A stretch of 64,000 bases of DNA from NCBI GenBank assembly GCA_964427405.1, contig CAYRUB010000008.1, positions 31,428-95,427 on the forward strand, in the 5' to 3' direction. The stretch's first letter is position 1, and each line of letters starts with the position of its first letter. This stretch comes from an uncultured Planctomycetales bacterium. Lineage in GTDB: Bacteria > Omnitrophota > Gorgyraeia > Gygaellales > Profunditerraquicolaceae. Below, piece after piece: positions 1-64,000 of this stretch. A model generated the notes under the pieces. It ran no database searches. It was not told where the DNA came from and saw only the letters and a program-made list of their open reading frames with translations. The position numbers were made by a program, and so were the translations under genes.

Positions 1-1656
1 GCTAGCAAGGCTTTGCACCGCTTTAAACCCTATTGCGCGAATTATAAATTTTAACTCCGGGATTACCTGCGGAGGAACGCTAAACTCATCCAACCCCAAA
101 CCCAAAAGGATAAGCGCCAGCGACGGCTCGCCGGCCATCTCTCCGCACATCGCCACTTTAATATTTGCCTGATGCGCCGCGTCAATAACCTGCTTTATCA
201 TCCTTAAAACCGCCGGGTGAGCCGGCTCATACAGATAAGCTACTTTTTCATTGCCGCGGTCAACCGCTAAACAATATTGAATCAAGTCATTTGTCCCAAT
301 GCTGAAGAAATCCGCTTCTTTGGCTAAAATATCCGCGGTCATCGCCGCCGAAGGAACTTCAATCATTACGCCAACGGGAATCTTATCATTAAACTCTATT
401 CCCTTTTGACTCAACTCTTCTTTTGCCTCCCGAAGCAAACCATTGGCCTGGCGTAATTCCTCTATCCCGGAAATCATAGGATACATAAGCTTCAGGTTCC
501 CATGCACAGAAGCCCTAAGAATAGCACGCAGCTGTAATTTAAATATATCCGGACGAGCCAGACAAAACCTGATCGCCCTCCAACCCAAGAACGGCTGCAT
601 TTCATGAGGGATCTGGAATTGCGACAGGAATTTATCCCCGCCTAAATCCAGGGTGCGTATAACTACCGAGTGAGGGCTCATCTGCTCAGCGACATACTTA
701 TAAGCCTGATAATGCTCTTCTTCGCTGGGGGAATCTTTGCGGTTCATATAAAAAAACTCTGTGCGGTAAAGCCCAATCCCTTCGCTACCGTGCAGTTTGA
801 CTGAAGAAACCTCATCGGGAAATTCGATGTTAGCATTAATCAAGATCGAGCGGCCATCAGTAGTAACCGAGGGAAGCTCCTTAACCGATGAAAACCTCTC
901 GGCTATATCTTTTAATTTTACCAGTTCCTGCTGATAATTTCTAAGCGTCTCCTCATCGGGGTTAATGATTACCGTGCCGGTGTTTCCGTCAACAATAAGG
1001 ATATCTCCAGGATTAACTCTAGAGGTAACTCCCTCCAAACCCACCACTGCGGGTATCTCCAGAGACTTGGCCATGATCGCGGTATGCGAAGTCTTACCGC
1101 CCATGTCGGTAACAAAAGCAGCAACATTCCTGGTATGCATTGCTGCGGTATCCGAAGGAGAAAGGTCGTGCGAAACAATAATCGCTCTCTCCTTAAGATC
1201 CTCCATGCCTATTTTCTCTTTACCCAGAAGGTTTCTTAATATCCTTTTGCCGACATCGTTAATATCGGCGATACGTTCCTTAAGGTATTCATCTTCGATT
1301 TTCAAGAATACGCTGATATATTTCTTTAGAACTTCCGAAAAAATATAGGCAACATTTAGCTGCTCTTTTTTAAGCCGGGAGATGACCTCTTCAATAAGCA
1401 TGCGGTCTTCCAATACCAAAAGGTGCGCATCAAAAATCTGCGCTTCTTCCTGGCCCATATCAAAACTAATCCTTTTTTGCAGCTCGATAATCTCGCGGCG
1501 GGTTTTAATCAGGGCTTCCTCAAAAAGCTGGATCTGCACGGGGATATCTTCCCAGGCGATTTTCTCAGGCAATACAACAAACTCCTCCTTACCGAGTTTG
1601 TAAGCTGCGCCGATACTTATTCCGCCTGCCGCTGCGATACCTTTTAATTGAATCAT
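1..1656 (-). CDS. ptsI: PEP-protein phosphotransferase Enzyme I (PtsI), C-terminally truncated by the window edge
   Basis: Minus-strand frame is open from the ATG at 1656 to position 1 (552 codons). The N-terminus reads [16 protein letters not shown]. The revcomp of 60-240 translates to ...[25 protein letters not shown]..., the classic EI C-terminal motif. The ATG overlaps the ptsH stop (ATGA). The ORF track omits it because it runs off the window. Confidence 0.85.
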
Positions 1657-1922
1657 AAAGCTTCCTCGCTATTAATAATCTTTTCCAGTTCCGCCAAGGC
1701 CTGCTCTGCGTCAGAGCCGTCCGCTTCAACAATAACTAAACTGCCCTTTTCTGCGCCAAGCATAAGAATACCCATAATGGACTTACCATTAACCTCTTCG
1801 TCATCGTGGCGCACGGTAATGCGCGAATCAAATTTATTGGCTACCTGCACGAATAAAGCAGCAGGCCGGGCGTGTAACCCCTGTTCATTTTTTACGATTA
1901 ATTCTTTTTTAATTAAGGGCAT
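1653..1922 (-). CDS. ptsH: Phosphocarrier protein HPr
   Basis: 89 aa with a GLHARPA active-site His15 context and a GKSIMGIL Ser46 region. The stop overlaps the ptsI start. Confidence 0.9.
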
Positions 1923-1924
1923 CT

Positions 1925-3178
1925 TTAAATCTCTTCGATAAAACTTAAAATAATTTTTGCTAATTTTTCCGCGTCGTGGCGGATCACACCATCCTGAATC
2001 ATGATAAAATCTTCTTCAATCACCCGGTAACCCAGATTCTCAATATTTTTACGATCATTAACCACAAGAAGTGAATTCTCCCCGGAATAACGCGTCAAAA
2101 CCTCCCTGGGAACCTCTCCGTTATTCACAACACAATAATCCAGGATACGCTCAGAACTATGGCTAAGCAGGGCCTTGATATGATCAGAAACACTATAACC
2201 GTCTGTTTCTCCCGGTTGAGTCATTACATTGCAGACATAAATCTTGATTGCTTCAGACTCCGCGATCTCCCGGGAGATCTCATCAATTAGAAGATTAGGA
2301 ATAATGCTCGTATATAAAGAACCCGGGCCCAAAACAATAATCTGCGCCTCTCTAATCGCCTTTATCGCATCCGGAGTAGCCAGCGGCTGCTCAGGAGCAA
2401 GACTGACTCTATTAATCGCTTTTCTTGCTTTGGGGATCTGCCCTTCTCCGGCGACCATTGTGCCATCCTTATAATGCGCCACAAGCGTCACATCGCCTAA
2501 TGTGGAAGGAATAACCTGTCCCCTCAAGGCTAAAACCTTGCTGGTTTCCTTAATTGCCTTTTCAAAATCACCGGTTAAACGGGTCATTACCGTAAGAAAA
2601 AGGTTGCCAAATGAATGCCCGGAAAACTCAGAATTTTTATCAAAACGGAACTGAAAAAGATCACGCATCAACGCCGGAGCGTCAGCTAAAGCTACCAGGC
2701 AATTGCGTATATCACCGGGAGGCAAGACATCAAACTGCTGCCGGAGCCGGCCGCTTGAGCCTCCATCATCAGCCATCGTAACTATAGCGGAAATGTTTGA
2801 AGAGTAACTTTTTAACCCGCTTAAAAGAACGGATAAACCTGTTCCGCCGCCTACAGCAACTATCCGCGGGCCACGGCTTAAATGTTTCTTCTGATACAAA
2901 AGATCAACCAACTCCGTGCCTCTGGATGACGGAACGAATATGGCGATAAAAGAACGCATCATCCGTTTTATACCCAGGATCAAAATTATGATCCCGGAAA
3001 TTACAACCAGGGCATCTAAAAACTGAATCAGCCAAAATTGGCCGGATTTAAGGTTGGCTGTTCCTATAATTAAAAGCACCACCCCAAAAGCGCTTAAACC
3101 CACCCAACGCTTAATACCTATGCCAGGATAAAACCATTTTAAGATAACGCTAGAGGCTGTTTTCATTTTACGAAACAA
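1925..3178 (-). CDS. YvcK/CofD-like gluconeogenesis-factor family protein with an N-terminal ~95-aa two-TM extension
   Basis: IVAVGGGTGLSVLLSGLK glycine-rich motif and downstream UPF0052-like core. The N-terminus has two hydrophobic helices (LSAFGVVLLIIGTANL, LVVISGIIILILGI). Confidence 0.75.
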   Translation of the reverse strand: MFRKMKTASSVILKWFYPGIGIKRWVGLSAFGVVLLIIGTANLKSGQFWLIQFLDALVVISGIIILILGIKRMMRSFIAIFVPSSRGTELVDLLYQKKHLSRGPRIVAVGGGTGLSVLLSGLKSYSSNISAIVTMADDGGSSGRLRQQFDVLPPGDIRNCLVALADAPALMRDLFQFRFDKNSEFSGHSFGNLFLTVMTRLTGDFEKAIKETSKVLALRGQVIPSTLGDVTLVAHYKDGTMVAGEGQIPKARKAINRVSLAPEQPLATPDAIKAIREAQIIVLGPGSLYTSIIPNLLIDEISREIAESEAIKIYVCNVMTQPGETDGYSVSDHIKALLSHSSERILDYCVVNNGEVPREVLTRYSGENSLLVVNDRKNIENLGYRVIEEDFIMIQDGVIRHDAEKLAKIILSFIEEI

Positions 3179-3259
3179 TCTGTTAATTATGTGATTAACT
3201 TACAGGATATCCTGCACGATTATCCGGCAGGGATCTTATAAAAATAAAAACAAAATAGA

Positions 3260-3730
3260 CTAGATTTTTTTCTCGTCTTCCTGAGTGATAATCTTAATTA
3301 CAGATTTTTCGTCCATGCAGGTACGCAGGGTATCGCGAAAATATTTATCTTTTAAGAGGCGCGATATCCTAGCTAATGCCTTAAGGTGCGGTCCGGCGGA
3401 ATCCTGCGGAGCAACAAGCAAAAAGAAAATATAAGCTAATTCTCCGTCGAGAGAATCAAAATCTACGCCTTTTTTAGAAAGCCCAAAGGCGGCTACCAAT
3501 TTATCCACGCAGTCGCATTTTGCATGCGGTATGGCAATGCCCTGGCCGATTGCGGTTGAACCCAAGGCCTCTCTTGACATAAGGGCTTCAATGAGTTTGT
3601 TACGGTTGCGTTTCTCCACATCACCGGCTTCGATCAAAAGATCCACCATCTCCTTAATCACATCTTCCTTGCGGGTAGATTTTATGTCGGTGAGAATCGC
3701 TTTCTTAGAAAGAAAATCCATTATCTGCAT
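3260..3730 (-). CDS. ptsN: PTS IIA-Ntr-like nitrogen regulatory protein (fructose-type EIIA)
   Basis: 156 aa with a GQGIAIPHAK active-site His motif, in a ptsN-yvcK-ptsH-ptsI arrangement. Confidence 0.8.
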   Translation of the reverse strand: MQIMDFLSKKAILTDIKSTRKEDVIKEMVDLLIEAGDVEKRNRNKLIEALMSREALGSTAIGQGIAIPHAKCDCVDKLVAAFGLSKKGVDFDSLDGELAYIFFLLVAPQDSAGPHLKALARISRLLKDKYFRDTLRTCMDEKSVIKIITQEDEKKI

Positions 3731-3768
3731 TTGTTTTCTCCTTTCGAATAATCAATACAAAAATAAAA

Positions 3769-3842
<74 letters not shown>

Positions 3843-3922
3843 ATACCAATTGCGCACCGGCGCAACTCCAATAAGCGCCGGGTGCTGCATCGCTCGCTAT
3901 TATCAACTGTAAAATTTCATTT

Positions 3923-4004
3923 TGGGCGGAAGAGGATTTGAACCTCCAAGGGTTACCCCAATAGCTCCTAAGGCTATCGCGTATGCCAATTCCGCCATCC
4001 GCCC
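3923..4004 (-). tRNA. tRNA-Leu (anticodon TAG), long variable arm
   Basis: Revcomp reads GGGCGGATGGCGGAATTGGCATACGCGATAGCCTTAGGAGCTATTGGGGTAACCCTTGGAGGTTCAAATCCTCTTCCGCCCA. Anticodon loop CTTAGGA; acceptor GGGCGGA/TCCGCCC. Confidence 0.8.
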
Positions 4005-4034
4005 GGAATGTTCCTCTTTCCACCTACTAATAAC

Positions 4035-4200
4035 TTTGATAGCCTGTGGTATTGCGGAGCGCGCATTAGAAAACTTTCGGCAAATGAGTGCGAGGAATTA
4101 CGATGAGCGAAGGCCGACGCAGTGTATGGTCGGCCGAAAACGAATCGTAAACCGAAGCACTCGGCGAAAGTTTTCAGCGCGCGGAACAATACCACAGGAT
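4035..4200. repeat. R1 intergenic repeat, copy 1 (diverged), between tRNA-Leu and tRNA-Lys; imperfect ~40-nt terminal inverted repeats
   Basis: Shares aaactttcggcaaatgagtgcgaggaattacg with copy 2 (9220-9255) and cgtaaaccgaagcactcggcgaaa with copy 3 (11770-11800). Ends cctgtggtattgcggagcgcgc / gcgcgcggaacaataccacagg are inverted repeats. Confidence 0.6.
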
Positions 4201-4211
4201 ATCAAATTATT

Positions 4212-4283
4212 CTGAGCCTCCCGCGACTCGAACGCGGCACAACCACATTAAAAGTGTGGTGCTCTACCTGATGAGCTAGAGGC
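4212..4283 (-). tRNA. tRNA-Lys (anticodon TTT)
   Basis: Revcomp reads GGGCCTCTAGCTCATCAGGTAGAGCACCACACTTTTAATGTGGTTGTGCCGCGTTCGAGTCGCGGGAGGCTCA. Anticodon loop CTTTTAA. Confidence 0.75.
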
Positions 4284-4289
4284 CCGAAT

Positions 4290-4850
4290 TTAAAACTCCA
4301 ATACTTCCTTTTCCTTATTCTTTAAAAGTTCATCAATCTTGGCGATATATTTATCAACCACTTTCTGCAATTCTTCAATACCGCGGAACTTTTCATCTTC
4401 AGAAACAATCTTGTCTTTTTCCAGCTTCTCTAGGGTTTCCTTGGCATCTCTTCTAATTGTACGCATAGACACACGGCCATCTTCAGACATCTTATGGATC
4501 TGCTTAGCCAACTCTAGCCGCCTCTCTTTAGATAGCTGAGGAACAGCAAGTCTGATTACTTTTCCGTCGTTAGAAGGATTGATCCCGAGGTTAGATTTCA
4601 TAATCGCCTTTTCGATCTCAACAATCACCGTAGGATCCCAAGGCTGGATAACAATCAAATGTGCGTCAGGAGCCGATATTGCCGCCAACTGCTTGAGCAT
4701 AGTCAGAGTCCCGTAATAATCAATATGCATGCCTTCAACCAAACTGGGAGATGCCCTTCCAGTCCTTACTTCATGGAACTCACGGTTCATCGACTCAAAA
4801 GCCTTTTTCATCTTCTCTTCTGTATTATGTAATATTTCCTTAACAGTCAT
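4290..4850 (-). CDS. frr: Ribosome recycling factor
   Basis: 186 aa, RRF-like throughout (…VRTGRASPSLVEGMHIDYYGT…). Confidence 0.9.
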   Translation of the reverse strand: MTVKEILHNTEEKMKKAFESMNREFHEVRTGRASPSLVEGMHIDYYGTLTMLKQLAAISAPDAHLIVIQPWDPTVIVEIEKAIMKSNLGINPSNDGKVIRLAVPQLSKERRLELAKQIHKMSEDGRVSMRTIRRDAKETLEKLEKDKIVSEDEKFRGIEELQKVVDKYIAKIDELLKNKEKEVLEF

Positions 4851-4867
4851 ATTTTCCCGCCTTTCGC

Positions 4868-5590
4868 TTATCTTACAACCGTGCCAATCTTCTCACCTAA
4901 AATTACACGCTTAATATTCCCCTGGCGATTAAGATTAAAGACAACGATGGGTAATTTATTATCCATACATAAGCTGATTGCTGTTGCGTCCATTACTTTT
5001 AAGCCCTTCTTAAGCACGTCTATATATTTTAACTGGCTGAACCTTTTGGCGCCTTTTACTTTCATGGGATCGGCGGCATAAACCCCATCAACTTTAGTAG
5101 CCTTTAAAATAGCATCCGCATTAATCTCCATAGCACGCAAGGCCGCGGCTGTATCGGTAGTAAAATAGGGGTTGCCGGTCCCGGCGACGAAGATAACCAC
5201 CCTACCCTTCTCTAAATGCCGTATAGCCCTTCTTCTAATATAAGGTTCAGCTATCCTTTGCATCTCAATAGCTGTCATTACTCTTGTGGGTACGCCTGAT
5301 TTCTCCAGTGCATCCTGCAGGGAAAGCCCGTTAATTACAGTAGCCAGCATCCCCATATAATCGGCAACGCTACGATCTAAATCCAACCCGCGCGAAGCGG
5401 TATTCTCCTGGCCGCGTAAGATATTGCCTGCGCCTAAAACAACAGCCACATCTACGCCTAAATCCATAATTTCTTTAATCTGGCGCGATATGGTCTTAAG
5501 CACTTCCGGGTCTATACCATGCGTATTTTTGCCCTGAAGCGCCTCACCACTAAGTTTAAGGACAATTCTCTTATAAACCGGTTTGAGCAT
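4868..5590 (-). CDS. pyrH: Uridylate kinase
   Basis: 240 aa, [13 protein letters not shown] amino-acid-kinase fold, in the rpsB-tsf-pyrH-frr synteny. Confidence 0.9.
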
Positions 5591-6115
5591 TTATTCGCCG
5601 ATCTTATAGCGGATAAACCTGCGGATAACAATATTCTCGCCAATCTTTGCCACAATACTACCCAAACAATCTTTAATCGTTAAACTCGGGTCTTTGACAA
5701 AAACCTGCTCCAATAAACAATTATTCTTGTAATAATCTTCTTTGCTTTTTTCATGCTGCAGGACATCCTCCGGCACATCTTCCTTCTTTATATATGACGG
5801 GCTGCTCGCAGCTATATGCATAGCCAGGTCTTTGGTGAATTTTACAAACTCTTCATTCTTGGCTGCAAAGTCAGATTCACAGTTTACTTCCAGCAAAACA
5901 CCAATTTTATTTCCATGATGTATATAACAATCGATCCTGCCTTCTTTAGCAGCACGGCTTTGTTTTTTAGCGGAAATTTCCAGGCCTTGTTTACGCAACA
6001 ATATTACTGCCTGTTTTATGTCCCCTTTAGCCTCTTCCAAAGCCTTCCTGCAATGCGCGATGCTTGAGCAGGTCATATCCCTTAGTTCTTTAATAGCGCT
6101 CAGTGAATTTTTCAT
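5591..6115 (-). CDS. tsf: Elongation factor Ts (short form)
   Basis: 174 aa with an N-terminal UBA-like MTCSSIAHCRKALEEAKGDIKQAV segment, located between rpsB and pyrH. Confidence 0.8.
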   Translation of the reverse strand: MKNSLSAIKELRDMTCSSIAHCRKALEEAKGDIKQAVILLRKQGLEISAKKQSRAAKEGRIDCYIHHGNKIGVLLEVNCESDFAAKNEEFVKFTKDLAMHIAASSPSYIKKEDVPEDVLQHEKSKEDYYKNNCLLEQVFVKDPSLTIKDCLGSIVAKIGENIVIRRFIRYKIGE

Positions 6116-6116
6116 T

Positions 6117-7067
6117 TTAAAACGACCCCTTCTTTCTCGATTTCAGTTTTGTATCCGCTGCCGGCTTAATGTGCGCCCTTTTTGCTGCCCCAGCCTCATC
6201 AATAGGCGGTTGGCTTTCCTCAACAATCTCCTCAATTTCTTTAATCTTAATTTCCTCTTCCGGAAGGACTTCTGGCGAGATATCCTGTTTTGGCTCCTCT
6301 ACCTTAACAACCCCTTCCTGAGAAAGATAAGATAAGAATTTCTTCCTTCCCTCAATGATCGTATCCGAGATAATTGTAGCAACTGTACGAATAGACTTAG
6401 TAGCATCATCATTACCCGGAATAGGATAATCCACCAAATCAGGATTGGAATTAGTATCAATTAACCCGATTATCGGGATCCCCAGCCTGCGCGCTTCCAG
6501 TACCGCGGTCTCCTCTTTTTTGGTATCAACAACAAACGCCGCCTTGGGCATACGCTCCATAGTGACTATACCGGAGAAGTTTTTATTCAACTTGGCCAGC
6601 TCTTTTTCCAAACCGGCAACTTCTTTCTTGGTTAATTTCTCAAATGTCCCGTCAGTACGCATCTTTTCAATATCTTTCAAACGGTTAATACTCTTTTTAA
6701 TGGTGGCAAAATTAGTAAGCATCCCGCCCGGCCAACGGTCGGTAACGTAATACATTCCGCAGCGGATTGCCTCCTGCTTGATCACATCCTGAGCCTGTTT
6801 TTTGGTCCCTACAAAAAGGACAAACTCGCCCTTAGAAGTTATATCCATTAAGAAATCCCGGGCAGCGTTAATACACTCCTCGGTCTTTTCCAGGTCAATA
6901 ATGTAAATACCGCTTCTTGAGCCAAAAATAAACTTCTTCATTTTGGGATTCCAGCGCTTAGTCTGATGACCAAAATGTACCCCTGCTTCTAAAAGCTGTT
7001 TGATTAATTCTGACGGCACGTTTTTATTCCCCCTCTTTCTTTGTGGCTTTGGCTGTTCGCTCGCCAA
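6117..7067 (-). CDS. rpsB: 30S ribosomal protein S2 with an acidic C-terminal extension
   Basis: [20 protein letters not shown]2 signature. 316 aa, with an EE/K-rich tail. Confidence 0.9.
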
Positions 7068-7154
7068 ACCATGGTTATCTAACCAGTTAATATACTTCCT
7101 TGCCTTCCCTGCTTCAAATAAGCCGGAAAATTAAGGCAAAAAGTTAATTTGGTA

Positions 7155-7182
7155 ATTATAGCAAATTTTTGCCTATTTGCAA
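7155..7182 (-). promoter_or_regulatory. Sigma70-like promoter for the rpsB operon (TTGCAA-N16-TATAAT)
   Basis: On the minus strand, TTGCAA at 7182..7177 and TATAAT at 7160..7155, with a 16-nt spacer, about 85 nt upstream of the rpsB ATG. Confidence 0.45.
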
Positions 7183-7185
7183 CTA

Positions 7186-8973
7186 TTATTGTATCTCTTG
7201 AGCATCATAAAGCCGCTTGTATAAACCCTTCTTTTCCAGCAACTGGCTATGCGTCCCCTGCTCAACGATTACTCCTTTATCTAAGACTACAATCCTATCG
7301 GCATTCCTTACCGTGGAAAGCCGGTGAGCGACCACAAAAACCGTTCTGCCGGTAACCAGGCTGTCTAAAGCCTCCTGAACAATACGTTCAGATGTAGAAT
7401 CCAACTGTGAGGTAGCTTCGTCCAGGATTAATATCGGGGCATTCTTTAAAAGTGCGCGGGCAATAGCAATACGCTGACGCTCTCCTCCGGAGATCTTTAC
7501 TCCTCTATCACCAATTATTGTACCATAACCTTGCGGGCATTTGGATATAAAATCATGCGCATGCGCCCTCCTGGCTGCCTCTTCTATTTCCTTATCAGAG
7601 GCATCCAGCTTACCATAAGCAATATTAGCCCGGATCGTATCATTAAAAAGCATGGTTTCCTGATTAACTATACCTATCTGGTTACGCAATGATTTTAAAT
7701 CAAACTCCCGCACATCCACTCCATCAATAAGAACGCTTCCTTTTTGAGGGTCGTAAAAACGCGGAATTAAATCCACCAGCGTGCTTTTTCCCGTGCCGCT
7801 GGGGCCGACAATTGCCAGCATCTGACCGTAACCAACCTCTAAATTAATCCCTTTCAGGATTTGCGTATCGGCATAACTGAACCAAACATCATTAAATCTG
7901 ATATTCTGTTTAAAACCAGTTAAGGTTTTAGGCACAAGCGGTTCTTTTACGCTCGGCTCTGTCTCCAATACTTCATGTATGCGTTCGCTGGCCGCCATAG
8001 CCTGTTGGTTTAAAGCATTTACCTGGCTTAATTTCTTTAATGGTCGGATTAAAGATAAAAGCGAACCCAGAAACAGGCCAAAAACTCCAAAAGATATTTT
8101 ACCGGCGATAACTTCACGGCCGCCCCAGAAAAATACCAACACACCGGCAATACACCCTAAGTACTCCGTAGCAGGATTAAGCAGCAGCGTACGCTTAATT
8201 GACTTCATGGAAAGTTTATAATAATCCATATTTACCTTATTAAACTTACTAATCTCATGCTCTTCCATATTAAAGGCTTTAACAATGCGCGCACCCATAA
8301 TCGTCTCATAAAGCAGAGAATTAGTATCAGCGGCATTCTCCTGAGTGCGTTTGGAAAGTTTTCTTAAAACCTTACCGACCTTTATAATCGGTAAACTGAT
8401 TAAAGGCACGAATATAATCGAAACTAAAGCCATTTTAAAATAGATAAAGAAAATAACTATGGCAAAAATAACCACCTGCAAGCTCTGATAAATCAGGTCA
8501 GTTGAACCGTATGATACCGCATTCTCCACAAGCCTGACGTCATTATTGATACGTGACATGAGTTCTCCGCCGCGCTTATGGGTAAAATAGCTAAGCGATA
8601 AAGACTGTATCTTACCATAGAGTTTAGACTTAATATCCCTGACCACACGTTGACCAATATCCGACATAAGATAGCTCTGGAAGAATTCAAAAATCCCTTT
8701 TAATAAGAAAAGCACCAGTACAGTAACAACCATATAGCTCAAAAGCACTTCCGGAGAGGTATTATTTATTTTATCCACAAAATTAGCCAGAAAATCCGGT
8801 AATTTAGCCGGGATAATGATCTTTTTGTTGGTCAAAACCTTATCTGCTAAAGGCACTATCATTGCCAGAGATACACCGTCAAATATCGCAGAAAACCCCA
8901 TACAAACTATGGCTATAGCGAATAAACCATAATAAGGCCGCACGAATTTTAGTAACTTAAGATAGTCCTTCAT
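7186..8973 (-). CDS. ABC transporter permease/ATP-binding protein, MsbA-like exporter
   Basis: 595 aa. N-terminal 6-TM domain plus Walker A GPSGTGKST, signature LSGGERQR and Walker B ILILDEAT. Confidence 0.8.
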   Translation of the reverse strand: MKDYLKLLKFVRPYYGLFAIAIVCMGFSAIFDGVSLAMIVPLADKVLTNKKIIIPAKLPDFLANFVDKINNTSPEVLLSYMVVTVLVLFLLKGIFEFFQSYLMSDIGQRVVRDIKSKLYGKIQSLSLSYFTHKRGGELMSRINNDVRLVENAVSYGSTDLIYQSLQVVIFAIVIFFIYFKMALVSIIFVPLISLPIIKVGKVLRKLSKRTQENAADTNSLLYETIMGARIVKAFNMEEHEISKFNKVNMDYYKLSMKSIKRTLLLNPATEYLGCIAGVLVFFWGGREVIAGKISFGVFGLFLGSLLSLIRPLKKLSQVNALNQQAMAASERIHEVLETEPSVKEPLVPKTLTGFKQNIRFNDVWFSYADTQILKGINLEVGYGQMLAIVGPSGTGKSTLVDLIPRFYDPQKGSVLIDGVDVREFDLKSLRNQIGIVNQETMLFNDTIRANIAYGKLDASDKEIEEAARRAHAHDFISKCPQGYGTIIGDRGVKISGGERQRIAIARALLKNAPILILDEATSQLDSTSERIVQEALDSLVTGRTVFVVAHRLSTVRNADRIVVLDKGVIVEQGTHSQLLEKKGLYKRLYDAQEIQ

Positions 8974-9059
8974 CTTTTACCTTTCCTAAAGAAGGTTTAT
9001 TTTAACATATCCGCCTAAGCATGGCAAACCTTTTTATTGCATTATTTTGCGTGTCTGGC

Positions 9060-9312
9060 TTGATTTGTCCCTTCCCCTATTACGCTCGGGGTCCTGCCGC
9101 TGAAGATGCCCCTCTTCAGCGTCACCCCTCGGAAGGCAACGCGAAAGAAACCAAACTATACGTTTATGATATTACTAATATAAGATTTCCGGCTTTTGCT
9201 GAAGGCACAATCAGAAGATTTTCGGCAGATGTGTGCGAGGAATTACGTCAAGCGTAGGCAGAATCTTAATAGCGTAAGAATACTGCAGCCGAAGCGAAAG
9301 ACGGAAAGCTTA
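9060..9312. repeat. R1 repeat copy 2 (9181-9312) with an upstream GC-rich hairpin module (9085-9150)
   Basis: taagatttccggcttttgctgaaggcacaatcagaagattttcggca ... gccgaagcgaaagacggaaagctta is nearly identical to copy 3 at 11641-11830. Perfect hairpin GCTGAAGA-tgcccc-TCTTCAGC. Confidence 0.65.
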
Positions 9313-9357
9313 TAAAATCAGTTGCAAACAGGCTTTCAGTCTGCTATGATTTTCAGC

Positions 9358-10275
9358 ATGGATAAACTTAAAGTAGCGGTAATCGGAGCGGGCCATTTAG
9401 GCAGCATTCATGCAAAAATATACAAACAAATCCCATCCTGCACCCTGGTAGGCGTCTGCGATACCAATCCCACAAACCTCAAAGCCGTTTCAGGATCGCT
9501 GCGCTTACCCGGATACAGCAATTATCATGAACTCTTTGGTAAAATTGACGCTGCCAGCATTGCCGTACCTACGCTTCTGCATCATCAGGTAGCGCATGAT
9601 TTTCTTGAGAATAACGTACATCTTCTGGTCGAAAAACCATTTACCGTAGATCTTAAGCAAGCAGACGATCTTATTGAGATTGCCAAAGAAAAAAACCTCA
9701 TCTTGCAAGTAGGCCACATTGAAAGGTTTAACTCCGCTTTTTGCGCCACACAGAAAATAATCAAAAATCCGAAGTTTATCGAATGCCACCGCCTTTCCAG
9801 CTTTCCTAACCGCTCGCTTGATGTCGGAGCTGTTCTGGACATTATGATTCACGACATTGATATTGTTTTAGGGCTGGTGGATTCACCAATAGAACGCATA
9901 GAATCCGTAGGCGTAAATGTACTTACCCAATTCGAAGATATTGCTAATGCCCGCCTGACTTTTAAAAATGGCTGTATCGCCAATCTTACCGCCAGCCGGG
10001 TCTCCGATGAAGTAATGCGCAAAATCCGCATATTCCAGGAAGATACCTATATTTCCCTGGATTATAAAAATGCCGAGGCCTCTGTATACCGCAGGATCCA
10101 GGGCAAGATTACCAAAGAACGCCTGCCTATTGAAAAAGAGCAGCCTTTGCAGAAAGAGCTGGCTTCATTTGTCGATTGCGTAATCAATAAAAAAACCCCG
10201 CTGGTTTCCGGGCCTGTCGCCAGGGAGGCTTTAGCGGTAGCTTTAGAAATTCAAAATCAGATATGGCACAAATAA
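9358..10275 (+). CDS. Gfo/Idh/MocA-family NAD-dependent oxidoreductase; candidate UDP-GlcNAc 3-dehydrogenase (GnnA-like)
   Basis: Rossmann motif MDKLKVAVIGAGHLGSIHA, then the EKP motif and the GHIERFN region. The ORF track begins at 9322 (MQTGF...) but the MDKL start fits the family. The 3' end overlaps the lpxB start by 13 nt. Confidence 0.7.
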   Translation: MDKLKVAVIGAGHLGSIHAKIYKQIPSCTLVGVCDTNPTNLKAVSGSLRLPGYSNYHELFGKIDAASIAVPTLLHHQVAHDFLENNVHLLVEKPFTVDLKQADDLIEIAKEKNLILQVGHIERFNSAFCATQKIIKNPKFIECHRLSSFPNRSLDVGAVLDIMIHDIDIVLGLVDSPIERIESVGVNVLTQFEDIANARLTFKNGCIANLTASRVSDEVMRKIRIFQEDTYISLDYKNAEASVYRRIQGKITKERLPIEKEQPLQKELASFVDCVINKKTPLVSGPVAREALAVALEIQNQIWHK

Positions 10276-11402
10276 AAAAAATATTTATTGTTTGTGGCGA
10301 ACCTTCCGGAGACCTGCTCGCCGGATCTCTTGTCCAGGCAATAACTAAACTTGAACCGGCAATCAAATTCGCAGGAGTAGGCGGGGCATACCTAGAAAAA
10401 GCCGGCGCAGAGATCTTTTGTAATATTAAAGAGTTATCCGTAATGGGTTTTTTTGATGTCTTAAAGAAACTACCAAAATTCCTTAAGCTAAAACAATTAA
10501 TTCTTGAAAAAATAAATACGTATAAGCCCGACGCTATAATTTTCGTTGATTTCTCCGGCTTTAACCTGCGCCTGGCAAAGGCGATCAACAAACACATCCC
10601 AACCATTTACTATGTAAGCCCGCAGGTTTGGGCCTCAAGAGAAGGCAGGGTAAATTGCATAAGAGATTTTATCTCTGAAATGATTGTGCTTTTTAAGTTT
10701 GAAGAAGAGTTTTACAAACAACGCGGAATCAAAGCGCACTGCGTGGGCCATCCTTTAATAAACCTGGTACGCCCGACCTTAGGAAAACAGGAGCTGCTTG
10801 GCAATCTCCAGATTAACTCATCCCAAAAGGTTATTGCTCTTCTTCCCGGTTCTCGTAAACAGGAAATCAGAATGGTCCTGCCATTAATGCTTAAAACTGC
10901 CCAGCTTATCAACAAAGAAATCCCCAATACGCAATTTATCATCGCTAAAGCCCCTAACCTCGATGCACAGATATACCAAAAAGAATGCGGAAAATATACC
11001 CTGAATTTAAAGATTATCGAAGGTAAAACTTACGATTGCCTGAATATCGCCGACTTTTGCCTCGTATGCTCAGGCACGGCAACACTGGAAACAACAATCA
11101 TGCAAAAACCATTTGTGATTGTTTACAAAATGAATTTATTGAATTACTTGCTTTATCGTCCGCAAGTAAAGATTCCTTACATAGGAATGGTCAATATTGT
11201 GGCAGGAAGAAAAATAGTCCCGGAGTACATCCAGTTTAATGCCAAGCCTAAAATGATTGCCCGCGCAGCCCTGGGATTCCTGCAAAGACCTGAACAAACC
11301 AAGCAGATGCTTGAAGATTTGGCTTACGTAAAATCCAGCCTCGGTTCGCCAGGCGCAGCTGAACGCGCCGCCAAACTCATTCTAGACTTCCTCAAGAAAT
11401 AA
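10263..11402 (+). CDS. lpxB: Lipid-A-disaccharide synthase
   Basis: 379 aa; MAQIKKIFIVCGEPSGDLLAGSLV is the LpxB N-terminal signature, and the length fits. Confidence 0.85.
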   Translation: MAQIKKIFIVCGEPSGDLLAGSLVQAITKLEPAIKFAGVGGAYLEKAGAEIFCNIKELSVMGFFDVLKKLPKFLKLKQLILEKINTYKPDAIIFVDFSGFNLRLAKAINKHIPTIYYVSPQVWASREGRVNCIRDFISEMIVLFKFEEEFYKQRGIKAHCVGHPLINLVRPTLGKQELLGNLQINSSQKVIALLPGSRKQEIRMVLPLMLKTAQLINKEIPNTQFIIAKAPNLDAQIYQKECGKYTLNLKIIEGKTYDCLNIADFCLVCSGTATLETTIMQKPFVIVYKMNLLNYLLYRPQVKIPYIGMVNIVAGRKIVPEYIQFNAKPKMIARAALGFLQRPEQTKQMLEDLAYVKSSLGSPGAAERAAKLILDFLKK

Positions 11403-11419
11403 TCAATTAACCCGTCTGC

Positions 11420-11830
11420 CTTGGTTTTATTCTTCACAGGGACGCTTGTTACGGCCCAGCGTGCCGTAACTGCGCTCGGGTCGGCTGACGTCGCTCTCAC
11501 TAGTCTCTGCATAGCCGGTGAACCTTGCCCGCTCCTTGCCTCCACGCCCTGCTCAGAATCAAACCAAGCCATCCGCTAAAGTATATTCAGTAAAAATGAA
11601 CCTGGTAAGTTTCGAGTGAATGTCGATTTTAACCACCCGCTAAGATTTACGGCTTTTGCTAGAGGCACAATTAAAAGATTTTCGGCATCGCTATCGTAAA
11701 TATGTGTGCAAGGTTTTACGGCGAGTGCAGGCAACACCTGATGCGTAAGGCTCCTTGCGCTGCCTGAGCGAGCCGTAAACCGTAGCACACGGCGAAAATC
11801 TTTGTGCCGAAGCAAAAAACGGAAAGCTTA
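11420..11830. repeat. Composite intergenic element: GC-rich structured module (11420-11580) plus R1 repeat copy 3 (11641-11830)
   Basis: About 60% GC in a 40% GC genome. Perfect hairpin GTTACGGC-ccagcgt-GCCGTAAC. Closing helix gccttggtttt...aaaccaagcc. R1 ends taagatttacggcttttgct... / ...gccgaagcaaaaaacggaaagctta. No ORF with coding character. Confidence 0.6.
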
Positions 11831-11875
11831 GCGCACGCGAACAATCTGCCGAAGAGCAAAATATCGCTGTTAGAC

Positions 11876-12964
11876 TTAATATGATTTTGCTATTTTTATA
11901 CGTTCGTCAATCGGCGGGTGGTCAAAAAAGAAAAACTTGATTAGCGGGTGCGGATTTCTATCGGCGAGATTTTGGCTGGCAAGTTTATCCATTAAAGAAA
12001 TAAACGCTTCTTTGTTCTGGGTTGTTTTAAGCGCAAGAGCGTCTGCCTCCCTTTCAAACCTACGGCTCACATATGCCTCTATGGGCTGCATGATAATACC
12101 AAAAAGCAGGAAATAAAGAAAAACCAACGGCAGGCTGGCCAATTGCGTAAGAGAGCTTAATTTGAATACCCCCAGGAAAGAAGAATTAGTCCTAAAAATA
12201 AAATAGAACAACCCTAAAGTTAACAGGGAGTTTATAGCAATCAGTTTTAAAATATGCTTGAGCTGAAAGTGCGCGAATTCATGCGCCAGTATTGCCTCAA
12301 CCTCATCATGGCTATATTTATCTTTTAAAGTATCAGCTAAAATCACGCGCTTAGTTTTTCCCATCCCGGTAAAGGCCGCATTAGCCTTAAGCGTTTTTTT
12401 ACTGAAATCTATTTCAAAAACATCCAACAGCTTAATCTGCATTTTCTGGGCCAAGTTAAATATCCTCTGGCGTAAAACTTCATCTTCCAGTTTCTTATAT
12501 TTAAAAAATAACGGAATAATCAAGACCGGGGTTAACTTGGCTAAAACCACGCTAAATACTATCCAGAAAATTGAGACAACCAGCCACCATTGGTCAAACT
12601 TTATCAAAATCCAGTAGAAACCCAAAATCAATATTAATAAGATTATATACCCCAGTATCCCTGATTTTAGCTGATCCAAACACCAGGAGCCTATTTTCTG
12701 TTTAGACAAGTTAAACTTGTGCTCCAGAGTATAACCAGAGTAGAAATTAAGCGGGAGACTTAATAAATAATAAAAAACCAAAATAATCAGAAGAAAAACG
12801 GCAATTGATAAATATCCCGGCAGGTAAAAATTCTTAATGAGATTCTCTAGAGAAAGGCATAGCCCTGATCCTAAAAAAACCAGAAGCAGGGCTATGTTAT
12901 AAAACGTATCAGTAATGCTTAATACATACTTTTGGTGAGAGTAACTTTTGGCTAAATTAGCCAT
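11876..12964 (-). CDS. M48-family zinc metalloprotease (HtpX/Ste24-like), multi-TM
   Basis: HEFAHFQLKH HExxH motif with flanking TM helices; 362 aa. Confidence 0.7.
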   Translation of the reverse strand: MANLAKSYSHQKYVLSITDTFYNIALLLVFLGSGLCLSLENLIKNFYLPGYLSIAVFLLIILVFYYLLSLPLNFYSGYTLEHKFNLSKQKIGSWCLDQLKSGILGYIILLILILGFYWILIKFDQWWLVVSIFWIVFSVVLAKLTPVLIIPLFFKYKKLEDEVLRQRIFNLAQKMQIKLLDVFEIDFSKKTLKANAAFTGMGKTKRVILADTLKDKYSHDEVEAILAHEFAHFQLKHILKLIAINSLLTLGLFYFIFRTNSSFLGVFKLSSLTQLASLPLVFLYFLLFGIIMQPIEAYVSRRFEREADALALKTTQNKEAFISLMDKLASQNLADRNPHPLIKFFFFDHPPIDERIKIAKSY

Positions 12965-12966
12965 AT

Positions 12967-13218
12967 CTATTTCTTAGCTTCTTTTTTCACTAAAGGCGCG
13001 ACATTGATAAATGTACGCAGGCCACCGTGGCTGGTCTTCTTACGGGTAAAATAAACCTTGCCCGGATAAGCAGCGAATAAAGTGCCTAAACCACGGACCC
13101 CTACCCCTGCTTTATAGGCATCGCGACCGCGCACCAGTATCTCTCCGGTCTTAACCAGCTTTCCACCGCTTGATTTAACTGCTTTATCTTTCTTGGGAGT
13201 CGAAAAACCACCGATCAT
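12967..13218 (-). CDS. rpmA: 50S ribosomal protein L27
   Basis: …GEILVRGRDAYKAGVGVRGLGTLFAAYPGKVYF… matches the L27 core (IVRQRGTKxHAGxNVGxGxDHTLFAxxDGxVxF). AAGGAGG RBS 7 nt upstream. No rplU adjacent. Confidence 0.55.
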   Translation of the reverse strand: MIGGFSTPKKDKAVKSSGGKLVKTGEILVRGRDAYKAGVGVRGLGTLFAAYPGKVYFTRKKTSHGGLRTFINVAPLVKKEAKK

Positions 13219-13272
13219 TTTAATTTTCCTCCTTTAACGTTTTATTTAAGAAATAAGCTTACCACAAATCAA

Positions 13273-14667
13273 TTAATTAAGCAAGACCTCTTCATCTTTA
13301 TCCGGAATATGTACCTCTAATCCTTTTTGCACCAACAAATCCGAAAGGGTTTGCGATTGTTCAAGCTCTCCGTGCACCAGGAAAATACGCTTGAGCGGCA
13401 GGCATCCGGAAACAAAATCCAATAATTCCGTCTGGTCTGCATGCCCGGAAAAGGCGTTAATCACCACCACTTCGGCATTAAGCTCATACTCAACTCCGAA
13501 TATTTTCACAAAAGGGGTTTTCTCGACTATTCTTCTTCCCAGGGTATCCTGGGCCATATATCCGACAACTAAAATCATATTGCGCGAATCCTCAATATTA
13601 TTCTGCAAGTGATGCAGCATCCTCCCGGACTCGCACATACCGCTACCGGCAATAATAATCATCGGACGCTTATCGGTATTTAAAGCCTTGGACTCTCTTT
13701 GTTCGCGGATAAAACGCAAATTTAATAATTCAAAGGGATTATCACCTTTACTAAACGCTTGGCGAGTCTTTTCATTTAAAAAATCCAGATGAAAATTGAA
13801 AAGGTCAGTGATATTCGTAGCTAACGGGCTATCCACATAAATAGGCACCGGAGGTATAAGTTTGTCTTTAAGCAATTCACTTAAAAAGTAAATTACCTCT
13901 TGTGTACGTTCGAGAGTAAAAGAAGGAATAAGCACTTTCCCCCCTCTTTTAACTGCCCGGGAAATCGCCTCCCTTAACCTTGACTGCGCTTCATCAATCG
14001 GCCGGTGCAGCCTGCCGCCATAGGTAGACTCCATAATCAAATAATCCAAACCCTTGGGGATCACCGGATCACTTAATAAAGGCAGGTTCTTTCTTCCTAA
14101 ATCTACCGCATAACCTAAGCGCAAAAAACGCTGGCCATCTTTAATATCCAAGACAATAACCCCTGAACCCAGGATATGCCCGGCATCAAGAATAGTAGCA
14201 AAAACATCTTTAGCAATACAAAACTTTTGGTTATAAGAAATGGAGCGGAAAATTTTGGTGGCCCTGGATGCCTCCTTCGCCGTATACAAAGCTTTGCGTA
14301 AAGGCAAATTCATGCGCCGGTTAATTTTATTTACGTAACGCACATCTTCTTCCTGGATCTTTCCTGAATCCACCAACATAAGATCTGCCAAATCTTTGGT
14401 TGCCGAAGTAGTATAGATCTTGCAGCGCAACCCCTGCTTAATTAAATTGGGGATATTGCCGCAATGGTCGATGTGCGCATGCGATAAGACCATGGCATTG
14501 ATCGTGCGCGGGTTAAAATGGAAGGTGGTGTTGATTGCATAAAAGGCGTCACGGTGCCCCTGGAAGAGCCCTGCATCAAGAAGTATCTCCGTATTCCCAG
14601 CCGTAATCAAATGGCTTGAGCCGGTAACAGTCTTTGCGCCTCCAAGGAATTTTATTTTAACTGACAT
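13273..14667 (-). CDS. MBL-fold beta-CASP ribonuclease (RNase J/CPSF-like)
   Basis: HAHIDHCG (HxHxDH) motif, beta-CASP region and an RNA-metabolising MBL C-terminus; 464 aa. Confidence 0.65.
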   Translation of the reverse strand: MSVKIKFLGGAKTVTGSSHLITAGNTEILLDAGLFQGHRDAFYAINTTFHFNPRTINAMVLSHAHIDHCGNIPNLIKQGLRCKIYTTSATKDLADLMLVDSGKIQEEDVRYVNKINRRMNLPLRKALYTAKEASRATKIFRSISYNQKFCIAKDVFATILDAGHILGSGVIVLDIKDGQRFLRLGYAVDLGRKNLPLLSDPVIPKGLDYLIMESTYGGRLHRPIDEAQSRLREAISRAVKRGGKVLIPSFTLERTQEVIYFLSELLKDKLIPPVPIYVDSPLATNITDLFNFHLDFLNEKTRQAFSKGDNPFELLNLRFIREQRESKALNTDKRPMIIIAGSGMCESGRMLHHLQNNIEDSRNMILVVGYMAQDTLGRRIVEKTPFVKIFGVEYELNAEVVVINAFSGHADQTELLDFVSGCLPLKRIFLVHGELEQSQTLSDLLVQKGLEVHIPDKDEEVLLN

Positions 14668-14669
14668 AT

Positions 14670-16196
14670 TTAGGTTACAAAAAGGTTACGGGAAGAGAAT
14701 TTACCATCGGTAGTAAGATTTACTCCCAGCCGCTTTAATCCTACTTCATCCCCGGGAGTAGGGATATGCGTCATATGCACTTCACACCACTTAAGCTCGC
14801 CCAGCTTATTCATCGCCAACTCTGCGGTATGGTTTGTGGTCGCGCTTATCGCCAGAGCGATTAGGCATTCCTCTAAATCCAAACTCTCTGAATCCTGGCC
14901 TAAAATCCCTTCTTTTAGCTTGGCGATCTGGCTTATAATATGCGGGCTTAAAAGTAAAATCTCATCAGGAATATGCGCTAAAATTTTTACCGCGTTCAAA
15001 ATCAAACTCGAGGCGGCATGCATAAGTTTGGAATTTTTACCCGTGACAATCTGGCCATCGCTTAGCTCAATCGACGCCCCGCAGCATATACCCTCATTAC
15101 CCTGGCCTTTTTTCTCCGCTTCTTCCGCGGTTTTTCTGGCCACTTCAACAACTAAACGGTCGGTAACTTTTACCCCCAATTCTTCCATAAGCAAAATTAC
15201 CCTGTCTACGGTTTCTTTTTTCTCAATACCCAAGGCGTATTCGCTGTTATACCTGAAATACCTACGGATAAGCTCCTGCTTTGCCGCTTCCTGCACTGCT
15301 TTATCTTCAACAATCCCGAAGCCCGCGCGGTTGACGCCCATATCAGTAGGAGAATTATATGTAGGGAGGTTGTAATCTTTGGCGTATATCCTGCTTAAAA
15401 TAAGCTTAAGTATAGGGAAACTCTCTACGTCGCGGTTGTAGTTAATAGAAGTCTTGTTATATTTATTCAAATGGAACGGGTCAACCAGGTTAAAATCCTG
15501 GATATCAGCTGTGGCTGCTTCATAGGCAACATTCACCGGATGCTTAAGCGGCAAATTCCATATAGGGAAGGTTTCAAATTTTGCGTAGCCGGCGTTGATG
15601 CCGCGTTTATGCTCTTGAAATAACTGAGAAAGACAAGTGGCCAATTTTCCGCTATTCGGACCCGGGGCAGTGACCACAACAATAGGATTTTTAGTTTCAA
15701 TGTAATCGTTTTTACCAAAACCCTTATCACTGACAATAGCGTCAATATCCGCAGGATAGCCATCAATAGGATAATGCAGATAAACCTTTACCCCGCGATG
15801 CTCCAGTTTATTTTTGAATATAACTGCCGATGACTGATTGGCAAAACGCGTAATTACTACCGCCAGGATATCCAATCCCCACTTCCTTAAATCGTCGATT
15901 AATTTCAAGGTAGCTGCGTCATAAGTAATCCCGAAATCTCCACGCACCCTGCCCTTTTCAATATCGCCGGCGTATATGGAAAGCACAATATCAATCTTGT
16001 CTTTTAAGGATTGCAAGAGCCTTATTTTTACATTAGGATCGTAACCCGGCAGGACACGCGCAGCATGATAGTCATAACAAAGCTTGCCTCCAAACTCCAG
16101 GTAAAGCTTATTATCAAACTTTTTTACTCTCTCAAGAATAAAAGCGGTTTGTTCCTTAAGATATTTTTCGTTATCAAAACCTGTTTTTTTAATCAT
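14670..16196 (-). CDS. DUF1846/UPF0371-family protein
   Basis: 508 aa. The N-terminus KTGFDNEKYLKEQTAFILERV…LYLEFGGKL…HAARVLPG is recalled as the UPF0371 signature. Assignment from memory. Confidence 0.5.
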   Translation of the reverse strand: MIKKTGFDNEKYLKEQTAFILERVKKFDNKLYLEFGGKLCYDYHAARVLPGYDPNVKIRLLQSLKDKIDIVLSIYAGDIEKGRVRGDFGITYDAATLKLIDDLRKWGLDILAVVITRFANQSSAVIFKNKLEHRGVKVYLHYPIDGYPADIDAIVSDKGFGKNDYIETKNPIVVVTAPGPNSGKLATCLSQLFQEHKRGINAGYAKFETFPIWNLPLKHPVNVAYEAATADIQDFNLVDPFHLNKYNKTSINYNRDVESFPILKLILSRIYAKDYNLPTYNSPTDMGVNRAGFGIVEDKAVQEAAKQELIRRYFRYNSEYALGIEKKETVDRVILLMEELGVKVTDRLVVEVARKTAEEAEKKGQGNEGICCGASIELSDGQIVTGKNSKLMHAASSLILNAVKILAHIPDEILLLSPHIISQIAKLKEGILGQDSESLDLEECLIALAISATTNHTAELAMNKLGELKWCEVHMTHIPTPGDEVGLKRLGVNLTTDGKFSSRNLFVT

Positions 16197-16201
16197 CTTT
16201 T

Positions 16202-16247
16202 GCCTAATTATTAGGCATATTATAATACAAACTTATTCTTTTGTAAA
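16202..16247 (-). promoter_or_regulatory. Sigma70-like promoter (TTTACA-N17-TATAAT) with a perfect 15-nt palindrome GCCTAATTATTAGGC over the predicted +1, upstream of the DUF1846 gene
   Basis: Minus strand: TTTACA at 16247..16242, TATAAT at 16224..16219, palindrome at 16202-16216. The ATG is at 16196. Confidence 0.4.
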
Positions 16248-16262
16248 TAGATCCACCCACAA

Positions 16263-17924
16263 TTACTTATCATACGTAGAATAAAAATATGGGGTGTGCG
16301 CCATGAATTCCGCGGCGCAGGTATCAACCAGCTTGAAATCCGGAAGAATATTCATGGACTTTCTTAAAGCATAGACCTCAGCCTGGCTCATAGATAAAAG
16401 TTTGGCCAGCTGTATATCGCTAAAGCCATACTCTTTGGCCTTCTTAAGTAATTCTCCGGAAAGATTACCTTTATTTTTAAGCAGCTCTTTTTCACAATCA
16501 ACAATCTCTTTGATGTTATATAAAAACCAGCGGTCAATCTTGGTTAATTCATGGATCTTTTCAATATCCAGATTAGCGCGGAAGGCATCACCAATATAAA
16601 AAATCCTTTCCGCATTAGGCTGCCTTAATTTCTGATAAATCTTGTCTAAAAGGCCATTTTCAATTTTAATATCTTCTAAGTTATAGAAAATAATGCTTTC
16701 CAGTCCGGATTTCTTAATCTCCAGCGAACGCAAACCTTTCTGCAACGCCTCTTTAAAAGTACGGCCAATAGCCATGGCCTCGCCAACTGACTTCATGGAT
16801 ATTCCCAGGGTACTGTCAGCCAAAGCAAATTTCTCGAAAGTAAACCGCGGGATCTTTACTACGCAATAATCAATAGCCGGCTCAAAGCAAGCAGGAGTTG
16901 AGCGGGTAATATCATTAGATATTTCATCCAGGGTGTAGCCAACAGCAAGCTTAGCTGCAATTTTTGCAATAGGAAAACCTGTGGCTTTTGAGGATAGCGC
17001 TGAACTGCGCGAAACCCGCGGATTCATCTCGATAACCACCATTCTGCCGGTCTCCGGATGCACCGCAAACTGTATGTTTGAACCGCCGGTTTCAACGCCA
17101 ATCTCACGGATACAAGCAATAGCGGCATCACGCATCAACTGATATTGTTTATCGGTTAGTGTCTGGATAGGCGCCACGGTAATACTATCTCCGGTATGCA
17201 CGCCCATAGGGTCAAGATTTTCGATAGTACAAATGACCACTACATTATCTTTTAAATCCCGCATCACCTCCAGTTCAAATTCCTTCCAACCCAACACAGA
17301 TTCTTCAACCAGAATCTCGCTGATCATACTTGACTCAAGGCCGCGCTTAGCCAAAACCTTGAACTCTTCAATATTATAAGCGATTGACCCGCCCCCGCCC
17401 CCTAAAGTAAAACTGGGCCGGATGATCAAAGGAAAACCTACTTTTTCCGTCACAGCAACCGCTTCATCCAAATTATAAGCCCGGCCGCTTTTAGGCAAAT
17501 CCAGCCCGATCTTTTCCATCGCCGCTTTAAATAACTGGCGATCCTCGCCTTTTTTAATCGCTTTTATATTAGCTCCGATAGTTTCAACCTTATACTTTTT
17601 TAACACTCCTTTTTCCGCCAACTCTACGGTAGTATTCAAAGCAGTCTGGCCGCCAAGAGTAGGCAGGAGCGCATCCGGCCTTTCTTTGGCAATAATCTTC
17701 TCTACCGTCTCGGCGTTAATCGGCTCGATATAAGTCTGATCGGCAATTTCAGGATCAGTCATAATTGTCGCCGGGTTAGAATTCACCAGGACAATTTTAA
17801 ACCCCTCCTGTTTTAAGACCTTACATGCCTGGGTGCCGGAATAATCAAACTCGCAGGCTTGGCCGATAACAATGGGCCCGGAACCAATAATCAATATTTT
17901 TCTAATATCTTTTCTCTTAGGCAT
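16263..17924 (-). CDS. carB: Carbamoyl-phosphate synthase large subunit, N-terminal half only (split carB)
   Basis: 553 aa. [27 protein letters not shown]-grasp signature. Ends ...[25 protein letters not shown], exactly where the second synthetase half begins in full-length CarB. The next gene downstream is unrelated. Confidence 0.85.
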
Positions 17925-17927
17925 AGC

Positions 17928-19040
17928 TTAATACTTTCGCTTCTTTGACTTCTGCATTAATTTTGTAAACTCGGCAAATAAATATTCTGCGTCGTGCGGC
18001 CCTGGAGAAGCTTCAGGATGAAATTGCACGCAAAATAACGGCAGCTTCTTATGGCGAAACCCTTCTGAGGTACCGTCATTTAAATTTACATGAGTCAGTT
18101 CAATATCTTTCTTGTCCAGTGAATCTATGTCCACGCAAAAACCATGATTCTGGCTGGTTATAGAAACCTTCCCTGTCTTTAAATCCTTTACCGGATGATT
18201 TGCTCCGTGGTGGCCGAACTTAAGTTTATAAGTTTTGCCCCCTAAAGCAAGCCCGAGCATCTGATGCCCCAGGCAGATTCCAAAGATTGGCAGTTTACCG
18301 ATAAGTTTGGTTACTGTTTTAACCACATAATCTACGGCCGCCGGATCTCCTGGCCCGTTAGAAAGCAACAAGCCATCAGGCTTGATTGCAAGTATTTCCT
18401 CAGAAGTTGCCTGCGCGGGTAATACTGCTACATTACAATTATTGCGCGTCAATTCTCTCAATATATTGTATTTTACCCCGCAGTCTAAAACTACAACCTT
18501 ATATTTAGCATCTTTAGACCAGGCATAATTATATTTTTTGGAAATACTGACCTCTTTAACTAAATCTATGCCGATCAGCCCGCGGCAGTTTTGGGCCTTT
18601 TTGATTAGGCTGGCCTCGTCAGAATCCTGTGTAGAGAGAACCGCTTTCATCGCCCCTTTTTCCCTTATATGCAAAGTAAGCTTACGGGTATCAATACCCT
18701 CAATACCTAAAATATTGTTTTCTTTTAAATACTCACCTAAAGACTGTTCATTTTTCCAGTTACTGGCGATCTTACTATACTCTTTTACCACAAGACCTTC
18801 CAGAAAAGGACTGCGGCTCTCCGCATCCTCCTTATTAATTCCATAATTTCCCATCAGGGGATAAGTCATCACTATAATCTGCCCCTTATAAGAAGGATCA
18901 GTAATAATCTCCTGATATCCGGCCATGCTGGTATTAAAAACTACCTCGCCGGTCCGCTCACCGCTTACGCCAAATGAGCTGCCTTTAAACACCTTCCCGT
19001 CTTCTAAAACAAGAAAAGCTTGCATATTTATCATCCTCAC
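17928..19040 (-). CDS. carA: Carbamoyl-phosphate synthase small subunit (glutamine amidotransferase)
   Basis: 370 aa. CarA N-domain plus class-I GATase (ICLGHQ catalytic Cys; HGANHPV region). Confidence 0.9.
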   Translation of the reverse strand: MRMINMQAFLVLEDGKVFKGSSFGVSGERTGEVVFNTSMAGYQEIITDPSYKGQIIVMTYPLMGNYGINKEDAESRSPFLEGLVVKEYSKIASNWKNEQSLGEYLKENNILGIEGIDTRKLTLHIREKGAMKAVLSTQDSDEASLIKKAQNCRGLIGIDLVKEVSISKKYNYAWSKDAKYKVVVLDCGVKYNILRELTRNNCNVAVLPAQATSEEILAIKPDGLLLSNGPGDPAAVDYVVKTVTKLIGKLPIFGICLGHQMLGLALGGKTYKLKFGHHGANHPVKDLKTGKVSITSQNHGFCVDIDSLDKKDIELTHVNLNDGTSEGFRHKKLPLFCVQFHPEASPGPHDAEYLFAEFTKLMQKSKKRKY

Positions 19041-19044
19041 ATAA

Positions 19045-19121
19045 AAAGGCGTTTAGTGCCGATAGCTCGGCTGCTAAACGCCTTTGTTTACTTATTTTAA
19101 CACCATAAAACAAATTGTCAA
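19045..19121 (-). promoter_or_regulatory. carA promoter (TTGACA-N16-TAAAAT) followed at once by a perfect 12-bp stem-loop plus U-tract in the leader (attenuator/terminator-like)
   Basis: Minus strand: TTGACA at 19121..19116, TAAAAT at 19099..19094. Hairpin AAAGGCGTTTAG-(17 nt)-CTAAACGCCTTT at 19085..19045, then TTTTAT and GAGGATGA ATG. Confidence 0.45.
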
Positions 19122-19136
19122 TTTCTTTCTTTAAAA

Positions 19137-20471
19137 CTACTGGCCAAGAGCCAAATACTCCTTGCCTTCCTTCCAGGGATTAAGATAACGTTCAATACTC
19201 AAACTGTTATCTTGAACCAAATCAACCAGGCGTTTTTTGTCAACAGGCGAGACTATCTCTATTTTTGGCCGGCGGATATCAGATTCATTCTCATCCCTGA
19301 CTAACGCGATACTGCCGTCATTTAACGCCACTACCGAGCCAATTGGCCAAAAACCCATAAATCTAAAGAATTTGTCCAGTAACTCCGGATCAAAGGCGCT
19401 TCCCCTGTCTTTGTTCATAATATTATAAACTACATCGGGGGAATAATCCTGCTTGTAGCCTCTCCTTTGCGAAAGGGCATCATAAACATCACAGATAGCG
19501 ACAATCGAAGAAACTATATGCTGTTTTCTCAATAAAGGCAGGCGGGGATATCCGGATGAGTCATATTTTAAATGGTGTTCGAAACTAACTACCACCGGCA
19601 GAATCCCCAGGCTATCGACATATTCAAACATAAACTCAGCGCCCAAAACCGTATGGCTCTTAATACGGTTAAACTCCTGCTCGCTAAGCTTATCCGGCTT
19701 ATGTAATGTCTTACGTGAAATATACAACTTGCCGATGTCATGGAAAAGGGCGGCCACGCCGATATCCAATATATCATTCTTTTCAAACCCCAGGCGCGAG
19801 GAAAAATACATGGCAAAAATGGAAACATTAAGCATGTGCACATAAATCTCAGCATCATATCTTTTTACCGTTGCTAATTTTAGCAACTCTTGACGCTGCG
19901 TGCCCAAACTATCGATAATGCTATTTAAGGAAAATTTAAGCCCTAGCGGATCAATCTTTTCAGAATTAAGCACGCTAGATAAAACCTGGCTAACCCTATC
20001 CACAGAAGAATTATAAAGCTCAAGCTGATTATCCGCTAAAAGATCCTTGTCCTTGCTGTCACCAACTTTCAGCTTACCTATGCTTATGTTTTTGACTCCA
20101 ATATGAGCCAACAACATCTGGGGATCTGTTTTAAAATCTTCTTTCGGGCCGGCAAGAAGACCCACGAATTTACTCAGTTCTTCTTTGTTTAATCCACGAT
20201 AAAAAGCAAGCCTTTCAATATTTCTCTCTTTTAAATACAGGATCGCCGATCTTAAAAGCTTACCTAAGTCAAAAAGAATCTCTTTTTCAAAAGCCAGTTC
20301 ATCCCCCACGATACCGATGACCATCTCCTGACGCTGTGCTAAAACATCCTCAAAAGCCACATACGCCTTATCCAGGGATTTCTGAAACATAGGATGTATT
20401 ATGCCGTACATCTTGGCAGTCTGAAGACAAGTGAGCAATTCTTTAAAAGCTTTTTCAACTTTAGCGAGCAT
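19137..20471 (-). CDS. HD-GYP-domain phosphodiesterase with an uncharacterised ~240-aa N-terminal domain
   Basis: HD motif AALFHDIGKL, and HHLKYDSSGYP matching the HD-GYP signature (HHExxDGxGYP). The start overlaps the upstream ORF stop by 11 nt. Confidence 0.75.
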   Translation of the reverse strand: MLAKVEKAFKELLTCLQTAKMYGIIHPMFQKSLDKAYVAFEDVLAQRQEMVIGIVGDELAFEKEILFDLGKLLRSAILYLKERNIERLAFYRGLNKEELSKFVGLLAGPKEDFKTDPQMLLAHIGVKNISIGKLKVGDSKDKDLLADNQLELYNSSVDRVSQVLSSVLNSEKIDPLGLKFSLNSIIDSLGTQRQELLKLATVKRYDAEIYVHMLNVSIFAMYFSSRLGFEKNDILDIGVAALFHDIGKLYISRKTLHKPDKLSEQEFNRIKSHTVLGAEFMFEYVDSLGILPVVVSFEHHLKYDSSGYPRLPLLRKQHIVSSIVAICDVYDALSQRRGYKQDYSPDVVYNIMNKDRGSAFDPELLDKFFRFMGFWPIGSVVALNDGSIALVRDENESDIRRPKIEIVSPVDKKRLVDLVQDNSLSIERYLNPWKEGKEYLALGQ

Positions 20472-22389
20472 TCCACTCCTTTAATATTCCAGCCGCCTTA
20501 TTACGTAATTCCCTATTCCAGAAGAATTTCCTGCGGCTTAGTTGCCCGATATAACTAACTGCCTCAATAAACCGTAAATCAAAAGCAATCTGCATATTTT
20601 CAATAAGGAGCTTATTCTTGTTTCCTAAAAAGCTGTGGATTCCAAAGAGCAGATCTAAGGCATATTTTTTTGCCTGTGCGTCCAATATCAAAACAGAAAG
20701 CAGCCCATTTCTGAGTAACAACGAATTCGTATTGAACTGATGCGTAAGAAATGCAATATCCACTTTCTTTAATCTGCGCATGGCTTTTAATGCTTCAGAC
20801 TTAACCAATTCATTAGCGGAAAGATATATGTATTCTAACATGCTCAAAGTTACGGGCGTATCAATTTGGCCTAACGCATCGGTTAAGCTGCCAAGAAACT
20901 CTGTATCCTGAATTTTTTGATTCAATTTTTCATAAAAAGCTTTCAAGGCCCCCTGAAACAATCTTAAAAATAAACCTAAAACCTGCTTATTTACTTTTTC
21001 GGCGGTAAATATTTTATCCAGGTACAGGCCCGGCTCCTTGCTGGGAGAAGAAACCATCTCCAAAAGAAATTCCTGCTCAGAAGTAAGGAAACCGTTTAAA
21101 ACAATATTTTCAACAAAAGAAGAATAACTCCTTTCAAGATCAATACATGCTTTTATACCCTCTCCCTTTCTTTTGGCTAACACTCCCCAGAGATCTTTTA
21201 AGAAAACAACATTATTCTCCTCAAATACGCCAGCTAACTCTTTCTCTAAAATCTCTGCTGCCATTGTCAGGGTACCTGGGTTTTGATCGGTTGCAAATAC
21301 GCCTAAAACTATATAACGGTAATTTTCCCTGAGCATCTTATGGTCAAAAATAAGCTTGCCGGAAAAAGTGATCCCCTTGATCAAAGATTCAAGCGTATTA
21401 CGGTATACCGCAGAGAGAGGATCATCCTGAGCGGTACTTAATAAATTCCTAATTTTCTTTACTACCCCAGGGTTATCCCTTAAGTCCTGCGTTTCATTTA
21501 TTTTATTGAAAAATTTCTCGGTGATCTTGAGGGAATTTTTCTGTTCGGAAATCTTGGAAAAAAGCTGCAGGCTCAAAGTATCAAAATTATCCTCCTGCAT
21601 AAACCCTTCCTGGAGGAGGGCGCTAAAATCCTCCTGGCTTAAACCATTAAAAACCGGTTTGAGCCTTACCAATTTTTCCTGACTAAGGGTTTTTTTATTG
21701 CGCAGAAGCCAAAGAAAAACATCTTGCGTACATTTATCAAACTTTTCTTTATTTTTACCTCTTAAACAATCTAAAAACTCATTGACTTCGGAAGAAATGC
21801 CTTCGGCATCAAGAAGTTCTTTTTCACTGACCCGATTAATAAACGAGCCAAAATCATCCGCCAACTGCCCCAGCTTAACCGCATCATTGCTATGCACGGC
21901 ATATTTAAGCATATAGCCCCAGACATCGGCACACTCCTGGCCTTCCCCATGCAAAAATGCAGAATAATCCAGCTCATCTACCGTAAAATTAGTAAGTTGC
22001 TTTTTCTCTAAAAGCGCATTAATCCCGCCGTTTTTAAAAATATCCTTTTGTGGCAACGAAATTACAGAAAGAAGCTGAATTAACTCCTGAAGGATTACCC
22101 CATTCCTGATTTCTATATTTTTTATTTTACGCTGATGCAATAGACGGGCTAATTCGTCATAGAAACCGACTCTCGTAAGGATCTTTCCATCAACTACAAG
22201 TCCTGAATTAGTTACCCCGATTTTAAGCGGATTTAGAACAGCGAGGATAAGTTCAAGCTTAAGCTTAAGGTTCTCTACGGATTTAATAAAATAAGGATGG
22301 TCCTTGGGGTAAGAAAAAGCGTTGGTAAGCGCAACTTTTAAGCTGCGGAAAAAATCTTCAATTATTTGATCTTTATTCACAGAAGACAT
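20461..22389 (-). CDS. Uncharacterised 642-aa protein; its N-terminal ~120 aa is homologous to the N-terminal domain of the adjacent HD-GYP protein
   Basis: Long ORF with coding-like composition and no motif I recognise. Ungapped alignment of residues ~24-110 to HD-GYP residues ~18-105 shares a YxxHPxFxKS…IGV…G…L pattern (about 23% identity). Confidence 0.5.
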   Translation of the reverse strand: MSSVNKDQIIEDFFRSLKVALTNAFSYPKDHPYFIKSVENLKLKLELILAVLNPLKIGVTNSGLVVDGKILTRVGFYDELARLLHQRKIKNIEIRNGVILQELIQLLSVISLPQKDIFKNGGINALLEKKQLTNFTVDELDYSAFLHGEGQECADVWGYMLKYAVHSNDAVKLGQLADDFGSFINRVSEKELLDAEGISSEVNEFLDCLRGKNKEKFDKCTQDVFLWLLRNKKTLSQEKLVRLKPVFNGLSQEDFSALLQEGFMQEDNFDTLSLQLFSKISEQKNSLKITEKFFNKINETQDLRDNPGVVKKIRNLLSTAQDDPLSAVYRNTLESLIKGITFSGKLIFDHKMLRENYRYIVLGVFATDQNPGTLTMAAEILEKELAGVFEENNVVFLKDLWGVLAKRKGEGIKACIDLERSYSSFVENIVLNGFLTSEQEFLLEMVSSPSKEPGLYLDKIFTAEKVNKQVLGLFLRLFQGALKAFYEKLNQKIQDTEFLGSLTDALGQIDTPVTLSMLEYIYLSANELVKSEALKAMRRLKKVDIAFLTHQFNTNSLLLRNGLLSVLILDAQAKKYALDLLFGIHSFLGNKNKLLIENMQIAFDLRFIEAVSYIGQLSRRKFFWNRELRNKAAGILKEWNAR

Positions 22390-22423
22390 TTTACAACTTT
22401 AATATTCAGCTTGCAACTAATTT

Positions 22424-22476
22424 AATAGGGACAGCGACCATTTATTAAAGCTGACTAAATGTTCACTGTCCCTATT
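22424..22476 (-). promoter_or_regulatory. Hairpin with TAGGGACAG/CTGTCCCTA arms in the 5' region of the 642-aa gene
   Basis: aatagggacag-(31 nt)-ctgtccctatt. The same 9-mer arms recur at 30408-30435. Confidence 0.35.
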
Positions 22477-22506
22477 TAACAGGCAATTTCTGAGCTATTC
22501 TCTTAC

Positions 22507-23865
22507 TTATACCAAGCCCTGATCAAGCATGGCATCGGCTACCTTAACAAACCCGGCAATATTTGCTCCATTAACATAATTAACATGCCCGGCTTCCTTG
22601 CCATATTTAACACACTGCTCATGTATAGCAATCATTATATCATGCAACCTTTTATCCACTTCTTCGCGTGTCCAAGATAACCTGGCACTATTCTGGCTCA
22701 TTTCAAGGCCGGAAGTAGCTACGCCGCCGGCATTTGAAGCCTTGCCAGGGGCATAAAGGATCTTAGCCTTCTGGAATACTTCAACCCCTTCCGGAGTTGT
22801 GGGCATATTCGCACCCTCAGCAACAGCGATACAACCATTTTTCACTAAAGCCTTGGCATCATTCTCATCTATTTCATTCTGAGTAGCAGAAGGAAAGGCA
22901 ACATCGCATTTTACATTCCATGGCCTCTGTTTCTCAAAATATTTACAATTAAACTCTTTGGCGCATTCCTTAATCCTGCCGCGCTTAACGTTCTTCAATT
23001 GCAAAACGCAATTAAGTTCTTTCTTGTCAATACCATCTTTATCGTAAATATAACCGTCGGAATCAGACAGGGTTACCACTTTAGCCCCCATCTGTATAAG
23101 CTTCTCTACGGTATATTGAGCCACATTACCCGAACCAGATACCGCGCAGGTTTTTCCTTTTAAGGAATCGCCTTTAGTCTTAAGCATCTCTTCCGCGAAA
23201 TATACGCAGCCATAGCCGGTAGCTTCCGGTCTGATCAAACTGCCGCCCCAGTTAAGGCCTTTACCTGTAAGCACACCTGAGAATTCATTACGTAATCTCT
23301 TATATTGCCCGAATAGATAACCAATCTCGCGGCCGCCGGTGCCGATATCTCCGGCAGGCACATCAGTATTAGGTCCGATATGGCGGAAAAGCTCGGTCAT
23401 AAAACTCTGACAGAACTTCATTACTTCATTATCCGACTTACCCTTAGGATCAAAATCTGATCCGCCTTTTGCCCCGCCCATTGGTAAAGTGGTAAGCGCG
23501 TTCTTAAAAACCTGTTCAAAAGCCAGGAATTTCAATATCCCTATATTCACGCTCGGATGTAAACGTATTCCGCCTTTATAAGGGCCGATGGCGCTGTTCA
23601 TCTGGATACGAAAACCGCGGTTAATCTGAAACTCTCCCTGATCATCAAGCCAGGGAACGCGGAATATAATTGTCCTTTCCGGTTCAATCATTCTTTCCAA
23701 TATCTTGGCTTTCTGATATTTAGGGTTTTTCTCAATAAAAGGCATTACCGATTCCACAACCTCCCGCACCGCCTGATGAAACTCTGTTTCACCGGGGTTC
23801 CTCTTTGCAACTAAATCCATAAACTCTTCAGTCTTCTTTGACATTATTATTCTCCTTTCCCGCAA
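22507..23865 (-). CDS. gdhA: NADP-specific glutamate dehydrogenase
   Basis: 452 aa. KGGIRLHPSVNIGILKFLAFEQVFKNAL…PMGGAKGGSDFDPKG and GxGNVA Rossmann; hexameric GDH family. Confidence 0.9.
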   Translation of the reverse strand: MRERRIIMSKKTEEFMDLVAKRNPGETEFHQAVREVVESVMPFIEKNPKYQKAKILERMIEPERTIIFRVPWLDDQGEFQINRGFRIQMNSAIGPYKGGIRLHPSVNIGILKFLAFEQVFKNALTTLPMGGAKGGSDFDPKGKSDNEVMKFCQSFMTELFRHIGPNTDVPAGDIGTGGREIGYLFGQYKRLRNEFSGVLTGKGLNWGGSLIRPEATGYGCVYFAEEMLKTKGDSLKGKTCAVSGSGNVAQYTVEKLIQMGAKVVTLSDSDGYIYDKDGIDKKELNCVLQLKNVKRGRIKECAKEFNCKYFEKQRPWNVKCDVAFPSATQNEIDENDAKALVKNGCIAVAEGANMPTTPEGVEVFQKAKILYAPGKASNAGGVATSGLEMSQNSARLSWTREEVDKRLHDIMIAIHEQCVKYGKEAGHVNYVNGANIAGFVKVADAMLDQGLV

Positions 23866-23868
23866 GGG

Positions 23869-23947
23869 AACACCCGCGCAATTGCGCTACCTAGCGCACA
23901 CCGACGCAATACCTATTGGCGTCGAGTGATTGTCAGCGCGGGGTGTT
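23869..23947 (-). promoter_or_regulatory. Stop-codon-anchored structured element (UAACACCCCGCGC…GCGCGGGUGUU on the transcript) between nfnB and the gdhA RBS
   Basis: 11-12-bp outer stem aacacccgcgc/gcgcggggtgtt, inner GCGCAATTGCGC palindrome and cgacgc/gcgtcg hairpin. Its 5' arm includes the nfnB TAA. An AGGAGA RBS follows. A paralogous copy is at 53723-53756. Confidence 0.5.
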
Positions 23948-25364
23948 ATTTAGAAAGCTCATCTATTATTGCCCTGGAGGCTTTCTTAGCCATTCCCATG
24001 GCCTCAATAACAGTACCCTCCCCGCCAACAATATCTCCGCCGGCAAAAACACCTTTAATGGAACTTTCCATGCTTTCAGAGTCCACGATGACATCTGAAT
24101 ATTTATCGGTCTTTAGTTCCGGCGTAGCGTTGATCAGGATCTGGTTTGCTTTCAAGCCTACTGCTATCACGCATAAATCACAATCAAGTTCAAACTCGCT
24201 TCCTTCAATAATAACCGGCCTTCTCCTGCCCGAGCTATCCGGCTCGCCTAATTTTGACCTCAGGCAAATCAATTTCTTGACAAATCCCTGCTCGTCCCCG
24301 ATAAATTCTTTTGGCTGGACCAGAAATTCAAATTTTATCCCCTCTTCCCTGGCATGCTCTATTTCCAGCCGCCGGGCAGGCATTTCAATCTCCGTGCGCC
24401 GATAGATAACCGTAGTATTAAGCGCAAAGCCTTTTATCTTCTGCAGCCTTAGAGCAACCCTGGCAGAATCCATAGCGGTATTTCCACCGCCAACAATCAA
24501 AACATTCTTGCCTATATTAACCGGCGTGTGAAATTCTGGGAATTTATACGCAGACATTAAGTTTACCCGAGTAAGAAATTCATTTACCGAATAAATATTA
24601 CAAAGGTTTTCGCCGCCGATCCCCAAAAAAGAAGGCACTCCGGCTCCCAACCCCAGGAATACTTTTGAGTAACCCTGAGCAAACAATTCCTTAATCGTCC
24701 TGGCTTTTCCCACAAGGAAATTAGTAATAAAATTTACCCCTAATTTCTTCAGGTAATTTATTTCAAAATCCAGGACATCCCAGGGCAGCCTGAATGGCGG
24801 AATACCATATCTTAAGACGCCGCCGGTTTTGTGCAGGCTTTCAAAGATATCAACTTTTATGCCTTTACGGGCTAATTCTCCGGCGCAGCATAATCCTGCA
24901 GGGCCTGACCCAACCACCGCTACTTTAAATTTAGAAAACTTTTCCTCTTTCTCCACCGGAACATCCAAATTATTATTTTTACCGTAATCTCCCGCAAAAC
25001 GCTCCAGGAAATGAATATTGATTGCCTGCTCCGATGCAAAAGGCGAGCCTTTTTTAGTAAGAATGCAGGCCTTGCGACACTGATATTCAGCAGGGCAAAC
25101 CCTACCGCAAATAGAAGGGAAATTACTCTTCTCTCTGATGGCAAAATAGGCAGAACGGTAATCTTTTTGAGTAATATGGTAAATGAATTTCTTTATATCA
25201 ATACCCACCGGGCAGCCGCTGCTGCAAAGAGGATTCTTGCACTGCAGGCACCTTGAGGCTTCCAATAAAGCCTCTTCTTCAGAGTAGCCTTTAACTACCT
25301 CCTCAAAATTACCTACCCTTATTTCTGCGCTTGCCTCTCTAACTTTTACCGGTTCTTTTTTCAT
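23946..25364 (-). CDS. NfnB-like / glutamate-synthase small-subunit-like FAD/NAD(P) oxidoreductase with N-terminal 2x[4Fe-4S]
   Basis: CLQCKNPLCSSGCP ferredoxin motif and VAVVGSGPAGLCCAGELARKG FAD-binding GxGxxG. Start assigned to MKKEPVK (ATG 25364) rather than 25484, to avoid a 116-nt overlap with nfnA; 4-nt gap. Confidence 0.75.
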   Translation of the reverse strand: MKKEPVKVREASAEIRVGNFEEVVKGYSEEEALLEASRCLQCKNPLCSSGCPVGIDIKKFIYHITQKDYRSAYFAIREKSNFPSICGRVCPAEYQCRKACILTKKGSPFASEQAINIHFLERFAGDYGKNNNLDVPVEKEEKFSKFKVAVVGSGPAGLCCAGELARKGIKVDIFESLHKTGGVLRYGIPPFRLPWDVLDFEINYLKKLGVNFITNFLVGKARTIKELFAQGYSKVFLGLGAGVPSFLGIGGENLCNIYSVNEFLTRVNLMSAYKFPEFHTPVNIGKNVLIVGGGNTAMDSARVALRLQKIKGFALNTTVIYRRTEIEMPARRLEIEHAREEGIKFEFLVQPKEFIGDEQGFVKKLICLRSKLGEPDSSGRRRPVIIEGSEFELDCDLCVIAVGLKANQILINATPELKTDKYSDVIVDSESMESSIKGVFAGGDIVGGEGTVIEAMGMAKKASRAIIDELSK

Positions 25365-25368
25365 AAAT

Positions 25369-26199
25369 TTAAGATGCTGGAAAAAGGTTACAGATATGTT
25401 TTTCCTGAAGGCTATAAACTTTATTTCTCTTCTCCAGTTCTTCCCAATCAACTCCGTGGCCGTCAAAATCCGGGCCGTCAACACAACTGAATTTTACCTT
25501 ACCCGATACACTCACCCGGCAGCAGCCGCACATACCGGTAGCATCAACCATCAGCGCGTTGAGCGAAACTAAAGTTTTAGTATTATATTCTTTACTAACC
25601 AGCGCCACTCTTTTCATCATAGGAATAGGCCCGACAGAATAAATCAAATCATATTTATCTTTACTCAAAAGCTCCTTTAGCATATCAGTGGTAAAACCTT
25701 TCCTCCCGTAAGAACCATCATCAGTCATAATATAAATCTGATCCGATGCGCTTTTAAGTTCAGCTTCCAGTATAAGCAGGTCTTTATTCCTGGAACCAAG
25801 AATAGTTGTAATATGATTGCCCGCCTCTTTTAATGCGCGGGCAACCGGCAGAATTTCGGCAATCCCTACGCCTCCGCCGACTAAGATTACTTTCCCAAAC
25901 TTTTTTATTTCCGTAGGATGCCCCAAAGGCCCGACCAAAGAGTAAAGTGTATCACCGGGATTTAATTTGCCCAAGCTCTTAGTAGTAAAACCTGCCTCTT
26001 GAAAAATAAGACTCACGACCCCTTTAGTTTTATCGGTATTTACCAAAGTTAAAGGGATTCTCTCGCCTTTTTCGCTAGCCATTAACATCACAAATTGGCC
26101 CGGCAAAGCTTTAGAGGCAATATCACTGGATGCGATATCCAGCTGGGTAATCTTTACGCCGCCAACATCATTAATAACCTTCTTATTGATTATTTTCAT
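25369..26199 (-). CDS. NfnA/PyrK-like ferredoxin-NADP reductase subunit (FAD plus [2Fe-2S])
   Basis: 276 aa. FNR-like fold, and C-terminal CGCCRVSVSGKVKFSCVDGPDFDGH cysteine cluster as in PyrK/SudB. Confidence 0.75.
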   Translation of the reverse strand: MKIINKKVINDVGGVKITQLDIASSDIASKALPGQFVMLMASEKGERIPLTLVNTDKTKGVVSLIFQEAGFTTKSLGKLNPGDTLYSLVGPLGHPTEIKKFGKVILVGGGVGIAEILPVARALKEAGNHITTILGSRNKDLLILEAELKSASDQIYIMTDDGSYGRKGFTTDMLKELLSKDKYDLIYSVGPIPMMKRVALVSKEYNTKTLVSLNALMVDATGMCGCCRVSVSGKVKFSCVDGPDFDGHGVDWEELEKRNKVYSLQEKHICNLFPAS

Positions 26200-26235
26200 A
26201 TCTGATTCTGCCTAATTATTATGCAGTAGTAGTGA

Positions 26236-26278
26236 TAAAAAAAGACGCCCCAAACAACTGTCTGGACGTCTCTGTCCC
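26236..26278 (-). terminator. Possible intrinsic terminator after hydF
   Basis: Minus strand: GC-rich imperfect hairpin gacgtccagacagttgtttggggcgtc followed by TTTTTTT. Confidence 0.3.
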
Positions 26279-26317
26279 CCGTTGAACCAAATCTCCGTTA
26301 TATTATTACCTATCAGC

Positions 26318-27538
26318 TTATTTGTCAAGATTTATCTTAACCAGGCCGCCTTTAAACGGTTCGATTACCCGCTCAAGGATACCGGAAAGATAGGCCATCA
26401 GCACGCCATAATTAGTAATCGGCACACCTGCGGCTTTGGCCTTTTCAATACGGTGCATAATTTCCCTGCGGTTAACCATACAGCCTCCGCAGGAAATAAT
26501 CAGTTTATACCTGCTTAGCCCTTCAGGAAAATCCCCTCCTGCAGTAACTTCATAATGCAAATCTTTCTTGGTATAATTCAATAGCCAGGTAGGGATCTTG
26601 GTGCGTCCAATATCCTCCGGCTGCACGTGATGCGTACAGGCCTCGGCAATTAAAATCTCATCGCCATCTTTTAATTCTTCCAAAGCATAAACACCCTGGA
26701 TATAAGCGTTGAGGTCACCCTTATGCCTGGCAAAAACCGTGGAGAAAGAGGTTAAAGGTATATCTTGAGGCAGCATATCGCGCACATCCTCAAAAACCTG
26801 TGAATCAGTAATTACTAATCGCGGCTTTTCTTTTAGCGCTTTAAGACAATCCAATAATTCCGTCTCTTTTGTAACCAGGGCTGTAGCGTTATTATCCAGG
26901 CAATCGCGCATAACCTGCACTTGAGGAAGAATTAACCTGCCCTGAGGCATAGCGTTGTCTATGGGACAGACCAAAACAACCACATCCTTAGGCTTAATTA
27001 TATCTCCTACCAGAGGGATAGGCGACCAATGCCCGGGAGCCAACTCCATAATTTTTGCCTTTAACTCTTTAATCCCTTGCCCTGTCTTAGAACTTACTTT
27101 TATAAAAGCAAGCTTGTTATTTTCTAAATAATCCTGCGCTGCTTTTCCGGCTAATTCAGATTTATTAATTATAAACAAAAACGGCAGCTTTTTGCCCTGA
27201 AAAGTCTTAATCAAATCTTCTTCAAAATTATCAATCAACGTATCCGGCTGGACAACAATCAAACCTACATCGGTTTTCCTTAATACCACTAGCGTTCTTT
27301 TGACTCTTTCCTCTCCCAGAACCCCCTGATCGTCAATGCCGGCAGTATCAATTAACATGCATGGGCCGATAGGCAGAATTTCCATTGCCTTATAAACCGG
27401 ATCCGTGGTTGTTCCGGCAACATCAGAAACAATTGCCGTATCCTGGCCGGTGAACGCATTAATCAAACTGGATTTTCCTGTGTTTCTTTTGCCGAATATG
27501 CCTATATGCAACCTGTTGCTTGCCGGTGTCCTATACAT
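26318..27538 (-). CDS. hydF: [FeFe]-hydrogenase maturation GTPase HydF
   Basis: G1 motif GKRNTGKSSLINAF; C-terminal EACTHH…CGGC FeS-binding motif (CxHx~45HCxxC). Confidence 0.8.
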   Translation of the reverse strand: MYRTPASNRLHIGIFGKRNTGKSSLINAFTGQDTAIVSDVAGTTTDPVYKAMEILPIGPCMLIDTAGIDDQGVLGEERVKRTLVVLRKTDVGLIVVQPDTLIDNFEEDLIKTFQGKKLPFLFIINKSELAGKAAQDYLENNKLAFIKVSSKTGQGIKELKAKIMELAPGHWSPIPLVGDIIKPKDVVVLVCPIDNAMPQGRLILPQVQVMRDCLDNNATALVTKETELLDCLKALKEKPRLVITDSQVFEDVRDMLPQDIPLTSFSTVFARHKGDLNAYIQGVYALEELKDGDEILIAEACTHHVQPEDIGRTKIPTWLLNYTKKDLHYEVTAGGDFPEGLSRYKLIISCGGCMVNRREIMHRIEKAKAAGVPITNYGVLMAYLSGILERVIEPFKGGLVKINLDK

Positions 27539-28601
27539 TCGAATCCACCCTTCCTTGTTTTAAAGAATCAGCTTTTGAATAATCAATAAACCTGCCCAAA
27601 TCTTTAGCCATACCATCCATACAAAAATTACACGCACCTACCGGTTCATTAACGCATTTTTTCTGTGGATATATCTCATAAAGTTTACGATATGGCTGCG
27701 GAGTAAAACTCGGCATTAAAACATTTGCCCCGCATCTTAAACCATCTACCCTGTAATCTTTATCCAGGCTCCCCAAGGCGGTAGTAGCAGGAATATGTGC
27801 ATTTTTAGTGACTATGCGGGTTAAGGCAATAGTTTTTAAACTAAGCAGCGCATCACCTTTTTGCTGACCGGCAAACTGAGTATCCTGATGTGGGATAAAC
27901 GGGCCTATGCCGATCATATCAAAATCACCACGCTTAAAAAATATAATATCCTGCGCAATCGTTTTTAAAGTTTGCCCGGGGAGGCCGATAATATTACCCG
28001 AACCAACCTGATAGCCTAATTTTTTTAAAACCCGCAGGCAATCTAGGCGCTGTTTGAAATCCATTTGCGGATGCATAGATGAATATAAGGCTCCATCGGA
28101 GGTTTCTATTTTTAATAAATACCGGTCAGCCCCGGCCTCCCTCCAGACCTTGTAATCAAGCGCGCTTCTTTCGCCGACGGCAAGGGTGATTGCTATATCA
28201 AAACTGGATTTTATTTCCCGGATAATATCTCTTAACCACGGGATATCCAGGCCGCTATCTTCTCCAGACTGTAAAACTACAGTCTTAATATTACACAAGG
28301 CAAGATACCCAACCGCCTTAAGTAGTTCATCCTTATTCATCCGGTAACGCTCCAATTTACGGTTATTTTTATTCAAGCCGCAATAGAAACACTCCCGGAA
28401 ACAAAAGTTAGAAAATTCTATTATCCCCCGCAAAACAATGCCATCGCCGCAAAACTTTTTTCTTATGTTATCGGCAAAGAAAAATAGTTCATTTAACTCA
28501 TCCTTGCCGCTTAAAGATAAAATCTGCCCTAAATCTTCAAGGTCAGGTAAAGGAGCGTTATGAACTCTATTTAAACACTCATTTAGCTTAGACATACTCA
28601 T
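27531..28601 (-). CDS. hydE: [FeFe]-hydrogenase maturase HydE (radical SAM)
   Basis: CFRECFYCG CxxxCxxC motif near residue 65. 356 aa BioB-like. Overlaps hydG and hydF. Confidence 0.8.
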   Translation of the reverse strand: MSMSKLNECLNRVHNAPLPDLEDLGQILSLSGKDELNELFFFADNIRKKFCGDGIVLRGIIEFSNFCFRECFYCGLNKNNRKLERYRMNKDELLKAVGYLALCNIKTVVLQSGEDSGLDIPWLRDIIREIKSSFDIAITLAVGERSALDYKVWREAGADRYLLKIETSDGALYSSMHPQMDFKQRLDCLRVLKKLGYQVGSGNIIGLPGQTLKTIAQDIIFFKRGDFDMIGIGPFIPHQDTQFAGQQKGDALLSLKTIALTRIVTKNAHIPATTALGSLDKDYRVDGLRCGANVLMPSFTPQPYRKLYEIYPQKKCVNEPVGACNFCMDGMAKDLGRFIDYSKADSLKQGRVDSNV

Positions 28602-30039
28602 CTCTTAAACCAGAATCAACGTGCGCAAAGAAAAGCTTGAGCATCTCCTGTTCAGCAGGCTCTAACTGTTTAGAGTAATGCGCGATCATTTTATAACCCG
28701 TATCTTTAACCAGAGTTGACGCAAAATCATCAAGATATTCTTTAAGCGTAATCAAGGCATTCATGCTGCACTTACCTTTGATTGTCCCGGGCTTAGCCAG
28801 TTTCATAAAAGCCTTGCCGGTTCTTTCTTTGCGGTAACAAGCGGCGCAAAAAGAAGGAATATAGTCGTGGTTGATCAAAGAAGCAACAATTTCTTCAATA
28901 GTACGATTATCACCAAGAGAAAATTGGCTTCCGGCCTTTTCGGAAGCCATGCCGGCTTTTTCGGCAGTTATGCCTGCCTGCCGGTCAGACAGGCCGGCGC
29001 TAGCTTCCCTGTTATCAGAATAGCCGCCGGGCGAAGTAGAAGATTCTGCGCTGACTTGCGAAACTCCCAGACTAAGCAGCGCATCGCGCATCGCGGCAGA
29101 TTCGCGGGTAGACATAATAATACCGGTGTACGGCACAGATAGCCTTAAAACAGCAACCACCTTTTTAAAATCTTCATCGGAAATTTTATACGGCGGATTA
29201 AAAGAAAGTTCCGCCCCCTCTGCCGGTTCAATACGCGGCACGGATATTGTATGCGGCCCGACATTAAACTCCTTCTCCATATGCTCTATATGAGAAAGTA
29301 ACCCTAATGTCTCAAACTTCCAATCATATAAACCATAAAGCGCACCAATACCTATATCATCAATTCCTGCCTCAAATGCCCTATCCGGTGCGCTAATCCG
29401 GTTATCCGGATCACTCTTTGGACCACTGACGTGCATCGCTCGATAGGTTTGATCATGGTAAGTTTCCTGAAAGATTTGAAAAGTTCCAATACCAGAGGCT
29501 TTTAATTTCTTAAAATCAACAACACTTAAAGGCGCACAGTTAACATTTACCCTTTTAATTCTATGTTTACCTACTTGTACAGAATAAATGGCCTTAACCG
29601 CCTGGACATAATAATCAATGTTTGATAAACCTGCGGGAGCTGCTTCACCGCAAACCGCCAATATCCTCTTATGCCCGCGCCTTAAGAGCCACTGAATCTG
29701 CTGGGTAATTTCAGAGGTAGTAAGCGCCTTACGCTTAATACCGGAGTTATTTGATTTAAAACCGCAGTATTGACAGTTATTTACACAGAGATTACTGATA
29801 TAAAGCGGCGCAAAAAGCACCACCCTCCTGCCGTAAATAGCATCTTTAACAAAGCTTGCCGCCTTAAATATTCTCTGGATATATTCCGGATCCTTAACCG
29901 AAAGCAAAACCGCAGACTCTTCCAACGTTAAACGTTGAAGTGATTTTGCCTTTTCCAGGATAGCATCAAGCTTACGGCTATCAAACTTAGCCGCATCAGC
30001 AAGCAAATTATTTATTCTTTCTTCATTGATGTATTTCAT
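28588..30039 (-). CDS. hydG: [FeFe]-hydrogenase maturase HydG (radical SAM, ThiH-like)
   Basis: CVNNCQYCGF radical-SAM motif; C-terminal CAACYRKERTGKAFMKLAKPGTIKGKC (CxxC…C). Contains an A/E/K/G-rich low-complexity insert (AGITAEKAGMASEKAG). Confidence 0.8.
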   Translation of the reverse strand: MKYINEERINNLLADAAKFDSRKLDAILEKAKSLQRLTLEESAVLLSVKDPEYIQRIFKAASFVKDAIYGRRVVLFAPLYISNLCVNNCQYCGFKSNNSGIKRKALTTSEITQQIQWLLRRGHKRILAVCGEAAPAGLSNIDYYVQAVKAIYSVQVGKHRIKRVNVNCAPLSVVDFKKLKASGIGTFQIFQETYHDQTYRAMHVSGPKSDPDNRISAPDRAFEAGIDDIGIGALYGLYDWKFETLGLLSHIEHMEKEFNVGPHTISVPRIEPAEGAELSFNPPYKISDEDFKKVVAVLRLSVPYTGIIMSTRESAAMRDALLSLGVSQVSAESSTSPGGYSDNREASAGLSDRQAGITAEKAGMASEKAGSQFSLGDNRTIEEIVASLINHDYIPSFCAACYRKERTGKAFMKLAKPGTIKGKCSMNALITLKEYLDDFASTLVKDTGYKMIAHYSKQLEPAEQEMLKLFFAHVDSGLRDEYV

Positions 30040-30056
30040 AAAATTACCTCGTTCGA

Positions 30057-30128
30057 TAGCGGGTGACGATGGATGGACTTGAGTACGCTACCTGCGGCCG
30101 AAAGACAGACATCGGCAGGACCCGCTAA
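30057..30128 (-). repeat. AGCGGGT…ACCCGCT long-stem intergenic element, copy 1 (between the TM1266-like stop and the hydG RBS)
   Basis: Terminal arms tagcgggtg / caggacccgcta, internally homologous (tctttcggccgca…tcaagtcca) to the copy at 55959-56028. Confidence 0.5.
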
Positions 30129-30380
30129 TTATTCAGATTTACTTAATCCTGATTTCACCGACACCCCGTTGATCTTGCCCAGCTTGCCGGTTAAGGCGCC
30201 CAAATCATCAGTAGTCGCATTTACAATCAACACGATTACGCTTAATTCTCTCTTTACATGGGGAATGCCCATGCGGCCGATAACTAAATCGCCGAATTCC
30301 GTCAAAATATTGTTAACCAGCGGCGCAGCCTTTTTACGGTTATGAATAATTATCCCCACAAATCCTAAACGCTTTTCCAT
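30129..30380 (-). CDS. Small ACT-like protein of the TM1266 family (putative iron-only hydrogenase system regulator)
   Basis: 83 aa, FVGIIIHNRKKAAPLVNNILTEFGDLVIGRMGIPH. Sits directly upstream of hydG-hydE-hydF, as recalled for TM1266. AAGGAGG RBS. Confidence 0.45.
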   Translation of the reverse strand: MEKRLGFVGIIIHNRKKAAPLVNNILTEFGDLVIGRMGIPHVKRELSVIVLIVNATTDDLGALTGKLGKINGVSVKSGLSKSE

Positions 30381-30407
30381 TTTTTCCTCCTTCAGCTTAG
30401 GGACAGT

Positions 30408-30435
30408 TCTGCTTTGAGTTGAGAACCGTCCCTAC
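30408..30435 (-). promoter_or_regulatory. Hairpin with TAGGGAC(A/G)G arms in the 5' UTR of the TM1266-like gene
   Basis: ttagggacagttct-(loop)-agaaccgtccctac; 13-bp stem with one G-U on the minus-strand RNA. About 25 nt before AAGGAGG-ATG. Confidence 0.35.
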
Positions 30436-30440
30436 TAATA

Positions 30441-30490
30441 AAATCCCAACCCGTCAGCAATATAATCCTGCAGAAAGGTTGGGATTTTGT
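30441..30490 (-). terminator. Probable intrinsic terminator after hndD
   Basis: Perfect 12-bp stem AAAATCCCAACC…GGTTGGGATTTT followed by ATT on the minus strand, directly after the hndD stop. Confidence 0.4.
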
Positions 30491-30556
30491 CTTTATCCTC
30501 CCTTGGGTATAGAGTCGTTTACACGATCCTTACCGCAGGATTTATAATCTTATTTC

Positions 30557-32308
30557 TTATTTTGCGTAAATCGGCCTCGCCTTATAATGCACATGCAGAA
30601 GTTTTTCCGACTTCTCGCTCAAAGGCTTGCCTAAAAATTCCTTATAAATTCTTTTTATGTAAGGGTTCTGATGGCTGCAACGAATCTGCTTTTGCTCATC
30701 GTCTTGATACAAAGCCTGCGCCCTTTTAATCCTTAATTCATCGGTAACCATATAAGGCTGTCCGCCGCCGCCCACGCAGCCTCCCGGACAAGCCATAACC
30801 TCAATAAAATGATACGGCATTTCTTTATTATTAAGCTTGGCATCGCGTACCTTATTTAAAATATATTCCACATTACCCAGACCGTGAGCAATAGCAATCC
30901 TAAGCTTCTTGCCGCCAACTTCAATCTCAGTTTCCTTAACACCCTTTAAGCCGCGGACACTAACAAACTCCACATTCTTTAATTCTTTACCAGTAACAAA
31001 ATAATGCGCAGTCCTTAAAGCTGCTTCCATTACACCGCCGGTAGAACCAAAAATAACCCCTGCTCCGGCATACTCGCCTAAAATACTATCGCACTCCTCA
31101 TCGGACAGAGTATCAAAATCTATGCCTGCCTGTTTAATCATGCGCACCAACTCCCTGGTACAGAGAACTGTATCTATATCCTGAAAGCCTGAAGCAGACA
31201 TCTCGGCATTCCTGGTAATCTCATATTTTTTGGAAGTACAAGGCATAATTGAAACCATAAAAATCTTGGCAGGGTCAATTTTATTCTTCTCTGCATAGTA
31301 CGTCTTGGAGAGTACCCCTAAAATTTCATGCGGGGATTTACAGGAAGAAAAATGTTCAATCATATCCGGATAGAACTTTTCCATAAAATCTACCCAGGAA
31401 GGACAGCAGGAAGTAATTAAAGGCAGCGGCCTATTTCCATGCAAAAGCCTCTCCTCAAATTCACTCGCCTCCTCCATAATCGTAACATCAGCAGCAAAAG
31501 ATGTATCGAAAACCGCATGAAACCCTAAACGCCTTAATAAAGCGTAAAGTTTCTTGGTGAAATTCTTGCCTACATAACCAAATGCTTCTCCTATAGAGAC
31601 CCTCACTGCGGGAGCAATCTGCACCACGCAATATTTATCCGGATCCATCAGCCCCTTCCAGACTTGAGCTGTATGGTCCTGCTCAACAAATGCACCCGTG
31701 GGGCAATGCGCTGAGCACTGGCCGCACTTAACGCATGGAGAATCAGCTAATTGGATATCTCCTGCAGGAGATATCCGGGTTTTCATCCCTCTTTCCAAGA
31801 ATGACAAAGCCCAGACATCCTGTAATTCTTGACATACATGCACGCATCGGCCGCAAAGGATACATTTTTTAGGATCAAGATCAACAGCCTTGGTCGAGGT
31901 ATCTATCGGCAAATCTCTTAAATACTGCGGGAATGATTCATCTTTAATTCCGAAATCCGCGGTAAGCTTTTGCAACTCACACTGGTTATTCCTGGCACAC
32001 TTAAGACAATCATTGGGATGATTTGATAAAATAAGCTCGATTACCGTCCTGCGTATTTCAACTATTTCCGGGTCATGCGTAATAATATCCATCCCTTCAT
32101 CCAGCGGCGTACAACAGGAACGCAACATCTTATGCGAACCTTTATTCTTAACAATACAAATACCGCAGGATGCCGAAGGAGGCAGGTCCGGATGCTTGCA
32201 AAGAGTGGGTATTTTTATCTGCACTCTCTTAGCTGCCTCTAAAATAGTTGTGCCCTCTTCCACTCTTAACAAAATTCCGTTAATTTTTGCCTTAATTATT
32301 TTTGCCAT
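30557..32308 (-). CDS. hndD: [FeFe]-hydrogenase catalytic subunit (HndD/HydA type, N-terminal [2Fe-2S] plus [4Fe-4S] domains)
   Basis: All three H-cluster motifs are present: L1 TSCCPSW, L2 MPCTSKKYE, L3 EVMACPGGCVGGGGQP. N-terminal 2Fe-2S ferredoxin-like domain plus CxxCxxCxxxCP ferredoxin motifs. Confidence 0.85.
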   Translation of the reverse strand: MAKIIKAKINGILLRVEEGTTILEAAKRVQIKIPTLCKHPDLPPSASCGICIVKNKGSHKMLRSCCTPLDEGMDIITHDPEIVEIRRTVIELILSNHPNDCLKCARNNQCELQKLTADFGIKDESFPQYLRDLPIDTSTKAVDLDPKKCILCGRCVHVCQELQDVWALSFLERGMKTRISPAGDIQLADSPCVKCGQCSAHCPTGAFVEQDHTAQVWKGLMDPDKYCVVQIAPAVRVSIGEAFGYVGKNFTKKLYALLRRLGFHAVFDTSFAADVTIMEEASEFEERLLHGNRPLPLITSCCPSWVDFMEKFYPDMIEHFSSCKSPHEILGVLSKTYYAEKNKIDPAKIFMVSIMPCTSKKYEITRNAEMSASGFQDIDTVLCTRELVRMIKQAGIDFDTLSDEECDSILGEYAGAGVIFGSTGGVMEAALRTAHYFVTGKELKNVEFVSVRGLKGVKETEIEVGGKKLRIAIAHGLGNVEYILNKVRDAKLNNKEMPYHFIEVMACPGGCVGGGGQPYMVTDELRIKRAQALYQDDEQKQIRCSHQNPYIKRIYKEFLGKPLSEKSEKLLHVHYKARPIYAK

Positions 32309-32310
32309 AT

Positions 32311-34053
32311 TTACTTTTTATTGATTGCCTTAAATTTACAAACATCAAAACATCGTCCGCACTTTACACATTTATCCTGAATTACGGAATAACCTTCTTC
32401 TTTGCCGCCGATGATTGCCTTTACCGGGCAATTATTAAAACAAATCCCGCAACGTTTACACTTATCCTCGATTATACTATAAGTTACCAGGCTGCTGCAC
32501 TTTCCCGCCGGGCATCTCTTATTTAAAATATGCTCATTATATTCCTGCTCAAAATATTTTAAAGTCGAAAGCACTGGATTTGAAGCAGTCTGGCCTAACC
32601 CGCATAAAGATGCCTTCTGCATAGCCTGAGAAATCCTGCGTAACTGCCCCAGGTCCTCCGGTATACCCTTGCCTTCGGAAATTTTCTTCAGGTAACCAAG
32701 CATCTGGAAGCCACCGATACGGCAGGGAGCGCACTTTCCGCAGGATTCCTCCACGCAGAAACCCAGGTAAAACTTAGGAATATCTACCATACAATCATCA
32801 TCATCCATAACAATCATCCCACCTGAACCCATAATCGAACCTAACTTTTGCAGGTTCTCATAATCCACCGGCGTATCTAAAAGCTCCTCGGGAATAACCC
32901 CTCCGGAAGGCCCGCCTGTCTGCACCGCTTTTATTGGCTTACCAGAGAGCGTGCCTCCACAGATATCCATTACAATCTCTCTTAAGGTTGCCCCCATAGC
33001 AATTTCTACCAACCCTGAATTTTTAACTTTCCCGGTTACCGCAAAGACCTTTGTTCCTTTCGAAGTTTGAGTACCTATTTGCGCAAAATATTTTCCGCCC
33101 TTAATAATAATTACAGGTATATTAGCCAGGGTCTCAACATTATTAATAACCGTAGGCTTACCCCACAATCCTCTTACCGAAGGATACGGCGGACGGGGAT
33201 GCGGAGTCCCTCTCTTGCCCTCTATAGATGAAATCAAAGCGGTTTCTTCACCGCAAACAAATGCGCCGGCACCCAATCTTATATCTATGTCCAAGCTGAA
33301 AGAGCTACCCAGAATATTCTTTCCCAATAGCCCATAATCATAGGCCTGTTTAATTGCTTTCTCAATTCTTTCTACTGCCAGCGGATATTCCGCGCGGATA
33401 TAAAAATACCCTTTAGAAGCCCCGATAGCAAAAGCAGCAATGATCAAACCTTCAATAACCGAATGCGGGTCGCCCTCCAGGATACTCCTATCCATATATG
33501 CTCCGGGATCTCCTTCATCAGCATTACAGATAACAAATTTCTCAGTTGATGCAACCTCACGGGCAAAATTCCATTTCATCCAAGTAGGATAGCCGGCACC
33601 GCCTCTTCCTCTTATACCGCTGATCTTTAACTCTTCAATCAACTTTTGCTGGCCTAATTCACCAAGTACTTTTTTTAAAGCCAGATAACCGCCGCAAGCG
33701 ATATATTCCTCAATACTCTCCGGGTTAATCTTGCCGCAATTGCGCAAAACAATCCGGTGCTGTTTGGCTTTAGGTTTAAAAACCAAATCCTGAATAACTT
33801 CATTTTCCTTTAAAACAGCGTCAATTATTCTTTTAATATCTGCATCTGCAACATTAACATAAGTAATTTTATCCGGGAGGACCTTAATCACCATTCCCTG
33901 ATCATACACACCGATATCCGCAACTCTAACCACCTGGATCTGATCAAGTAAATTAGTCTGGCGAAGATAATCCAACAAGCGGGTATAAAAATCCCGCGTT
34001 TTATCTTCTCCCTTTGAATCCGTATCTTTTACTAAAATAACTTTGGTGTACAT
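32311..34053 (-). CDS. hndC: NuoF-like NAD(P)H-binding flavoprotein subunit (HndC/HydB) with C-terminal 2x[4Fe-4S]
   Basis: GRGGAGYPTWMKW FMN/NADH motif; C-terminal CKRCGICFNNCP and CVKCGRCFDVC. Confidence 0.8.
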   Translation of the reverse strand: MYTKVILVKDTDSKGEDKTRDFYTRLLDYLRQTNLLDQIQVVRVADIGVYDQGMVIKVLPDKITYVNVADADIKRIIDAVLKENEVIQDLVFKPKAKQHRIVLRNCGKINPESIEEYIACGGYLALKKVLGELGQQKLIEELKISGIRGRGGAGYPTWMKWNFAREVASTEKFVICNADEGDPGAYMDRSILEGDPHSVIEGLIIAAFAIGASKGYFYIRAEYPLAVERIEKAIKQAYDYGLLGKNILGSSFSLDIDIRLGAGAFVCGEETALISSIEGKRGTPHPRPPYPSVRGLWGKPTVINNVETLANIPVIIIKGGKYFAQIGTQTSKGTKVFAVTGKVKNSGLVEIAMGATLREIVMDICGGTLSGKPIKAVQTGGPSGGVIPEELLDTPVDYENLQKLGSIMGSGGMIVMDDDDCMVDIPKFYLGFCVEESCGKCAPCRIGGFQMLGYLKKISEGKGIPEDLGQLRRISQAMQKASLCGLGQTASNPVLSTLKYFEQEYNEHILNKRCPAGKCSSLVTYSIIEDKCKRCGICFNNCPVKAIIGGKEEGYSVIQDKCVKCGRCFDVCKFKAINKK

Positions 34054-34070
34054 AAATTACCCCTTAGCCC

Positions 34071-34418
34071 TTAAGCTAAAACCTCAAAAATAAAATCATT
34101 AACCAACCTTTTAGAGATGACATGCTTTTCCAATATCTTGGTTGCCACATCCTTATTTACCGAACCATAAATTACCGACGGTAGCCCTTCCACGTTCACC
34201 TCGACTAACGGTTCAGCATAACAGGCTCCGGCGCAACCGCATTTTTTAATTTCAATCTGCAGGTTCCTCTTTTTAACTTCTTCCGCAAAAAAATTAAAAA
34301 CTTCCTCTGCCCCGGCAGCGATACCACAGCTGCTCATTCCCACTTTAATCCAATCCTTGGGCTTATCGCTGGAAGCCTGGCTCATTTTATCTAAATCATC
34401 GGGAGTCAATTTATTCAT
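34071..34418 (-). CDS. Thioredoxin-like [2Fe-2S] ferredoxin subunit (HndB-like)
   Basis: 115 aa, GMSSCGIAAGAEEV…CGCAGACYAEPLV four-Cys pattern. The same domain is fused at the N-terminus of the 36771-39917 protein. Confidence 0.55.
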   Translation of the reverse strand: MNKLTPDDLDKMSQASSDKPKDWIKVGMSSCGIAAGAEEVFNFFAEEVKKRNLQIEIKKCGCAGACYAEPLVEVNVEGLPSVIYGSVNKDVATKILEKHVISKRLVNDFIFEVLA

Positions 34419-34424
34419 CTTAAG

Positions 34425-34898
34425 CTATTCCTCTTTAATATACTTAGACAAGATATCCGCAACCTCATTCTTCTTCACCTTGCCGTACACTTTATTATCA
34501 ATCATCATTACCGGAGCTAACCCGCAGCAACCTAAACACCTGACGACATCCAGATAGAAGAGCCCATCCTTAGTCGTCTGACCTTCCTTAATACCTAAGA
34601 TGTTCTTTATTTCATTCAGGATTACCTCTGCACCCCGCAGATAACAAGCTGTACCCATACACAAAGCAATCCGGTGCTTGCCGGGAGGAGTTAACTTGAA
34701 AAAATTATAAAAAGTAATTACCTCGTAGATCCTGGCCAAAGGGATATCTAACATTCTGGATAATTCCAGAGACAGCTCCCGCGGCACATAACCATGATGA
34801 TTCTGAATCTCATGCAGGATCATGATTAGGTTACCTTCTTTACCCTTCCATTGCTGGACAAGGCTGACTAATTCCGGATTAAGCTTTTGATGTTCCAT
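34425..34898 (-). CDS. hndA: NuoE-like [2Fe-2S] subunit (HndA/HydC)
   Basis: 157 aa, CMGTACYLRGAE…VRCLGCCGLAPVMMI NuoE cysteine pattern. Confidence 0.75.
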   Translation of the reverse strand: MEHQKLNPELVSLVQQWKGKEGNLIMILHEIQNHHGYVPRELSLELSRMLDIPLARIYEVITFYNFFKLTPPGKHRIALCMGTACYLRGAEVILNEIKNILGIKEGQTTKDGLFYLDVVRCLGCCGLAPVMMIDNKVYGKVKKNEVADILSKYIKEE

Positions 34899-34991
34899 GT
34901 GTAAATAATTATAGGGTATTTTCTTGCTGGGTTTACCTTGATTAGAGTAAGAATTTTACCACAATTTTTCTAAAAGGCAAGAAAAATTTTA

Positions 34992-36770
34992 CTAAAACGC
35001 TCCTTCTTTTTGTTTATAATGCGTATGCAATAGATGATGCGACTTTTCTCCCAGGGGCTGGCCCAGGAACTCCTTATACAATGCCTGCACCGCCGGGTTT
35101 TCATGTGATTTCCTAAGAGGCTTATTTTTATCCTCGCGATAAATCGCTTCCATTCTTTTTAACCTGATTTCGTTATTTGTAGGAATCGGCTGACCCGCTC
35201 CTCCTAGGCATCCTCCGGGGCAAGTCATAATTTCGATAAAGGCATAAGGAGAACTGCCAAGTTTTACCTCCTCTAATAATACACGCGCCTTACTTAAACT
35301 GCTTGCCACCGCAACCTTTAGTTTTAATCCATCAATATCCACCTCAGCAACCTTAATCCCATCAAGGCCTCTTAACCCAAAAAAATCGAGTTTCTCCAGT
35401 TGCCTGCCAGTAAGCACCTCATAAGCTGTCCTTAAGGCAGCCTCCATTACTCCTCCGGTTGCCCCGAATATTACCGCTGCTCCCGTAGAGATACCTAAAG
35501 GCTCATCAAAATCCTCTCCCTCAAGATTAACAAAATTTACCCCTGCTTCTTTGATCAGGCGGCTGGCCTCCCGGGTGGTCAAAACAAAATCCACGTCATA
35601 AAATGCTTCGCTCTCCTTAAGGCTCAATTCGTCTTTCCAATAATTAAACGCGCTTTTCATCTCCGGGCGTAGCGCTTCAAATTTCTTAGCGGTACATGGC
35701 ATAATTGAAACAACCACTATATTTCTTGGGTCAATATTGAACTTCTTGGCGTAATAAGTCTTGGCAACTGCCCCAAACATCTGCTGGGGAGATTTACAAC
35801 TGGAGATATGCCCTAATATCTCTGGGTAAAAATGCTCGGCGAATTTTATCCATCCCGGAGAACAAGAGGTAATTAACGGAAGGGAACCCTTATTCTTAAT
35901 CCTATCAATTAGCTCATGGCCTTCCTCCATAATCGTCAGGTCTGCGGAGAACTGCGTATCAAAAACTTTGTCAAAACCTAACTTACGTAAACTTTGAGCT
36001 AACTTTCCCGTAACCAAACTGCCTGCGGGCATACCAAACTCTTCGCCAATCGCTGCCCTTACCGCCGGAGCTACTTCCACAACCACAAATTTATTAGGAT
36101 CAGCTAATGCGCGCCAAACTTCTTCCGTAGCATTCTTTTCAGTGATTGCTCCGGTAGGACAGACTAAAAGACACTGGCCGCAGTTAACGCATACGCTATT
36201 TGCTAAACCCTGATCAAAAAATGTAGCTATCTTGCTAGACTTGCCGCGTCCGGAAAAATCAATCGCTTTAACACTTTGGATGGTGGAACAAACGGAAACG
36301 CAGCGGCCGCATAAAATACATTTGTTGGGATCCCGGGATAAAGATACGGAAGTGGTATCCAAAGGCAACTCTATTTTTGCTGTCTTGGGGAATCTCACTT
36401 CTCTTACCCCCATATCAAAAGCCAGTTTTCTCAACTCGCAAGACTGATTTCTGTCGCAGACAAGGCAATCTTTGGGATGCCCTGCCAAAAGCAGCTCTAA
36501 ATTCAACCTTCTGGCATTCCTTACGCGCGGGGTATTAGTAAAAATCTCCATGTCTTCTCTTATAGAAGTAACGCATGAACGCAGCAGGGTTTTAGCTCCC
36601 TTAACTTCCACTAAACAAATTGAACAGGCAGCCTCCTGGTTGATATCTTTTAAATAACAAAGCGTGGGGATATCGATTGCGGCTTTTGCGCAAGCCTCCA
36701 AAATAGTCAGGCCGGCATCACATTCATAAACCTTGCCGTCAATTTTTAAAGAAACTTTTTTTTCTTCCAT
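34992..36770 (-). CDS. Second [FeFe]-hydrogenase large subunit (HydA2) with a Cys-to-Ser change in H-cluster motif L1
   Basis: L1 reads TSCSPGW (codon TCT where the paralog has TGY Cys); L2 MPCTAKKFE and L3 EIMTCPGGCLGGAGQP are intact. Same N-terminal FeS domains as hndD. Confidence 0.8.
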   Translation of the reverse strand: MEEKKVSLKIDGKVYECDAGLTILEACAKAAIDIPTLCYLKDINQEAACSICLVEVKGAKTLLRSCVTSIREDMEIFTNTPRVRNARRLNLELLLAGHPKDCLVCDRNQSCELRKLAFDMGVREVRFPKTAKIELPLDTTSVSLSRDPNKCILCGRCVSVCSTIQSVKAIDFSGRGKSSKIATFFDQGLANSVCVNCGQCLLVCPTGAITEKNATEEVWRALADPNKFVVVEVAPAVRAAIGEEFGMPAGSLVTGKLAQSLRKLGFDKVFDTQFSADLTIMEEGHELIDRIKNKGSLPLITSCSPGWIKFAEHFYPEILGHISSCKSPQQMFGAVAKTYYAKKFNIDPRNIVVVSIMPCTAKKFEALRPEMKSAFNYWKDELSLKESEAFYDVDFVLTTREASRLIKEAGVNFVNLEGEDFDEPLGISTGAAVIFGATGGVMEAALRTAYEVLTGRQLEKLDFFGLRGLDGIKVAEVDIDGLKLKVAVASSLSKARVLLEEVKLGSSPYAFIEIMTCPGGCLGGAGQPIPTNNEIRLKRMEAIYREDKNKPLRKSHENPAVQALYKEFLGQPLGEKSHHLLHTHYKQKEGAF

Positions 36771-39700
36771 TTATTTGCCTTCTTTAACATCACACCTTAA
36801 GCATCTGCTTGCTTCAAAGCGGGCTTGTTTTAGTGATAACCCTAAAGAAACTTCCTTAAAATTATTCCGCCGTTTATTTATTTCCAGCTTTTCGCCATCT
36901 AATTTCTTTGACACCTTTGGTTCTAAGGGAACTTCAGATTTATAAGTAAATTGACGGAATAATTCGGAAAATCTTTCTCTTGAGCTTAACGCCAGGTCAA
37001 TTATCCTGGCAGCTTTCTTACCGTCAGACATTGCCTCAACTGCAGTCGCCGGCCCCATAGCTAAATCGCCGCCGGCATAAACCTTATCCAAGTTGGTTTT
37101 TAAATCAAACCTGCCTGCCTTAACTGTCCCATTCTGGTTAATCAGAATGCCACAACTCTTAATAAATCCTGCGTCTACCTTTTCTCCGATTGCTAGAATT
37201 ACAGTATCGCAAGGAATTTCAAAAACCTCATCAGTAGCTACAGGCCTTCTCCTTCCGGAAAGATCATAATCTCCTAATGTCATCCTGGTTACGATTAAAC
37301 CTTCCAATCTGCCGCGGGAATCCCCCTGTATGGTTTTAGGGCTGGCTAAAAATATAAACTTAACACCTTCAGATTCGGCCCCTTTAATCTCATCTTTATT
37401 TGCCGGCATATCTGCTTTTTCCCGCCGGTAAACAATGGTCACCTCGCTGCCGAACCTCAAGGCTGTGCGTGCGGCATCCACTGCGACATTACCGGCGCCA
37501 ATAACTACTGTCCTTTTACCGATAAGCGGATCCCTGCCGACTGCCACATCCCCCAGAAAAGCAGTGCCTGATAATACTCCTTTTAAACTTTCTCCCGGAA
37601 TACCCAAACCCATATTTTTATACGCCCCGGTTGCCAACAATACCGCATCCGACTCTTTAATCTTTTTATCTAATTCCTGTGCGCTGATTTTTTTGTTGCA
37701 TAAAATCTTTGCCCCCATCTTTTGCACAAAAGCAATTTCTTTTCTTAATACTGCCTTGGGAAGACGATATTCGGGAATACCATAACGCAAAACCCCGCCG
37801 GCTTCAGGATTAGCTTCATACACGCTCACATCATGGCCAAGCCGGCTAAGATAAAATGCCGCGGTTAAACCGCAGGGGCCTGCACCGATAATAGAAATCT
37901 TCTTGCCGGTCTTTGGCAGCCTTTCTTTGGCTAAGCGCTCAATAATCTTTGCATCTTTGCCGCCTTTATATACCTGATCCGCAATATATCTATGAATTTC
38001 GCCTTGCGAAACCGGATAATCAATATCCTCTCTGCGGCAGCGCATCTTACAATGAAAATGACAAATCCTTCCGCTCGAAGACGGAAAAGGATTATCCCGG
38101 ATAACGCAATCAAAGGCTTCGGCCAATTTGCTTTCTTTAAATAATTCCAGGAATCCCGGGATATTCATATGTAATGGGCAACTATTTTCACAAGGAGAAA
38201 CAAAAAGACCCACACATACCCCGCCGTCACAACGCTGCTCTTTGATATGTTCTTCATATTCGTGCTTAAAATATTTAAGAGTAGTCAGCACGGGATTTGG
38301 ACTGGTTTGCCCTAACCCGCAAAGGGCAGTATCTTTAATCACCGTCCCTAAATCTTCTAAACCCTGAATATCGCCTTGACTGGCTTTACCCTTTGTAATA
38401 TTAGTCAAGATATTTAAGCTTTGGGTCAGGCCTTCCCGGCAAGGCGTACATTTACCACAGGATTCGCTGGTGGTAAACTCCGTAAAATAGCGCGCCACAT
38501 CAACCATGCAATTATCATCATCCATTACCACCATTCCACCAGACCCCATGATCGCCCCCAAAGAGGCCAAGGTTTCATAATCAATCGGAGTATTAAATAA
38601 TGAAGCGGGGATACACCCTCCGGAAGGGCCGCCGCTCTGCACAGCCTTAATTTTTTTATTTGTGCCAGTTCCTGAGCCAATATTATAAATAAGTGTCTGT
38701 AAAGAAGCTCCTAAAGGTAACTCCACCAACCCGGTATTCTTGATCTTACCTACCAGGGAAAAAACTTTAGTTCCAGAGCTATTTTGAGTACCGGTCTGCG
38801 TAAACCAATCAGCGCCTTTTACCATAATAACCGGAATGTTACTCCAGGTTTCCACATTATTAATATTAGTAGGTTTATCCAGATATCCTTTTTGCGCAGG
38901 AAACGGCGGACGGGGATGCGGCCTTCCTGATTTACCCTCAAGCGAAGAAATTAATGCTGTTTCTTCTCCGCAGACAAATGCTCCCGCACCTTCTACCAAT
39001 TTAAGGTCAAAAGAAAAACCGCTATTAAATATATTACCGCCTAATAGGCCAAGCTCGCGGGCATCAGAAATTGCCTTTTTTATCCGCTCTACCGCCAAAG
39101 GATATTCTGCGCGTACATAAATAACACCGCTAGAAGCGCCCATCGCATAAGCGCCGATAATCATCCCCTCTAAAAGCATATGCGGGTCGCTCTCGCTTTC
39201 ATTACGGTTCATATACGCACCGGGATCGCCTTCATCGGCATTACAGATAATATATTTCTCCTCAGCATTCTCTTTGCGCATTAATTCCCATTTTATCCCT
39301 GTAGGAAAACCTGCTCCTCCCCTACCTCTTAGTTTTGATTTCTTCACCTCTGCAATTACAGCTTCCGGTTTAAGATCTGTTAAAACATTCAGCAAGGCCT
39401 GGTATCCGCCTACAGCAATATACTCTTCTATATCTTCGGGGTTAATCAAACCGCAATCCCTTAAAACAATTTTTTTCTGCCATTTAAAAAACGGGATTTC
39501 ATCCCAAGCGGGTATCTGTTCAAACCCCTTACCGTAAGAAACATGTCCAGTAAGATGATCCCATGTCTCAATTTTACATAAAGCCCTTTTAGGATTAATA
39601 TTACTGCTGGATATCTCCCTAACTATAGAATCTGCGTCTTTAGGCAAGACGCGGCTTAAAATAACTAACGGTTTGCCGGGCAAAGTAATATTAACTAAGG

Positions 39701-39917
39701 GCTCCTGAGCGCAAAAACCAAAACAACCTACTTTAGTTAAGACCGCCGGTACTTTTCGTTTTGCAAGCGCAACTTTAAAAGCCTGGAATAATTCCCGCGC
39801 ACCATTTCCAATACCACAAGTCCCCATGCCGACGGCGATACGCACGCATTTAGATAATAACTTCGCTGATCCTTTTTCTTTAATCAGTCGTAAGTCTTCG
39901 GCATTCCTAATAATCAT
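36771..39917 (-). CDS. Fusion protein: thioredoxin-like [2Fe-2S] domain + NuoF-like flavoprotein (HydB) + GltD/NfnB-like FAD/NAD(P) oxidoreductase
   Basis: 1048 aa. N-terminus [14 protein letters not shown]…[25 protein letters not shown] NuoF motif; 2x[4Fe-4S]; C-terminal half [49 protein letters not shown], aligning to nfnB (23946-25364). Confidence 0.75.
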   Translation of the reverse strand: [1048 protein letters not shown]

Positions 39918-40462
39918 TTCTTGATTCTCCGGGAGTTGATGCCTTTTATAATCTTGCGTATTTTCTCCGTAGTCATGCGGCTATAAATATTTCCGTCTAC
40001 CTCAATTACGGGAGCCAGCGCGCACTGGCCAAAACAGGCTACAGTTTTAATCGTGAACTTATTATCTTTGGTAGTCAGGAACGATTTACCATCCTGGCTA
40101 AAATCATCTTCTTTAAAACCGAATAAGTTGATTAAGAAATCCAGCAGGTTTTTTGATCCCCGGGTGTGACAGGCCGTGCCCCGACAGACAATAATTGAAT
40201 GCTCGCCCTGCGGCCTAAGGTTAAAGAAGGCATAGAAAGTAATAATGTTATATATTCTGGATAAAGGTACCTTGGCTTTCCGGGCTATATATTCTAAATC
40301 GCCCTGAGCAAGATATTTATGCTTATTTAATTTCTGGGCATCCTCTAGTATTCCCAGGAGCCTGCCCGGCCTATCTACGTAAAGAGAGATAATTTTATCC
40401 AACTCTACCCTATCCAAACAAGATTTTGTAATATCTTTTTCTTTTAACGCAACCTTACTCAT
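39914..40462 (-). CDS. NuoE-like [2Fe-2S] subunit of the second hydrogenase/Stn-like module
   Basis: 182 aa, CRGTACHTRGS…VACFGQCALAPVIEV. Confidence 0.7.
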   Translation of the reverse strand: MSKVALKEKDITKSCLDRVELDKIISLYVDRPGRLLGILEDAQKLNKHKYLAQGDLEYIARKAKVPLSRIYNIITFYAFFNLRPQGEHSIIVCRGTACHTRGSKNLLDFLINLFGFKEDDFSQDGKSFLTTKDNKFTIKTVACFGQCALAPVIEVDGNIYSRMTTEKIRKIIKGINSRRIKK

Positions 40463-40480
40463 CGTTTCCTTAAAATTATA

Positions 40481-41107
40481 TTATTTAGTCTTCTCCGTTA
40501 CATTAACAAAATAAATAAGATTTTCTAATTCAATCTCCAAATTAACATTATTAATAATACAACCTTCGGCGGCTTTAAGCCTTAGCGGCGCAAAATTAAG
40601 TATGCCTTTAATTCCCGAAGTACAGATTAAATCAACAGCCTGCTGGGCAGCTATATCCGGAACAACTAAAATAGCTATACGTATGCCATTAGATTTTATA
40701 AAAGACTTGACCTCCTCTAAAGGCAGGACCGGAACAGGATTAGAACGATTGATCTTAGCCGGGTCAATATCGAAACCGGCAACAATTTTTATGCCTTCTT
40801 TCTCAAATCCCCGATAGCGCATAAGCGCGCTGCCGATATGTCCGGCACCGACAACAATAACCTTCTGTAACTGATCCTTCCCGAGGATGCTGTTTAATTT
40901 CTCAAGCAGCGAATCAATCTGGTAACCTCCTTTTTTATTTCCGGAGATACCAAAAATTGAAAAATCTTTCCTTACCTGGGAAGCGGTGCCCCCTACGGCG
41001 TCTGCCAGGTTATCTGAGAAAACTTTCACAAAACCCAAGGCTTGTAATCTGTAAAGAGCGTTTTTATATCGGGAAAGCCGAATGATGCAGTTTTTATTAG
41101 TAATCAT
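40481..41107 (-). CDS. rex: Redox-sensing transcriptional repressor Rex
   Basis: 208 aa. N-terminal winged-helix RLSRYKNALYRL and Rossmann VIVVGAGHIGSAL NADH-binding domain. Confidence 0.8.
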   Translation of the reverse strand: MITNKNCIIRLSRYKNALYRLQALGFVKVFSDNLADAVGGTASQVRKDFSIFGISGNKKGGYQIDSLLEKLNSILGKDQLQKVIVVGAGHIGSALMRYRGFEKEGIKIVAGFDIDPAKINRSNPVPVLPLEEVKSFIKSNGIRIAILVVPDIAAQQAVDLICTSGIKGILNFAPLRLKAAEGCIINNVNLEIELENLIYFVNVTEKTK

Positions 41108-41109
41108 AT

Positions 41110-41127
41110 TGTTCTATTTTTCACAAT
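41110..41127. promoter_or_regulatory. Candidate Rex operator (TTGTTCTATTTTTCACAA) directly upstream of the rex ATG
   Basis: 14/18 match to the TTGTGAAatatTTCACAA consensus, with a perfect TTCACAA right half-site. Confidence 0.4.
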
Positions 41128-41187
41128 AACAAGACCAATATAACATTTCTGGTTTATTTGTCAAGAATATTTTTTAATTAAGTGATA

Positions 41188-42459
41188 TTATTTACTCCAA
41201 ACAAACCAAACAAATAAATACGCGGCAAATACTGCGGCAAAAGTAAAAGGAATTCCAATCTTCATAAAATCTTTAAGCCTGACTTCATATCCCTCTTTTT
41301 TAAGCAAGCCGCAAGTAACAATATTAGCCGAAGCGCCAATTGGCGTAATATTGCCTCCTAAACTTGCGCCGATAAGTATGCCAAAAAGAAACAATGGAGG
41401 GTTTACATTCAATTTATTAGCCATCTGGATTGCAACAGGTAACATAGCTGCTAAAAAAGGAACATTGTCCACAAACGCAGAGATAATGACTGAAATAAAT
41501 ACAAGTAACGTATAACCAAAGAAAATATTCCCCCCAATTACATTAGATAAGCATTGGGCGATGCTATCTACCCATCCGGTTAAAACAAGGCTTCCAACCA
41601 GAATAAATATTCCCATAAGAAATAACGTTGTATCCCAATCCAGCGATTTTATCAGTTCAAATACGCTCCTCTTATTCGCCATCTTCTCCCATATTGCTGA
41701 GATAACCCCCATAACCATACAAATAATCCCAGCCGCAGATGTGAAACCAGTATCAAAAAATGAGGAAACAGCAAGCAAAATTATCAATAGAACAAGCAAA
41801 ACAGTTGGGGTCCATGATTGCACCTTTTCTACAGGAACAACTTTAACCTTATGCCTCTCTTTCCGGAACAAAAACATCAAAACAAAAAATGAAGCAAGGG
41901 CGCCCAATTCAACCGCGAAAAATATGCTCGGTTTCCCTCTATAAAGAAAAAAATCACCGAAATTCATTTTCGTAAAACCTGCTAAAAGCATACTGGGAGG
42001 ATCTCCGATTAAAGTTGCCATACCTTGCAGATTACTTGATATTGCAATTGCAATCATCATTTTCATTGGATTAAGATTTATTTTACGGGCAAGCATTAAA
42101 GCAATAGGGGCAATGATAAGAACCGTTGCTACATTCTCCACAAAAGCAGAGATAAAACCAGTAAGGGCGCACAAAAGTAAAATTGCCCAAGCAGTATTCT
42201 TGGATTTATCAACAATAATCTCAGCAATAACCGCAGGCACTTTACTCCTCATAAAAACATCCGCCACGGCTAATGTCCCCACAAAAATCCCCATCACGTT
42301 CCAATTCACGGAGCCAAAAGCCTCAGGAAATGACAACACCCGGGTCATCAAAAGCAGGCCGGTTGCAATTATCGCAAACAGGGACCTTTTTCCAGGGAAC
42401 GCCACGAACAAAATATAGGCCAAAACAAAAAAGATAAACGCAATAATACTTCTATCCAT
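41188..42459 (-). CDS. ArsB/NhaD (CitMHS)-superfamily anion permease, ~12 TM
   Basis: 423 aa, highly hydrophobic, with internal duplication typical of ArsB/NhaD permeases. Its start is 2 nt after the stop of small ORF a. Confidence 0.65.
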   Translation of the reverse strand: MDRSIIAFIFFVLAYILFVAFPGKRSLFAIIATGLLLMTRVLSFPEAFGSVNWNVMGIFVGTLAVADVFMRSKVPAVIAEIIVDKSKNTAWAILLLCALTGFISAFVENVATVLIIAPIALMLARKINLNPMKMMIAIAISSNLQGMATLIGDPPSMLLAGFTKMNFGDFFLYRGKPSIFFAVELGALASFFVLMFLFRKERHKVKVVPVEKVQSWTPTVLLVLLIILLAVSSFFDTGFTSAAGIICMVMGVISAIWEKMANKRSVFELIKSLDWDTTLFLMGIFILVGSLVLTGWVDSIAQCLSNVIGGNIFFGYTLLVFISVIISAFVDNVPFLAAMLPVAIQMANKLNVNPPLFLFGILIGASLGGNITPIGASANIVTCGLLKKEGYEVRLKDFMKIGIPFTFAAVFAAYLFVWFVWSK

Positions 42460-42461
42460 TC

Positions 42462-42605
42462 CTATTTATTAACTTTATCCGAAGATTGAGTTTTATTTTC
42501 TTCTTTTCCGCCTTGATTACTTTTAACGATCATAAAAATGAAAAAAAATATTACTGCTGCCCCGAGAACATACACGGGCCAATCCTGCGCTAGATTACCT
42601 GTCAT
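42462..42605 (-). CDS. Small membrane peptide a (47 aa: MTGNLAQDWPVYVLGAAVIFFFIFMIVKSNQGGKEENKTQSSDKVNK), translationally coupled to the permease
   Basis: AGGGAGGA RBS 8 nt upstream. Single TM segment. TAG stop 2 nt before the permease ATG. Paralogous to peptide b. Confidence 0.5.
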   Translation of the reverse strand: MTGNLAQDWPVYVLGAAVIFFFIFMIVKSNQGGKEENKTQSSDKVNK

Positions 42606-42651
42606 CTTAGAATCCTCCCTTTCTTATTTTATCAACGATTCCATTCCCTAA

Positions 42652-42726
42652 TCAAATAAATAATACAAAATATGCCTACGCCTAAAAACACATAAATGGT
42701 CCAACCCTGCCATACGCTTCCGGTCA
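42652..42726 (-). CDS. Small membrane peptide b (24 aa: MTGSVWQGWTIYVFLGVGIFCIFI)
   Basis: AAGGAAGGGGA RBS. Shares the MTGxxxxxWxxYV(L/F)G motif with peptide a. Coordinates ±1. Confidence 0.4.
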
Positions 42727-42755
42727 TTCCAACTCCCCTTCCTTCTTTACTTTAT

Positions 42756-42866
42756 TTAGTCTTGCTTCTTGATTTTGGCTTTTCTAGTATTTATAAAATA
42801 AAAAAACACCGAAAACAAAATTGCCAATAACAATACTCCCAGATTTTGCAATACATGAAGCCACAT
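42756..42866 (-). CDS. Small membrane peptide c (36 aa: MWLHVLQNLGVLLLAILFSVFFYFINTRKAKIKKQD)
   Basis: Perfect AGGAGG RBS 5 nt upstream. One TM helix plus a basic tail. Confidence 0.45.
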   Translation of the reverse strand: MWLHVLQNLGVLLLAILFSVFFYFINTRKAKIKKQD

Positions 42867-42874
42867 GAAGCCTC

Positions 42875-42985
42875 CTATTTTTTAAGCCGTTTTAATACCT
42901 GAGAATCACCGCTTATGCCTTCTTTAAATATCCTGCTATAACAAAAAACTAGCATGCTCAAGATAAACGTCCAGGAAATTATCAT
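42875..42985 (-). CDS. Possible small peptide e (36 aa: MIISWTFILSMLVFCYSRIFKEGISGDSQVLKRLKK)
   Basis: The ORF ends in the TAG that forms part of the RBS of peptide c. Weak RBS of its own. Confidence 0.25.
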   Translation of the reverse strand: MIISWTFILSMLVFCYSRIFKEGISGDSQVLKRLKK

Positions 42986-43019
42986 AAATATCCAGCCGCT
43001 CAACCTCAATCCACACCCC

Positions 43020-43118
43020 TTATCTAATGTTATGAGTAATCGCAAAAATCACACACAAAACCCCTACCAAAATACAAACTCCGAATATAATAAATATAAT
43101 CCGCATTCCTTTATCCAT
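43020..43118 (-). CDS. Small membrane peptide d (32 aa: MDKGMRIIFIIFGVCILVGVLCVIFAITHNIR)
   Basis: AGGAGG RBS 4 nt upstream of the ATG. One TM helix. Confidence 0.45.
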   Translation of the reverse strand: MDKGMRIIFIIFGVCILVGVLCVIFAITHNIR

Positions 43119-43133
43119 TCTTCCTCCTGGCAA

Positions 43134-43192
43134 TAAAAAAACCATCTCGCATTAACATGCAAGATGGCGGCCCGACCATCTGAATCCTCCGG
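43134..43192 (-). terminator. Conserved double-hairpin plus U-tract motif (copy 1) after treT and upstream of peptide d
   Basis: Minus strand: AGATGG-tcgggccg-CCATCT hairpin, TGCAT-gtta-ATGCA hairpin, then GATGGTTTTTTT. Core catgcaagatggcggcccgaccatct is identical to the copy at 48171-48236. Confidence 0.4.
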
Positions 43193-43229
43193 AAATGCAC
43201 CCGCAGTTCCGAACCCTTATCCTAATAAA

Positions 43230-44444
43230 TTAACAGAGATGAACGATATCTTCGGGATAATATAACGAAAGAAATAATAACATATAATCCCGAAGATGGC
43301 GCGTAATCAGAAAGTTATTTTTTATATGCTCCCTTCCATTTGCTCCTAATTTCTTGGCGTATTCCGGACTGCTTAAGAGCTGTTTTATAGCAAAACTGGC
43401 TCCTTCGATTGAATAACAAAGCAAACCTGAATATTTGTGTTTTATTTGCAAAGGAATACCCCCGACATTTGAAGCTACAACAGGCTTTGCTTTCCATAAG
43501 GCCTCTGCGACCGTTAATCCGAATCCTTCCTTAAGGGACTTCTGGACAATTATATCTGCTGCCCTTTGTAAGGCATTGACCTCTATATCATTCTGGGGCA
43601 ATAGTAGAATATGAATATCCTGATCGTTCTTAGCTTTTTCTTGAACTTCCGATAAGACCTTGAATCCTTCCGGATCATCTTCGGCAGTGCCACCGGCCAG
43701 TATCAACTGACAATCAATATATTTTTTCACCTGCAGGTAGGCGTCAATTACACCTAACGGGTCTTTTAAACGATCAAAGCGGGATATTTGAATAAGGATT
43801 GGTTTATCTTTTTTTATATTGTATTTTCTTAAGACCAAGTTTATCGTTTCCTCCGGTAATTCCCTGTTTTTATCGCTTAATGGATCAATGGAAGGAGGAA
43901 TTAAAAATTGCCTAATGGGTAATTTCCGGGAAAAAGCTGGCGCAGAAAATACCGCTGAATCGTACTGAGTGATAAAATCCATAAGAAATCCCCAAACCTT
44001 TTCATTGGGGTCAGATACGTCAACATGACAACGCCAAAGCCATTTATTAATAGTCTTCTTTTTTATCAGTGCTATTGGCTGCGGATCGTGAACAAAGACT
44101 ATGTCTCCATAGGTATCAATATTTTCGATATTCTGCTGGCTTGTTTCCATAAATATCTCAAAATCCCTTTGAGTTATTTCTTCCGCTCTGCCATGCAAAG
44201 CATTATGAAACTTTTTAGTCACTTCAAAAAACTGTTCTCCGCCCTTTATTACGTCCCATTTGGTATCTACTCCCAATTCCCTCAATAGCGGAACCATCCG
44301 GTTTAATATCTCAGCGACTCCGCCACCCACCGGGGTAGAATTTATGTGTTGGACGACCTTGCCTTTTAACCGTTCGCCGAGTAATTTTAAATCATCAATA
44401 ACCGCCTGCCCTACCAAGGGAATATATTCTTCTATTTTTGCCAT
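43230..44444 (-). CDS. treT: Trehalose glycosyltransferring synthase TreT (GT4)
   Basis: 404 aa. VNSTPVGGGVAEILNRMVPLLRELGVDTKWDVIKGGEQFFEVTKKFHNALHG aligns closely to my recollection of archaeal/Thermotoga TreT (VNSTSFGGGVAEILHSLVPLL…FHNALQG). …PPSIDPLS… and …EGFGLTV… are also shared. Confidence 0.75.
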   Translation of the reverse strand: MAKIEEYIPLVGQAVIDDLKLLGERLKGKVVQHINSTPVGGGVAEILNRMVPLLRELGVDTKWDVIKGGEQFFEVTKKFHNALHGRAEEITQRDFEIFMETSQQNIENIDTYGDIVFVHDPQPIALIKKKTINKWLWRCHVDVSDPNEKVWGFLMDFITQYDSAVFSAPAFSRKLPIRQFLIPPSIDPLSDKNRELPEETINLVLRKYNIKKDKPILIQISRFDRLKDPLGVIDAYLQVKKYIDCQLILAGGTAEDDPEGFKVLSEVQEKAKNDQDIHILLLPQNDIEVNALQRAADIIVQKSLKEGFGLTVAEALWKAKPVVASNVGGIPLQIKHKYSGLLCYSIEGASFAIKQLLSSPEYAKKLGANGREHIKNNFLITRHLRDYMLLFLSLYYPEDIVHLC

Positions 44445-45116
44445 TTAATCAGCTATCCTTCTTGCCACTATTTGGATAATCGTATTTCTTAAATCCTCTA
44501 AAGTACGGGTATAAGGATCAAAACCGGAGATTTCACCGGCTAATTCTTTATCGCCTAAAGAGTTCTCTATCCAATATGAGAAATCATTAGTCGGCTTTTC
44601 AAGACGAAGCCGCGCTTCAAAAATATGAAAATAAATAGAATCAAGGGTAATCTTTTTCAAAACCTCAATAAACTCCTTTAAATCATAAGCAATATAGTTT
44701 GTCGGCAGGATAAAACTGACTGATTTAATAAAATGAAACTCTTCTCCGGGCCTGGCAAATTTCAACTTGGCAAACGGGCTATCCCTTAAATAGTCCTCAA
44801 TGGTTAAAGAAATTTTCTCTCGTAAATCACGAATGGTTGAATATTGCATGGTATCAATACTAACCAATTTTTCCCCAAGTTCATCTTCTCCAAGAACTTC
44901 CATAACCCAATAAGAGAAGTCATTGGGAGGCTCGGGAGAAAGATACTGATGCTGCTGCAGGAATCTATGGGTATGGTGATAAATGCAGGAACCGGGGACT
45001 TCCTTAATCAGAGCCAAAAGCTGGCCTAAGGTGGTGGCCCGCAATCCGGTCAACTCCGATAAGTGCAATCTCGTACAAAATTTAAATGGCTCTTTTGCTT
45101 TTGCTAATTTAATCAT
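44445..45116 (-). CDS. Uncharacterised protein with two tandem ~40-aa NDFSYW…LGxxELG repeats, embedded in the trehalose operon
   Basis: 223 aa. PPNDFSYWVMEVLGEDELGEKL… and KPTNDFSYWIENSLGDKELAGEI… repeats. The stop abuts the treT start and the start lies 6 nt after the otsB stop. Confidence 0.5.
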   Translation of the reverse strand: MIKLAKAKEPFKFCTRLHLSELTGLRATTLGQLLALIKEVPGSCIYHHTHRFLQQHQYLSPEPPNDFSYWVMEVLGEDELGEKLVSIDTMQYSTIRDLREKISLTIEDYLRDSPFAKLKFARPGEEFHFIKSVSFILPTNYIAYDLKEFIEVLKKITLDSIYFHIFEARLRLEKPTNDFSYWIENSLGDKELAGEISGFDPYTRTLEDLRNTIIQIVARRIAD

Positions 45117-45122
45117 GGCTAT

Positions 45123-45917
45123 CTATTTTTTGAATTCAGATATCAAACGTAAAAATTTAATTACCTCTCTGGGGTTCTTTAAATAGTAATTCGCCGCAGA
45201 ATTGCCGGGCTTCCCCACAAAAACAGTCAACCCTCTTCTTTTTAAAACCCTAAAAGCGTCTTCATCAGTTACGTCGTCTCCGATATAAATGGGTAAGACA
45301 TTTCTTTTTCCAAAAATGAATTGCTGTTTTTCTAGAAACCATAAAACAACTCTCCCTTTATCCCATTTAACTGGAGGTTTTATCTCATAAACTTTTTTAC
45401 CGGAATTAACTTTTATTTTGTCGCTCATCATATAGGGATTAGTAACTTCGTAAACAATCTTATCGAATACAGGCATATCCTTTTTACTAACTAAACGGTA
45501 GTGAATACTTAGGGTTAACCCCTTATCTTCAATTAGCGCGCCTTTGATGCCAAAGAACCGCTTCTGTATATTTGTAGCGATGTTTCGTAAAATTGATCTC
45601 AATCGCGGTGAAACCTGGCTTTCAAATTTAATCTTCGGGCCTTCAATCTCTAAGCCGTGATTACCTGCATAAATAATACCATCTACCCCTACTATATTTC
45701 TTATGTCTACCAGCTTCCTACCGCTGATAATACCTATTTTACAATAAAGACTTCCGGACAATTTCTGTAATAATCCTTTTGCATCCTTACGGATAATTGC
45801 CTTACTAGGAGTCTCTACAATAGGCGTTAATGTCCCATCGTAATCCAGCAAAAGTAAAATAAATTTATTGCTCAATAGTTCTTTTATCTTACTAAATTGC
45901 GGGAATAAATATTCCAT
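45123..45917 (-). CDS. otsB: Trehalose-6-phosphate phosphatase (HAD-IIB)
   Basis: LLLLDYDGTLTP DxDGT motif. 264 aa. 2 nt after the otsA stop. Confidence 0.8.
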   Translation of the reverse strand: MEYLFPQFSKIKELLSNKFILLLLDYDGTLTPIVETPSKAIIRKDAKGLLQKLSGSLYCKIGIISGRKLVDIRNIVGVDGIIYAGNHGLEIEGPKIKFESQVSPRLRSILRNIATNIQKRFFGIKGALIEDKGLTLSIHYRLVSKKDMPVFDKIVYEVTNPYMMSDKIKVNSGKKVYEIKPPVKWDKGRVVLWFLEKQQFIFGKRNVLPIYIGDDVTDEDAFRVLKRRGLTVFVGKPGNSAANYYLKNPREVIKFLRLISEFKK

Positions 45918-45919
45918 AT

Positions 45920-48157
45920 CTAAACCTTCCCCAATGATGTCAATTCTGTAATAATATTCCCTGCCCAGCGATAAATATTGTTCTCCGAAATAACTTTGCG
46001 CATTTTTCCCATGCGTCTTGTTTTCTCGTCCTGGGGCATCTGGAGAGCTAATTTTATACTGTCGGCAAATTCCTCTATTGAATAGGGATTTACCTGAATA
46101 GCATCGGGAAGCTCTCTGACTGCGCCGGTAAATTGACTTAATATAAGAGCTCCGGAGAAGTCACTTTTTGTTGCTACGTATTCTTTAGCCACAAGGTTCA
46201 TGCCATCATGAAGCGAGCTTACAATGCAAAGATCAGCCATTTTATAAAAAGGCTCGATTTCATCTAAAGAAAAATGCCTCTTAAGGTAAATAATTGGCTT
46301 CCAGCTGGAATCGGAATACTTCCAGTTAGTTTTCTCGATTAATTCGTCAATTTCTGCCATAAGATCATGATAACGCTTTATATGTACACGGCTTGGAGCG
46401 GCAAGCTGAACAAAAACAAATTTTTTCTTATATTCTGGATATTTTTCTAAAAATCTGTCTATAGCTTGCACTCTTTCAACAATGCCCTTTGTATAATCGA
46501 TCCTGTCAACTCCCAAACCTATGATTTTACCTTCCAGGTCAAACTCTTTTTTAATTTTATCTATCTCTAGTTTTATATCCGCGTCTTTCTCAGCTTTATT
46601 TAAATTCACGCTAACACTAATCGGAAACGCCCGCACAAAAGTTTCTTTTTCAGAACGAACAATGCTGAATTTTTCTATATCAACCCTTGATTCAAGAAGC
46701 CTGTTGACTGTATCTAAGAAATTATTACAATGATTCTGAACATGAAAACCTATTAAATCACATCCAAGCATTCCTTCCAGAATCTCTTTACGGTAAGGAC
46801 AAATGGAAAATGCATCTGGAGTAGGCCAGGGAATATGCCAAAAAAGTGCAATTACCGCATCCGGACGTTTTTCCTTAATCATCTTCCCGAGCAAAGTGAA
46901 ATGGTAATCTTGAATAAATACAAAAGGATGTTTAGCGGGAAGTTCCTCCAAAACAGAATCCGCAAACTTCTGATTTACTTTTTTGTAAGCTTGCCAATCT
47001 GACTCACGAAAAACCGGCCTCGTATGCGTATTGTGACACAGCGGCCATAACCCCTCATTGGAAAAACCATAATAGTAGCCATCTTCCTCTTCTTTATTCA
47101 ACCAAACCCTCTTAAGAATATACCGTATATCTTTAGGCGGAACACCTAATTTGTCCTTTGAATTTACGAACTTCTTATCCGCATTACCGCCACCATGAGC
47201 AATCCATGTACCGCCGCAAGCGCATAGAACCGGATGAATCGCAGTAACCACGCCGCTTGCAGGCCTGATGTATTTTTCTAAACCAGTTGCTTCATCAACA
47301 ACATGCATATAGGGCTCACGGTTAGATACTACAAATAAAGCTTTTTCTCCTAATTTCGCTCGAATAAGATCTTTTAATTTTGATTCTGTCCATGTCTCTT
47401 CTTTTTCTAGGCGGGCAGACGCTTCATCAGAAATTGTCCTACGGGCAACGCGCAAACTCAATGCCGCCTGCTCAACTTCACTGGCAAGCTTACCCAGATC
47501 CCCTTTTTCTCTAATAGGGTGCGCTTCGTCAGTTTCGCCTCTCTGGAAGAACTTAAACCAATCTGTTAAACGTTGTATTGGCAGAGCAAAAATCTGCCTG
47601 TGCAGAAGAATAGATAAAACAAAAATAACCACAACTAAAATTATTAACGTTGAACTGATACGTCTCCAAATCTCAGTTAACCTTGCGAAGACATAGGAAG
47701 TATCATGTATAACCTCAACCATTCCCAAAAGCTGCCCTTCATCATCAACTATGGGTAGAACATAGCTATAGACTTGATAGTCTTTGAATTTCTCTAATTC
47801 TCCCCGCGGAATTTTATTCGCTATAACATCCTTAATATAAGGCTTGCCTTTTTCTTTCCAATCGGCGAATCTTTTAGTAAGCGCGATGATGTTTCCATCT
47901 TTATCGTAAATAACGCAACCCTGTAATCTTTCGCGAGTCTCAAATTTCTCCGCAAGATAATTTGCATTTTTTAAATCATTGGCTAAAAGCACATGCTTCA
48001 CCGATAACTCCATGCTTTCGGCAACGATCCTGGCTTTTCGCTTTAAGTCGTCAGTAAGCTTCTCTTCTTCTAAACGCGTCTGAAAGAAACCAAAGAGCGT
48101 AAAGGCCACGGAAACAATAATTAAAATGGGTAAAATAAATAAAAGAACTCTTCTCAT
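45920..48157 (-). CDS. otsA: Trehalose-6-phosphate synthase (GT20) fused to an N-terminal membrane sensor module (TM - ~140-aa extracytoplasmic domain - TM - HAMP-like linker)
   Basis: 745 aa. TM1 LLFILPILIIVSVAFTLFGFF, TM2 LIILVVVIFVLSILL, amphipathic linker LPIQRLTDWF…LASEVEQAALSL. From ~res 260, the GT20 core FVVSNREPY…, WIAHGGG, …NEGLWPL… and …LFWHIPWPT…. Confidence 0.8.
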   Translation of the reverse strand: MRRVLLFILPILIIVSVAFTLFGFFQTRLEEEKLTDDLKRKARIVAESMELSVKHVLLANDLKNANYLAEKFETRERLQGCVIYDKDGNIIALTKRFADWKEKGKPYIKDVIANKIPRGELEKFKDYQVYSYVLPIVDDEGQLLGMVEVIHDTSYVFARLTEIWRRISSTLIILVVVIFVLSILLHRQIFALPIQRLTDWFKFFQRGETDEAHPIREKGDLGKLASEVEQAALSLRVARRTISDEASARLEKEETWTESKLKDLIRAKLGEKALFVVSNREPYMHVVDEATGLEKYIRPASGVVTAIHPVLCACGGTWIAHGGGNADKKFVNSKDKLGVPPKDIRYILKRVWLNKEEEDGYYYGFSNEGLWPLCHNTHTRPVFRESDWQAYKKVNQKFADSVLEELPAKHPFVFIQDYHFTLLGKMIKEKRPDAVIALFWHIPWPTPDAFSICPYRKEILEGMLGCDLIGFHVQNHCNNFLDTVNRLLESRVDIEKFSIVRSEKETFVRAFPISVSVNLNKAEKDADIKLEIDKIKKEFDLEGKIIGLGVDRIDYTKGIVERVQAIDRFLEKYPEYKKKFVFVQLAAPSRVHIKRYHDLMAEIDELIEKTNWKYSDSSWKPIIYLKRHFSLDEIEPFYKMADLCIVSSLHDGMNLVAKEYVATKSDFSGALILSQFTGAVRELPDAIQVNPYSIEEFADSIKLALQMPQDEKTRRMGKMRKVISENNIYRWAGNIITELTSLGKV

Positions 48158-48170
48158 TTTTCACCTCAAC

Positions 48171-48236
48171 AAAACAAAAATCGCCACCCTGCATTCCCAT
48201 GCAAGATGGCGGCCCGACCATCTAACGATCCTCTGG
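48171..48236 (-). terminator. Conserved double-hairpin plus U-rich motif (copy 2) between atpC and otsA
   Basis: Same AGATGG-tcgggccg-CCATCT and TGCAT-ggga-ATGCA hairpins, then GGGTGGCGATTTTTGTTTTGTT, about 15 nt before the otsA ATG. Confidence 0.4.
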
Positions 48237-48342
48237 GAATATTTACTTATTCCCAAACCACTTATACTAAATTATATAATGCAATATACCACGATTAGAT
48301 AGAAATTCAACAAATTAATAGAGTAATATTTTATATTTATAC

Positions 48343-48594
48343 TTATAAAAGGAGGGTTGCCTGATTTCTAAGAACTTCGATAAACCCGCCCGGGCAAGAG
48401 TCTATTATGCTGGTTTTACCTGACGGGGTGCGTAAGGTAATCTTACCACAAGTAAGCCTGGCCACCAAAGGAGCATGTTCGGCCAAAACACCCAGATAGC
48501 CTGATTCTGATGGCGCAATCAGGGAAACTGCCTCTCCCTCATATATCGTTTTATTGCTAGAATAGATTCCTACTTTAAAAACTTTAGCAGCCAT
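48343..48594 (-). CDS. atpC: F1 ATP synthase epsilon subunit (short form, beta-sandwich only)
   Basis: 83 aa, epsilon N-domain-like, last gene of the atp operon. Confidence 0.75.
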   Translation of the reverse strand: MAAKVFKVGIYSSNKTIYEGEAVSLIAPSESGYLGVLAEHAPLVARLTCGKITLRTPSGKTSIIDSCPGGFIEVLRNQATLLL

Positions 48595-48599
48595 TTTCC

Positions 48600-50859
<2,260 letters not shown>

Positions 50860-50863
50860 ATTA

Positions 50864-52387
50864 TTAGGATTGGCTCAGGAACTCTTTCTTAGAATCAGCG
50901 ATCAATTTGTCCAGTTTACCCCTTAAATCTGAATCTAAATCATTCTTTAACTCTATCTCCTGCGTAATCCCGGGATAATTTTTCTCGATGAATTTATAAA
51001 GATATGCCTCGAATTTCTTAACCGCGCCAACCGGCAAATCATCAAGGCAACCATTGGTGCCGGCGTAAATAATGATTATCTGCCTGGCTGTTTCAAGCGG
51101 CTCATACTGCACCTGCTTTAGAATTTCAACCATCCTCTCACCGCGGGTAAGCTGCGCACGTGTCGTCTTATCCAGGTCTGTACCGAATTGCGTAAAAGTT
51201 ACCAGCTCGCGGTATTGCGCAAGATCCAGCCTTAGTTTTGAAGCAACCTGGCGCATAGCTTTGCTTTGCGCCTTACCTCCTACGCGGGAAACTGATAAAC
51301 CTACATTTACCGCAGGCCGCACCCCGGCATAAAATAAATCGCTTTCCAAATAGATCTGGCCATCGGTAATAGAGATTACATTAGTAGGAATGTAGCTTGA
51401 TATATCCCCAGCTTGAGTTTCAACAATGGGAATAGCGGTTATGGAACCTGCGCCTAATTCATCATTTAATTTAGCGGAACGCTCCAGAAGCCTTGAATGC
51501 AAATAAAAAATATCTCCCGGGTATGCCTCTCTTCCCGGAGGACGCCTTAAAAGTAAAGATAACTGCCGGTATGCCTGGGCATGCTTGGATAGATCATCGT
51601 AAATTACCAGGACATGCTTTCCTGAATACATAAACTCTTCCGCCATGGCTGTCGCCGCGTAAGGCGCAAGATATTGCAAGCTTGCCGAAGCGCGAGAAGA
51701 AGCGCTGACAATTGTGGTATACTCCATTGCCCCGTGCTTTTTGAGCACCTCGTTTACCGCTACTACGCTGGATAATTTTTGCCCGATTGCGCAATAAATG
51801 CAGTAAACATCTTTTCCTTTTTGATTAATGATTGTATCTATGGCAATGGCGGTTTTACCGGTCTGACGGTCCCCGATAATCAATTCACGCTGTCCGCGGC
51901 CAATAGGAGTCATGGCATCTATGGCTTTTACCCCGGTCTGCAATGGTTGGTTTACCGGCTGCCTCTCTACTACATTAGGAGCACTGGATTCTATCGGCCT
52001 GGACTTTTGCGTATTCACCTTACCCTTGCCGTCGATTGGCCGGCCCAAACCATTAACTACCCTGCCAACAAGCGCCTCTCCTACCGGAACCTGCACAATC
52101 TTACCGGTACGCTTAACAATATCCCCCTCCCTGATACTCTGATCGGGATTATCCGTACCAAAGATTACCACCCCTGCGCTGTCCTCTTCCAGATTCAAAA
52201 CCATACCCATGATATTATCTGAAAACTGTACCAACTCACCCATCATCACGTCATCTAATCCGTAAATACGCGCAATGGTATCCCCAACCTGGATAACCGT
52301 TCCTATAGACTCGGTGCGCAACCGGGTTTTATATTTTTCCAGTTCTTTCTTAATTATGGAAGTAACTTCTTCCGGTTTTAAAACCAT
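50864..52387 (-). CDS. atpA: F1 ATP synthase alpha subunit
   Basis: GDRQTGKT Walker A, 507 aa. Confidence 0.95.
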
Positions 52388-52403
52388 TTTACCCCTTCCT
52401 TAG

Positions 52404-52952
52404 CTATTCCATGCTTACCATAGTAAGCTTTTCTTTCAAATCGTTAAGCCGTTTTATTACCGAACCGTCAATAATAGTATTGCCGATAACTACCTGCACT
52501 CCTCCCAGGAGGCTGCCATCTAAATCAATATAAAATTTTAAGTCCTGCTTAAGCCTCTTTTTTAAAACAACCTCTATCTTTTTTATCAAATCCAGCTCCA
52601 GCGGAAAGGCAGTCCTGAGCAATACATCCACCTGGCCAAGGTGGGCGTATTTTGCGCGCAGGTATTCCGCCGCATCCAGAAAAATATCAAAACGTTTCTT
52701 TTCAATAAGAAGTTTCAAGAAATTACGTATTTCATCCGAAAGGCCGTCCCTGATTGCCTCATCGATAATTACGCATTTTTCAGTATATGAAATCTCCGGA
52801 TTATGCATCAATTCGCCAAACCCGGGATTATCGCGAATAATATTCTTTACAACTACCAGATCCCCTAAAGCCTTCTCCAGCCCGCAATTTTCCCGCGCTA
52901 AACTTATAAAGGCTTCGGCATACCTGCTCACAATTACCTTGTTCTTTATCAT
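52404..52952 (-). CDS. atpH: F1 ATP synthase delta subunit (OSCP)
   Basis: 182 aa, positioned between atpF and atpA. Confidence 0.8.
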   Translation of the reverse strand: MIKNKVIVSRYAEAFISLARENCGLEKALGDLVVVKNIIRDNPGFGELMHNPEISYTEKCVIIDEAIRDGLSDEIRNFLKLLIEKKRFDIFLDAAEYLRAKYAHLGQVDVLLRTAFPLELDLIKKIEVVLKKRLKQDLKFYIDLDGSLLGGVQVVIGNTIIDGSVIKRLNDLKEKLTMVSME

Positions 52953-53446
52953 TCCGCGCTTTCCATCTCCTTAATAAAACTTTCCACTATCCTGCGGTCT
53001 CCATCCTCAGTAAGCTTCTCCTGGATCACGCTACTGGCAGCGCCCAAGGCGATATCCACAATCCTTTCCTTAAGCTGCTCCTGAACCTTAGAAACCTCAT
53101 ATTTTACCTGCTTGCGCGCATCAATAATAATATCCTGCGCGTCTTCATGGGCTTGTTTACGCATCTGGGCGTTTATCTTCCTGCCCTCTTCAATGGCCTC
53201 TTTGATTTTTACTTCGGCCTGCTCCTGGATAGCCGCCATCTTAAATTCATAATCCGTTTTCAACCTGCCAATTTCAAGTTTAGCACTTTCAATCCTCTCA
53301 AATTCAGAGCGGATTTTTTCTTTACGCTGATCCAAAAGTCCAAGGATCTTCTTCCAAGCAAATAGCCTTAGCAAAAATAAAAGCAGAAAGAAACTTAAAA
53401 CCTGCGCGAATATTTCGCTTGCGCTAAGCATTTTTAAAAGTTCCAC
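52949..53446 (-). CDS. atpF: Fo ATP synthase subunit b
   Basis: 165 aa. N-terminal TM, then a long charged helix. Confidence 0.8.
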   Translation of the reverse strand: MELLKMLSASEIFAQVLSFFLLLFLLRLFAWKKILGLLDQRKEKIRSEFERIESAKLEIGRLKTDYEFKMAAIQEQAEVKIKEAIEEGRKINAQMRKQAHEDAQDIIIDARKQVKYEVSKVQEQLKERIVDIALGAASSVIQEKLTEDGDRRIVESFIKEMESAE

Positions 53447-53467
53447 GCTATTTTTCTCCTCTTAGGC

Positions 53468-53695
53468 TTATTTGCCGGCGTACATAAAAGCAAATACCAA
53501 AACGTAAATAGTAATGGCTTCAATAAAAGCACAGCCGATAATCATACTGGTCATTATTTTATTAGATGCCTCCGGCTGCCTGCCGATTGCACCCATAGCC
53601 GAAGCTACCGCAACACCTAAAGCAATTGCCGAACCAAATGCCGCCGTGGCTAAAGCTATTGCTACACCTAAATCCAATACTACTTTTGCGTCCAT
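53468..53695 (-). CDS. atpE: Fo ATP synthase subunit c
   Basis: 75 aa, two-TM hairpin with GRQPE loop and conserved carboxylate (IEAITIY). Confidence 0.9.
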   Translation of the reverse strand: MDAKVVLDLGVAIALATAAFGSAIALGVAVASAMGAIGRQPEASNKIMTSMIIGCAFIEAITIYVLVFAFMYAGK

Positions 53696-53722
53696 ATTAT
53701 CCTCCTAGCCCACAAGGGGGGC

Positions 53723-53756
53723 ACACCCGCGCAAATCCTTATAAGCGCGGGGTGTT
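53723..53756 (-). promoter_or_regulatory. Stop-codon-anchored hairpin (UAACACCCCGCGC-loop-GCGCGGGUGU) between atpB and the atpE RBS
   Basis: acacccgcgc-(12 nt)-gcgcggggtgtt. Its 5' arm on the transcript includes the atpB TAA. AGGAGGA RBS follows. Paralog of 23869-23947. Confidence 0.5.
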
Positions 53757-54513
53757 ACTCTATAACTTCTTCTTCGTGATTTAAAACAAGCGCCAGATAA
53801 ATCGTGGTTAACAGACAAAAGACCGAAGCCTGTACAACCGACGCCAAGACCCCCATCAACATATTGAAAAATAACAACGGTAAACCTTTAATCCCAAAAC
53901 CGGCAAGCAGGGCAATTAGAACTTCATCCCCCCACATATTACCACGTAAACGTAAGGATAAACTGATTGGCCGGATTAATTCAGTAAGAATATGCAGGAT
54001 TAACATAAACAGAGGCATAATAATCGTAAAGGCTAAAGCCCCTCTCTGCTGACCTGCCAAGTGGTCTAAATAACCCAGGAAACCCAATTCCTTGATAGCC
54101 GTATACTGTACGTAAAAGAATACGCAGAGCGCCAAAGCTAAAGTTGTCGACCAGCTAGCGGTAGAGGACTTCATAAACGGGATCAAACCTGAGAGGTTCA
54201 TACAAAGGATATAAATAAACAGTGTCCCGATAAAAGGCGTGTATTTGGTTCCCTTTGGCCCCATAATTCCACAGACAAAATCATTCAATCCCTCAACAAT
54301 AATTTCAACCGCTGCCTGCAGCCGGTTGCCGGGGATCAAACCCTTTCTTCTGCAGGCAAGAAAGGCCAAAATACCCAAAACTAAAACAATAAACAGGGAA
54401 AAACTGATATTCTCCCAAAGGTAAATGAATTTAAGAAAAACATTTCCGGGAAATTTTTCTGCTAAGATTGAAAAAATGTTCGGCAACTCAGGTATTGCGG
54501 TATTTTCGCTCAT
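53755..54513 (-). CDS. atpB: Fo ATP synthase subunit a
   Basis: 252 aa, multi-TM, with LSLRLRGNMWGDE-type conserved Arg region. Confidence 0.85.
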   Translation of the reverse strand: MSENTAIPELPNIFSILAEKFPGNVFLKFIYLWENISFSLFIVLVLGILAFLACRRKGLIPGNRLQAAVEIIVEGLNDFVCGIMGPKGTKYTPFIGTLFIYILCMNLSGLIPFMKSSTASWSTTLALALCVFFYVQYTAIKELGFLGYLDHLAGQQRGALAFTIIMPLFMLILHILTELIRPISLSLRLRGNMWGDEVLIALLAGFGIKGLPLLFFNMLMGVLASVVQASVFCLLTTIYLALVLNHEEEVIE

Positions 54514-54776
54514 TTTTTATTCACCCTGCTAATAGCTTTTAGGATCTTGACTATTTCCATAATTGCAGCCAGAAAACCAAAAACAATGCCGGACAGCACT
54601 ACCCAATGCGACAAATTAAACTTCTTTTGCAGAAAATCACCTACAAAATAACCTGAAAGCGGCCCGGCAGCCAGCATAAAAGGGATAAAAGAAACAAAAC
54701 CTACGGTTTTTATCCCCTTATATAAATCTTCTTTCTGCATAAAGTGCCTATAAAAAAATTGACGCCTTCTATCCAA
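54510..54776 (-). CDS. atpI: AtpZ/AtpI-like small membrane protein
   Basis: 88 aa, two TM segments, overlaps the atpB start. Confidence 0.6.
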   Translation of the reverse strand: MDRRRQFFYRHFMQKEDLYKGIKTVGFVSFIPFMLAAGPLSGYFVGDFLQKKFNLSHWVVLSGIVFGFLAAIMEIVKILKAISRVNKK

Positions 54777-54834
54777 TATCGGATTTAAGACGTCTGTTAA
54801 CTTAATAACTGCTCTACTCTTTTGTAAGCAAATA

Positions 54835-54864
54835 TTACTGTACCATAAATTCTAAGCTTGTCAA
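54835..54864 (-). promoter_or_regulatory. Possible atp operon promoter (perfect TTGACA -35; weak -10)
   Basis: TTGACA at 54864..54859 on the minus strand, about 85 nt upstream of atpI. Downstream candidates for -10 are TACAGT/TAATAT. Confidence 0.3.
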
Positions 54865-54888
54865 TTATAATTAGAATCTAATTAAGGC

Positions 54889-55293
54889 TTATTCCGTTTT
54901 AGTGGCGATATTTAAATTCTTTATGCCCAGTTCATTCAGAATATCCAGCAGGCCGACAATATCTTTAAACCTAACCATTTTATCTGAGAACAAAATAACT
55001 TCAAGCCCCGGATCATCCTGATGGAGTTTAGCGACCTCAGCTTTAAGTGCTTTTCTCGAGATAAGCTTATTATCAAGATACACCATGCCTTCATTAGTTG
55101 CCATGATACTAATTTGCCTGGCATCATTCATTGGCTTGCCGGTTGTAGAGCCCGGAAGATTAACCCGGATATTCGACTGAAGGATTAAAGGGGTAGTAAC
55201 CATAAAAATGATTAAGAGCACCAAAATAACATCAGTAAAAGGAGTAATGTTTATCTCAGCAATTGGCTTTTGTTTTCTGCTAAAAGTCATCAT
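54889..55293 (-). CDS. ExbD/TolR-family biopolymer transport protein
   Basis: 134 aa. INITPFTDVILVLLIIFMV N-terminal TM plus periplasmic domain. Confidence 0.75.
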   Translation of the reverse strand: MMTFSRKQKPIAEINITPFTDVILVLLIIFMVTTPLILQSNIRVNLPGSTTGKPMNDARQISIMATNEGMVYLDNKLISRKALKAEVAKLHQDDPGLEVILFSDKMVRFKDIVGLLDILNELGIKNLNIATKTE

Positions 55294-55907
55294 TTCTTTA
55301 TCGCGCTGATCAAATCCATGGTCTCGGAGGCAGCCAGCTCCATATCTTTAATAAAATCATCTATCTTCTTCATAAAATAATTATAGGCAACTACCGCCGG
55401 CACAGCAACACAAAGCCCTGCGGCAGTACATGCCAAGGCCTCGGATATGCCGCTAATAACCACACTTATCCCTCCGGAACCGCTTACCGATATATCATGA
55501 AAAGCCCGGATTATCCCTAAAACCGTACCAAAAAGGCCTATGTAAACCGAAACACTTCCAATAGTTCCGATTATCGAAGTAAAACGTTCAAGAACCACAG
55601 TCTCAATAATAACCTGACGTTCCATATTGTTAGATATCTCTTTTTCACTACAGTCAAAAAAGCTTAAACCCGCATAAACTACCTGGGCAAAAGGGGCATT
55701 ACTGTCTTTACATATTCTCATTGCCGGGTTTACCCCGCCCTTCTTAAGTTCATGGCGGACTCTCGACATAAGGTCTTTACGCTTCAACCTTGACTTACTG
55801 TAATAAAAAATAACTCTTTCCAGGATAATCGCAACAGATACTACTGATACGGCTAAAAGCGCAATCATGGTAACGCCGCCGGCCTTAACAAGCTGCAAAA
55901 TATTCAT
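55290..55907 (-). CDS. MotA/TolQ/ExbB-family proton channel
   Basis: 205 aa, 3 TM. GTIGSVSVYIGLFGTVLGIIRAF conserved region. Confidence 0.75.
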   Translation of the reverse strand: MNILQLVKAGGVTMIALLAVSVVSVAIILERVIFYYSKSRLKRKDLMSRVRHELKKGGVNPAMRICKDSNAPFAQVVYAGLSFFDCSEKEISNNMERQVIIETVVLERFTSIIGTIGSVSVYIGLFGTVLGIIRAFHDISVSGSGGISVVISGISEALACTAAGLCVAVPAVVAYNYFMKKIDDFIKDMELAASETMDLISAIKK

Positions 55908-55958
55908 AATTCCTCCAGATTCTTAAAAAGTTTTCCCTCTTACCCGTTTAAAATAATT

Positions 55959-56028
55959 TAGCGGGTGGCTTGGACTGGATTCGAGCCGCGGTGTGCGGCG
56001 AGAAACAGTCCAAGACAGGACCCGCTAA
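55959..56028 (-). repeat. AGCGGGT…ACCCGCT long-stem element copy 2; plausible glnN terminator
   Basis: Minus strand: tttagcgggtcctgtcttggactg…cagtccaagccacccgctaaa long imperfect stem, then TTATTTT. Begins 3 nt after the glnN TAG. Confidence 0.5.
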
Positions 56029-56031
56029 ATA

Positions 56032-58227
56032 CTATTTTATAAACAGCATCTCACGATACTTAGGCAGATCCCAGGTATCATCAGGAACTACACATTCAAG
56101 CTGATCCGCATGCTTACGGATATGCTCCATCAAAGGCTTAAGTTCCTTAAAATAAACCTTTGCGCGTTTTTCATCGCTTAATTTCTTAGCCTTCTCAAGC
56201 AGTTTCACCATTTCAACAACATTCTTACGCACATAGTAAATCTTTAAAATCACTTCGTTTAAATGATTTTTCTTATCTTTCAATGCCGCAACATCCGTTT
56301 TTAAACCTGCGGTCTTCTGTAATCTTGCTATTTTATCCAGAGTGGAAGCCAATAGTTTCTCATATTTATAACCTGCCGGAACTACTGAGGCATTTACCAT
56401 TTCATTTAAGGTATTCGCTTCAATTTCCAGGGTAAGATTATACATGTGTACCCAAATATGGTAGCGCGCGATCAATTCTTCTTTAGAGAAAACCCTGTAT
56501 TCTTCAAAGAGGGCGATATTCTCTTTCCTAGTCAGAGCTTCCAGTGCTTCATAAGTTGCGGCAATATTCGCCAGGCCCCGCTTCTTTGCTTCCCTGACCC
56601 AATCTTGCGCGTAATTATTTCCTTCAAAACGGATATGTTTGGTTTCTTTAACAATCTTAGAGATAACCTGCAATACACTGGCATTAAAATCTTTACCGGT
56701 TGAACTGGCGCGTTTAATCTGGCCAGCCACATAATCTAAACTTTCGGCGATGATAGTATTGATTACCGCAATCGGTGTTGAGATATTCTGCGAAGAACCG
56801 ACAGCGCGAAATTCAAACTTAACTCCGGTAAAAGCAAAAGGTGAAGTGCGGTTCCTGTCGGTTGAATCTTTGTTGAATTTAGGCAGGCGGCCTATTCCTA
56901 AATCCATAATATCAGATTTAGAAACTTTTGACTTGACCCCTTTTTCAATCATATTCAGGATATTAGTTAGCTGCTCGCCCAGAAACACACTGATAATCGC
57001 AGGCGGGGCTTCATTGGCGCCTAAACGATGTTCGTTGCCTGCTAAGGCAACTGAAGCACGCAAGAGATCCGCATGCAGATAAACCGCTCTTAAAACTACC
57101 GCCAAAACTGCCAGGAATTGCAAGTTATCTTCCGGGGTCTGGCCAGGGTTGAGCAAATTATTACCTTTATTATCTGACAGCGACCAATTCAGATGTTTAC
57201 CGCTACCATTTATTCCGGCAAAAGGTTTTTCATGCAAAAGGCATACTAGATTATGGCGTAAAGCTACCTTTTTCATTAACTCCATAAGCAGTTGGTTGTG
57301 GTCTGCTGCAATATTTGATTCCTCAAACACCGGGGCAAATTCATATTGATGCGGAGCAACCTCATTATGACGGGTCATAACCGGCACTCCCAATTTATAA
57401 GCCTCTTCCGCTACTTCAAACATGAAATTGACTACCCGCTCTTTGATCGTACCAAAATACTGGTCTTCCAGCTGCTGCCCTTTAGAGCTAGGCGCACCAA
57501 TCAAAGTGCGGCCAGCCATAATTAAATCCTGGCGCAGATTATAATAGTTCTTATCGATTAGAAAATACTCCTGCTCCGGCCCACAGGTGGAGAATACTTT
57601 CTTTACATCTTTGCGGCCAAAAAGTTTAAGCAGGCCCACAGCAGCTTTATTCAATGCCTCCTCGGAACGCAAAAGAGGAAGTTTCTTATCCAGGGCCTCA
57701 CCATGGTAAGAAATAAATATACTGGGAATACATAATGTCTTGCCAAGTTTACTTTCAACGATAAAGGCCGGGCTTGAAGGATCCCAGGCAGTGTAACCAC
57801 GGGCCTCAAATGTAGCCCTGATACCACCAGAAGGAAAACTTGAGGCGTCAGGTTCACCCTGGATTAGCTTGTTGCCGGAGAACTTTTCAATTACTTTGCC
57901 TGGTCCGCTAATAGTGATAAAGCTATCATGCTTTTCAGCGGTAAGCCCGGTCATCGGCTGGAACCAATGCGTATAGTATGTGGCGCCTTTAGCAATCGCC
58001 CAATTCTTCATCGCATTGGCAATCTCATTTGCCTGCGCCAAGGTTATGGTTTTACCCTTAGACATCCAGAGTTTAAACGCCTCGAATGTATTCTTGGAAA
58101 TGTGCTTTTGCATAGTTTCCAGCTTAAAAGTATTCTCGCCAAAGTAAGTAGAGACTTTCTTCGGCGCAGTGATTTTATCTAATTCTATGCTTTTAATCTT
58201 AAATAAAACTTTTTGCCTTATACTCAT
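56032..58227 (-). CDS. glnN: Glutamine synthetase type III
   Basis: 731 aa. N-terminal GSIII-specific domain, catalytic HEKPFAGINGSGKHLNWSL and NRTSPFAFTG regions. Confidence 0.85.
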   Translation of the reverse strand: MSIRQKVLFKIKSIELDKITAPKKVSTYFGENTFKLETMQKHISKNTFEAFKLWMSKGKTITLAQANEIANAMKNWAIAKGATYYTHWFQPMTGLTAEKHDSFITISGPGKVIEKFSGNKLIQGEPDASSFPSGGIRATFEARGYTAWDPSSPAFIVESKLGKTLCIPSIFISYHGEALDKKLPLLRSEEALNKAAVGLLKLFGRKDVKKVFSTCGPEQEYFLIDKNYYNLRQDLIMAGRTLIGAPSSKGQQLEDQYFGTIKERVVNFMFEVAEEAYKLGVPVMTRHNEVAPHQYEFAPVFEESNIAADHNQLLMELMKKVALRHNLVCLLHEKPFAGINGSGKHLNWSLSDNKGNNLLNPGQTPEDNLQFLAVLAVVLRAVYLHADLLRASVALAGNEHRLGANEAPPAIISVFLGEQLTNILNMIEKGVKSKVSKSDIMDLGIGRLPKFNKDSTDRNRTSPFAFTGVKFEFRAVGSSQNISTPIAVINTIIAESLDYVAGQIKRASSTGKDFNASVLQVISKIVKETKHIRFEGNNYAQDWVREAKKRGLANIAATYEALEALTRKENIALFEEYRVFSKEELIARYHIWVHMYNLTLEIEANTLNEMVNASVVPAGYKYEKLLASTLDKIARLQKTAGLKTDVAALKDKKNHLNEVILKIYYVRKNVVEMVKLLEKAKKLSDEKRAKVYFKELKPLMEHIRKHADQLECVVPDDTWDLPKYREMLFIK

Positions 58228-58263
58228 CTCTTCCCCCTTTTACGTATTTTAAGGAATATCAAG

Positions 58264-58989
58264 TTAATCTTTCCGGGTCTTTATATCTTTTGCCAGGATA
58301 ATCGCCTCTGCCACTTCGCGCATAGATTTACGCATATTCATACTCTGCTTCTGAATTAAGCGATATGCCTCAGAAGGCGCAATATTTGCATCCTGAGAAA
58401 GAATGTCTTTTGCCCGCTCAACCAGTTTACGCGTTGTTAATGCTTCTTCGGCAGAACGCGCGCGCAGATCCAACTCCGCGTTTTCAATGGCAATCGCTGC
58501 CTGATTAGCAAGAGCCGCCAAAAGATCTAATTCGCTTTTGGAAAATTTATGCTTTTTAGAGGTATAACAGTTAAGTACCCCGATAACCCTTCCCTTTACT
58601 GCCAGCGGCACACAAGCCAAAGAAAACAACCCTTCTTTTTTAGCCACATCCTGGTTTAGATACCTCGCATCTTCCTTGACATCCAAAACACAAATTGGCT
58701 TGTTATCTTTAGCAACTACACCGGCTATACCTTCACCAAAAAGGATATTCGGTTTTTTATTGTAAGCCTCGGATATTGATTGAGTAGCTTTGACCACCAG
58801 CTCTTTCTTATCAGGGTCAAGCAGCATCAAAGAAGAAATCTTGGAATTCATCACCTCAGCGGTAACCTGAACCAACAGGCGCAGCAACTCCTCTAAGTAC
58901 ATCCCGGAGGTAATCAGATTAGCAACTTTAGAAATTGCCTCAATCTGTTTTACATAAATTTGGAAATTATCTTTTTTCTTAGCAGCCAC
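58264..58989 (-). CDS. GAF + ANTAR domain RNA-binding antitermination regulator
   Basis: 241 aa. N-terminal GAF-like fold. C-terminal ANTAR helix pattern (RKLVERAKDILSQDANIAPSEAYRLIQKQSMNMRKSMREVAEAIILA). Confidence 0.6.
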   Translation of the reverse strand: MAAKKKDNFQIYVKQIEAISKVANLITSGMYLEELLRLLVQVTAEVMNSKISSLMLLDPDKKELVVKATQSISEAYNKKPNILFGEGIAGVVAKDNKPICVLDVKEDARYLNQDVAKKEGLFSLACVPLAVKGRVIGVLNCYTSKKHKFSKSELDLLAALANQAAIAIENAELDLRARSAEEALTTRKLVERAKDILSQDANIAPSEAYRLIQKQSMNMRKSMREVAEAIILAKDIKTRKD

Positions 58990-60140
58990 TATCTTCTCTT
59001 TTCCAAAAACCTTTTAATCCTACTTAAGGCTTCTTTTAAGTTGTCCAAACTAGAAGCGTAAGAAATCCTGATATACCCCTCACAGCAAGAGCCAAAAGCT
59101 GTACCCGGCACAACCGCCACTTTTTCCTCATCCAATAATTTGCGCGAAAAATCCATAGAAGACAAACCTGTATTTTTTATCGAAGGGAAAATATAAAAAG
59201 CTCCCTGCGGACGCGAACACTTTAACCCCAAAGAATTTAACTCCGTAGTCATAAGCTGGCGCCTACGGTTGTATTCACGCTTCATCTGCTCAACTGAACG
59301 CTTGCCGCTGACTAATGCTTCCGCAGCAGCCATCTGGCTGGTAATTGGCACGCACATAATCGTATACTGGTGGATTTTAGTCATGGCCGCGATAATTTCT
59401 TTCGGACCACAGACATAACCCACGCGCCAGCCGGTCATAGCAAAAGATTTAGAAAAACCGTTGAAATAAACCGTATTTTTCTTGGCACCCGGCAATGAGG
59501 GAAAAGAGGTGTGCCCAAAATCATAAGTCAGGTCGCCGTAAACTTCATCGCTAATACAAAGTATTTTATGTTTTAATAAAACCTTATTTATTTCCTCAAG
59601 TTCCTTGCGACGGTAAGAAACACCTGTGGGATTAGTCGGATAGTTAAGCACAATCGCTTTGACTTTCTTATCTATATGCTTTTTTATAAGTTCAGGCGTA
59701 ACTTTAAAACCGTCTTTTGAAGTATCGATATAAACCGGCACTCCTCCTGCCAACTCGGTAACCGGACCATATGAAACATAACTCGGCACTGGAACCAATA
59801 CCTTATCCCCGGGATTAATAAGCGCCCTTAATACTAAATCAATTCCCTCGCTTACCCCCACGGTAATTAATATCTCTTCATCGGGACAATAATCCAAACC
59901 AAATTTATTTTTTAGATAACGATGCAGTCCTAAGCGCAATTTATAAAGCCCTTTATTAGAAGTATAACTGGTAAATCCCTGCTCCAGGGAATAAATCCCC
60001 GCCTCACGGATCTGCCAAGGGGTAACAAAATCCGGCTCACCTACCCCTAAAGATATAACATCCTTCATCCCCAGCACTAAATCAAAGAATGCCCGGATTC
60101 CGGATGGCTGCATTTTTTCTACTACTCTTGATATTTCCAT
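58989..60140 (-). CDS. Class I/II PLP-dependent aminotransferase (aspartate aminotransferase-like)
   Basis: 383 aa. SKSFAMTGWRVGY PLP-Lys motif. Confidence 0.75.
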   Translation of the reverse strand: MEISRVVEKMQPSGIRAFFDLVLGMKDVISLGVGEPDFVTPWQIREAGIYSLEQGFTSYTSNKGLYKLRLGLHRYLKNKFGLDYCPDEEILITVGVSEGIDLVLRALINPGDKVLVPVPSYVSYGPVTELAGGVPVYIDTSKDGFKVTPELIKKHIDKKVKAIVLNYPTNPTGVSYRRKELEEINKVLLKHKILCISDEVYGDLTYDFGHTSFPSLPGAKKNTVYFNGFSKSFAMTGWRVGYVCGPKEIIAAMTKIHQYTIMCVPITSQMAAAEALVSGKRSVEQMKREYNRRRQLMTTELNSLGLKCSRPQGAFYIFPSIKNTGLSSMDFSRKLLDEEKVAVVPGTAFGSCCEGYIRISYASSLDNLKEALSRIKRFLEKRR

Positions 60141-60146
60141 TTTAAT

Positions 60147-60635
60147 TTAATATGATATTGCGATCCTTTTATTCTCGTCTGACTTGTGTTTTAAAATCAC
60201 CCCATCCTCTTTGTACTTCTTCAACAGGAAATGCGTCGCGGTACCGCGCACATGCTCCATACAGGAAAGCTTCTCGGCTACAAAGTTAGAAACCGTATGC
60301 AGGTTCCTGCCTTCCACAACAACCAATAAATCGTATGTCCCGCTGATTAAATAACAGCTGGTTACCTCAGGGAATGAATAAATGCGCTCGGCAATTTTAT
60401 CAAAACCTAAGTCTTTCTGGGGAACGATGTTTACCTCAATTAAAGCCCTGACCTCAGACTCATTATCCTTAATCAAATCCTTGTTGATTACTGCTTTATA
60501 TTTTAAGATCGCACCTTCTTTTTCATATTTCCTGATTAATTTTTTTACCTCATCCGGCTTCTTGCGGATCATTTTTGCGATATCTTCTACGCTTGCCCGG
60601 CCGTCTTTCTCTAAAATTTCCAATATCTCATCCAT
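60147..60635 (-). CDS. Lrp/AsnC-family transcriptional regulator
   Basis: 162 aa. N-terminal HTH (ILEILEKDGRASVEDIAKMI) plus RAM domain. Confidence 0.8.
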   Translation of the reverse strand: MDEILEILEKDGRASVEDIAKMIRKKPDEVKKLIRKYEKEGAILKYKAVINKDLIKDNESEVRALIEVNIVPQKDLGFDKIAERIYSFPEVTSCYLISGTYDLLVVVEGRNLHTVSNFVAEKLSCMEHVRGTATHFLLKKYKEDGVILKHKSDENKRIAISY

Positions 60636-60645
60636 TTTTCCCCCC

Positions 60646-61365
60646 TTATTGAATGCGGCAAATTTCGGCGCCTTTTCTTTTATGCTCCGAACTCTTATAC
60701 ATTTTCTTTATTTTAATAACCTTGGCACTGGCAGATGCCTGCTTTTTTTTATTGCAAAATTTATCTAAAATATCATCCAGCTCATTATAAGTTATACCCA
60801 TCTCACCTTCATCAGTCTGACCCTGCCAAAGCCCGGCAGTGGGAGGTTTGATAATAATGCCCTGCGGTATTTTTAATTCCTGCGCCAGTTTACGCACCTG
60901 GCGTTTGAATAAATCCGCAATCGGCAGGATATCTACTCCGCCATCCCCATATTTGGTAAAGTAACCCACCAAGAGCTCGGATTTATTCCCTGTGCCGCAG
61001 ACCAGGTAATTCAGCTTATTGGCAAAATAATAAAGCGTACTCATACGCAGGCGGGGTTTCAGATTCCCTAAAGCTAAACCTCCGGCAGGCGGCAAAACTT
61101 TTAAGAAATTATTATACAAGCTGGAAAGATCTACAAGTTCTGACCTAAGTTTAAGCTTTGCAGCAACCAGTTTGGCATCCTTTAAATCCTGAGGGTTACT
61201 ATTACATGGCATAAAAAGCACGATCAGCTTATCTTTGCCTACTGCCTCTTTGCATAAAGCAGCGACCACGGCAGAATCTATCCCTCCGGAGAGCCCCAAA
61301 ACAATACCCTTGGCCCCGGAAAGCTTAACCTGCCCCTTAATCCAGGAAACAATCTTATTTTTCAT
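60646..61365 (-). CDS. nadE: NH3-dependent NAD+ synthetase
   Basis: 239 aa. GLSGGIDSAV PP-loop (SGGxDS). Confidence 0.8.
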   Translation of the reverse strand: MKNKIVSWIKGQVKLSGAKGIVLGLSGGIDSAVVAALCKEAVGKDKLIVLFMPCNSNPQDLKDAKLVAAKLKLRSELVDLSSLYNNFLKVLPPAGGLALGNLKPRLRMSTLYYFANKLNYLVCGTGNKSELLVGYFTKYGDGGVDILPIADLFKRQVRKLAQELKIPQGIIIKPPTAGLWQGQTDEGEMGITYNELDDILDKFCNKKKQASASAKVIKIKKMYKSSEHKRKGAEICRIQ

Positions 61366-61418
61366 CTCTTTAAACTCTTAAAAAACACTTTTTGCCTAAT
61401 ACGGGGAATAATGAAGAG

Positions 61419-61463
61419 ATTATATACCACTAAATAGCGAGGGTCAAGGATATTAAATATCCT
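61419..61463 (-). promoter_or_regulatory. Sigma70-like promoter TTGACC-N17-TATAAT for nadE-lrp-aat-ANTAR-glnN, with a perfect 17-bp palindrome AGGATATTAAATATCCT abutting the -35
   Basis: Minus strand: TTGACC at 61447..61442, TATAAT at 61424..61419. Palindrome 61447-61463, perfect 8-bp arms. Confidence 0.45.
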
Positions 61464-61467
61464 TAAA

Positions 61468-62124
61468 TCAGAATGAAAGCTTTAATTTGGTTCCTAAAAC
61501 ATTAATCCCGGTCCACTGACCGGAATTTTTTGTATCCTGCAGCATATAATAAATCTCTGCCTTCAAATTCCTGGTGATACTCATACCCAGGCCGGCATAA
61601 AGCCTGTTTTGGTTTATCCTCTGGCCGTCATCAAAAAGGATAAATATTTCATCCGATAAATAGGGCTGTATTTCAAACCTGGTGAACTTCCAGGGTAGTT
61701 TTACGGTAATTTTATTACGATACCTCCAGGTATCATCTTTATAATCAAAATGATTATATTCCAGCCGGGATCGGTCATTAAATTGAAACCCCTTAATATC
61801 CCACGACAATATCGCAGCGATATAGGGTTCATTCTCTACCTGGAATTTACCCTCGGACTTATAAAGCACATGGCGGTATCCTGCCCCAACATCAAGATAT
61901 TTCTGCAGCCTATAGAAAAATCCCAAATCATAGTGCTGATAATAAAACTCCTTGGCGCTTCCTCCCCAGCGAAATTCTTCCTCAAGGACCACCCTGGTTT
62001 CTTTATTAACCCTGAATTCCTCTATCTCCGTGTTCCAAAACTGAAAATCGTCATCCTCGTAAGCATAAAGTTCAGCTGCCGATAACAAAATCAATACGGC
62101 AACAGCTATGCTTAACTTTTGCAT
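61468..62124 (-). CDS. Putative outer-membrane beta-barrel protein
   Basis: 218 aa. Signal peptide MQKLSIAVAVLILLSAAELYA; alternating aromatic/polar strands; C-terminal …LKLSF ending in Phe. Confidence 0.5.
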   Translation of the reverse strand: MQKLSIAVAVLILLSAAELYAYEDDDFQFWNTEIEEFRVNKETRVVLEEEFRWGGSAKEFYYQHYDLGFFYRLQKYLDVGAGYRHVLYKSEGKFQVENEPYIAAILSWDIKGFQFNDRSRLEYNHFDYKDDTWRYRNKITVKLPWKFTRFEIQPYLSDEIFILFDDGQRINQNRLYAGLGMSITRNLKAEIYYMLQDTKNSGQWTGINVLGTKLKLSF

Positions 62125-62127
62125 TCC

Positions 62128-62796
62128 TTATTTAGACTTAATTGCCAAAACCTTGATAAAATCAGCGCAATCTTCTATTTTATCAGTTACGCCTTCCAGG
62201 TATTCCGCCAACTGATAAGTCAACAACAGGCTTACCGGCTCAAGCTTAGCGTGGATAATAGCCTCAATCATCGCCTTTTTCTGGTCATCTGCCTGATGCT
62301 CCAATTTGTCGATCTCAGCGCTAAGGATCATGGCATTCTTAAGTTCATTTTTAGACAATGCCGCTATCGCCTCTTTTAGCTTAGAAATAGAGCTAACAAT
62401 CAAATCTGTTCCCAAAGAAATGTTCTTTAATACGCTCTCGGGAATCTTGCCTTCAATAAAACCCAGAAGCCTGGCCGCACCATTAGTCCAATCCGCTATC
62501 TTATCCAGCGTCTTTACAAAATGCATCATATCTTCCCTGTCAGGAGGAAGAAGCATGCCCTCGGAAAGCTGATCAATCATTTTAGAGCGCAAGACATCAG
62601 CCTGATGCTCGCTCTGCCTGACGCTCTCAATAGCTTGCGTCTTAGCGTCAAGGTCACCATTAATAAAGGATTTTACCGCTTCGGCAAAGAAAGTAACCGT
62701 TTTATAAGTCTCCTCCACGTGCTTCTTGGCATCCTGCAATATTGATTGCTCTTCAGCCATACCCAACCAACCTAAAATATTACGTATCTCTCTCAT
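62128..62796 (-). CDS. DUF47 (PhoU-like, TIGR00153) phosphate-transport-associated protein
   Basis: 222 aa, all-helical, two PhoU-like repeats, adjacent to a PiT transporter. Confidence 0.7.
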   Translation of the reverse strand: MREIRNILGWLGMAEEQSILQDAKKHVEETYKTVTFFAEAVKSFINGDLDAKTQAIESVRQSEHQADVLRSKMIDQLSEGMLLPPDREDMMHFVKTLDKIADWTNGAARLLGFIEGKIPESVLKNISLGTDLIVSSISKLKEAIAALSKNELKNAMILSAEIDKLEHQADDQKKAMIEAIIHAKLEPVSLLLTYQLAEYLEGVTDKIEDCADFIKVLAIKSK

Positions 62797-62902
62797 TCTT
62801 ACCCCCTTTGCCTACAAAGGCATACCCGCGTAATTTTCGCCACGTGGCGAACACTGGCCAATTCCTACAAAGGCCAGGTGGCTAGTTAACGTGGGATCTT
62901 GG

Positions 62903-63880
62903 TTAAAATTTTACAAATATTCTGATTATCTGCAATACTATGTAACTTATCAATCCGGAAATAAAAGGAGTGGCCATCCAACAAAGAACCATATCCTTCA
63001 TTATCCGGAAATTAAGTACCCTGATCCCCCTGACTAACCCCACTCCGCAAATTGCGCCTACTATAGAATGGCTGGTAGAAACCGGAATACCAAAAACAGT
63101 ATAGAGATGCACATTAACCGCACTAGCTAGCTGTGCGGAAAGTGCCATGATCGGAAGCAGACGGGTAATTTCAGAACCAACAGTCTCAATAACCTTATAC
63201 CCCCAGGTCATTATTCCTATAACTATAGCGAAACCTCCAAAAATAACGCTCATCTTTGGAGTAAGCACGCCAACGCCAGAGATAACCCCGACTGAATTAG
63301 CCACGTCATTTGCCCCCCAGGTATATGCCACATAACAACCGCTGGCGATAACCAGGAAAAATACAATTGGTTTTATGAATTTACGGGGGAGAAAACGATA
63401 AAATAAATTTTGCAGAACCCTAAAGAATATGTAGCCTAAAACTGCCGCCCCTATCGGAGTAAAAATCCAGCAGATAAATATATCCAGCAGCATTTTCCAT
63501 TTAACCTGAGCGCCGACTGCCAGGCCCGCACCGGCAACTGCTCCCACAATAGAATGGCTTGTAGAAATAGGCATCTTCCAATAAGTAGCCAAGACCACCC
63601 ATGCGCAAGCAGCAAACGAAGCTACCAAAGCCACGTACATAGCAATCTGCTTATCCAATTGATCCAAAGGAACAATCCCCTTACCAATGGTTTTGGTTAC
63701 ATATTCACCCTGTAGATATGCTCCTAAGAAACCAAAGATTACAATCAGAATAATTGCCTGCCGTAAAGCTAAAACCTTTGAACCTACTGCCGTGCCTAAA
63801 GAATTGGCTGCGTCATTAGCGCCAATTGACCAACCAACTCCTAAACCCATAAGCAAAACTAAAACAACAAGCAATAACAT
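62903..63880 (-). CDS. pitA: Inorganic phosphate transporter, PiT family
   Basis: 325 aa, duplicated GANDAANS / GANDVANS PiT signature. AAGGAG RBS. Confidence 0.85.
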   Translation of the reverse strand: MLLLVVLVLLMGLGVGWSIGANDAANSLGTAVGSKVLALRQAIILIVIFGFLGAYLQGEYVTKTIGKGIVPLDQLDKQIAMYVALVASFAACAWVVLATYWKMPISTSHSIVGAVAGAGLAVGAQVKWKMLLDIFICWIFTPIGAAVLGYIFFRVLQNLFYRFLPRKFIKPIVFFLVIASGCYVAYTWGANDVANSVGVISGVGVLTPKMSVIFGGFAIVIGIMTWGYKVIETVGSEITRLLPIMALSAQLASAVNVHLYTVFGIPVSTSHSIVGAICGVGLVRGIRVLNFRIMKDMVLCWMATPFISGLISYIVLQIIRIFVKF

Positions 63881-64000
63881 CTTCTAATTACTCCTTTTTA
63901 TTGCCCTTACACACATTCACACAAATACCACAAACATAAGAATCCACCTGGCGCTGCTTCTGAAACTCTCTTAATTTTTCAAAACACTTGGCATGTTCAA

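Follow-up and report, generated by a model that had tools for sequence, protein, structure and literature searches.

R1, a previously undescribed family of palindromic intergenic repeats in an Omnitrophota group

Short palindromic repeats scattered between genes have been described in several bacterial lineages, and the ERIC (or IRU) sequences are a good starting point for what follows. They are imperfect palindromes of about 127 bp that form a long hairpin, lie in intergenic regions, often directly 3′ of genes, and are co-transcribed with them. ERIC sequences have been kept across genera with a highly conserved central part, and their copy number goes from low to high depending on the lineage; longer forms arise via internal insertions at fixed sites and shorter ones via deletion. 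These features are reportedly those set out by Hulton in 1991 and by Wilson and Sharp in 2006. The BOX elements of Streptococcus pneumoniae, which are intergenic as well and have strong secondary structure, are modular and combine conserved and variable modules. ERIC copies have also been reported to exert orientation-dependent effects on mRNA (PMC3184786). MITEs, in turn, are defined by conserved terminal inverted repeats (TIRs) that match those of a parent IS, together with target-site duplications (PMC3184786). REPs are units of 20-40 nt with GTAG or CGTC tags (PMC3733652), and REPINs are extragenic hairpin repeats made of inverted halves, non-autonomous, homogenized within the genome and vertically inherited over long times (PMC3116915; bioRxiv 10.1101/2021.07.10.451892).

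Here we describe R1, a repeat present three times in a stretch of DNA of 64,000 nucleotides (hereafter, the window), where an initial annotation had recorded it as a MITE-like family with terminal inverted repeats and GC-rich hairpin modules. The Omnitrophota, to which this DNA is assigned, are uncultured, often ultra-small organisms known only from MAGs, their non-coding DNA is essentially unannotated, and to our knowledge no genetics exists for the lineage. No paper tying Omnitrophota to such repeats was found in the literature searched, and R1 constitutes a previously undescribed repeat family of an Omnitrophota group. Among the readings considered below, we lean slightly toward R1 being a lineage-specific, non-coding interspersed palindromic repeat of the ERIC/REPIN/Correia kind, MITE-like in a broad sense.

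The three copies lie where the initial annotation had located them, as both pairwise matches and an R1 covariance model (114, 38 and 105 bits) indicate, with the bounds of the first now set at 4028-4211; they are also intergenic, as had been claimed, and occupy a tRNA spacer, an ABC transporter/Gfo spacer and an lpxB/M48 spacer. Copy 1 (4028-4211, + strand, 114.3 bits; conserved core at 4061-4176, +) is an intact rod with the outer stem proper to the tRNA site, and it fills the spacer between tRNA-Leu (3923-4004, -), its 5′ neighbor, and tRNA-Lys (4213-4285, -), its 3′ neighbor. The same position is also occupied by R1 in five other loci (L002, L008, L018, L055 and L068). Copy 2 (9181-9312, +, 38.3 bits) has decayed: its outer stem is of type B and many of its pairs are broken. 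It is flanked by an ABC transporter gene (7186-8973, -) and a divergent Gfo/Idh/MocA gene (+, ATG at 9358), and it sits between the promoter-like sites of these two genes, at 9027-8999(-) and 9322-9350(+). Copy 3 (11641-11830, +, 105.4 bits; core at 11665-11804, +) is again an intact rod with a type-B outer stem, carrying a 13-nt mini-palindrome inserted in the bulge after TTTCGGCA; it lies between the convergent lpxB and M48-peptidase genes and is directly followed by what is left of a type-A R1 outer stem, its 3′ arm (GCGCACGCGAACAATCTGCCGAAGAGCAAAATATC, 11831-11862, +). Besides the tRNAs, the neighbors of the three copies were assigned with Pfam on seven proteins, and comprise RRF, ABC transporter, GFO/IDH/MocA, LpxB and M48 peptidase.

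Throughout the 64 kb, the covariance model returned only these three copies, all in + orientation, and two R1 core patterns occurred twice each in the window, against none expected from shuffles. The predicted folds reach -89.6 kcal/mol for copy 1 (z -11.5), -44.5 kcal/mol for copy 2 (z -4.3) and -87.5 kcal/mol for copy 3 (z -6.4). Copies 2 and 3 do have nearly identical ends, as first described: 47 nt at 89% on the 5′ side (9181-9227 vs 11641-11687) and 25 nt at 92% on the 3′ side (9288-9312 vs 11806-11830), the more diverged copy 1 matching copy 2 over 53 nt at 81% and copy 3 over 34 nt at 82%. Their internal difference had been taken for an insertion of about 60 nt in copy 3; by reference to the intact type-B copy of L003, and also to L068, it proves to be mostly a deletion of about 45 nt in copy 2, which removed the 3′ strand of the core and left a gap between two GCCG repeats, plus the 13-nt insert of copy 3. 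The open reading frames 9021..9257, 11324..11572 and 11576..11815 overlap the repeats, in agreement with their earlier description as spurious.

The family extends far beyond the window. A degenerate pattern of the core, scanned over one genome per GTDB species, matched 66 stretches, 65 of which are true further copies, distributed in 28 MAGs with up to nine per MAG, so that the copies are not only local; the single false match corresponds to a Bacteroidia coding region. The MAGs that bear R1 are labeled Candidatus Omnitrophota, or are unclassified or labeled 'Planctomycetales' and carry the same element. A covariance model built from 57 copies recovers those found by the pattern scan at 74-133 bits. 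Rfam contains no family matching R1, or the partner repeat R2 described below, at gathering thresholds or at E<=10, the only matches being three tRNAs and chance ones, and no match to R1 was found in viral contigs, plasmids or phages (the latter two searched with blastn). For a mobile element that has spread well, the copy numbers observed are low, although MAG assemblies undercount repeats.

From a structural perspective, an intact R1 is a single rod-like hairpin of 170-230 nt, with a predicted energy of about -90 kcal/mol, and the whole element is one imperfect palindrome with arms of about 90-110 nt; when the deletion derivative is included, lengths range from 132 to 230 nt. The terminal inverted repeats initially described are real as inverted ends (30 nt, 83%), and they are just the outermost helix of this palindrome rather than separate termini. 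Every copy has inverted ends, whose sequences vary by site (types A-D) around a conserved interior: one outer stem belongs to the tRNA site, type B to the ABC-transporter/oxidoreductase spacer, type A to many 3′ ends, and type D is nested in a further palindrome. The core, of about 120 nt, is nearly invariant and reads ATTAG-AAAAUUUUCGGC-CAnAU-GnGUGC-RA-GG-nn-UUACGnC-GA-RY-...apex...-RY-GA-GnCGUAA-A-CC-GnA-GCACnC-GGCGAAAAUUUUC. Among its conserved motifs are a G-G mismatch, a tandem GA/AG and a bulge of 5 nt, and its apex exists in several interchangeable versions. Small palindromic inserts accumulate in the bulge after TTTCGGCA, a hot spot with 13 nt inserted in copy 3 and larger inserts in L093. 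A kink-turn was considered for the RA/GNA loop and rejected on inspection, since the bulged strand has no G-A dinucleotide after a 3-nt bulge.

Several layers of evidence indicate that this fold has been maintained. In an alignment of 74 distinct copies of the core, 98.1% of the cells are in standard pairs, and just 33-45% are paired when the structure is slid by one to three columns. Furthermore, 14 of the 27 pairs changed on both sides (162 cells), values that none of 500 shuffles reaches. The fold is kept even at loci whose lpxB is only about 62% identical to that of the window, through compensatory changes such as TTTTGGC/GGCAAAA, GTCTGC/GCAGAC and GTTGGC/GCCAAC, and even there the internal loops are unchanged. 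Covarying stems combined with fixed internal loops are the pattern typical of a functional RNA or of a specific protein-binding hairpin.

This conserved module is, at the same time, evolutionarily labile: at the DNA level, R1 copies come and go, lose parts, invert, insert into one another and recombine. Among close relatives, metagenome contigs 83-90% (about 87%) identical to the window over the region, the tRNA-Lys/tRNA-Leu spacer lacks R1 in L069, L072, L074 and L075, where it measures 30-90 nt vs 182 nt in the window and the tRNA cluster is contiguous, and R1 is present in L068. Among 80 loci orthologous for lpxB, R1 occurs in just 13, and depending on the lineage the lpxB/M48 spacer contains R1, R2 either way round, two R2 copies, other palindromes, or nothing. 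The type-B copy decays to its 3′ half in L072 and L070 and to almost nothing in L075, and a small hairpin takes the place of the core in L128. Moreover, L070 and L072 share the same shortened block, which is inverted as a whole between two divergent promoter regions, and this explains the occurrence of both R1 orientations in the ABC-transporter/oxidoreductase spacer.

Nesting is exemplified by a type-D rod within type-A arms in L037, and by small palindromes inside the loops of R1 in L068 and L093. A similar history can be read at copy 3, which retains the last bases of an R2 (ACCACCCGCTAA) and is followed by the type-A arm of 11831-11862. In L074 and L076, and in L036 too, the same arm comes after an intact type-A R1, which in the first two occupies the orthologous lpxB/M48 site; this shows copy 3 to be a type-B recombinant placed in an older type-A copy. 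Within a MAG, paralogous copies are 92-100% identical, vs 75-81% for orthologous sites between MAGs, so the copies of a genome are homogenized by concerted evolution. Some positions are stable over many species, as are the tRNA spacer, occupied in six genomes, and the topA/xerC spacer, occupied in three.

The initial annotation had regarded R1 as consistent with a non-autonomous miniature element and had pointed to target-site duplications as a sign to look for. The multi-copy, non-coding nature of R1 and its insertion polymorphism agree with that proposal, whereas two other observations do not: it is the interior and not the termini that is conserved, and no target-site duplication was found in the flanks of about 40 copies or in the comparison of filled and empty tRNA spacers. 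Instead, the flanks prolong the palindrome, as in L016 (CATACAC.../...GTGTATATG) and in the window (AATAAC.../...TTATT). TA flanks were considered as a possible target duplication and rejected: TA is found 5′ of many type-A copies but lies within the palindrome, and the 3′ side is mostly A-A or A-T. The claim that no transposase lies nearby held over a much wider set, given that among 146 loci neither an autonomous element nor a transposase was found, nor any recurrent transposase family among the neighbors.

R1 is frequently accompanied by other structured modules. The main one is R2, a multi-stem structured repeat of about 175 nt and 57-65% G+C with ends TTAGCGG../..CCGCTAA and a hairpin with the conserved loop CCRGCGU, represented in the window at 11407-11579 (+, 133 bits with the R2 covariance model), 5′ of copy 3. 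A short derivative that preserves only the outer stems is found at 55947-56026 (-, 55.1 bits, E 1.6e-11). In 24 places R2 and R1 share a strand, R2 generally lying 80-190 nt 5′ of the core of R1, and the R2 + R1 pair inverts as one unit. Among 23 copies of R2, 24 of the 32 predicted pairs present compensatory changes. In the 80 lpxB-orthologous loci there are 28 occurrences of R2, which can point either way and lie in the same two spacers, and small palindromes are inserted into R2 as well as into R1. Between R2 and copy 3 there is a linker module (AATGAACCTGGTAAGTTTCGAGTGAATGTCGATTTTA, 11595-11634, +) that recurs just 5′ of R1 and belongs, as the 5′ arm, to another palindrome family, 'R4'; it is also found at the unrelated loci L014, L030, L035, L036, L054 and L074, and the full palindrome is present in L072. 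The GC-rich module that had been thought common to the 5′ sides of copies 2 and 3 thus corresponds to R2 in the case of copy 3, whereas that of copy 2, a short GC-rich hairpin (TTACGCTCGGGGTCCTGCCGCTGAAGA...TCTTCAGCGTCACCCC) at 9080-9132 (+), falls below the R2 model, with no match at E<=1. By eye, this hairpin resembles an internally deleted R2, and similar short forms exist in L009 and L032.

As for the genomic context, the recurrent neighbor families of R1 are all housekeeping ones, including frr, pyrH, tsf, rpsB, lpxB, topA, xerC-like and others. A GT9 heptosyltransferase family adjoins R1 in five loci, which makes a weak thematic tie to LPS genes; as a candidate mobilizing enzyme it was rejected. 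About half of the copies start within some 0-20 nt of a stop codon on one side, and at several loci the start codon of the next gene is 9-20 nt from the element, which leaves no room for a separate promoter. Relative to the flanking genes, the + strand of R1, defined as the TTTCGGC strand, is antisense on both sides in 34 of the 48 informative copies and sense on both in three, as judged from crude ORF calls. In addition, 55 of 66 loci have it as the C-rich (lagging) strand, and so do all three copies of the window, where GC skew is -0.08 to -0.24 throughout. Since gene direction and GC skew agree at every informative locus, a transcription-linked and a replication-linked bias are inseparable. 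The 13-nt insert is carried by seven of the 11 copies in the minority orientation.

Under the slightly favored reading, that of an interspersed palindromic repeat, R1 would be a DNA module of 170-230 bp able to fold, as ssDNA or as RNA, into one long rod. Its spread and homogenization would take place via ectopic recombination or gene conversion, possibly together with a hairpin-directed insertion by a putative enzyme acting in trans, and the conserved core with its fixed mismatches could be the recognition target of that machinery. The arms would stay complementary thanks to template-switch repair within the palindrome, or to selection for the hairpin. As the majority of copies occupy short gaps between genes or tRNAs that point the same way, they would be co-transcribed with their neighbors as a very stable hairpin, and this hairpin might affect transcript processing, stability or read-through. 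The orientation bias, in turn, would have arisen either because copies in the disruptive orientation were selected against, or because insertion targets a single replication strand. R2, as a frequent partner of R1, is assigned to the same general kind of repeat. Against this repeat reading stand the absence of a target duplication, that of a parent element in the 146 loci, and the conservation of the interior rather than of the termini. So do the covarying stems and fixed loops of the core, the positions kept over many species, the low copy numbers, and the superior folding of one strand detailed below.

A different reading, to which we give a much lower though not negligible probability, is that R1, alone or as an R2-R1 unit, represents paralogous genes for a structured ncRNA transcribed from the TTTCGGC (+) strand. 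The product would be a rod-shaped protein-binding scaffold in which the purine-rich loops are functional and the outer stems act as variable closing helices. The near-invariant core and the compensatory stem changes, also observed in the deep members, are consistent with it, as are the fixed R2-to-R1 order on the same strand and the inversion of the pair as a unit; moreover, at the divergent-promoter site the R2-R1 unit lies between both promoter-like sites and so outside either mRNA. The + strand is also the more stable one: in 57 of 60 copies its fold surpasses that of the complement, by a mean of 10.7 kcal/mol, since the fixed mismatches on it are of the purine-purine type (67 vs 12), and its isolated mismatches comprise 49 G-U vs 15 A-C, but in 18 vs 14 distinct contexts. 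When arms are compared with each other, however, G-U and A-C are overall even (160 vs 166), as expected if the RNA level singles out neither strand. This even count, together with the few distinct contexts, leads to no confident strand assignment. Further evidence argues against dedicated ncRNA genes. No sigma-70-like promoter was predicted before any of the window copies, no promoter-like or terminator-like sites coincide with the repeats, their counts being not above those of shuffles, and many loci offer no room for a promoter. The TTTCGGC strand would be antisense to both neighbors in the 34 of 48 copies mentioned above, R1 is dispensable and decaying in close relatives, and it has no relative in Rfam. 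The initial annotation had also proposed a structured sRNA family: the covariation of the core speaks for that idea, and the lack of an Rfam match, of a promoter-like site and of a clear G-U strand signal speaks against it.

We regard it as rather unlikely that R1 is a domesticated cis-acting hairpin working within host transcripts in the sense of the genes, i.e., as the complement of the + strand. Its roles would be those of an RNase III/RNase E site, an exonuclease barrier, or a weak bidirectional terminator or insulator at 3′ ends and between cistrons. The start of about half of the copies some 0-20 nt from a stop codon and their mostly antisense position with respect to the + definition agree with this proposal, as does the presence of R1 within a tRNA cluster that is contiguous in relatives without it, and orientation-dependent effects on mRNA have a precedent in ERIC (PMC3184786). 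The innermost helix, flanked by A4U4, likewise recalls the stem of a bidirectional terminator: in either sense it is followed by 3-5 A and then by only 4-5 U, and the two senses, compared in slightly offset windows, differ only slightly in their U-tract. An intrinsic terminator was nonetheless rejected as a candidate, as the scan detected none at the repeats and A residues intervene between the G+C clamp and the short U-tract, so that no canonical terminator is formed. A generic hairpin role, on the other hand, leaves the fixed loop sequences unexplained, and when the conserved loops are read in the gene sense, they turn into pyrimidine-pyrimidine mismatches. In addition, at the divergent-promoter site R1 is apparently outside both transcripts, and the same spacers of close relatives lack it without any visible compensation.

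A bolder reading, which we consider doubtful, is that R1, perhaps with R2 as a two-domain unit of about 450 nt, constitutes a novel class of functional structured nucleic acid that is limited to one Omnitrophota clade. It might be a multi-copy rod RNA whose invariant purine-rich loops bind a conserved protein, or else a self-propagating hairpin that inserts into, and grows from, the apices of existing hairpins without target duplication. Such a class would fit with the conserved loops and covarying stems, with R2 preceding R1 in a fixed order, with the concentric nesting and with the palindromic flanks. If true, insertion at hairpin apices would be a mode of transposition or conversion not yet described.

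It is quite improbable that R1 acts as a DNA cruciform or ssDNA hairpin serving replication, priming or a nucleoid protein, specific to fork orientation in the manner of single-strand origins and primosome sites. The predominance of the + sense on the lagging, C-rich strand (55 of 66 loci) would suit it, and the G-U/A-C symmetry fits a constraint not tied to one RNA, but gene orientation and GC skew are fully confounded, and both orientations of R1 occur in the same spacer of related genomes. Some apices, furthermore, contain TAGCGT, which we take to be the CS-6 hexamer of ssoA origins, but the lagging-strand template would expose the complement of this motif. R1 is also dispensable, and its context is a housekeeping one with no plasmid or rolling-circle genes. 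An ssoA-type origin proper was rejected, since TAGCGT is found in only some apices, in a chromosomal housekeeping context and with no plasmid match. Finally, the notion that the three copies are a mere local duplication remnant, suggested by their lying within 8 kb with none in the other 56 kb of the window, is practically untenable and is refuted by the 65 further copies at many unrelated loci of 28 MAGs.

The description of these families has several practical consequences. R1 and R2 account for spurious ORF calls, and probably for some contig breaks, in these genomes, and their covariance models are ready to be used for masking or annotating intergenic regions. They may also serve as markers of recombination, inversion and concerted evolution in Omnitrophota. 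Furthermore, they provide two well-supported structured motifs (with 14 of 27 and 24 of 32 covarying pairs) as candidates for a regulatory or RNA-level role, and if the core were the recognition site of a protein or enzyme, it would point toward the machinery behind the movement or upkeep of such repeats.

How, then, does R1 stand with respect to the described systems? With the MITEs of the Correia/NEMIS, RUP and Nezha types it shares a small size, a non-coding nature, inverted termini and a long hairpin, as well as insertion polymorphism between relatives and the existence of shortened and nested copies. R1 is, like them, below about 600 bp and free of a transposase gene, its sole ORFs being spurious overlapping ones. 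It differs from MITEs in that its termini vary by site around a conserved interior, and in that neither a duplication nor a parent IS was found in 146 loci. As in REPINs and BIMEs, R1 is a hairpin of inverted halves homogenized within the genome; REPs, however, occur in tens to hundreds of copies, while R1 does not exceed nine per MAG, is several times longer and has no GTAG or CGTC tag at the ends of its arms. Nor did a RAYT (Y1 transposase) gene flanked by the repeat turn up in the 146 loci. BOX elements have their modules in linear order (A-Bn-C), whereas those of R1 are concentric around one dyad axis.

The rod-like RNAs of Rfam, such as 6S RNA, resemble R1 in their rod fold, conserved internal loops and covarying helices; R1 differs from these structured RNAs by being multi-copy, dispensable and decaying, with no promoter or terminator signal. 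6S RNA itself was rejected as an identity, since R1 is multi-copy, decays and has no two-sided central bubble. A retron, an attC site and a CRISPR-related repeat were likewise rejected, as there is no reverse transcriptase, integrase or array context near R1.

ERIC is the closest analogue of R1, as an analogue and not as a family to which R1 belongs: both are imperfect palindromes with a conserved center and with insertion and deletion variants. Compared by description, R1 is longer (170-230 nt) and belongs to another phylum; the TA flanks and target duplications reported for ERIC are not demonstrable for R1, which has instead site-specific outer stems, an onion-like nesting and a strong orientation bias. 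The traits that make R1 unusual are the depth of its structural conservation, its concentric nesting, its partner module and this strong bias in orientation.

In some copies, the repeat R1, an intergenic long hairpin of ~200 nt, carries at its bulge a 13-nt insert resembling CTATnATAG, which is enriched where the element has the less common orientation. Of the 11 R1 copies lying on the G-rich strand, 7 contain this insert, vs. four of the 55 on the C-rich strand, the copies listed for it being those of the related loci L010, L016, L020 (minus strand), L028, L057, L062, L064 and L073. In the window itself, the GC skew of the plus strand is strongly negative in all 4-kb bins (-0.08 to -0.24 over positions 1-64000), and the entire window therefore belongs to a single replichore; most of its genes are carried by the G-rich strand.

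Two further small palindromes, CCTGCCTnnCGGCAGGCAGG and CCTGCCCTCCGCAGGAGGG, sit within helices of R2, the second structured repeat, and in one internal loop of R1 (L072 9250-9270; L067 2540-2560; L068 6430-6450; also L065 and L093). Their insertion inside both R1 and R2 indicates at least one additional family of short palindromes, either mobile or self-generated. Other intergenic hairpins recur in the related genomes, namely GGGGACRGTTCTAT...ATAGAACYGTCCCC and GGGACAGTCCC (L055 1815-1880; upstream of R1 in L004; L035, L025 and L010), and these may be either usual terminators or another repeat family. A short R2 derivative, reduced to its outer stems with a 5-nt loop, is found at 55947-56026 on the minus strand (55 bits), distant from all R1 copies and on the strand opposite to that of the other R2 of the window.

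In several MAGs, R1 is directly adjoined by genes of ~700 codons (L004 4878-6950; L011 298-2403; L036 94-2109), whose motifs, as judged by eye, suggest a putative fusion of two GT9 heptosyltransferase-like halves. These GT9-like genes, together with lpxB and an ABC transporter, associate R1 loosely with LPS genes. The window also contains two Rfam matches to the nhaA-I riboswitch, at 43162-43216 (48.9 bits) and 48204-48260 (48.7 bits), both exceeding the gathering score of 37; they share the minus strand and are spaced by ~5 kb.

Upstream of the Gfo/Idh/MocA gene, in the 9322-9358 region of the window, lies a promoter-like site, TTGCAA-17-TATGAT (with TG), whose end is separated by 8 nt from the start codon (ATG at 9358), and this predicted site thus suggests that the mRNA is leaderless or nearly so. 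The same promoter-to-ATG arrangement is kept in L068 and L072. Furthermore, when L072 (6760-7060) is compared with L070 (1270-1740), the entire block between the divergent promoters is found in opposite orientations; it comprises a decayed R2, a palindrome of the further family R4 and the 3′ half of R1. As this block is bounded by inverted TTGCAWnATTTT sequences, which coincide with the -35 regions of the promoters, its layout resembles that of an invertible segment.

Follow-up and report, generated by a model that had tools for sequence, protein, structure and literature searches.

Two adjacent genes in the window, as we call the whole 64-kb stretch of DNA that was analyzed, encode an HD-GYP protein and a partner protein whose first ~135 residues are, judged by sequence and profile comparison, homologous to those of the enzyme. 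The pair is conserved as an overlapping two-gene unit in uncultured relatives, and we propose that the two proteins together are probably a two-subunit signaling enzyme. To our knowledge, this system has been studied by nobody so far.

Organization of the gene pair

Both genes lie on the minus strand, with the partner upstream and the HD-GYP gene downstream. The partner gene (20461..22389) appears in the ORF list with 642 codons from an ATG at 22389 and ends with a TAA stop codon at 20461-20463. The HD-GYP gene (19137..20471), assigned from the ORF list, Pfam and an alignment with PDB 4MCW, encodes 444 amino acids. The sequence-only reading of this DNA had claimed an 11-nt overlap between the two ORFs and translational coupling. 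Both ORFs and the overlap (20461-20471, ATGCTCGCTAA) were found as claimed, and at the junction (20461..20481, minus strand) an AAGGAG Shine-Dalgarno sequence (20481-20476) lies within the 3' end of the partner gene, 4 nt before the HD-GYP ATG (20471-20469). The combination of a start/stop overlap with an internal ribosome-binding site is kept in relatives, where the overlap ranges from 4 to 17 nt at all 63 measured junctions; the GGAGTGG block at the junction is kept as well, because it also codes for K-E-W. Given the Shine-Dalgarno sequence and the overlap, the two genes are therefore likely to be translated in a coupled manner, and the preserved junctions are consistent with it. Such coupling would favor similar amounts of the two proteins.

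The shared N-terminal domain

The N-domain corresponds to residues 1-140 of the partner (21970..22389, minus strand) and to residues 1-135 of the HD-GYP protein (20067..20471, minus strand). BLASTP aligned the two N-termini with 28% identity over 108 residues and one gap (E 7e-7). Comparison of the two family alignments with hhalign gave a probability of 94% (E 1.4e-7, 133 columns), which reached 98.1% with ~60 sequences per family (E 1.3e-13, 131 columns), whereas a control with the rest of each protein gave 0.6%, so that kinship beyond the N-domain was rejected. The AlphaFold2 models of the two N-domains, obtained with high confidence (pLDDT 70-91 in the partner and 72-94 in the HD-GYP protein), have an identical order of secondary-structure elements, in which two long helices come first and a mixed alpha/beta part comes next. 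The loop between helices 1 and 2 carries the motif Y27-x3-H31-P in the partner and its counterpart Y22-x3-H26-P in the HD-GYP protein, and its Tyr and His do not vary in either family. The N-terminal resemblance pointed out by the sequence-only reading is thus real, and its interpretation as a pair of paralogous domains agrees with a profile-profile E-value of 1e-13 and with the two invariant residues in the same loop. In distant relatives, the N-domain is the best-kept part of the partner (39% identity versus 29-30% elsewhere). An invariant ELDYS motif (aa 139-143) comes after it.

The N-domain had no Pfam match at E ≤ 1 in the window proteins or in 28 N-domains, nothing better than E 0.03 among PDB sequences and no match in a Foldseek search of the PDB, which rules out DUF3391, GAF, PAS and REC as its identity. 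On sequence grounds it would represent a previously undescribed domain family with only two known contexts, the partner and the HD-GYP protein. These are also the only two proteins of the window that contain it. A search with the N-domain profile returned only 20 short proteins as possible stand-alone versions, and the two that lie on long contigs were split HD-GYP genes, one interrupted by an IS element (L072) and one by a frameshift (L073), with the partner still preceding in both loci.

The HD-GYP protein

The downstream protein is, by its sequence, a bona fide HD-GYP protein, in agreement with its initial identification as a phosphodiesterase of this type. The HD-GYP domain is catalogued as PROSITE PS51832 and IPR037522 and corresponds to the class II c-di-GMP phosphodiesterases, whose defining activity is hydrolysis of c-di-GMP or 3'3'-cGAMP. 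Pfam detects HD_5 (E 7.8e-14, 52.2 bits for a cut-off of 27.2) and HD (E 8.5e-13, 49.1 bits for a cut-off of 22), and the family profile retrieves the structure of PmGH, the GAF-HD-GYP protein of Persephonella marina (PDB 4MCW, E 1.2e-26), together with 5Z7C (1.2e-18) and 4R8Z (2.9e-11). The catalytic domain (aa 206-372; 19356..19856, minus strand) contains E208, H212, H244-D245, K248, K258, H273, H299-H300, G307-Y308-P309 and D328, of which all but E208, and thus K248 too, are invariant in 60-61 of 61 homologs. Residues H212, H244, D245, H273, H299, H300 and D328, kept in 60-61 of 61 homologs, align with metal ligands of PmGH that we take to be H189, H221, D222, H250, H276, H277 and D305, the numbering offset having been checked against K235. 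With E208, all eight PmGH metal ligands are matched in the window protein, as are the GYP motif and K258, both invariant in 60-61 of the 61 homologs. In the alignment, K258 is the counterpart of PmGH K235, a residue in contact with c-di-GMP (bioRxiv 10.1101/2021.11.05.467447).

Two positions are less uniform. First, E208, the Glu of the third metal, is present in 34 of 61 homologs. Second, the canonical HHExh(D/N)GxGYP motif reads HHLKYDSSGYP in the window, with HH, D and GYP kept and the first Gly variable, and the Glu of HHE is replaced by Leu in 57 of 61 homologs. On account of these two features, the activity and substrate of the protein may differ from those of the model enzymes. Its residues nevertheless predict a catalytically intact domain acting as a cyclic-dinucleotide phosphodiesterase, the presumed substrate being c-di-GMP. 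AlphaFold2 modeled the catalytic domain poorly (pLDDT < 50), and a motif search of the window found no GGDEF. The protein ends with a beta-rich extension (aa 373-444; 19140..19355, minus strand) that retains 48% identity in distant relatives and for which AlphaFold2 predicts five strands (pLDDT 57-89); this model probably corresponds to a small SH3/Tudor-like barrel, Foldseek giving weak matches to small barrels (E > 1).

The helical part of the partner

Beyond the N-domain, the partner is all-helical (aa ~155-642; 20464..21926, minus strand), with a middle helical region and a C-terminal alpha-solenoid (aa 350-642) modeled by AlphaFold2 with a pLDDT of about 90. Foldseek matched the solenoid to importin-alpha, beta-catenin, Kap121p and AP adaptor chains with E-values of 2e-4 to 2e-3 and TM-scores of only 0.14-0.22. 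The protein has no match in Pfam, NCBIfam or PDB sequences. No significant HEAT/ARM sequence match was found in the window partner, HEAT_2 was weakly detected in two of 24 homologs, and one homolog is annotated by NCBI as a HEAT-repeat protein. The predicted structure suggests that the C-terminal part is a diverged HEAT/ARM-like alpha-solenoid. The sequence-only reading had described these ~500 residues as helical and of no known family; the helical nature and the absence of a sequence family stand, but the Foldseek matches suggest an ARM/HEAT-like fold class. The full-length family comprises 287 cluster representatives at E ≤ 1e-30, and its invariant surface-type motifs include, besides ELDYS, W157 and FFWN (622-625) with R629.

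Promoter, start codon and upstream hairpin

A consensus scan located the promoter of the two-gene unit at 22388..22416 (minus strand), with a -35 box TTGCAA (22416-22411) and, across a 17-nt spacer, an extended -10 box TGTAAAAT whose hexamer occupies 22393-22388. The block GTTGC...TGTAAAAT-N7-(G/A)TG upstream of the partner is kept in 39 Omnitrophota loci; in all of these exactly 7 nt separate the end of the extended -10 box from the conserved GTG/ATG, and a Shine-Dalgarno sequence is lacking. Because of this 7-nt distance, the mRNA of the unit is probably leaderless. The most likely start of the partner, as judged from the aligned sequences, is GTG 22380, three codons inward from ATG 22389, giving a protein of 639 aa: ATG 22389 overlaps the conserved -10 box, the start-codon alignment of relatives favors GTG 22380, and the homologs are mostly 639 aa long. 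The ORF first proposed with 642 residues is real and intact, but it probably begins slightly further downstream.

The same reading had noted a TAGGGACAG hairpin ahead of the unit. This hairpin (22423..22477, minus strand; arms ATAGGGACAG and CTGTCCCTAT) is real, with a folding dG of -35 kcal/mol and a z-score of -5.1, but since it is found 30 nt past the stop codon of gdhA and precedes the promoter of the unit itself, it is a terminator-like boundary element of the upstream gdhA and not of the two-gene unit. Its tail is only TATTAAATT, and the terminator consensus scan gave no call, the hairpin loop being longer than 8 nt; at this position, relatives have other GC-rich hairpins and clearer T-runs. 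Rfam had no match over 18800-22700 at E ≤ 1, hence no known RNA family in the hairpin or leader. A second hairpin of the TAGGGACAG family is located at 30399-30434.

Conservation of the pair and second modules

In 65 of 65 loci that could be tested (those with DNA at this place), the HD-GYP gene follows the partner directly and overlaps it; these loci belong to Omnitrophota, Aminicenantes and one Margulisiibacteriota. The partner ORF is unbroken in all complete loci, and it stays intact and adjacent to the HD-GYP gene down to 28-33% partner identity. The surroundings are stable in dozens of Omnitrophota genomes, with gltD-like and gdhA genes upstream and carA and carB downstream; among distant loci, the pair has no further conserved neighbor, and the composition carries no island signature. 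The pair is a self-contained, vertically inherited two-gene operon with its own conserved promoter. No natural fusion of the two proteins was found among the loci examined, an apparent 889-aa fusion (L033) being an artifact of a run of N in the scaffold.

Two Aminicenantes contigs (L043 and L054) carry a second partner and HD-GYP module beside the first. In the divergent module of L043, Pfam clearly recognizes HEAT_2 repeats in the partner (E 5e-16), and Asn takes the place of the otherwise invariant His in the Y-x3-H loop of both proteins, a single case. The link of this module to the others was made with a mixed N-domain HMM (41-45 bits), and hhalign of the partner family with its partner gave a weak match (E 0.1). 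A metagenome scan with this divergent partner returned only relatives that are 89-100% identical, too uniform for covariation in the Tyr/His loop.

Comparison with known systems

The catalytic domain of the window protein is homologous to those of PmGH, PA4781 and V-cGAP3. It differs from these enzymes by its N-terminal domain, which is an undescribed alpha/beta domain instead of GAF, REC or PAS, by the form HHLxY(D/N)xxGYP of a motif that reads HHExh(D/N)GxGYP in characterized HD-GYP enzymes, by the additional C-terminal beta-domain and by a dedicated partner encoded by an overlapping gene. We know of no dedicated, translationally coupled partner for PmGH, PA4781 or V-cGAP3, and none was found for characterized HD-GYP enzymes in the open-access literature.

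The Bd1817 family (DUF3391-HD-GYP; Bd1817, PA4108, VC2497) likewise comprises soluble HD-GYP proteins with an N-terminal domain of ~120-135 aa without known ligand, and DUF3391 has been suggested to promote dimerization (bioRxiv 10.1101/2021.11.05.467447). However, DUF3391 is described as four beta-strands followed by two long helices, whereas the N-domain is predicted to open with two long helices followed by an alpha/beta part. This difference in predicted topology, together with the fact that neither the window protein nor the 28 N-domains match PF11871 at E ≤ 1, rules out membership in that family; its structure 3TM8 was also absent from the Foldseek matches. Moreover, DUF3391 proteins are almost all single DUF3391-HD-GYP proteins, and a paralogous copy on a neighboring partner is not described there.

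As for the partner, bacterial HEAT/ARM scaffolds (Pfam HEAT_2 / PBS-lyase HEAT-like) resemble it in the predicted alpha-solenoid (aa ~350-642), and it is to HEAT_2 that the L043 paralog matches. The window partner differs from them by its extra N-domain, its tie to an HD-GYP enzyme, the absence of a significant repeat-sequence match and the low TM-scores. Local c-di-GMP modules with phosphodiesterase contacts include PdeR-DgcM-MlrA of Escherichia coli and RpfG with its GGDEF/PilZ partners. By analogy, these would share with our pair the concept that phosphodiesterase action depends on a specific protein partner and not on the global pool alone; they differ in that the enzymes are of EAL or REC-HD-GYP type, their partners share no paralogous domain and their genes do not form overlapping pairs, and no homology is implied.

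Proposed mechanism and alternatives

We favor, with moderate confidence, a model in which the N-domains hold both proteins together in a complex, with the solenoid acting to regulate or target the phosphodiesterase. The product of the first gene would be a cytoplasmic protein made of the ~135-aa alpha/beta N-domain and the HEAT/ARM-like solenoid, and that of the second would consist of the paralogous N-domain, a helical linker, the HD-GYP domain and the small C-terminal beta-domain. The two N-domains, for which we infer a sensory or dimerization role, would pair as a pseudo-symmetric heterodimer, an arrangement that may go back to the interface through which an ancestral N-domain protein formed homodimers. 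In this way, the solenoid could serve as a dedicated regulatory or targeting subunit, and by binding another protein or a cellular structure it would turn c-di-GMP hydrolysis on or off or restrict it to a particular location. A broader version of this model can be offered as a tentative proposal: the N-domain would be a new heterodimerization module defining an unrecognized class of two-subunit HD-GYP phosphodiesterases, widespread in uncultured Omnitrophota, Aminicenantes and Margulisiibacteriota, in which the HEAT-repeat subunit attaches the enzyme to a particular cellular machine or perceives a protein signal, so that c-di-GMP is degraded locally and not globally, with a cognate-pair specificity allowing several modules per genome.

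Among the other explanations, the one that fares best, although we consider it unlikely, is that the N-domains make no mutual contact and that each binds the same ligand or signal via its Tyr-x3-His-Pro loop, one signal thus reaching two outputs, the phosphodiesterase and the solenoid, with co-transcription serving merely for joint expression. The invariant Tyr and His occupy an exposed inter-helix loop in both families and look like a binding site, the joint change of His to Asn in the divergent module of L043 could reflect a new ligand just as well as a new interface, and HD-GYP proteins usually carry a sensor as their N-terminal domain (bioRxiv 10.1101/2021.11.05.467447). Nevertheless, overlapping junctions in 63 of 63 cases and a fixed gene order are more typical of the subunits of one complex, a solenoid has no autonomous output activity, and the N-domain has been seen on no other output domain, where a general ligand sensor would be expected.

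It is more doubtful still that the partner is an effector or a substrate-channeling protein rather than a regulator of the enzyme, that is, a receptor for the cyclic dinucleotide or its linear product pGpG, or a target controlled by the local nucleotide pool. Degenerate or novel c-di-GMP receptors are common, and both the tight gene linkage and the invariant surface-type motifs of the partner would suit such a role. Against it, Pfam and NCBIfam show no known c-di-GMP-binding domain, a pattern search of the window ORFs found no PilZ-like RRxxR...DxSxxG, and the shared N-domain would be left without a reason.

A mobile defense or conflict system, in which an HD nuclease/phosphodiesterase and a repeat-protein sensor would form an anti-phage module, is very improbable. 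HD domains and HEAT-like repeat sensors do occur in defense systems, and PADLOC gave weak matches of the HD domain to Cas10 and Cas3 HD models (E 3e-4 to 5e-4); but these reflect generic HD similarity, the partner has no PADLOC match, and the stable housekeeping synteny and the composition argue against an island. Finally, a chance resemblance, with the N-terminal similarity as a compositional artifact and the 642-aa ORF as no real partner, could draw on a pairwise identity of merely 23-28% but is refuted by the profile comparison and its control, the identical predicted secondary-structure order, the 287 representatives of the full-length family and the intact ORF in all complete loci.

Among c-di-GMP phosphodiesterases, the HD-GYP class is the less well understood, and the N-terminal regions of many of its members have yet to be assigned (bioRxiv 10.1101/2021.11.05.467447). 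The present analysis defines a putative new family of N-terminal domains together with the only two contexts known for it, and a strictly conserved gene pair of enzyme and scaffold. As the module is small, soluble and self-contained, the proposed complex is directly testable by co-expression in a heterologous host. If it forms, this would be, as far as is known, the first HD-GYP enzyme with a dedicated paralogous-domain partner, and it would offer a handle on second-messenger signaling in Omnitrophota, a phylum for which we know of no cultured model organism.

The gene pair and its junction

The partner ORF (642 aa, 20461..22389, minus strand) lies upstream of the HD-GYP ORF (444 aa, 19137..20471, minus strand), and the two genes are together referred to as the module. 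The 11-nt overlap first read from the sequence is confirmed by the ORF list and by the junction sequence AAGGAG-TGGA-ATGCTCGCTAA, in which the HD-GYP start region overlaps the TAA end of the partner gene and a strong Shine-Dalgarno sequence (AAGGAG) is located 4 nt upstream of the HD-GYP ATG. All 63 measurable junctions overlap, by 4 to 17 nt with a mode of 11, an organization that would allow coupled translation.

A shared N-terminal domain

The sequence-only reading had proposed that the two proteins share their N-terminal domain (N-domain), and this relation was upheld over about 135 aa by sequence and profile comparisons. BLASTP aligned residues 10–116 of the partner with residues 5–112 of the HD-GYP protein (28% identity, one gap, E = 7e-7). 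The suggested profile comparison gave a probability of 94% over 133 columns (E = 1.4e-7) with the two family alignments, and of 98.1% over 131 columns (E = 1.3e-13) once each family was represented by about 60 sequences, distant Aminicenantes among them; the remainders of the two proteins reached only 0.6% in the same test. As judged from these alignments, the N-terminal resemblance exceeds chance, which is excluded as its explanation. A joint alignment of 28 N-domains revealed a Y-x3-H-P-x-F motif with invariant Tyr and His residues (Y27/H31 in the partner, Y22/H26 in the HD-GYP protein), together with a conserved IGI strand and EL helix start. Save for one aligned exception or gap, both residues are unchanged across 61–64 sequences per family. 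The N-domains were also modeled with AlphaFold2, as had been recommended, at good confidence (pLDDT about 70–94), and the order of their elements is identical: two long helices lead into a three-stranded beta-meander, after which come a helix, a strand, three short helices and a last strand. No match to the N-domain was found in Pfam, among PDB sequences or with Foldseek. DUF3391, the common N-domain of soluble HD-GYPs, consists of four strands followed by two helices (bioRxiv 10.1101/2021.11.05.467447) and was ruled out, since the N-domain starts with two long helices.

The HD-GYP protein

The HD-GYP identity initially assigned to the 444-aa protein is supported by matches to Pfam HD_5 (E = 7.8e-14) and HD (E = 8.5e-13), both exceeding the curated cut-offs, to NCBIfam HDIG (TIGR00277, 29.3 bits for a cut-off of 27.6) and, using the family profile, to the solved HD-GYP enzymes PmGH (4MCW, E = 1.2e-26), V-cGAP3 (5Z7C, E = 1.2e-18) and PA4781 (4R8Z, E = 2.9e-11). 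Residues E208, H212, H244-D245, H273, H299-H300 and D328 align to the eight trinuclear-site metal ligands of PmGH, the GAF-HD-GYP enzyme of Persephonella marina, with the ligand numbering of the PmGH structure paper. The chain offset was checked against PmGH Lys235, a c-di-GMP contact (bioRxiv 10.1101/2021.11.05.467447), to which K258 of the HD-GYP protein aligns. Of 61 homologues, 60–61 retain each of the seven His/Asp ligands, K248, K258 and Y308; P309 is found in 60 and G307 in 58, E208 in only 34, and 57 have Leu where the canonical HHE has Glu. Given this conservation of ligand and motif residues, the enzyme appears competent for catalysis, and its motif is the family-specific variant HHLxY(D/N)xxGYP. 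C-terminal to the catalytic domain, the AlphaFold2 model shows a conserved 70-aa beta-rich extension, for which Foldseek returned a weak resemblance to small SH3/Tudor-like barrels and nothing stronger. The catalytic domain belongs to the HD-GYP family, but the protein falls into none of the RpfG (REC), PmGH (GAF) and Bd1817 (DUF3391) architectural families of the HD-GYP census.

The partner protein

The partner has no sequence match in Pfam, NCBIfam or the PDB. Its AlphaFold2 model (mean pLDDT 78, about 90 for residues 350–642) comprises the N-domain, an invariant ELDYS motif with a flexible linker behind it, a helical region in the middle and, at the C-terminus, an alpha-solenoid. Foldseek against the PDB returned only ARM/HEAT solenoids (importin-alpha, beta-catenin, Kap121p, AP adaptors) with E-values of about 2e-4 to 2e-3 and low TM-scores, matches that support a fold class for the model and no specific family. 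Pfam HEAT_2 matches weakly in 2 of 24 homologues, and one homologue is named HEAT-repeat protein in the NCBI annotation. The C-terminal ~500 residues had been described as helical and of no known family; they are indeed helical and without sequence match, but their predicted fold resembles the ARM/HEAT class.

Distribution and linkage

For the partner family, an exhaustive profile search retrieved 990 representatives of 50%-identity clusters with E <= 1e-3, of which 287 reach E <= 1e-30. Among the top 150 matches, nearly all are about 640 aa long and align end to end, a handful being truncated fragments. Scanning one genome per species identified 71 loci. Their hosts are Omnitrophota, Aminicenantes, one Margulisiibacteriota, and MAGs whose deposited names, "uncultured Eubacteriales" or "uncultured Planctomycetales", appear to have been assigned automatically. 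The HD-GYP gene is directly downstream of the partner in 65 of 65 loci, the other six having been left out of this count because their contig ends within the partner gene. Of the two proteins the HD-GYP one is the slower-evolving: in the distant set its identity is 44–54%, versus 28–35% for the partner, whose best-conserved part is the N-domain. The flanking gltD-like, gdhA, carA and carB genes are kept only in the closer Omnitrophota, and no third gene travelling with the pair was found in the loci compared.

In the 64-kb window, an HMM of the N-domain hits two proteins and no others. Elsewhere in all DNA retrieved, the domain occurs only where the whole module is present a second time, beside the first, on two Aminicenantes contigs (L043, 10152-13575, plus strand; L054, 10902-13927, minus strand). 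The second module of L043 is highly divergent: HEAT_2 repeats are clear in its partner (E = 5e-16), and both proteins carry Tyr-x3-Asn instead of Tyr-x3-His, a correlated replacement that is suggestive, though a single case.

Several loci are disrupted. The second partner of L054 has an apparent frameshift near its 3' end, and the HD-GYP gene is broken downstream of an intact partner by an inserted transposase gene (rve/HTH) in L072 (5001-7651) and by a frameshift in L073 (4800-6155). An apparent 889-aa partner-HD-GYP fusion in L033 was rejected as an assembly artefact, the region 7477-7576 being a run of N (scaffold gap).

Promoter, start codon and upstream hairpin

The DNA preceding the partner gene shares, in 39 Omnitrophota loci, the block GTTGC-N17/18-TGTAAAAT-N7-(G/A)TG, corresponding to a -35 element, an extended -10 element, then 7 nt to a conserved start codon; this block contains no Shine-Dalgarno sequence before the start. 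The conserved start in the window is most likely the GTG at 22380. The ATG at 22389, from which the 642-aa length had been counted, overlaps the -10 hexamer (TAAAATG), so that the partner is probably 639 aa long, as in most homologues. The 7-nt spacing and the conserved start suggest that the mRNA is probably leaderless.

Sequence and folding reveal a stable TAGGGACAG hairpin (22423-22477, minus strand), the one that had been noted ahead of the two-gene unit. It is real, but it is flanked by the gdhA stop codon on one side and the promoter of the pair on the other, and we interpret it as a terminator-like element of gdhA and not as a regulator of the pair. In relatives this position is taken by unrelated GC-rich hairpins with T-runs, and no Rfam family matches the region of the pair and hairpin. 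A sister hairpin is located in another intergenic region (30399-30434). Hairpins of this family follow genes in the window and in many related Omnitrophota loci (upstream regions of L001, L002, L008-L010, L013, L015, L018, L029 and L030); their arms are related (ATAGGGAC(A/G)G... or GGGGACGGTTCTATT...), and they are REP-like or terminator-like elements.

Other features of the window

The leader of carA (19041-19121, minus strand), located between the HD-GYP stop codon and the carA start, is conserved, being also kept in L004, L006, L007, L010-L012, L014, L016, L017, L019, L028, L031, L035 and L038. It contains a near-consensus promoter (TTGACA-16-TAAAAT, 11/12 matches) and, directly before carA, a sequence-conserved hairpin, GGCGTTTAG(c/g)AGCCGA-N4-TCGGCACTAAACGCC plus a T-run (dG -23.9 kcal/mol), with no Rfam match. 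The position of this terminator-like hairpin, inside the leader, suggests that carA-carB are controlled by transcription attenuation. The carB-like ORF (553 aa, 16263-17924, minus strand) corresponds to the N-terminal half of the carbamoyl-phosphate synthase large subunit and is followed by an unrelated 508-aa ORF; relatives keep the same 553-aa form, and carB appears to be split in this lineage. The window also contains two nhaA-I RNA motifs (RF03057, a Na+-type riboswitch candidate) at 43162-43216 and 48204-48260 (minus strand; 48.9 and 48.7 bits, above the gathering threshold) and three clustered tRNA genes at 3768-4285 (minus strand), for Gly-GCC, Leu-TAG and Lys-TTT.

Proposed role of the module

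The module is autonomous and bicistronic, with a fixed gene order, an overlapping junction, an N-domain confined to its two proteins and a second whole copy in two Aminicenantes contigs. These traits read as the signature of two subunits in one complex. In the simplest physical model, which we favour by a modest degree, the paralogous N-domains would pair with each other and the solenoid would serve an active HD-GYP phosphodiesterase as its regulatory or targeting subunit. The main rival, in which each N-domain independently senses the same ligand via the Tyr/His loop, seems rather unlikely to us, and a role of the partner as a nucleotide receptor or effector is less probable still. That the pair is a defence system is very improbable, housekeeping synteny being stable and PADLOC returning no specific matches.

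Full-text literature searches combining HD-GYP with Omnitrophota or HEAT repeats brought up nothing of relevance. What appears new is a predicted HD-GYP phosphodiesterase whose N-terminal domain is itself new and which has a dedicated HEAT-like partner carrying a paralogous domain. The module, whose biology we infer here, is clean, testable and widely conserved in uncultured phyla.

Follow-up and report, generated by a model that had tools for sequence, protein, structure and literature searches.

Hairpin elements upstream of gdhA and atpE

The stretch of DNA analysed here (64 kb; referred to as the window, to which all positions relate) contains two spacers, one between an nfnB-like gene and gdhA and one between atpB and atpE, that both carry the arms ACACCCCGCGC…GCGCGGGTGT on the minus strand, the first base of the element being the last A of the upstream TAA stop codon (Table 1). 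Pfam analysis confirmed the flanking genes as assigned in the first-pass annotation (NfnB/GltD-like protein, glutamate dehydrogenase, ATP synthase a and c subunits), and both copies were found on the minus strand where it had placed them. The arms are identical between the gdhA and atpE copies, which are paralogous as had been proposed. The two-arm pattern matched the window twice versus 0.00 matches expected (100 shuffles); this result and the hundreds of relatives described below rule out chance palindromes.

The anatomy of both copies differs from the initial description. The arms, although identical, are not perfectly complementary: CCCC opposite GGG leaves a bulged C, which is kept throughout the repeat family. 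Besides the first hairpin (P1), which had been recognised, a second hairpin (P2) is located directly 3' of P1 and ends at the SD; it had been overlooked. The inner palindromes noted in the gdhA copy are present but represent a complete second P1+P2 unit nested in the outer P1 loop, and the composite element is predicted to fold into a three-way junction (-40.3 kcal/mol, z -2.5).

Two further sites beyond this pair were detected (3885-3840 and 62898-62810), giving a total of four in the window; all lie on the minus strand. At site D, situated between two tRNA genes, P2 overlaps tRNA-Gly by two bases (the last two of P2, the first two of the tRNA), compensatory changes relative to sites A and B are seen in the upper part of the P1 stem, and the predicted fold corresponds exactly to the model (-22.4 kcal/mol, z -3.1). 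The predicted folding is equally good on both strands of the element.

Table 1. Element sites in the 64-kb window and their components, with bit scores for covariance models R1 and R2.
Feature	Position	Strand	Sequence and context	Score
Site A, composite element before gdhA	23858..23946	-	outer P1 + nested inner unit + outer P2; from the last A of the nfnB-like TAA (23948-23946) to 1 nt ahead of the SD	
Site A, outer P1 5' arm	23936..23946	-	ACACCCCGCGC; first A is the last base of TAA 23948-23946	
Site A, outer P1 3' arm	23870..23879	-	GCGCGGGTGT	
Site A, outer P2	23858..23869	-	TCCCttgcGGGA; then SD AAGGAGA 23857-23851, gdhA ATG 23844-23842	
Site A, nested inner unit	23884..23929	-	inner P1 TCACTCGACGC / loop CAATAGGTATT / GCGTCGGTGT; inner P2 GCGCTAGGTAGCGC	cmsearch 41.5 bits (R1), 48.6 bits (R2)
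Site B, simple unit before atpE	53708..53755	-	starts with the final A of the atpB TAA (53757-53755)	44.2 bits (R1), 51.0 bits (R2)
Site B, P1	53755-53723	-	ACACCCCGCGC / loop TTATAAGGATTT / GCGCGGGTGT; 5' arm 53755-53745, 3' arm 53732-53723	
Site B, P2	53722-53708	-	GCCCcccttgtGGGC; then SD TAGGAGGA 53707-53700, ATG 53695	
Site C, nested element	62810..62898	-	between ORF 62903-63880 (TAA 62905-62903) and ORF 62128-62796	27.8 bits (R1), 45.3 bits (R2)
Site C, outer P1 arms (decayed)		-	GATCCCACGT / ACGCGGGTAT	
Site C, inner unit (intact)	62881-62837	-		
Site C, outer P2	62821-62810	-	GCCTttgtAGGC; then SD AAAGGGGGT 62809-62801, ATG 62796	
Site D, simple unit	3840..3885	-	GCACCCGGCGC / TTATTGGAGTT / GCGCCGGTGC + GCAATtggtATTGC; between tRNA-Leu (3923-4004) and tRNA-Gly (3768-3841)	49.4 bits (R1), 55.4 bits (R2)

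A structured repeat family of the Omnitrophota

The repeat unit has a length of about 46 nt and consists of P1 and the immediately adjoining P2. P1 is a GC-rich stem of 10 bp with the base pairs ACAC/GTGT, the conserved bulged C and a conserved loop of 11-12 nt (consensus about U-W-A-N-N-G-G-W-A-U-U); P2 is a hairpin of 4-5 bp with variable sequence that usually ends right at AAGGAG. A scan of 185,579 genomes (one per GTDB species) for exact arm matches, which ascertains only the CCGCGC subfamily, retrieved at least 120 loci: 92 of the 120 listed originate from 47 Omnitrophota-type assemblies, with Ca. Velamenicoccus archaeovorus among the matches listed, and the other 28 are bare arm matches without P2 or SD, nearly all from high-GC genomes. 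The best 120 AtpB homologues (74-96% identical) were all called Omnitrophota or Omnitrophica where the source carried a name. Several of the carrier assemblies are labelled 'Planctomycetales'.

The repeat family is confined to the phylum Omnitrophota, to which the window belongs, and its structure is maintained by compensatory changes: in the 137 units that the covariance model detected (in the 92 Omnitrophota loci plus the window), 98.8% of the paired positions do pair and 14 of the 15 pairs are changed on both sides; none of 500 shuffles was as good, and the slid controls collapse. With model R2, the sense strand scored 51 versus 22 bits and 55 versus 15 bits for the antisense strand. The two hairpins belong to a dispersed, phylum-wide repeat that had escaped the first-pass annotation and that behaves like a small mobile repeat, not like a dedicated regulator of atpE or gdhA.

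Copies occur singly, nested or in tandem (arrays in L034, L026 and L029), and their loops fall into two size classes of 10-12 nt or 53-61 nt. In the nested cases (n=13) the inner unit occupies the same place of the loop, following a TAATAAG/TGATCG-type sequence and preceding (A)AATT. The density amounts to about one copy per 16-20 kb in sequence sampled without bias; besides the four sites of the 64-kb window, 238 kb of atp loci, a sample drawn without regard to the element, contained 12-14 units. Known RNA families were dismissed on the basis of Rfam 15, which gave no match for the element: the whole window yielded only three tRNAs and two nhaA-I matches at the gathering threshold, and region 23780-24000 only noise (14.4 bits or less) at E<=10. 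A search of the literature on Omnitrophota RNA motifs, palindromic repeats and the arm sequences retrieved nothing relevant; the 46-base repeat is apparently undescribed so far.

Placement relative to genes

The non-random placing proposed for the hairpins was corroborated for the family as a whole. An upstream gene on the strand of the element is present at 74 sites, 33 of which start -1 to +11 nt from the stop codon of this gene; an SD and a start codon follow within about 45 nt downstream in 67 of the 120 listed sites, and A|AGGAG is present at the P2 end in 42 of the 55 non-redundant SD-associated sites (upstream flank of these 55, of the general form A/T-A/T-G/A: AAG 15, TAG 7, xTA 12). 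The preferred location is the short non-coding interval that separates a stop codon from the following SD, where the element is in sense orientation, or a position directly before a tRNA; in two copies the end coincides precisely with the 5' end of a tRNA. The genes downstream are diverse and often highly expressed, including those for ribosomal proteins, chaperones, metabolism, transport and tRNAs: acpP (3 sites), rpsF (2), rpsM, rpsK, rpmE (2), rpmI, groES, dnaK, clpP (2), ssb, ndk, a cold-shock protein gene, atpE and gdhA (3). Omnitrophota assemblies of a second group, Velamenicoccus among them, contain copies that are not SD-associated and can be antisense.

Co-directional spacers contained 63 sense versus 8 antisense copies, and the independent atp sample 12 sense matches versus 2 true antisense ones (both in L188). 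As proof of an RNA-level function this orientation bias was withdrawn: 49 of the 54 window genes are carried by one strand, and the sense bias cannot be credited to selection on the RNA because a replication-strand-specific insertion would give the same bias.

Turnover at orthologous junctions

The element comes and goes at orthologous sites. At the atpB-atpE junction of 60 relatives (AtpB 60-96% identical), 32 possess a bare TAA-AGGAGG-ATG spacer of 11-18 nt and in only 7 is the spacer filled by the element, in variants that differ from one another (upper stems CCGCGC, CCGGCC, CAACGC, CCAGCC and CTTGCCC); in addition, one decayed remnant and one antisense copy were found. On the basis of these 60 spacers the suggested device for atp stoichiometry was rejected; likewise, a gene-specific cis-regulator was rejected, as the junction is not conserved and the downstream genes do not form one functional class. 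When the element is taken out of a filled junction, the layout of the empty site (TAA-AGGAGGNNNNN-ATG) is restored with an ambiguity of at most 1-3 nt.

At the gdhA junction, the nested form of the window corresponds to a simple form with a plain 12-nt loop in the related genome L004. A very recent nested insertion had been considered, an assumption that is tempered by the identity of only 81-95% between the window and L004 over the syntenic 8 kb. In the orthologous site of L053, P2 is GCCCttatGGGC with the closing pair changed on both sides. The P1 arms are 100% identical at orthologous gdhA sites in genomes that are about 81-83% identical in nucleotides over syntenic stretches. The same junction is filled in different species with compensatory P2 changes in the cases of gdhA, rpsF, clpP and rpmE.

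Comparison with known repeat systems and a candidate enzyme

The element resembles the REP/BIME repeats (E. coli PUs, Pseudomonas REPs/REPINs), which are short palindromes (20-40 nt) that are imperfect and show a conserved asymmetry (PMC3733652). In both cases a genome harbours numerous extragenic copies, most of which lie in spacers of co-directional genes and immediately 3' of coding sequences; mosaic combinations of modules and, probably, co-transcription are further common traits. P1 is itself a palindrome of 32-33 nt present in many extragenic copies. In contrast to most REP families, in which a GTAG or CGTC tag is located unpaired at one end of the palindrome (PMC3733652), the element displays G at -4 in only 8 of 55 sites and no CGTC. 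It deviates further in its fixed hairpin pair (P1 then P2), in a P1 core that is common to the whole phylum rather than to a species or genus, and in copies that adjoin the SD directly and are nested inside their own loop.

The parallel extends to the RAYT (TnpA-REP) enzymes of REP systems, since Omnitrophota carry a conserved gene family for a RAYT-like single-domain Y1 transposase of 163 aa. By tblastn with approximate E. coli RayT and IS200 TnpA sequences one Y1_Tnp gene was found (L007), the family of which is widespread in Omnitrophota (PF01797, 61.9 bits; 161-176 aa; 226 members, named RayT or Omnitrophota transposase by their sources). This RAYT-like family is a candidate mobiliser of the repeat. 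Unlike the REP situation, however, at each of the four distinct loci examined the RAYT-like gene lies between inverted repeats of its own (TAGACCGTTTCTA…), which are unrelated to the 46-nt element and are not dispersed, and the covariance model detected no unit within 2.5 kb of the gene at these loci.

BOX of Streptococcus pneumoniae, ERIC and Correia (CREE) are modular intergenic repeats of 100-300 bp with one module reiterated in tandem; they form stable mRNA hairpins, lack an own transposase and have reported effects on the expression of neighbouring genes and on mRNA processing, and Correia and ERIC are bounded by terminal inverted repeats and duplicate their target (e.g. TA). The element shares with them the modular intergenic organisation, the stable hairpins and the tandem reiteration but differs in its 46-nt unit, in the absence of an architecture of terminal inverted repeats plus target site duplication and in having no sequence in common. 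A MITE, mobilised by a DDE enzyme and carrying terminal inverted repeats between direct target-site duplications of 2-10 bp, was rejected as well: the filled and empty atpB-atpE junctions leave only 1-3 nt of purine ambiguity, and the ends of the element (ACACC… and …P2) are not mutual inverted repeats.

Hairpins that stabilise mRNA are known from the intercistronic REP of E. coli malE-malF, the ompA 5' UTR and the STAB-SD of B. thuringiensis. By analogy, a stable hairpin in a polycistronic mRNA or beside an SD could block exonucleases and yield unequal expression of neighbouring cistrons, and the element may have a role as RNA stabiliser or processing site, as suggested in the first-pass annotation; it differs from these hairpins in that the occupancy of the atp junction is not conserved and the predicted SD accessibility is not improved. 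Indeed, partition-function folding of 64 sites gave a predicted accessibility of 0.52 for the native SD, 0.60 with the element deleted and 0.47 with the element shuffled (atpE: 0.29 against 0.64). The suggested translational enhancer is therefore not supported by folding, and an SD insulator or enhancer was rejected, there being no gain over the empty site and only a slight improvement over random GC-rich sequence. A CsrA-type site was rejected as well, because GGA is present in the P1 loop of only about 60% of the copies (GGU or others in the rest).

Origin and possible function of the element

The explanation that we regard as the best, with somewhat more confidence than doubt, is that both hairpins are copies of a REP/BIME-like, probably mobile and co-transcribed Omnitrophota repeat and neither a terminator nor a regulator specific for atp or gdhA. 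The repeat would have spread in the manner of REP/BIME repeats as a mobile element that is not autonomous, probably in the form of folded single-stranded DNA on which a Y1/HUH enzyme acts, and would insert, with no clear duplication of the target, into the purine-rich (T)AAG^GAG overlap of stop codon and SD. This motif is found again in the loop of the element itself (UAAGGAAUU) and behind its P2, and its presence there would account for nested copies and tandem arrays. An inserted copy would be co-transcribed; owing to the two compact hairpins, stop codon and SD would remain spatially near each other, so that translation of the operon survives, and the element may act as an exonuclease barrier that stabilises mRNA segments.

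A serious but rather unlikely alternative is a dedicated cis-acting RNA module, the bulged-C P1 and loop of which would be recognised by a conserved protein or the ribosome, with the spread of copies being secondary. Recognition in the 5' UTR or intercistronic RNA would, in one variant, direct endonucleolytic processing, with the 5' hairpin protecting the downstream cistron or tRNA precursor; in another, the element would set the translation rate for a set of highly expressed genes. This is consistent with the conservation of P1 base, bulge and loop across 47 assemblies, the SD directly abutted by P2, the kind of downstream genes (acpP, rpsF, groES, atpE, gdhA and the tRNAs at which two copies end) and the compensatory P2 changes at junctions filled across species. 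On the sense strand, G-U/U-G pairs also outnumber A-C/C-A mismatches by 33 to 11, although the model used to build the alignment biases this excess. However, occupancy is patchy and variants are swapped at atpB-atpE among close relatives, tandem arrays and self-nesting follow no obvious regulatory logic, the copies of the second group are placed independently of an SD, folding predicts no gain in SD accessibility, and the binding protein is hypothetical.

Mobility and function might also coincide. The conserved P1 base, bulge and loop, the identical gdhA arms and the enrichment at highly expressed genes and tRNAs are explained by a host function that relies on a trans-acting factor no less well than by selfish spread. 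The element could accordingly be pictured as both mobile and functional, i.e. as a self-propagating RNA cassette that targets the stop/SD overlap, mimics this target in its own loop and presents a bulged-C hairpin read by a conserved Omnitrophota factor; as a whole, we judge this combination decidedly unlikely. The factor would be an endoribonuclease, an RNA-binding protein or the 30S subunit and would process, stabilise or co-ordinate the translation of highly expressed mRNAs and tRNA precursors throughout the phylum.

A site acting at the DNA level, either bound by a nucleoid protein, gyrase or IHF (as BIMEs are) or used as an attC-like folded recombination site, with no role of the transcript, is very improbable. 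Like integron attC, the element is an imperfect hairpin with an extrahelical base and a variable-length centre directly after ORFs, and the equal folding of both strands would suit such a site; the likeness is superficial, since its ends are ACAC/GTGT and not the attC cores RYYYAAC/GTTRRRY (R''/R'), its flanks do not fit these cores either, its neighbours are core housekeeping genes in conserved operons and not cassettes of an array next to intI, and its copies are scattered about every 16-20 kb instead of arrayed. attC was rejected on these grounds; the strand-asymmetric order of P1 and P2 and the exact SD abutment would not be explained by a duplex binding site.

Finally, an intrinsic terminator or attenuator that lacks a U-tract and acts on the upstream gene is hardly credible, as the first-pass annotation had already assumed: a stable GC-rich hairpin does directly follow stop codons, and in some second-group assemblies promoter-like sequence follows the element, which therefore lies at the 3' end of the transcription unit there, but no T-run follows the gdhA or atpE copy, scans of these two sites predicted neither a U-tract terminator nor a sigma-70-like promoter between element and downstream gene, and copies are found inside operons whose genes must be expressed together (atpB-atpE, rpsM-rpsK) and immediately ahead of an SD or a tRNA.

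Implications

The Omnitrophota are an uncultured phylum of ultra-small, possibly predatory bacteria. If the interpretation as a REP/BIME-like repeat is true, they harbour a phylum-wide family of structured interspersed repeats for which no earlier description was found. With its very sharp stop/SD junction target, the self-nesting that marks the target motif and a conserved RAYT-like candidate enzyme, the family would offer a clean system for the open question of how REP-like repeats are disseminated and choose their targets. For annotation, it would account for many GC-rich hairpins in Omnitrophota operons that might be mistaken for terminators, riboswitches or gene-specific regulators, and the covariance model could serve as a marker of sequence and structure with which Omnitrophota contigs are binned and assigned taxonomically. 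Should the transcript have a function, the repeat would represent a rare case of a mobile element that shapes translation-initiation regions genome-wide.

Structure of the hairpin elements

The two hairpins, which the first-pass annotation had described as paralogous, stop-codon-anchored elements preceding gdhA (site A) and atpE (site B), proved to be real: both copies possess the same arms, and the window contains the two-arm pattern twice, versus 0.00 times in shuffled sequences. Both are located on the minus strand, which also carries 49 of the 54 larger ORFs of the window; according to Pfam, the flanking genes encode glutamate dehydrogenase, NfnB/GltD-like and NfnA-like proteins, and the ATP synthase subunits a, c and b. 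The arms and positions of the original description stand, but three details had been missed: the arms are not fully complementary, as CCCC lies opposite GGG, which results in a bulged C in the long stem (P1); a second, small and variable hairpin (P2) directly adjoins P1 and ends at the Shine-Dalgarno sequence (SD); and what had been seen as "inner palindromes" in the gdhA copy is a complete second unit of the approximately 46-nt repeat nested inside the loop (see table). Just downstream of the gdhA stop codon (22507), a separate inverted repeat at 22421-22479 (TTTAATAGGGACAGCGACCATTTA / TAAATGTTCACTGTCCCTATTTAA; 24-nt arms, 88% complementary, 11-nt gap) could be a gdhA 3' hairpin; it was not called as a U-tract terminator by a simple scan.

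A first covariance model of 46 positions, built from 25 uniform copies with the flanks excluded, recovered 137 units in 92 Omnitrophota loci and the window. In the alignment of these units, fitted to its own model and therefore yielding flattered figures, 98.8% of the cells were paired, changes on both sides were present in 14 of 15 pairs, and each of the five P2 pairs occurred as 4-5 pair types; none of 500 shuffles matched the observed pairing values, and sliding the partners by 1-3 columns lowered the pairing to 21-60%. Covariation of P2 can be seen directly in the raw sequences, and the upper-stem variants of P1 (CCGCGC, CGGCGC, CTGGCGC, CGACGC, CCAGCC, CAACGC) retain both the pairing and the bulged C. 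On the sense strand, G-U/U-G pairs outnumbered A-C/C-A mismatches (33 versus 11), a weak and model-biased indication. ViennaRNA folded every copy as drawn (z-scores −2.2 to −3.1) and the opposite strand equally well, as expected of any palindrome. A census with a second covariance model, built from the 137 matches and run with filters off, revealed four sites in the window, all on the minus strand; antisense scores of only 15-22 bits at these sites demonstrate that the unit is strand-asymmetric.

Repeat units in the window, variants at the atpB-atpE junction of compared loci (L-numbers, from other assemblies) and further RAYT-like genes
Feature	Position	Strand	Details
Site A, before gdhA	TAA 23948-23946; arms 23946-23936, 23879-23870	minus	ACACCCCGCGC; GCGCGGGTGT
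Site A, P2	23869-23858	minus	TCCCttgcGGGA
Site A, inner unit	23929-23884	minus	48.6 bits, second model
Site B, before atpE	TAA 53757-53755; arms 53755-53745, 53732-53723	minus	ACACCCCGCGC; loop TTATAAGGATTT; GCGCGGGTGT
Site B, P2	53722-53708	minus	GCCCcccttgtGGGC
Site B, unit	53755-53708	minus	51.0 bits, second model
Site C, third, nested element	62898-62810; inner unit 62881-62837	minus	inner unit 45.3 bits; outer arms decayed
Site D, at tRNA-Gly	3885-3840	minus	55.4 bits, second model
L125	atpB-atpE		same variant as window
L121, L122, L123	atpB-atpE		CCGGCC stem, different loop and P2
L168	atpB-atpE		CAACGC
L173	atpB-atpE		CTTGCCC
L190	atpB-atpE		nested unit and simple unit with CCAGCC
L134	atpB-atpE		decayed remnant
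L188	atpB-atpE		antisense copy
RAYT-like gene, L201/L202	2501-2992
RAYT-like gene, L203	1783-2274
RAYT-like gene, L204	2501-2992

Distribution in Omnitrophota

A scan of 185,579 genomes, in which each GTDB species was represented once, for ACACCCCGCGC-N6-66-GCGCGGGTGT yielded at least 120 loci. Among the 120 matches listed, 92 loci belonged to 47 low-GC assemblies labelled Candidatus Omnitrophota or Omnitrophica; the other 28 were bare arms, nearly all from high-GC genomes and otherwise unlike each other. As Omnitrophota account, by a rough estimate, for well under 1% of GTDB species, the enrichment of the element in this phylum is very large. The exact-arm scan ascertains a single subfamily, characterised by a CCGCGC upper stem; loops in the listed Omnitrophota matches measured 10-12 or 53-61 nt, and P1 was nearly always followed directly by a variable hairpin of 4-5 bp (e.g. 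TGTCTaggtAGACA, GCCCttgtGGGC, TCGTtaactACGA, GTGTttctACAC).

Among the matches listed, carriers of the element include Ca. Velamenicoccus archaeovorus, whose genome is closed, as well as four MAGs titled "uncultured Planctomycetales". The full element is present in the latter at L004, L028, L029, L058 and L109 (assemblies CAZQGT01, CAZRVK01, CAYIFW01, CAYPRG01), and L004 shows synteny with the window (81-95% identity); these MAGs are probably Omnitrophota mislabelled in the record titles. The window itself belongs to Omnitrophota, as indicated by its AtpB: among the best 120 listed homologues (74-96% identical), all those with a name given by the source are designated Omnitrophota or Omnitrophica. 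A second assembly group (Velamenicoccus, JBAZKL, JBAZTA) possesses the same P1 with P2 loops TTTCT or CAACT, its copies being situated away from SDs and sometimes upstream of promoter-like sequence. In JBAZTA01 (L088 6440-6540, L038 4780-4811, L093 100-124) a palindromic motif, AAGACCCGGTCTTGG, borders the units, which suggests that the second-group unit is embedded within a larger composite repeat.

Turnover at the atp and gdhA junctions

A metagenome scan with an AtpB alignment retrieved 80 atp loci (60-96% identity) with 60 readable atpB-atpE spacers. The proposed role of the hairpin in atp stoichiometry control is contradicted by these spacers: 32 of the 60 are bare, comprising only 11-18 nt (e.g. 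TAA-AGGAGGTTAAG-ATG), seven contain the element as differing variants, one (L134) holds a decayed remnant and one (L188) an antisense copy, and the remaining ones are longer and unrelated. A filled site minus the element corresponds to the empty-site layout TAA|AGGAGGATAAT-ATG with a purine ambiguity of only 1-3 nt; the element therefore has no clear target duplication. In other lineages the element occupies other atp junctions, e.g. atpE-atpF. The gdhA junction is occupied in three species, with P1 arms 100% identical in genomes of only ~81-83% nucleotide identity over syntenic stretches; P2 of L053 shows a compensated closing pair, and L004 and L053 have a plain loop of 12 nt, whereas that of the window contains the nested unit. 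In unbiased sequence, one unit occurs about every 16-20 kb. Such dynamics characterise a dispersed, exchangeable repeat rather than a conserved gene-specific regulator; the element is no control element of atp or gdhA.

Further repeats were observed in the window. Two matches to the Na+ riboswitch nhaA-I (RF03057) at 43162-43216 and 48204-48260, both on the minus strand (48.9 and 48.7 bits; gathering score 37), also appear as direct repeat D15; the latter lies just beyond the 3' end of the atp operon and presumably precedes a downstream minus-strand gene. A second, unrelated intergenic repeat of ~130-200 nt is present in three copies (4005-4212, ~9175-9320, ~11640-11835) sharing the blocks TTTCGGCA-ATGTGTGCGAGGAATTACG and CGTAAACCG-AGCAC-CGGCGAAAA; one copy forms the tRNA-Lys/tRNA-Leu spacer, with 30-nt inverted ends (4035-4064 / 4177-4206), and Rfam gave no match to this repeat at E<=0.1. 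The paralogous segments 32528-33543 and 38245-39260, 5,717 nt apart with blocks of 72-88% identity (D1, D2, D8), are probably a duplicated gene pair.

Placement and effects on the transcript

The matches were merged into 120 sites and located with a crude ORF model. As the first-pass annotation had expected, their placement relative to genes is non-random: 33 of the 74 sites with a same-strand upstream gene start −1 to +11 nt from its stop codon, and 67 of 120 have an SD and ORF start within ~45 nt downstream. Of 55 non-redundant simple sites, 42 have an AAGGAG whose first A is also the final base of P2. The genes 3' of the element belong to diverse classes, and many of them are classic examples of high expression: in translation, rpsF (2 sites), rpsM, rpsK, rpmE (2) and rpmI; among chaperones and proteases, groES, dnaK and clpP (2); for DNA and nucleotides, ssb, ndk and dnaN; in metabolism, acpP (3), gdhA (3), argH, purB, glyA, ilvC and P-II (2); and, for the membrane and other roles, atpE, exbB/tolQ (2) and a cold-shock protein gene. 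In two copies, site D and L090, the element ends exactly at the 5' end of a tRNA, P2 of site D overlapping tRNA-Gly by 2 nt. Within co-directional spacers, 63 copies are sense and 8 antisense (binomial p = 1e-11), all antisense cases belonging to the second assembly group; this bias is unusable as evidence of RNA function, because the gene-strand bias of the window is equally strong.

The element and its neighbours almost certainly share a transcript. That it is not a terminator was borne out, as scans predicted neither a terminator-like nor a promoter-like site at sites A and B. In contrast, a translational-enhancer role is unsupported: in partition-function folding of 64 sites, the mean unpaired probability of the SD was 0.52 in the native sequence, 0.60 with the element deleted and 0.47 with it shuffled. 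The element thus does not open the SD; it only obstructs it less than random GC-rich sequence with an equal base composition does. At atpE, the SD can pair with the C-rich side of P2 (predicted accessibility lowered from 0.64 to 0.29). The two compact hairpins might place the stop codon beside the SD, by which translational coupling would be preserved, and could serve as exonuclease barriers like the intercistronic REPs of E. coli.

Model of insertion and comparison with known repeats

In all 13 nested elements, the inner unit follows the first 5-9 loop bases (TAATAAG, TTAAAG, TGATCG and others) and precedes (A)AATT, a point matching ...AAG|GAATT or ...TCG|GAATT of simple loops. SD-associated copies have AAG, TAG or TA upstream and AAG-GAG after them, and tandem copies come after the AAG following the previous P2. 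Tandem arrays with a period of ~45-46 nt and degenerate P2 (TCGTTAATAGTTT) were observed at L034 5947-6354 (minus; at least eight copies), L026 988-1319 (plus) and L029 ~800-900 (minus); their appearance is that of an element amplified in the manner of a minisatellite. Insertion would occur into a purine motif, (T)AAG^GA, present both in the stop/SD overlap TAAGGAG and in the element's own loop; this single rule would account for the SD-associated, nested and tandem arrangements.

As a hypothesis, we consider single-strand insertion by a Y1/HUH transposase. Enzymes of this type, found in IS200/IS605 and as REP-associated RAYTs, act by single-strand "peel and paste", from which one would expect no duplication of the target, a hairpin whose asymmetry is conserved, an orientation fixed with respect to that of an asymmetric target, and a sense-strand preference. 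For co-oriented genes the sense strand serves as the lagging-strand template, and in heavily transcribed genes it is the non-template strand, which lies exposed. With approximate RayT and IS200 TnpA queries, tblastn detected one Y1_Tnp gene in ~1 Mb of sequence (L007 5651-6142, minus), between murG and ftsW. It represents a large, tightly conserved RAYT-like 163-aa family of 226 Omnitrophota proteins, named RayT or Omnitrophota transposase by their sources; the best 120 listed share 57-98% identity, and nearly all have a length of 161-176 aa. The gene neighbourhoods vary (murG/ftsW, recA, PilZ genes and, in L204, a gene of 45,701 residues). Inverted repeats of its own, TAGACCGTTTCTA...TAGAAACGGTCTA, each itself a small hairpin, enclose the gene at the loci inspected; these repeats are not dispersed, and the covariance model found no unit within 2.5 kb of the gene. 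This matches the second arrangement of Di Nocera et al. (PMC3733652), in which RAYT genes lie between TIRs that have no relation to REPs. The RAYT-like protein is only a candidate enzyme for the element.

A terminator, a riboswitch, an integron attC site and a MITE of the TIR/TSD type were each rejected as the identity of the element. It works like REP/BIME, BOX or ERIC-type repeats; unlike REPs, however, it contains no GTAG or CGTC tag. At the loci inspected it does not flank the RAYT-like gene. It further differs in being a fixed two-hairpin unit with a phylum-wide conserved core that abuts the SD and nests in itself. Rfam 15 contained no matching family, and a literature search on Omnitrophota repeats or RNA motifs and on the arm sequences found nothing. 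The element constitutes a new, well-supported family of interspersed repeats that are structured and confined to Omnitrophota.

Follow-up and report, generated by a model that had tools for sequence, protein, structure and literature searches.

A natural serine at the L1 cluster-ligand position of an M3-type [FeFe]-hydrogenase subunit encoded beside a NuoF::GltD fusion

Described hydrogenases and bifurcating complexes closest to the locus

The second cysteine of the L1 motif of [FeFe]-hydrogenases is one of the residues that bind the [4Fe-4S] part of the H-cluster, as had been claimed in the first-pass annotation of this DNA and as is explicit for Cys299 of T. kivui HydA and for Ser301, its replacement in A. 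woodii HydA1 (Katsyv et al., 2023, PMC10021017). The A. woodii enzyme is active with a normal H-cluster: the FTIR signature of HydABC is normal, its activity is similar to that of the cysteine-type T. kivui enzyme, and Ser301 was modelled as a ligand of [4Fe-4S]H from cryo-EM maps (Katsyv et al., 2023, PMC10021017). The replacement of cysteine by serine is thus not new but a natural variant previously reported for A. woodii HydA1, and Kertess et al. (2017, PMC5855289) noted serine at the L1 ligand position in approximately 20% of [FeFe]-hydrogenase sequences. When the same position was changed to serine by engineering in Chlamydomonas HydA1 (CrHydA1 C115S), however, binding of the [4Fe-4S] cluster and all activity were lost (Kertess et al., 2017, PMC5855289). 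As this variant is dead although natural serine enzymes exist, are conserved and, in A. woodii, are active, tolerance of serine depends on context.

Hydrogenases with a GltD-type neighbour are placed by HydDB in group A2, "glutamate synthase-linked (putative)", which is recognised by a GltD, GltA or "putative oxidoreductase" domain in the neighbouring protein; the 2016 rule for this group asks for a neighbour with GltD "but not NuoF". Group A2 was described as functionally uncharacterised and is still so described in a 2026 survey, though the group is common. A related module is found in the Bfu-type complexes StnABC and NfnABC (8OH5, 9BOV, 9N5U), which combine a HydB/HydC-like bifurcating core with an NfnL/GltD-like NADPH module. 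There the GltD-like module is located on the BfuA (NuoG-like) subunit, where it replaces the hydrogenase as mid-potential input.

The hydA2 cluster and its H-cluster motifs

The stretch of DNA analysed (64,000 nt, hereafter the window) contains two [FeFe]-hydrogenase gene clusters on the minus strand, together with genes for all three H-cluster maturases, HydE, HydF and HydG, within positions 26318-30039 (TIGR03956, TIGR03955 and the HydF domains; Table 1). Translation of the hydA2 ORF contains GSLPLITSCSPGWIKF, with the L1 context LPLITSCSPGW, and the serine codon TCT can be read directly. The position first given for this codon (approximately 35851-35853) lies inside L1 but is about 8 nt off, those bases belonging to the Gly and Trp codons. 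L2 and L3 were, as the first annotation had it, intact in HydA2, and L1 was canonical in the paralogue hndD (30557-32308), which reads LITSCCPSW.

Table 1. Features of the two hydrogenase gene clusters, with positions in the window
Feature	Position	Strand	Description and basis
hydF	26318-27538	-	Pfam HydF_dimer, HydF_tetramer
hydE	27531-28601	-	NCBIfam TIGR03959/TIGR03955/TIGR03956 set
hydG	28588-30039	-	NCBIfam TIGR03959/TIGR03955/TIGR03956 set
TM1266-family regulator	30129-30380	-	NCBIfam TIGR03959/TIGR03955/TIGR03956 set
hndABCD-type hydrogenase operon, paralogous	30557-34898	-	NuoE-like subunit, small subunit, NuoF with ferredoxin-like C-terminus, HydA with TSCCPSW
hydA2	34992-36770	-	592 aa, M3-type [FeFe]-hydrogenase catalytic subunit
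L3 motif EIMTCPGGCLGGAGQP	35187-35234 (read 35234-35187)	-	Cys517, ligand; Cys521, bridging ligand; sequence
Clade-specific insertion SAFNYWKDELSLKES	35610-35654	-	about 15 residues (approximately 373-387), after L2; alignment
L2 motif MPCTAKKFE	35676-35702 (read 35702-35676)	-	Cys359, cluster ligand; sequence
L1 motif TSCSPGW	35850-35870	-	residues 301-307; sequence, alignment with A. woodii HydA1 ITSCSPGW and T. kivui HydA FTSCCPSW
Ser304 codon TCT	35859-35861 (read 35861-35859)	-	sequence
hydB2, GltD/NfnL-like part	36771-38201	-	residues 573-1048; Pfam Fer4_20, Pyr_redox_2; NCBIfam PRK12771, PRK12814
hydB2, NuoF/HydB part	38202-39917	-	residues 1-572; Pfam Complex1_51K, NADH_4Fe-4S; PDB matches
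hydC2	39914-40462	-	NuoE/HydC-type [2Fe-2S] thioredoxin-like subunit; Pfam 2Fe-2S_thioredx 1.1e-38
rex	40481-41107	-	redox-sensing repressor family, head of cluster; Pfam Put_DNA-bind_N + CoA_binding
Candidate Rex-box-like palindrome TTGTTCTATTTTTCACAA	41109-41126	-	one mismatch; after promoter match, just upstream of rex; sequence scan
Sigma-70-like promoter match TTGACA-16-TATATT	41164-41137	-	11/12, best of the region; sequence scan

HydA2 starts with an N-terminal [2Fe-2S] domain, continues through a NuoG-type [4Fe-4S] and a 2x[4Fe-4S] domain into the H-domain and ends in a small-subunit-like tail, with Pfam matches to Fe_hyd_lg_C (PF02906, 7e-93, over the whole profile length), Fe_hyd_SSU (PF02256, 5e-28), Fer2_4 and NADH-G_4Fe-4S_3. 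It scores 516 bits against TIGR02512 (cut-off 406) and 865.4 bits against NCBIfam NF040763 for group A6 (curated cut-off 765), a model to which the cysteine-type paralogue scores lower, at 791.7 bits. Among structures, T. kivui HydA (PDB 8A6T) is the nearest relative by sequence (8a6t_A, 1.7e-192), followed by A. woodii HydA1 (7q4v_A, 2.5e-190, aligned along its full length). Both share the architecture and the types of partner subunit with HydA2, namely a NuoF-like HydB and a NuoE-like HydC. A. woodii HydA1 also shares the intact L2 and L3 and the sequence ITSCSPGW, its Ser301 corresponding to Ser304, whereas T. kivui HydA differs in having TSCCPSW with the ligand Cys299, a plain HydB and no insertion after L2.

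Within L1 of HydA2, Cys303 corresponds to the proton-relay cysteine (C299 of CpI) and Ser304 stands in place of the [4Fe-4S]H ligand cysteine (C300 of CpI). The strict two-cysteine pattern TSCCPxW is therefore not matched, the relay cysteine being retained and the ligand cysteine replaced, while the consensus patterns MPCxxKxxE of L2 and ExMxCxxGCxxG of L3 are matched by MPCTAKKFE and EIMTCPGGCLGG, respectively. Alignment to 7q4v_A and the columns of 230 H-domains gave the pattern of the natural serine-ligated enzymes, with serine at the L1 ligand column and the other three cysteine ligands and the relay cysteine all present. Judging from the aligned sequence, the H-cluster ligands outside the Ser304 site and the proton-relay residues of HydA2 are intact. 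Since A. woodii HydA1 departs from TSCCPxW in the same way and is active, the strict pattern is invalid as a criterion of exclusion.

Conservation of the serine and alternative explanations

All 120 closest homologues of HydA2 (69-100% identity) carry serine, in the motif TSCSP[GA]W, so that the orthologue alignment proposed earlier as a check came out in favour of a conserved serine rather than a uniform cysteine. Serine was also present in 91 of 98 HydA genes from 80 species-level GTDB loci of many phyla (Omnitrophota, Bacteroidota, Ignavibacteriota, Spirochaetota, Acidobacteriota, Verrucomicrobiota, Planctomycetota and Bacillota), and in 25 of 150 diverse [FeFe]-hydrogenase representatives (50%-identity clusters). 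The 91 genes use all six serine codons (TCG 35, TCA 18, TCT 15, AGC 10, TCC 9, AGT 4). In the 230 H-domains, the only cysteine columns conserved in the serine and cysteine groups alike were 303, 359, 517 and 521 and the non-ligand column 325, with the L2 column at 100% in both groups, and this column analysis found no compensating cysteine exclusive to the serine-type sequences. Across the serine clade, L2, L3, the relay Cys303 and the bridging Cys521 are approximately 100% conserved. These sequence comparisons establish Ser304 as a real and ancient residue on which purifying selection acts. A single origin of the serine was considered and found to be unsupported, a crude neighbour-joining tree giving one large clade (91 of 92 with serine) and scattered serine lineages including A. 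woodii; approximately 17 parsimony changes between cysteine and serine were counted on this tree, a figure inflated by tree error.

As the serine variant has a precedent in an active enzyme of solved structure, it signals neither a dead enzyme nor a sequencing error. The precedent of A. woodii, the frequency of serine among known sequences, the retention of every other catalytic residue, the lack of a sensory domain and the adjacency of hydE, hydF and hydG make it most likely that HydA2 is a working hydrogenase. It is very probably a group A (A3/A6, M3-type) [FeFe]-hydrogenase capable of catalysis, whose [4Fe-4S] subcluster would have the conserved Ser304 as its fourth ligand, as in A. woodii HydA1. 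Function is here transferred by analogy, because A. woodii HydA1 is approximately 55% identical in the H-domain and lies outside the main serine clade of the neighbour-joining tree. The chance that the serine instead reflects a sequencing or assembly artefact, a single-base change of TGT to TCT in the window as first suggested, is negligible. Its sole support is that one base separates the two codons, and against it stand the conservation in all of the closest homologues, the orthologue codons AGC and AGT, which are more than one step from the codon in the window, and the recovery of the identical protein with TCT from one JGI and two ENA assemblies, all three independent, despite 23 synonymous differences from the window gene.

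It is improbable, though less so than an artefact, that HydA2 is non-catalytic or weakly catalytic and acts as an H2 sensor or as an electron-transfer scaffold for the NuoF::GltD protein, with the cysteine-type HndABCD carrying out the H2 chemistry. The canonical operon immediately downstream could in principle encode the only active hydrogenase, the engineered algal variant is inactive, Bfu-type complexes can function with non-hydrogenase input modules (Stn, NfnABC), and the present complex carries an NADPH-type input module of its own. However, A. woodii HydA1 has the identical motif and is fully active, conservation of L2, L3, Cys303 and Cys521 to such a degree over wide phylogenetic distances is unexpected for a scaffold, and StnC and NfnA, the known non-hydrogenase inputs of Bfu complexes, have lost the entire H-domain. 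For the same reason, and due to the location of their GltD on the NuoG-like subunit, HydA2 was rejected as a degenerate subunit of a Stn-type transhydrogenase. The sensory or regulatory role that had been raised for HydA2 is also countered by its retained relay cysteine and other H-cluster residues, by its score above the NF040763 cut-off and by the Pfam search, in which HydA2 showed no signalling domain, whether PAS, kinase or other; its neighbours are redox subunits, and neither mark of sensory group C (HydS-type) is present, these being a C-terminal signalling domain such as PAS and linkage to genes for a kinase, a phosphatase or chemotaxis. A swap of ligands, with Cys303 binding the [4Fe-4S] cluster, Ser304 being no ligand and the proton pathway altered, is more improbable still. 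Adjacent residues in a strand or loop generally face different directions, which argues against such a swap. The idea draws on a suggestion of Kertess et al. (2017, PMC5855289) for the C115A variant, in which the neighbouring Cys114 might stand in as ligand, but the modelled serine ligand, canonical FTIR signature and high activity of the A. woodii enzyme are hard to square with loss of the relay cysteine. Returning to Ser304 as the ligand, its O-gamma would bind a cluster iron in the way modelled for A. woodii. Of the earlier expectation that serine would alter or abolish catalysis, the second half does not stand, as A. woodii HydABC with ITSCSPGW shows a normal H-cluster and cysteine-type activity; subtle tuning by Ser304 is possible, and its effect would be a modest one on cluster potential, bias or maturation without loss of function.

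In annotation, TSCSPxW should accordingly not be taken as the sign of a broken L1, as it occurs in approximately one sixth to one fifth of group A [FeFe]-hydrogenases, one of them with proven activity, and filters demanding TSCCP would wrongly drop a large clade of many phyla. The inactivity of the engineered algal enzyme set against the conservation of natural serine enzymes shows that tolerance of an oxygen ligand at the H-cluster is decided by its second-sphere context. Natural pairs of serine and cysteine paralogues lying side by side, as in the window, are numerous and offer ready material for explaining this tolerance.

The NuoF::GltD partner and the putative complex

The protein encoded directly upstream of hydA2, described at first as a NuoF::GltD fusion, is indeed a 1048-aa ORF joining a NuoF-type flavoprotein to a GltD/NfnB-type module. 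Residues 1-572 contain an N-terminal thioredoxin-like region, an FMN/NAD(H) site, an N3-type [4Fe-4S] site and a terminal RCxxxxC linker, and match NfnB (9n5u_B, 1.8e-194) and HydB (7q4v_B, 2.4e-178). The GltD-like part contains a 2x[4Fe-4S] domain (Fer4_20), a FAD site (GAGPCG) and an NADPH-type site (GAGNVA...VYRR) and matches the GltD-like domains of 9bov_A, 9n5u_A and 8oh5_C. Residues 527-1045 score 445 bits against PRK12771 and 423 bits against PRK12814, values under the full-length cut-offs of these models because the protein is matched in part only. The ferredoxin-like C-terminal domain of canonical HydB, with clusters B3 and B4, is missing: NADH_4Fe-4S (473-557) and RCxxxxC are followed by Fer4_20 and Pyr_redox_2, and the Fer4 pair at 527-577 of the HndC of the window has no counterpart. 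A. woodii HydB, in contrast, has the normal ferredoxin-like domain and lacks the GltD module. In T. kivui, deletion of this domain, the putative ferredoxin site, abolished bifurcation.

Among HydA2 orthologues the fusion lies nearly always directly upstream, and it is conserved in 58 complete loci, as is the adjacency of a NuoF-like HydB and a NuoE-like HydC. The insertion after L2, absent from A. woodii HydA1, T. kivui HydA and the HndD of the window, was found in 58 of 67 HydA beside a GltD-bearing upstream ORF (a complete NuoF::GltD fusion or one interrupted by a contig end) and in none of 17 beside a plain NuoF. Serine is not needed for the GltD linkage, a notion refuted by 11 serine-type HydA adjoining a plain NuoF and by the GltD-linked form P0160, in which GltD is inserted into HydA and, unlike in HydA2, the L1 cysteine is kept. 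With regard to the HydDB rule, the hydA2 locus has the GltD-type neighbour of group A2, but this neighbour also contains a NuoF region (Complex1_51K, nuoF_fam), which makes the locus an A2/A3 hybrid by definition.

It is expected that HydA2 joins HydC2 and HydB2::GltD in a HydABC-like heterotrimer, of which it would be the H2 module. In HydB2 the ferredoxin-like C-terminal domain has been exchanged for an NfnL/GltD-type 2x[4Fe-4S]-FAD-NADP(H) module, so that the complex most likely couples H2 to both nicotinamide cofactors, to NAD(H) through the FMN site and to NADP(H) through the FAD site; any stoichiometry of this coupling would be a matter of inference. Compared with StnABC and NfnABC, HydB carries the GltD module at its C-terminus, where the ferredoxin-like B3/B4 domain would otherwise be, and the complex keeps its H-cluster subunit. 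A speculative and rather unlikely extension is that serine-type HydA with the insertion of about 15 residues and HydB::GltD represent a widespread hydrogenase class in which an NADP(H) branch replaces the ferredoxin branch of HydABC, H2 is coupled to both NAD(H) and NADP(H), and the serine tunes the H-cluster potential. If so, such a class, spread over Omnitrophota, Bacteroidota, Ignavibacteriota, Spirochaetota and other phyla, could, for example, confurcate NADH and NADPH to H2 without ferredoxin, or yield NADPH from H2. No biochemical characterisation of HydB::GltD hydrogenases was found in literature searches, the sole mention being a predicted HydB with a GltA domain in archaeal hybrid complexes, and a term search of the Bfu survey of Schut (2022) found no mention. 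The partner complex, which belongs to the glutamate-synthase-linked hydrogenases, is the more interesting part of the locus.

It should also be noted that the cluster is headed by rex and preceded by a candidate Rex-box-like palindrome, which in the operator search was at chance level (0.82 matches expected). The hydA2 cluster is probably transcribed from a promoter controlled by Rex.

The serine in the L1 motif of HydA2

The minus-strand ORF at 34992-36770 encodes HydA2, a 592-aa [FeFe]-hydrogenase in which the L1 region reads ...GSLPLITSCSPGWIKFAEHF..., with TCT as the codon for residue 304. The first-pass annotation had reported Ser in place of the second L1 Cys, intact L2 and L3 motifs and a Cys-type L1 in the paralogue at 30557-32308. 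It was correct on the Ser in every substantive respect, and the other points were borne out by MPCTAKKFE, EIMTCPGGCLGGAGQP and the paralogue's LITSCCPSW; its estimate of the codon position was about 8 nt off (see table). In Pfam, the H-domain of HydA2 is complete (Fe_hyd_lg_C, 7e-93) and is accompanied by a small-subunit-like tail and N-terminal [2Fe-2S], NuoG-type [4Fe-4S] and 2x[4Fe-4S] domains, with no signalling domain found. Against the NCBIfam model NF040763 ('NADH-dependent [FeFe] hydrogenase, group A6'), HydA2 scored 865 bits, above the curated cut-off of 765 bits and above the Cys-type paralogue (792 bits). Its top solved relative is the catalytic subunit of Thermoanaerobacter kivui HydABC (8a6t_A, 1.7e-192), with that of Acetobacterium woodii HydABC (7q4v_A, 2.5e-190) also among the best, both being electron-bifurcating complexes.

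Contigs from three further samples (one JGI, two ENA) encode a protein identical to HydA2; there the gene shows 23 differences from the window, all synonymous, and retains TCT for Ser304. The orthologue alignment that had been proposed as a check found TSCSP[GA]W in 120/120 of the closest database homologues (69-100% identity) and Ser in 91 of the 98 HydA genes at 80 loci from GTDB species representatives of Omnitrophota, Bacteroidota, Ignavibacteriota, Spirochaetota, Acidobacteriota, Verrucomicrobiota, Planctomycetota, Lentisphaerota and Bacillota. These 91 genes use every one of the six Ser codons (TCG 35, TCA 18, TCT 15, AGC 10, TCC 9, AGT 4), which can only mean long-term selection for Ser. 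The alternative of a sequencing error is thus refuted by the three samples, the homologues and the codons. The Ser is a real feature and a documented natural variant.

Nor is Ser at this ligand position new. When aligned to HydA2 with HMMER, A. woodii HydA1 reads LPMITSCSPGWIKF, with Ser at the same L1 place, and T. kivui HydA reads FPMFTSCCPSWI against TSCSPGW in HydA2. [TS]SCSP was present in 25/150 of the best representatives of 50%-identity clusters, and TSCSPGW had already been noted in confurcating hydrogenases by a 2013 Melainabacteria paper. HydA2 is a fresh case of the known variant, from an Omnitrophota-like genome. It had been suggested that Ser would alter or abolish catalysis. The premise about the chemistry holds, and the concern was reasonable: when every cluster ligand of Chlamydomonas HydA1 was mutated (C114 and C115 being the first and second L1 Cys), the C115A/D/S proteins carried little [4Fe-4S] cluster, failed to incorporate the [2Fe] subcluster and had no activity (Kertess et al., 2017; PMC5855289). 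However, by analogy with A. woodii HydA1, the substitution is tolerated in its natural context (Katsyv et al., 2023; PMC10021017).

When 230 H-domains were aligned, high Cys conservation was confined to columns 303 (relay), 359, 517 and 521 (ligands) and 325 (non-ligand), in the Ser and Cys groups alike, and therefore no extra Cys compensates for the lost ligand in the Ser group. The proton-pathway residues, in the established CpI numbering, are kept as well, with E279 and E282 in TIMEEGHE and R286, S319 and K358 within ELIDR, ISSCKSP and MPCTAKK, respectively. A crude neighbour-joining tree, built without the motif columns, placed HydA2 in a large clade (91/92 Ser); 17 Ser sequences, A. woodii HydA1 among them, lay outside it. 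Parsimony on this crude tree gave ~17 Cys/Ser changes, and exchange at the L1 ligand position appears to be recurrent.

The NuoF::GltD partner and its gene cluster

Features of the HydA2 locus and its surroundings (window numbering)
Feature	Position	Strand	Remarks
L1 heptad of HydA2	35870-35850	-	read from sequence
Ser304 codon TCT	35861-35859	-	read from sequence
L2 MPCTAKKFE	35702-35676	-	intact; read from sequence
L3 EIMTCPGGCLGGAGQP	35234-35187	-	intact; read from sequence
Post-L2 insertion SAFNYWKDELSLKES	35610-35654	-	~15 residues (HydA2 ~373-387), directly after L2
HydB::GltD fusion	36771-39917	-	GltD/NfnL-like 2x[4Fe-4S]-FAD-NADPH module in place of ferredoxin-like C-terminal domain
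NfnA-like gene	25369-26199	-	DHODB_Fe-S_bind; directly downstream of hydF
NfnB/GltD-like gene	23946-25484	-	downstream of hydF
Glutamate dehydrogenase	22507-23865	-	downstream of hydF
642-aa ORF	20461-22389	-	between glutamate dehydrogenase and HD-domain protein
Sigma-70-like promoter match	41109-41164		TTGACA-16-TATATT, extended -10; region's best; with palindrome

Immediately upstream of the HydA2 orthologues lie a NuoE-like gene and then a ~1050-aa HydB/NuoF core fused to a GltD/NfnL-like module, an arrangement seen at 58 complete loci plus 12 interrupted by a contig end. In the window, the NuoF core ends in an RCxxxxC linker and is followed by Fer4_20 and Pyr_redox_2, with an FAD-type motif (GAGPCG) and an NADPH-type motif (GAGNVA...VYRR) in the GltD part. 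These domains occupy the position of the 2x[4Fe-4S] ferredoxin-like domain in adjacent HndC, the NuoF subunit of the paralogous operon. Bfu enzymes are proposed to interact with ferredoxin at the C-terminal domain of HydB (clusters B3 and B4), and T. kivui HydABC no longer bifurcates when this domain is deleted. Nearest to the GltD-like part are the NADPH modules of Bfu-type transhydrogenases (9bov_A, 9n5u_A, 8oh5_C), which carry the module on the other subunit, whereas here it is on HydB. At least 58 loci from many phyla keep the fusion beside a Ser-type HydA. No biochemical characterisation of the fusion was found in the literature searched; among archaeal hybrid hydrogenases, a glutamate-synthase domain on HydB has been recorded but not characterised. 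By HydDB rules the HydA2 locus is an A2/A3 hybrid, group A2 being functionally uncharacterised according to a 2026 survey, and the partner architecture is the part deserving follow-up.

Judged from these sequences, Ser is not tied to GltD: 11 Ser-type HydA are preceded by plain NuoF, and the relative P0160 has GltD inserted in HydA with the L1 Cys retained. At the same loci, 6/6 scorable Cys-type paralogues are preceded by plain NuoF. Of the 67 HydA whose upstream ORF bears GltD (as a complete or contig-cut fusion), 58 have the post-L2 insertion, against 0/17 beside plain NuoF; the insertion may form a surface that contacts the extra GltD module.

Directly downstream are the hydG, hydE and hydF maturases and a TM1266-family regulator. 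With the NfnA-like, NfnB/GltD-like and glutamate dehydrogenase genes on the same strand, ~22.5-41.2 kb forms one redox-balancing cluster. For the NfnB/GltD-like gene, the listed GTG start overlaps the preceding ORF and has probably been set too far upstream. The 642-aa ORF had no Pfam match at E <= 1e-8. After the promoter match, immediately ahead of the rex start codon, lies a Rex-box-like palindrome, TTGTTCTATTTTTCACAA, such palindromes being at chance level for the window.

Possible electron route

Ser304 stands at the [4Fe-4S]H ligand position in an otherwise complete catalytic site. By analogy with A. woodii, it would ligate the cluster through oxygen and HydA2 would turn over H2. Domain order suggests a route in which electrons would leave the H-cluster, travel along the HydA clusters to the FMN/NAD(H) site of HydB and continue via the two GltD [4Fe-4S] clusters to the FAD/NADP(H) site. 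Because the ferredoxin domain is replaced, it may be speculated that the complex couples H2 jointly to both NAD(H) and NADP(H). If so, it would act as a redox valve, a speculative role which accords with the Rex gene and the strong promoter-like site that head the cluster and with the downstream NfnAB-like genes and glutamate dehydrogenase.

Further HydA architectures among relatives

A second Ser-type HydA, ~51% identical, lies beside the first in nine Bacteroidales loci (L019, L028, L030, L033, L035, L040, L045, L046 and L057), and the first six of these show the gene ahead of it, which encodes a short NuoF-like partner of ~400 aa. The pair represents a third type of complex, also with TSCSPGW. 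The top-scoring cluster representative, P0121, is 4122 aa long with seven stretches matching HydA2 and no L1 motif recognisable by regex scan; it is a highly unusual multi-hydrogenase polyprotein or else an artefact of gene calling or assembly. Among distant relatives, GltD follows the N-terminal [2Fe-2S] domain of HydA in P0160, HydA is fused with flavodoxin and an FAD-binding domain in P0165 and P0185, and HydA, NuoE and NuoF form one chain in P0168 (Cys) and P0201 (Ser). The same H-domain has repeatedly been recombined with different electron-partner modules.
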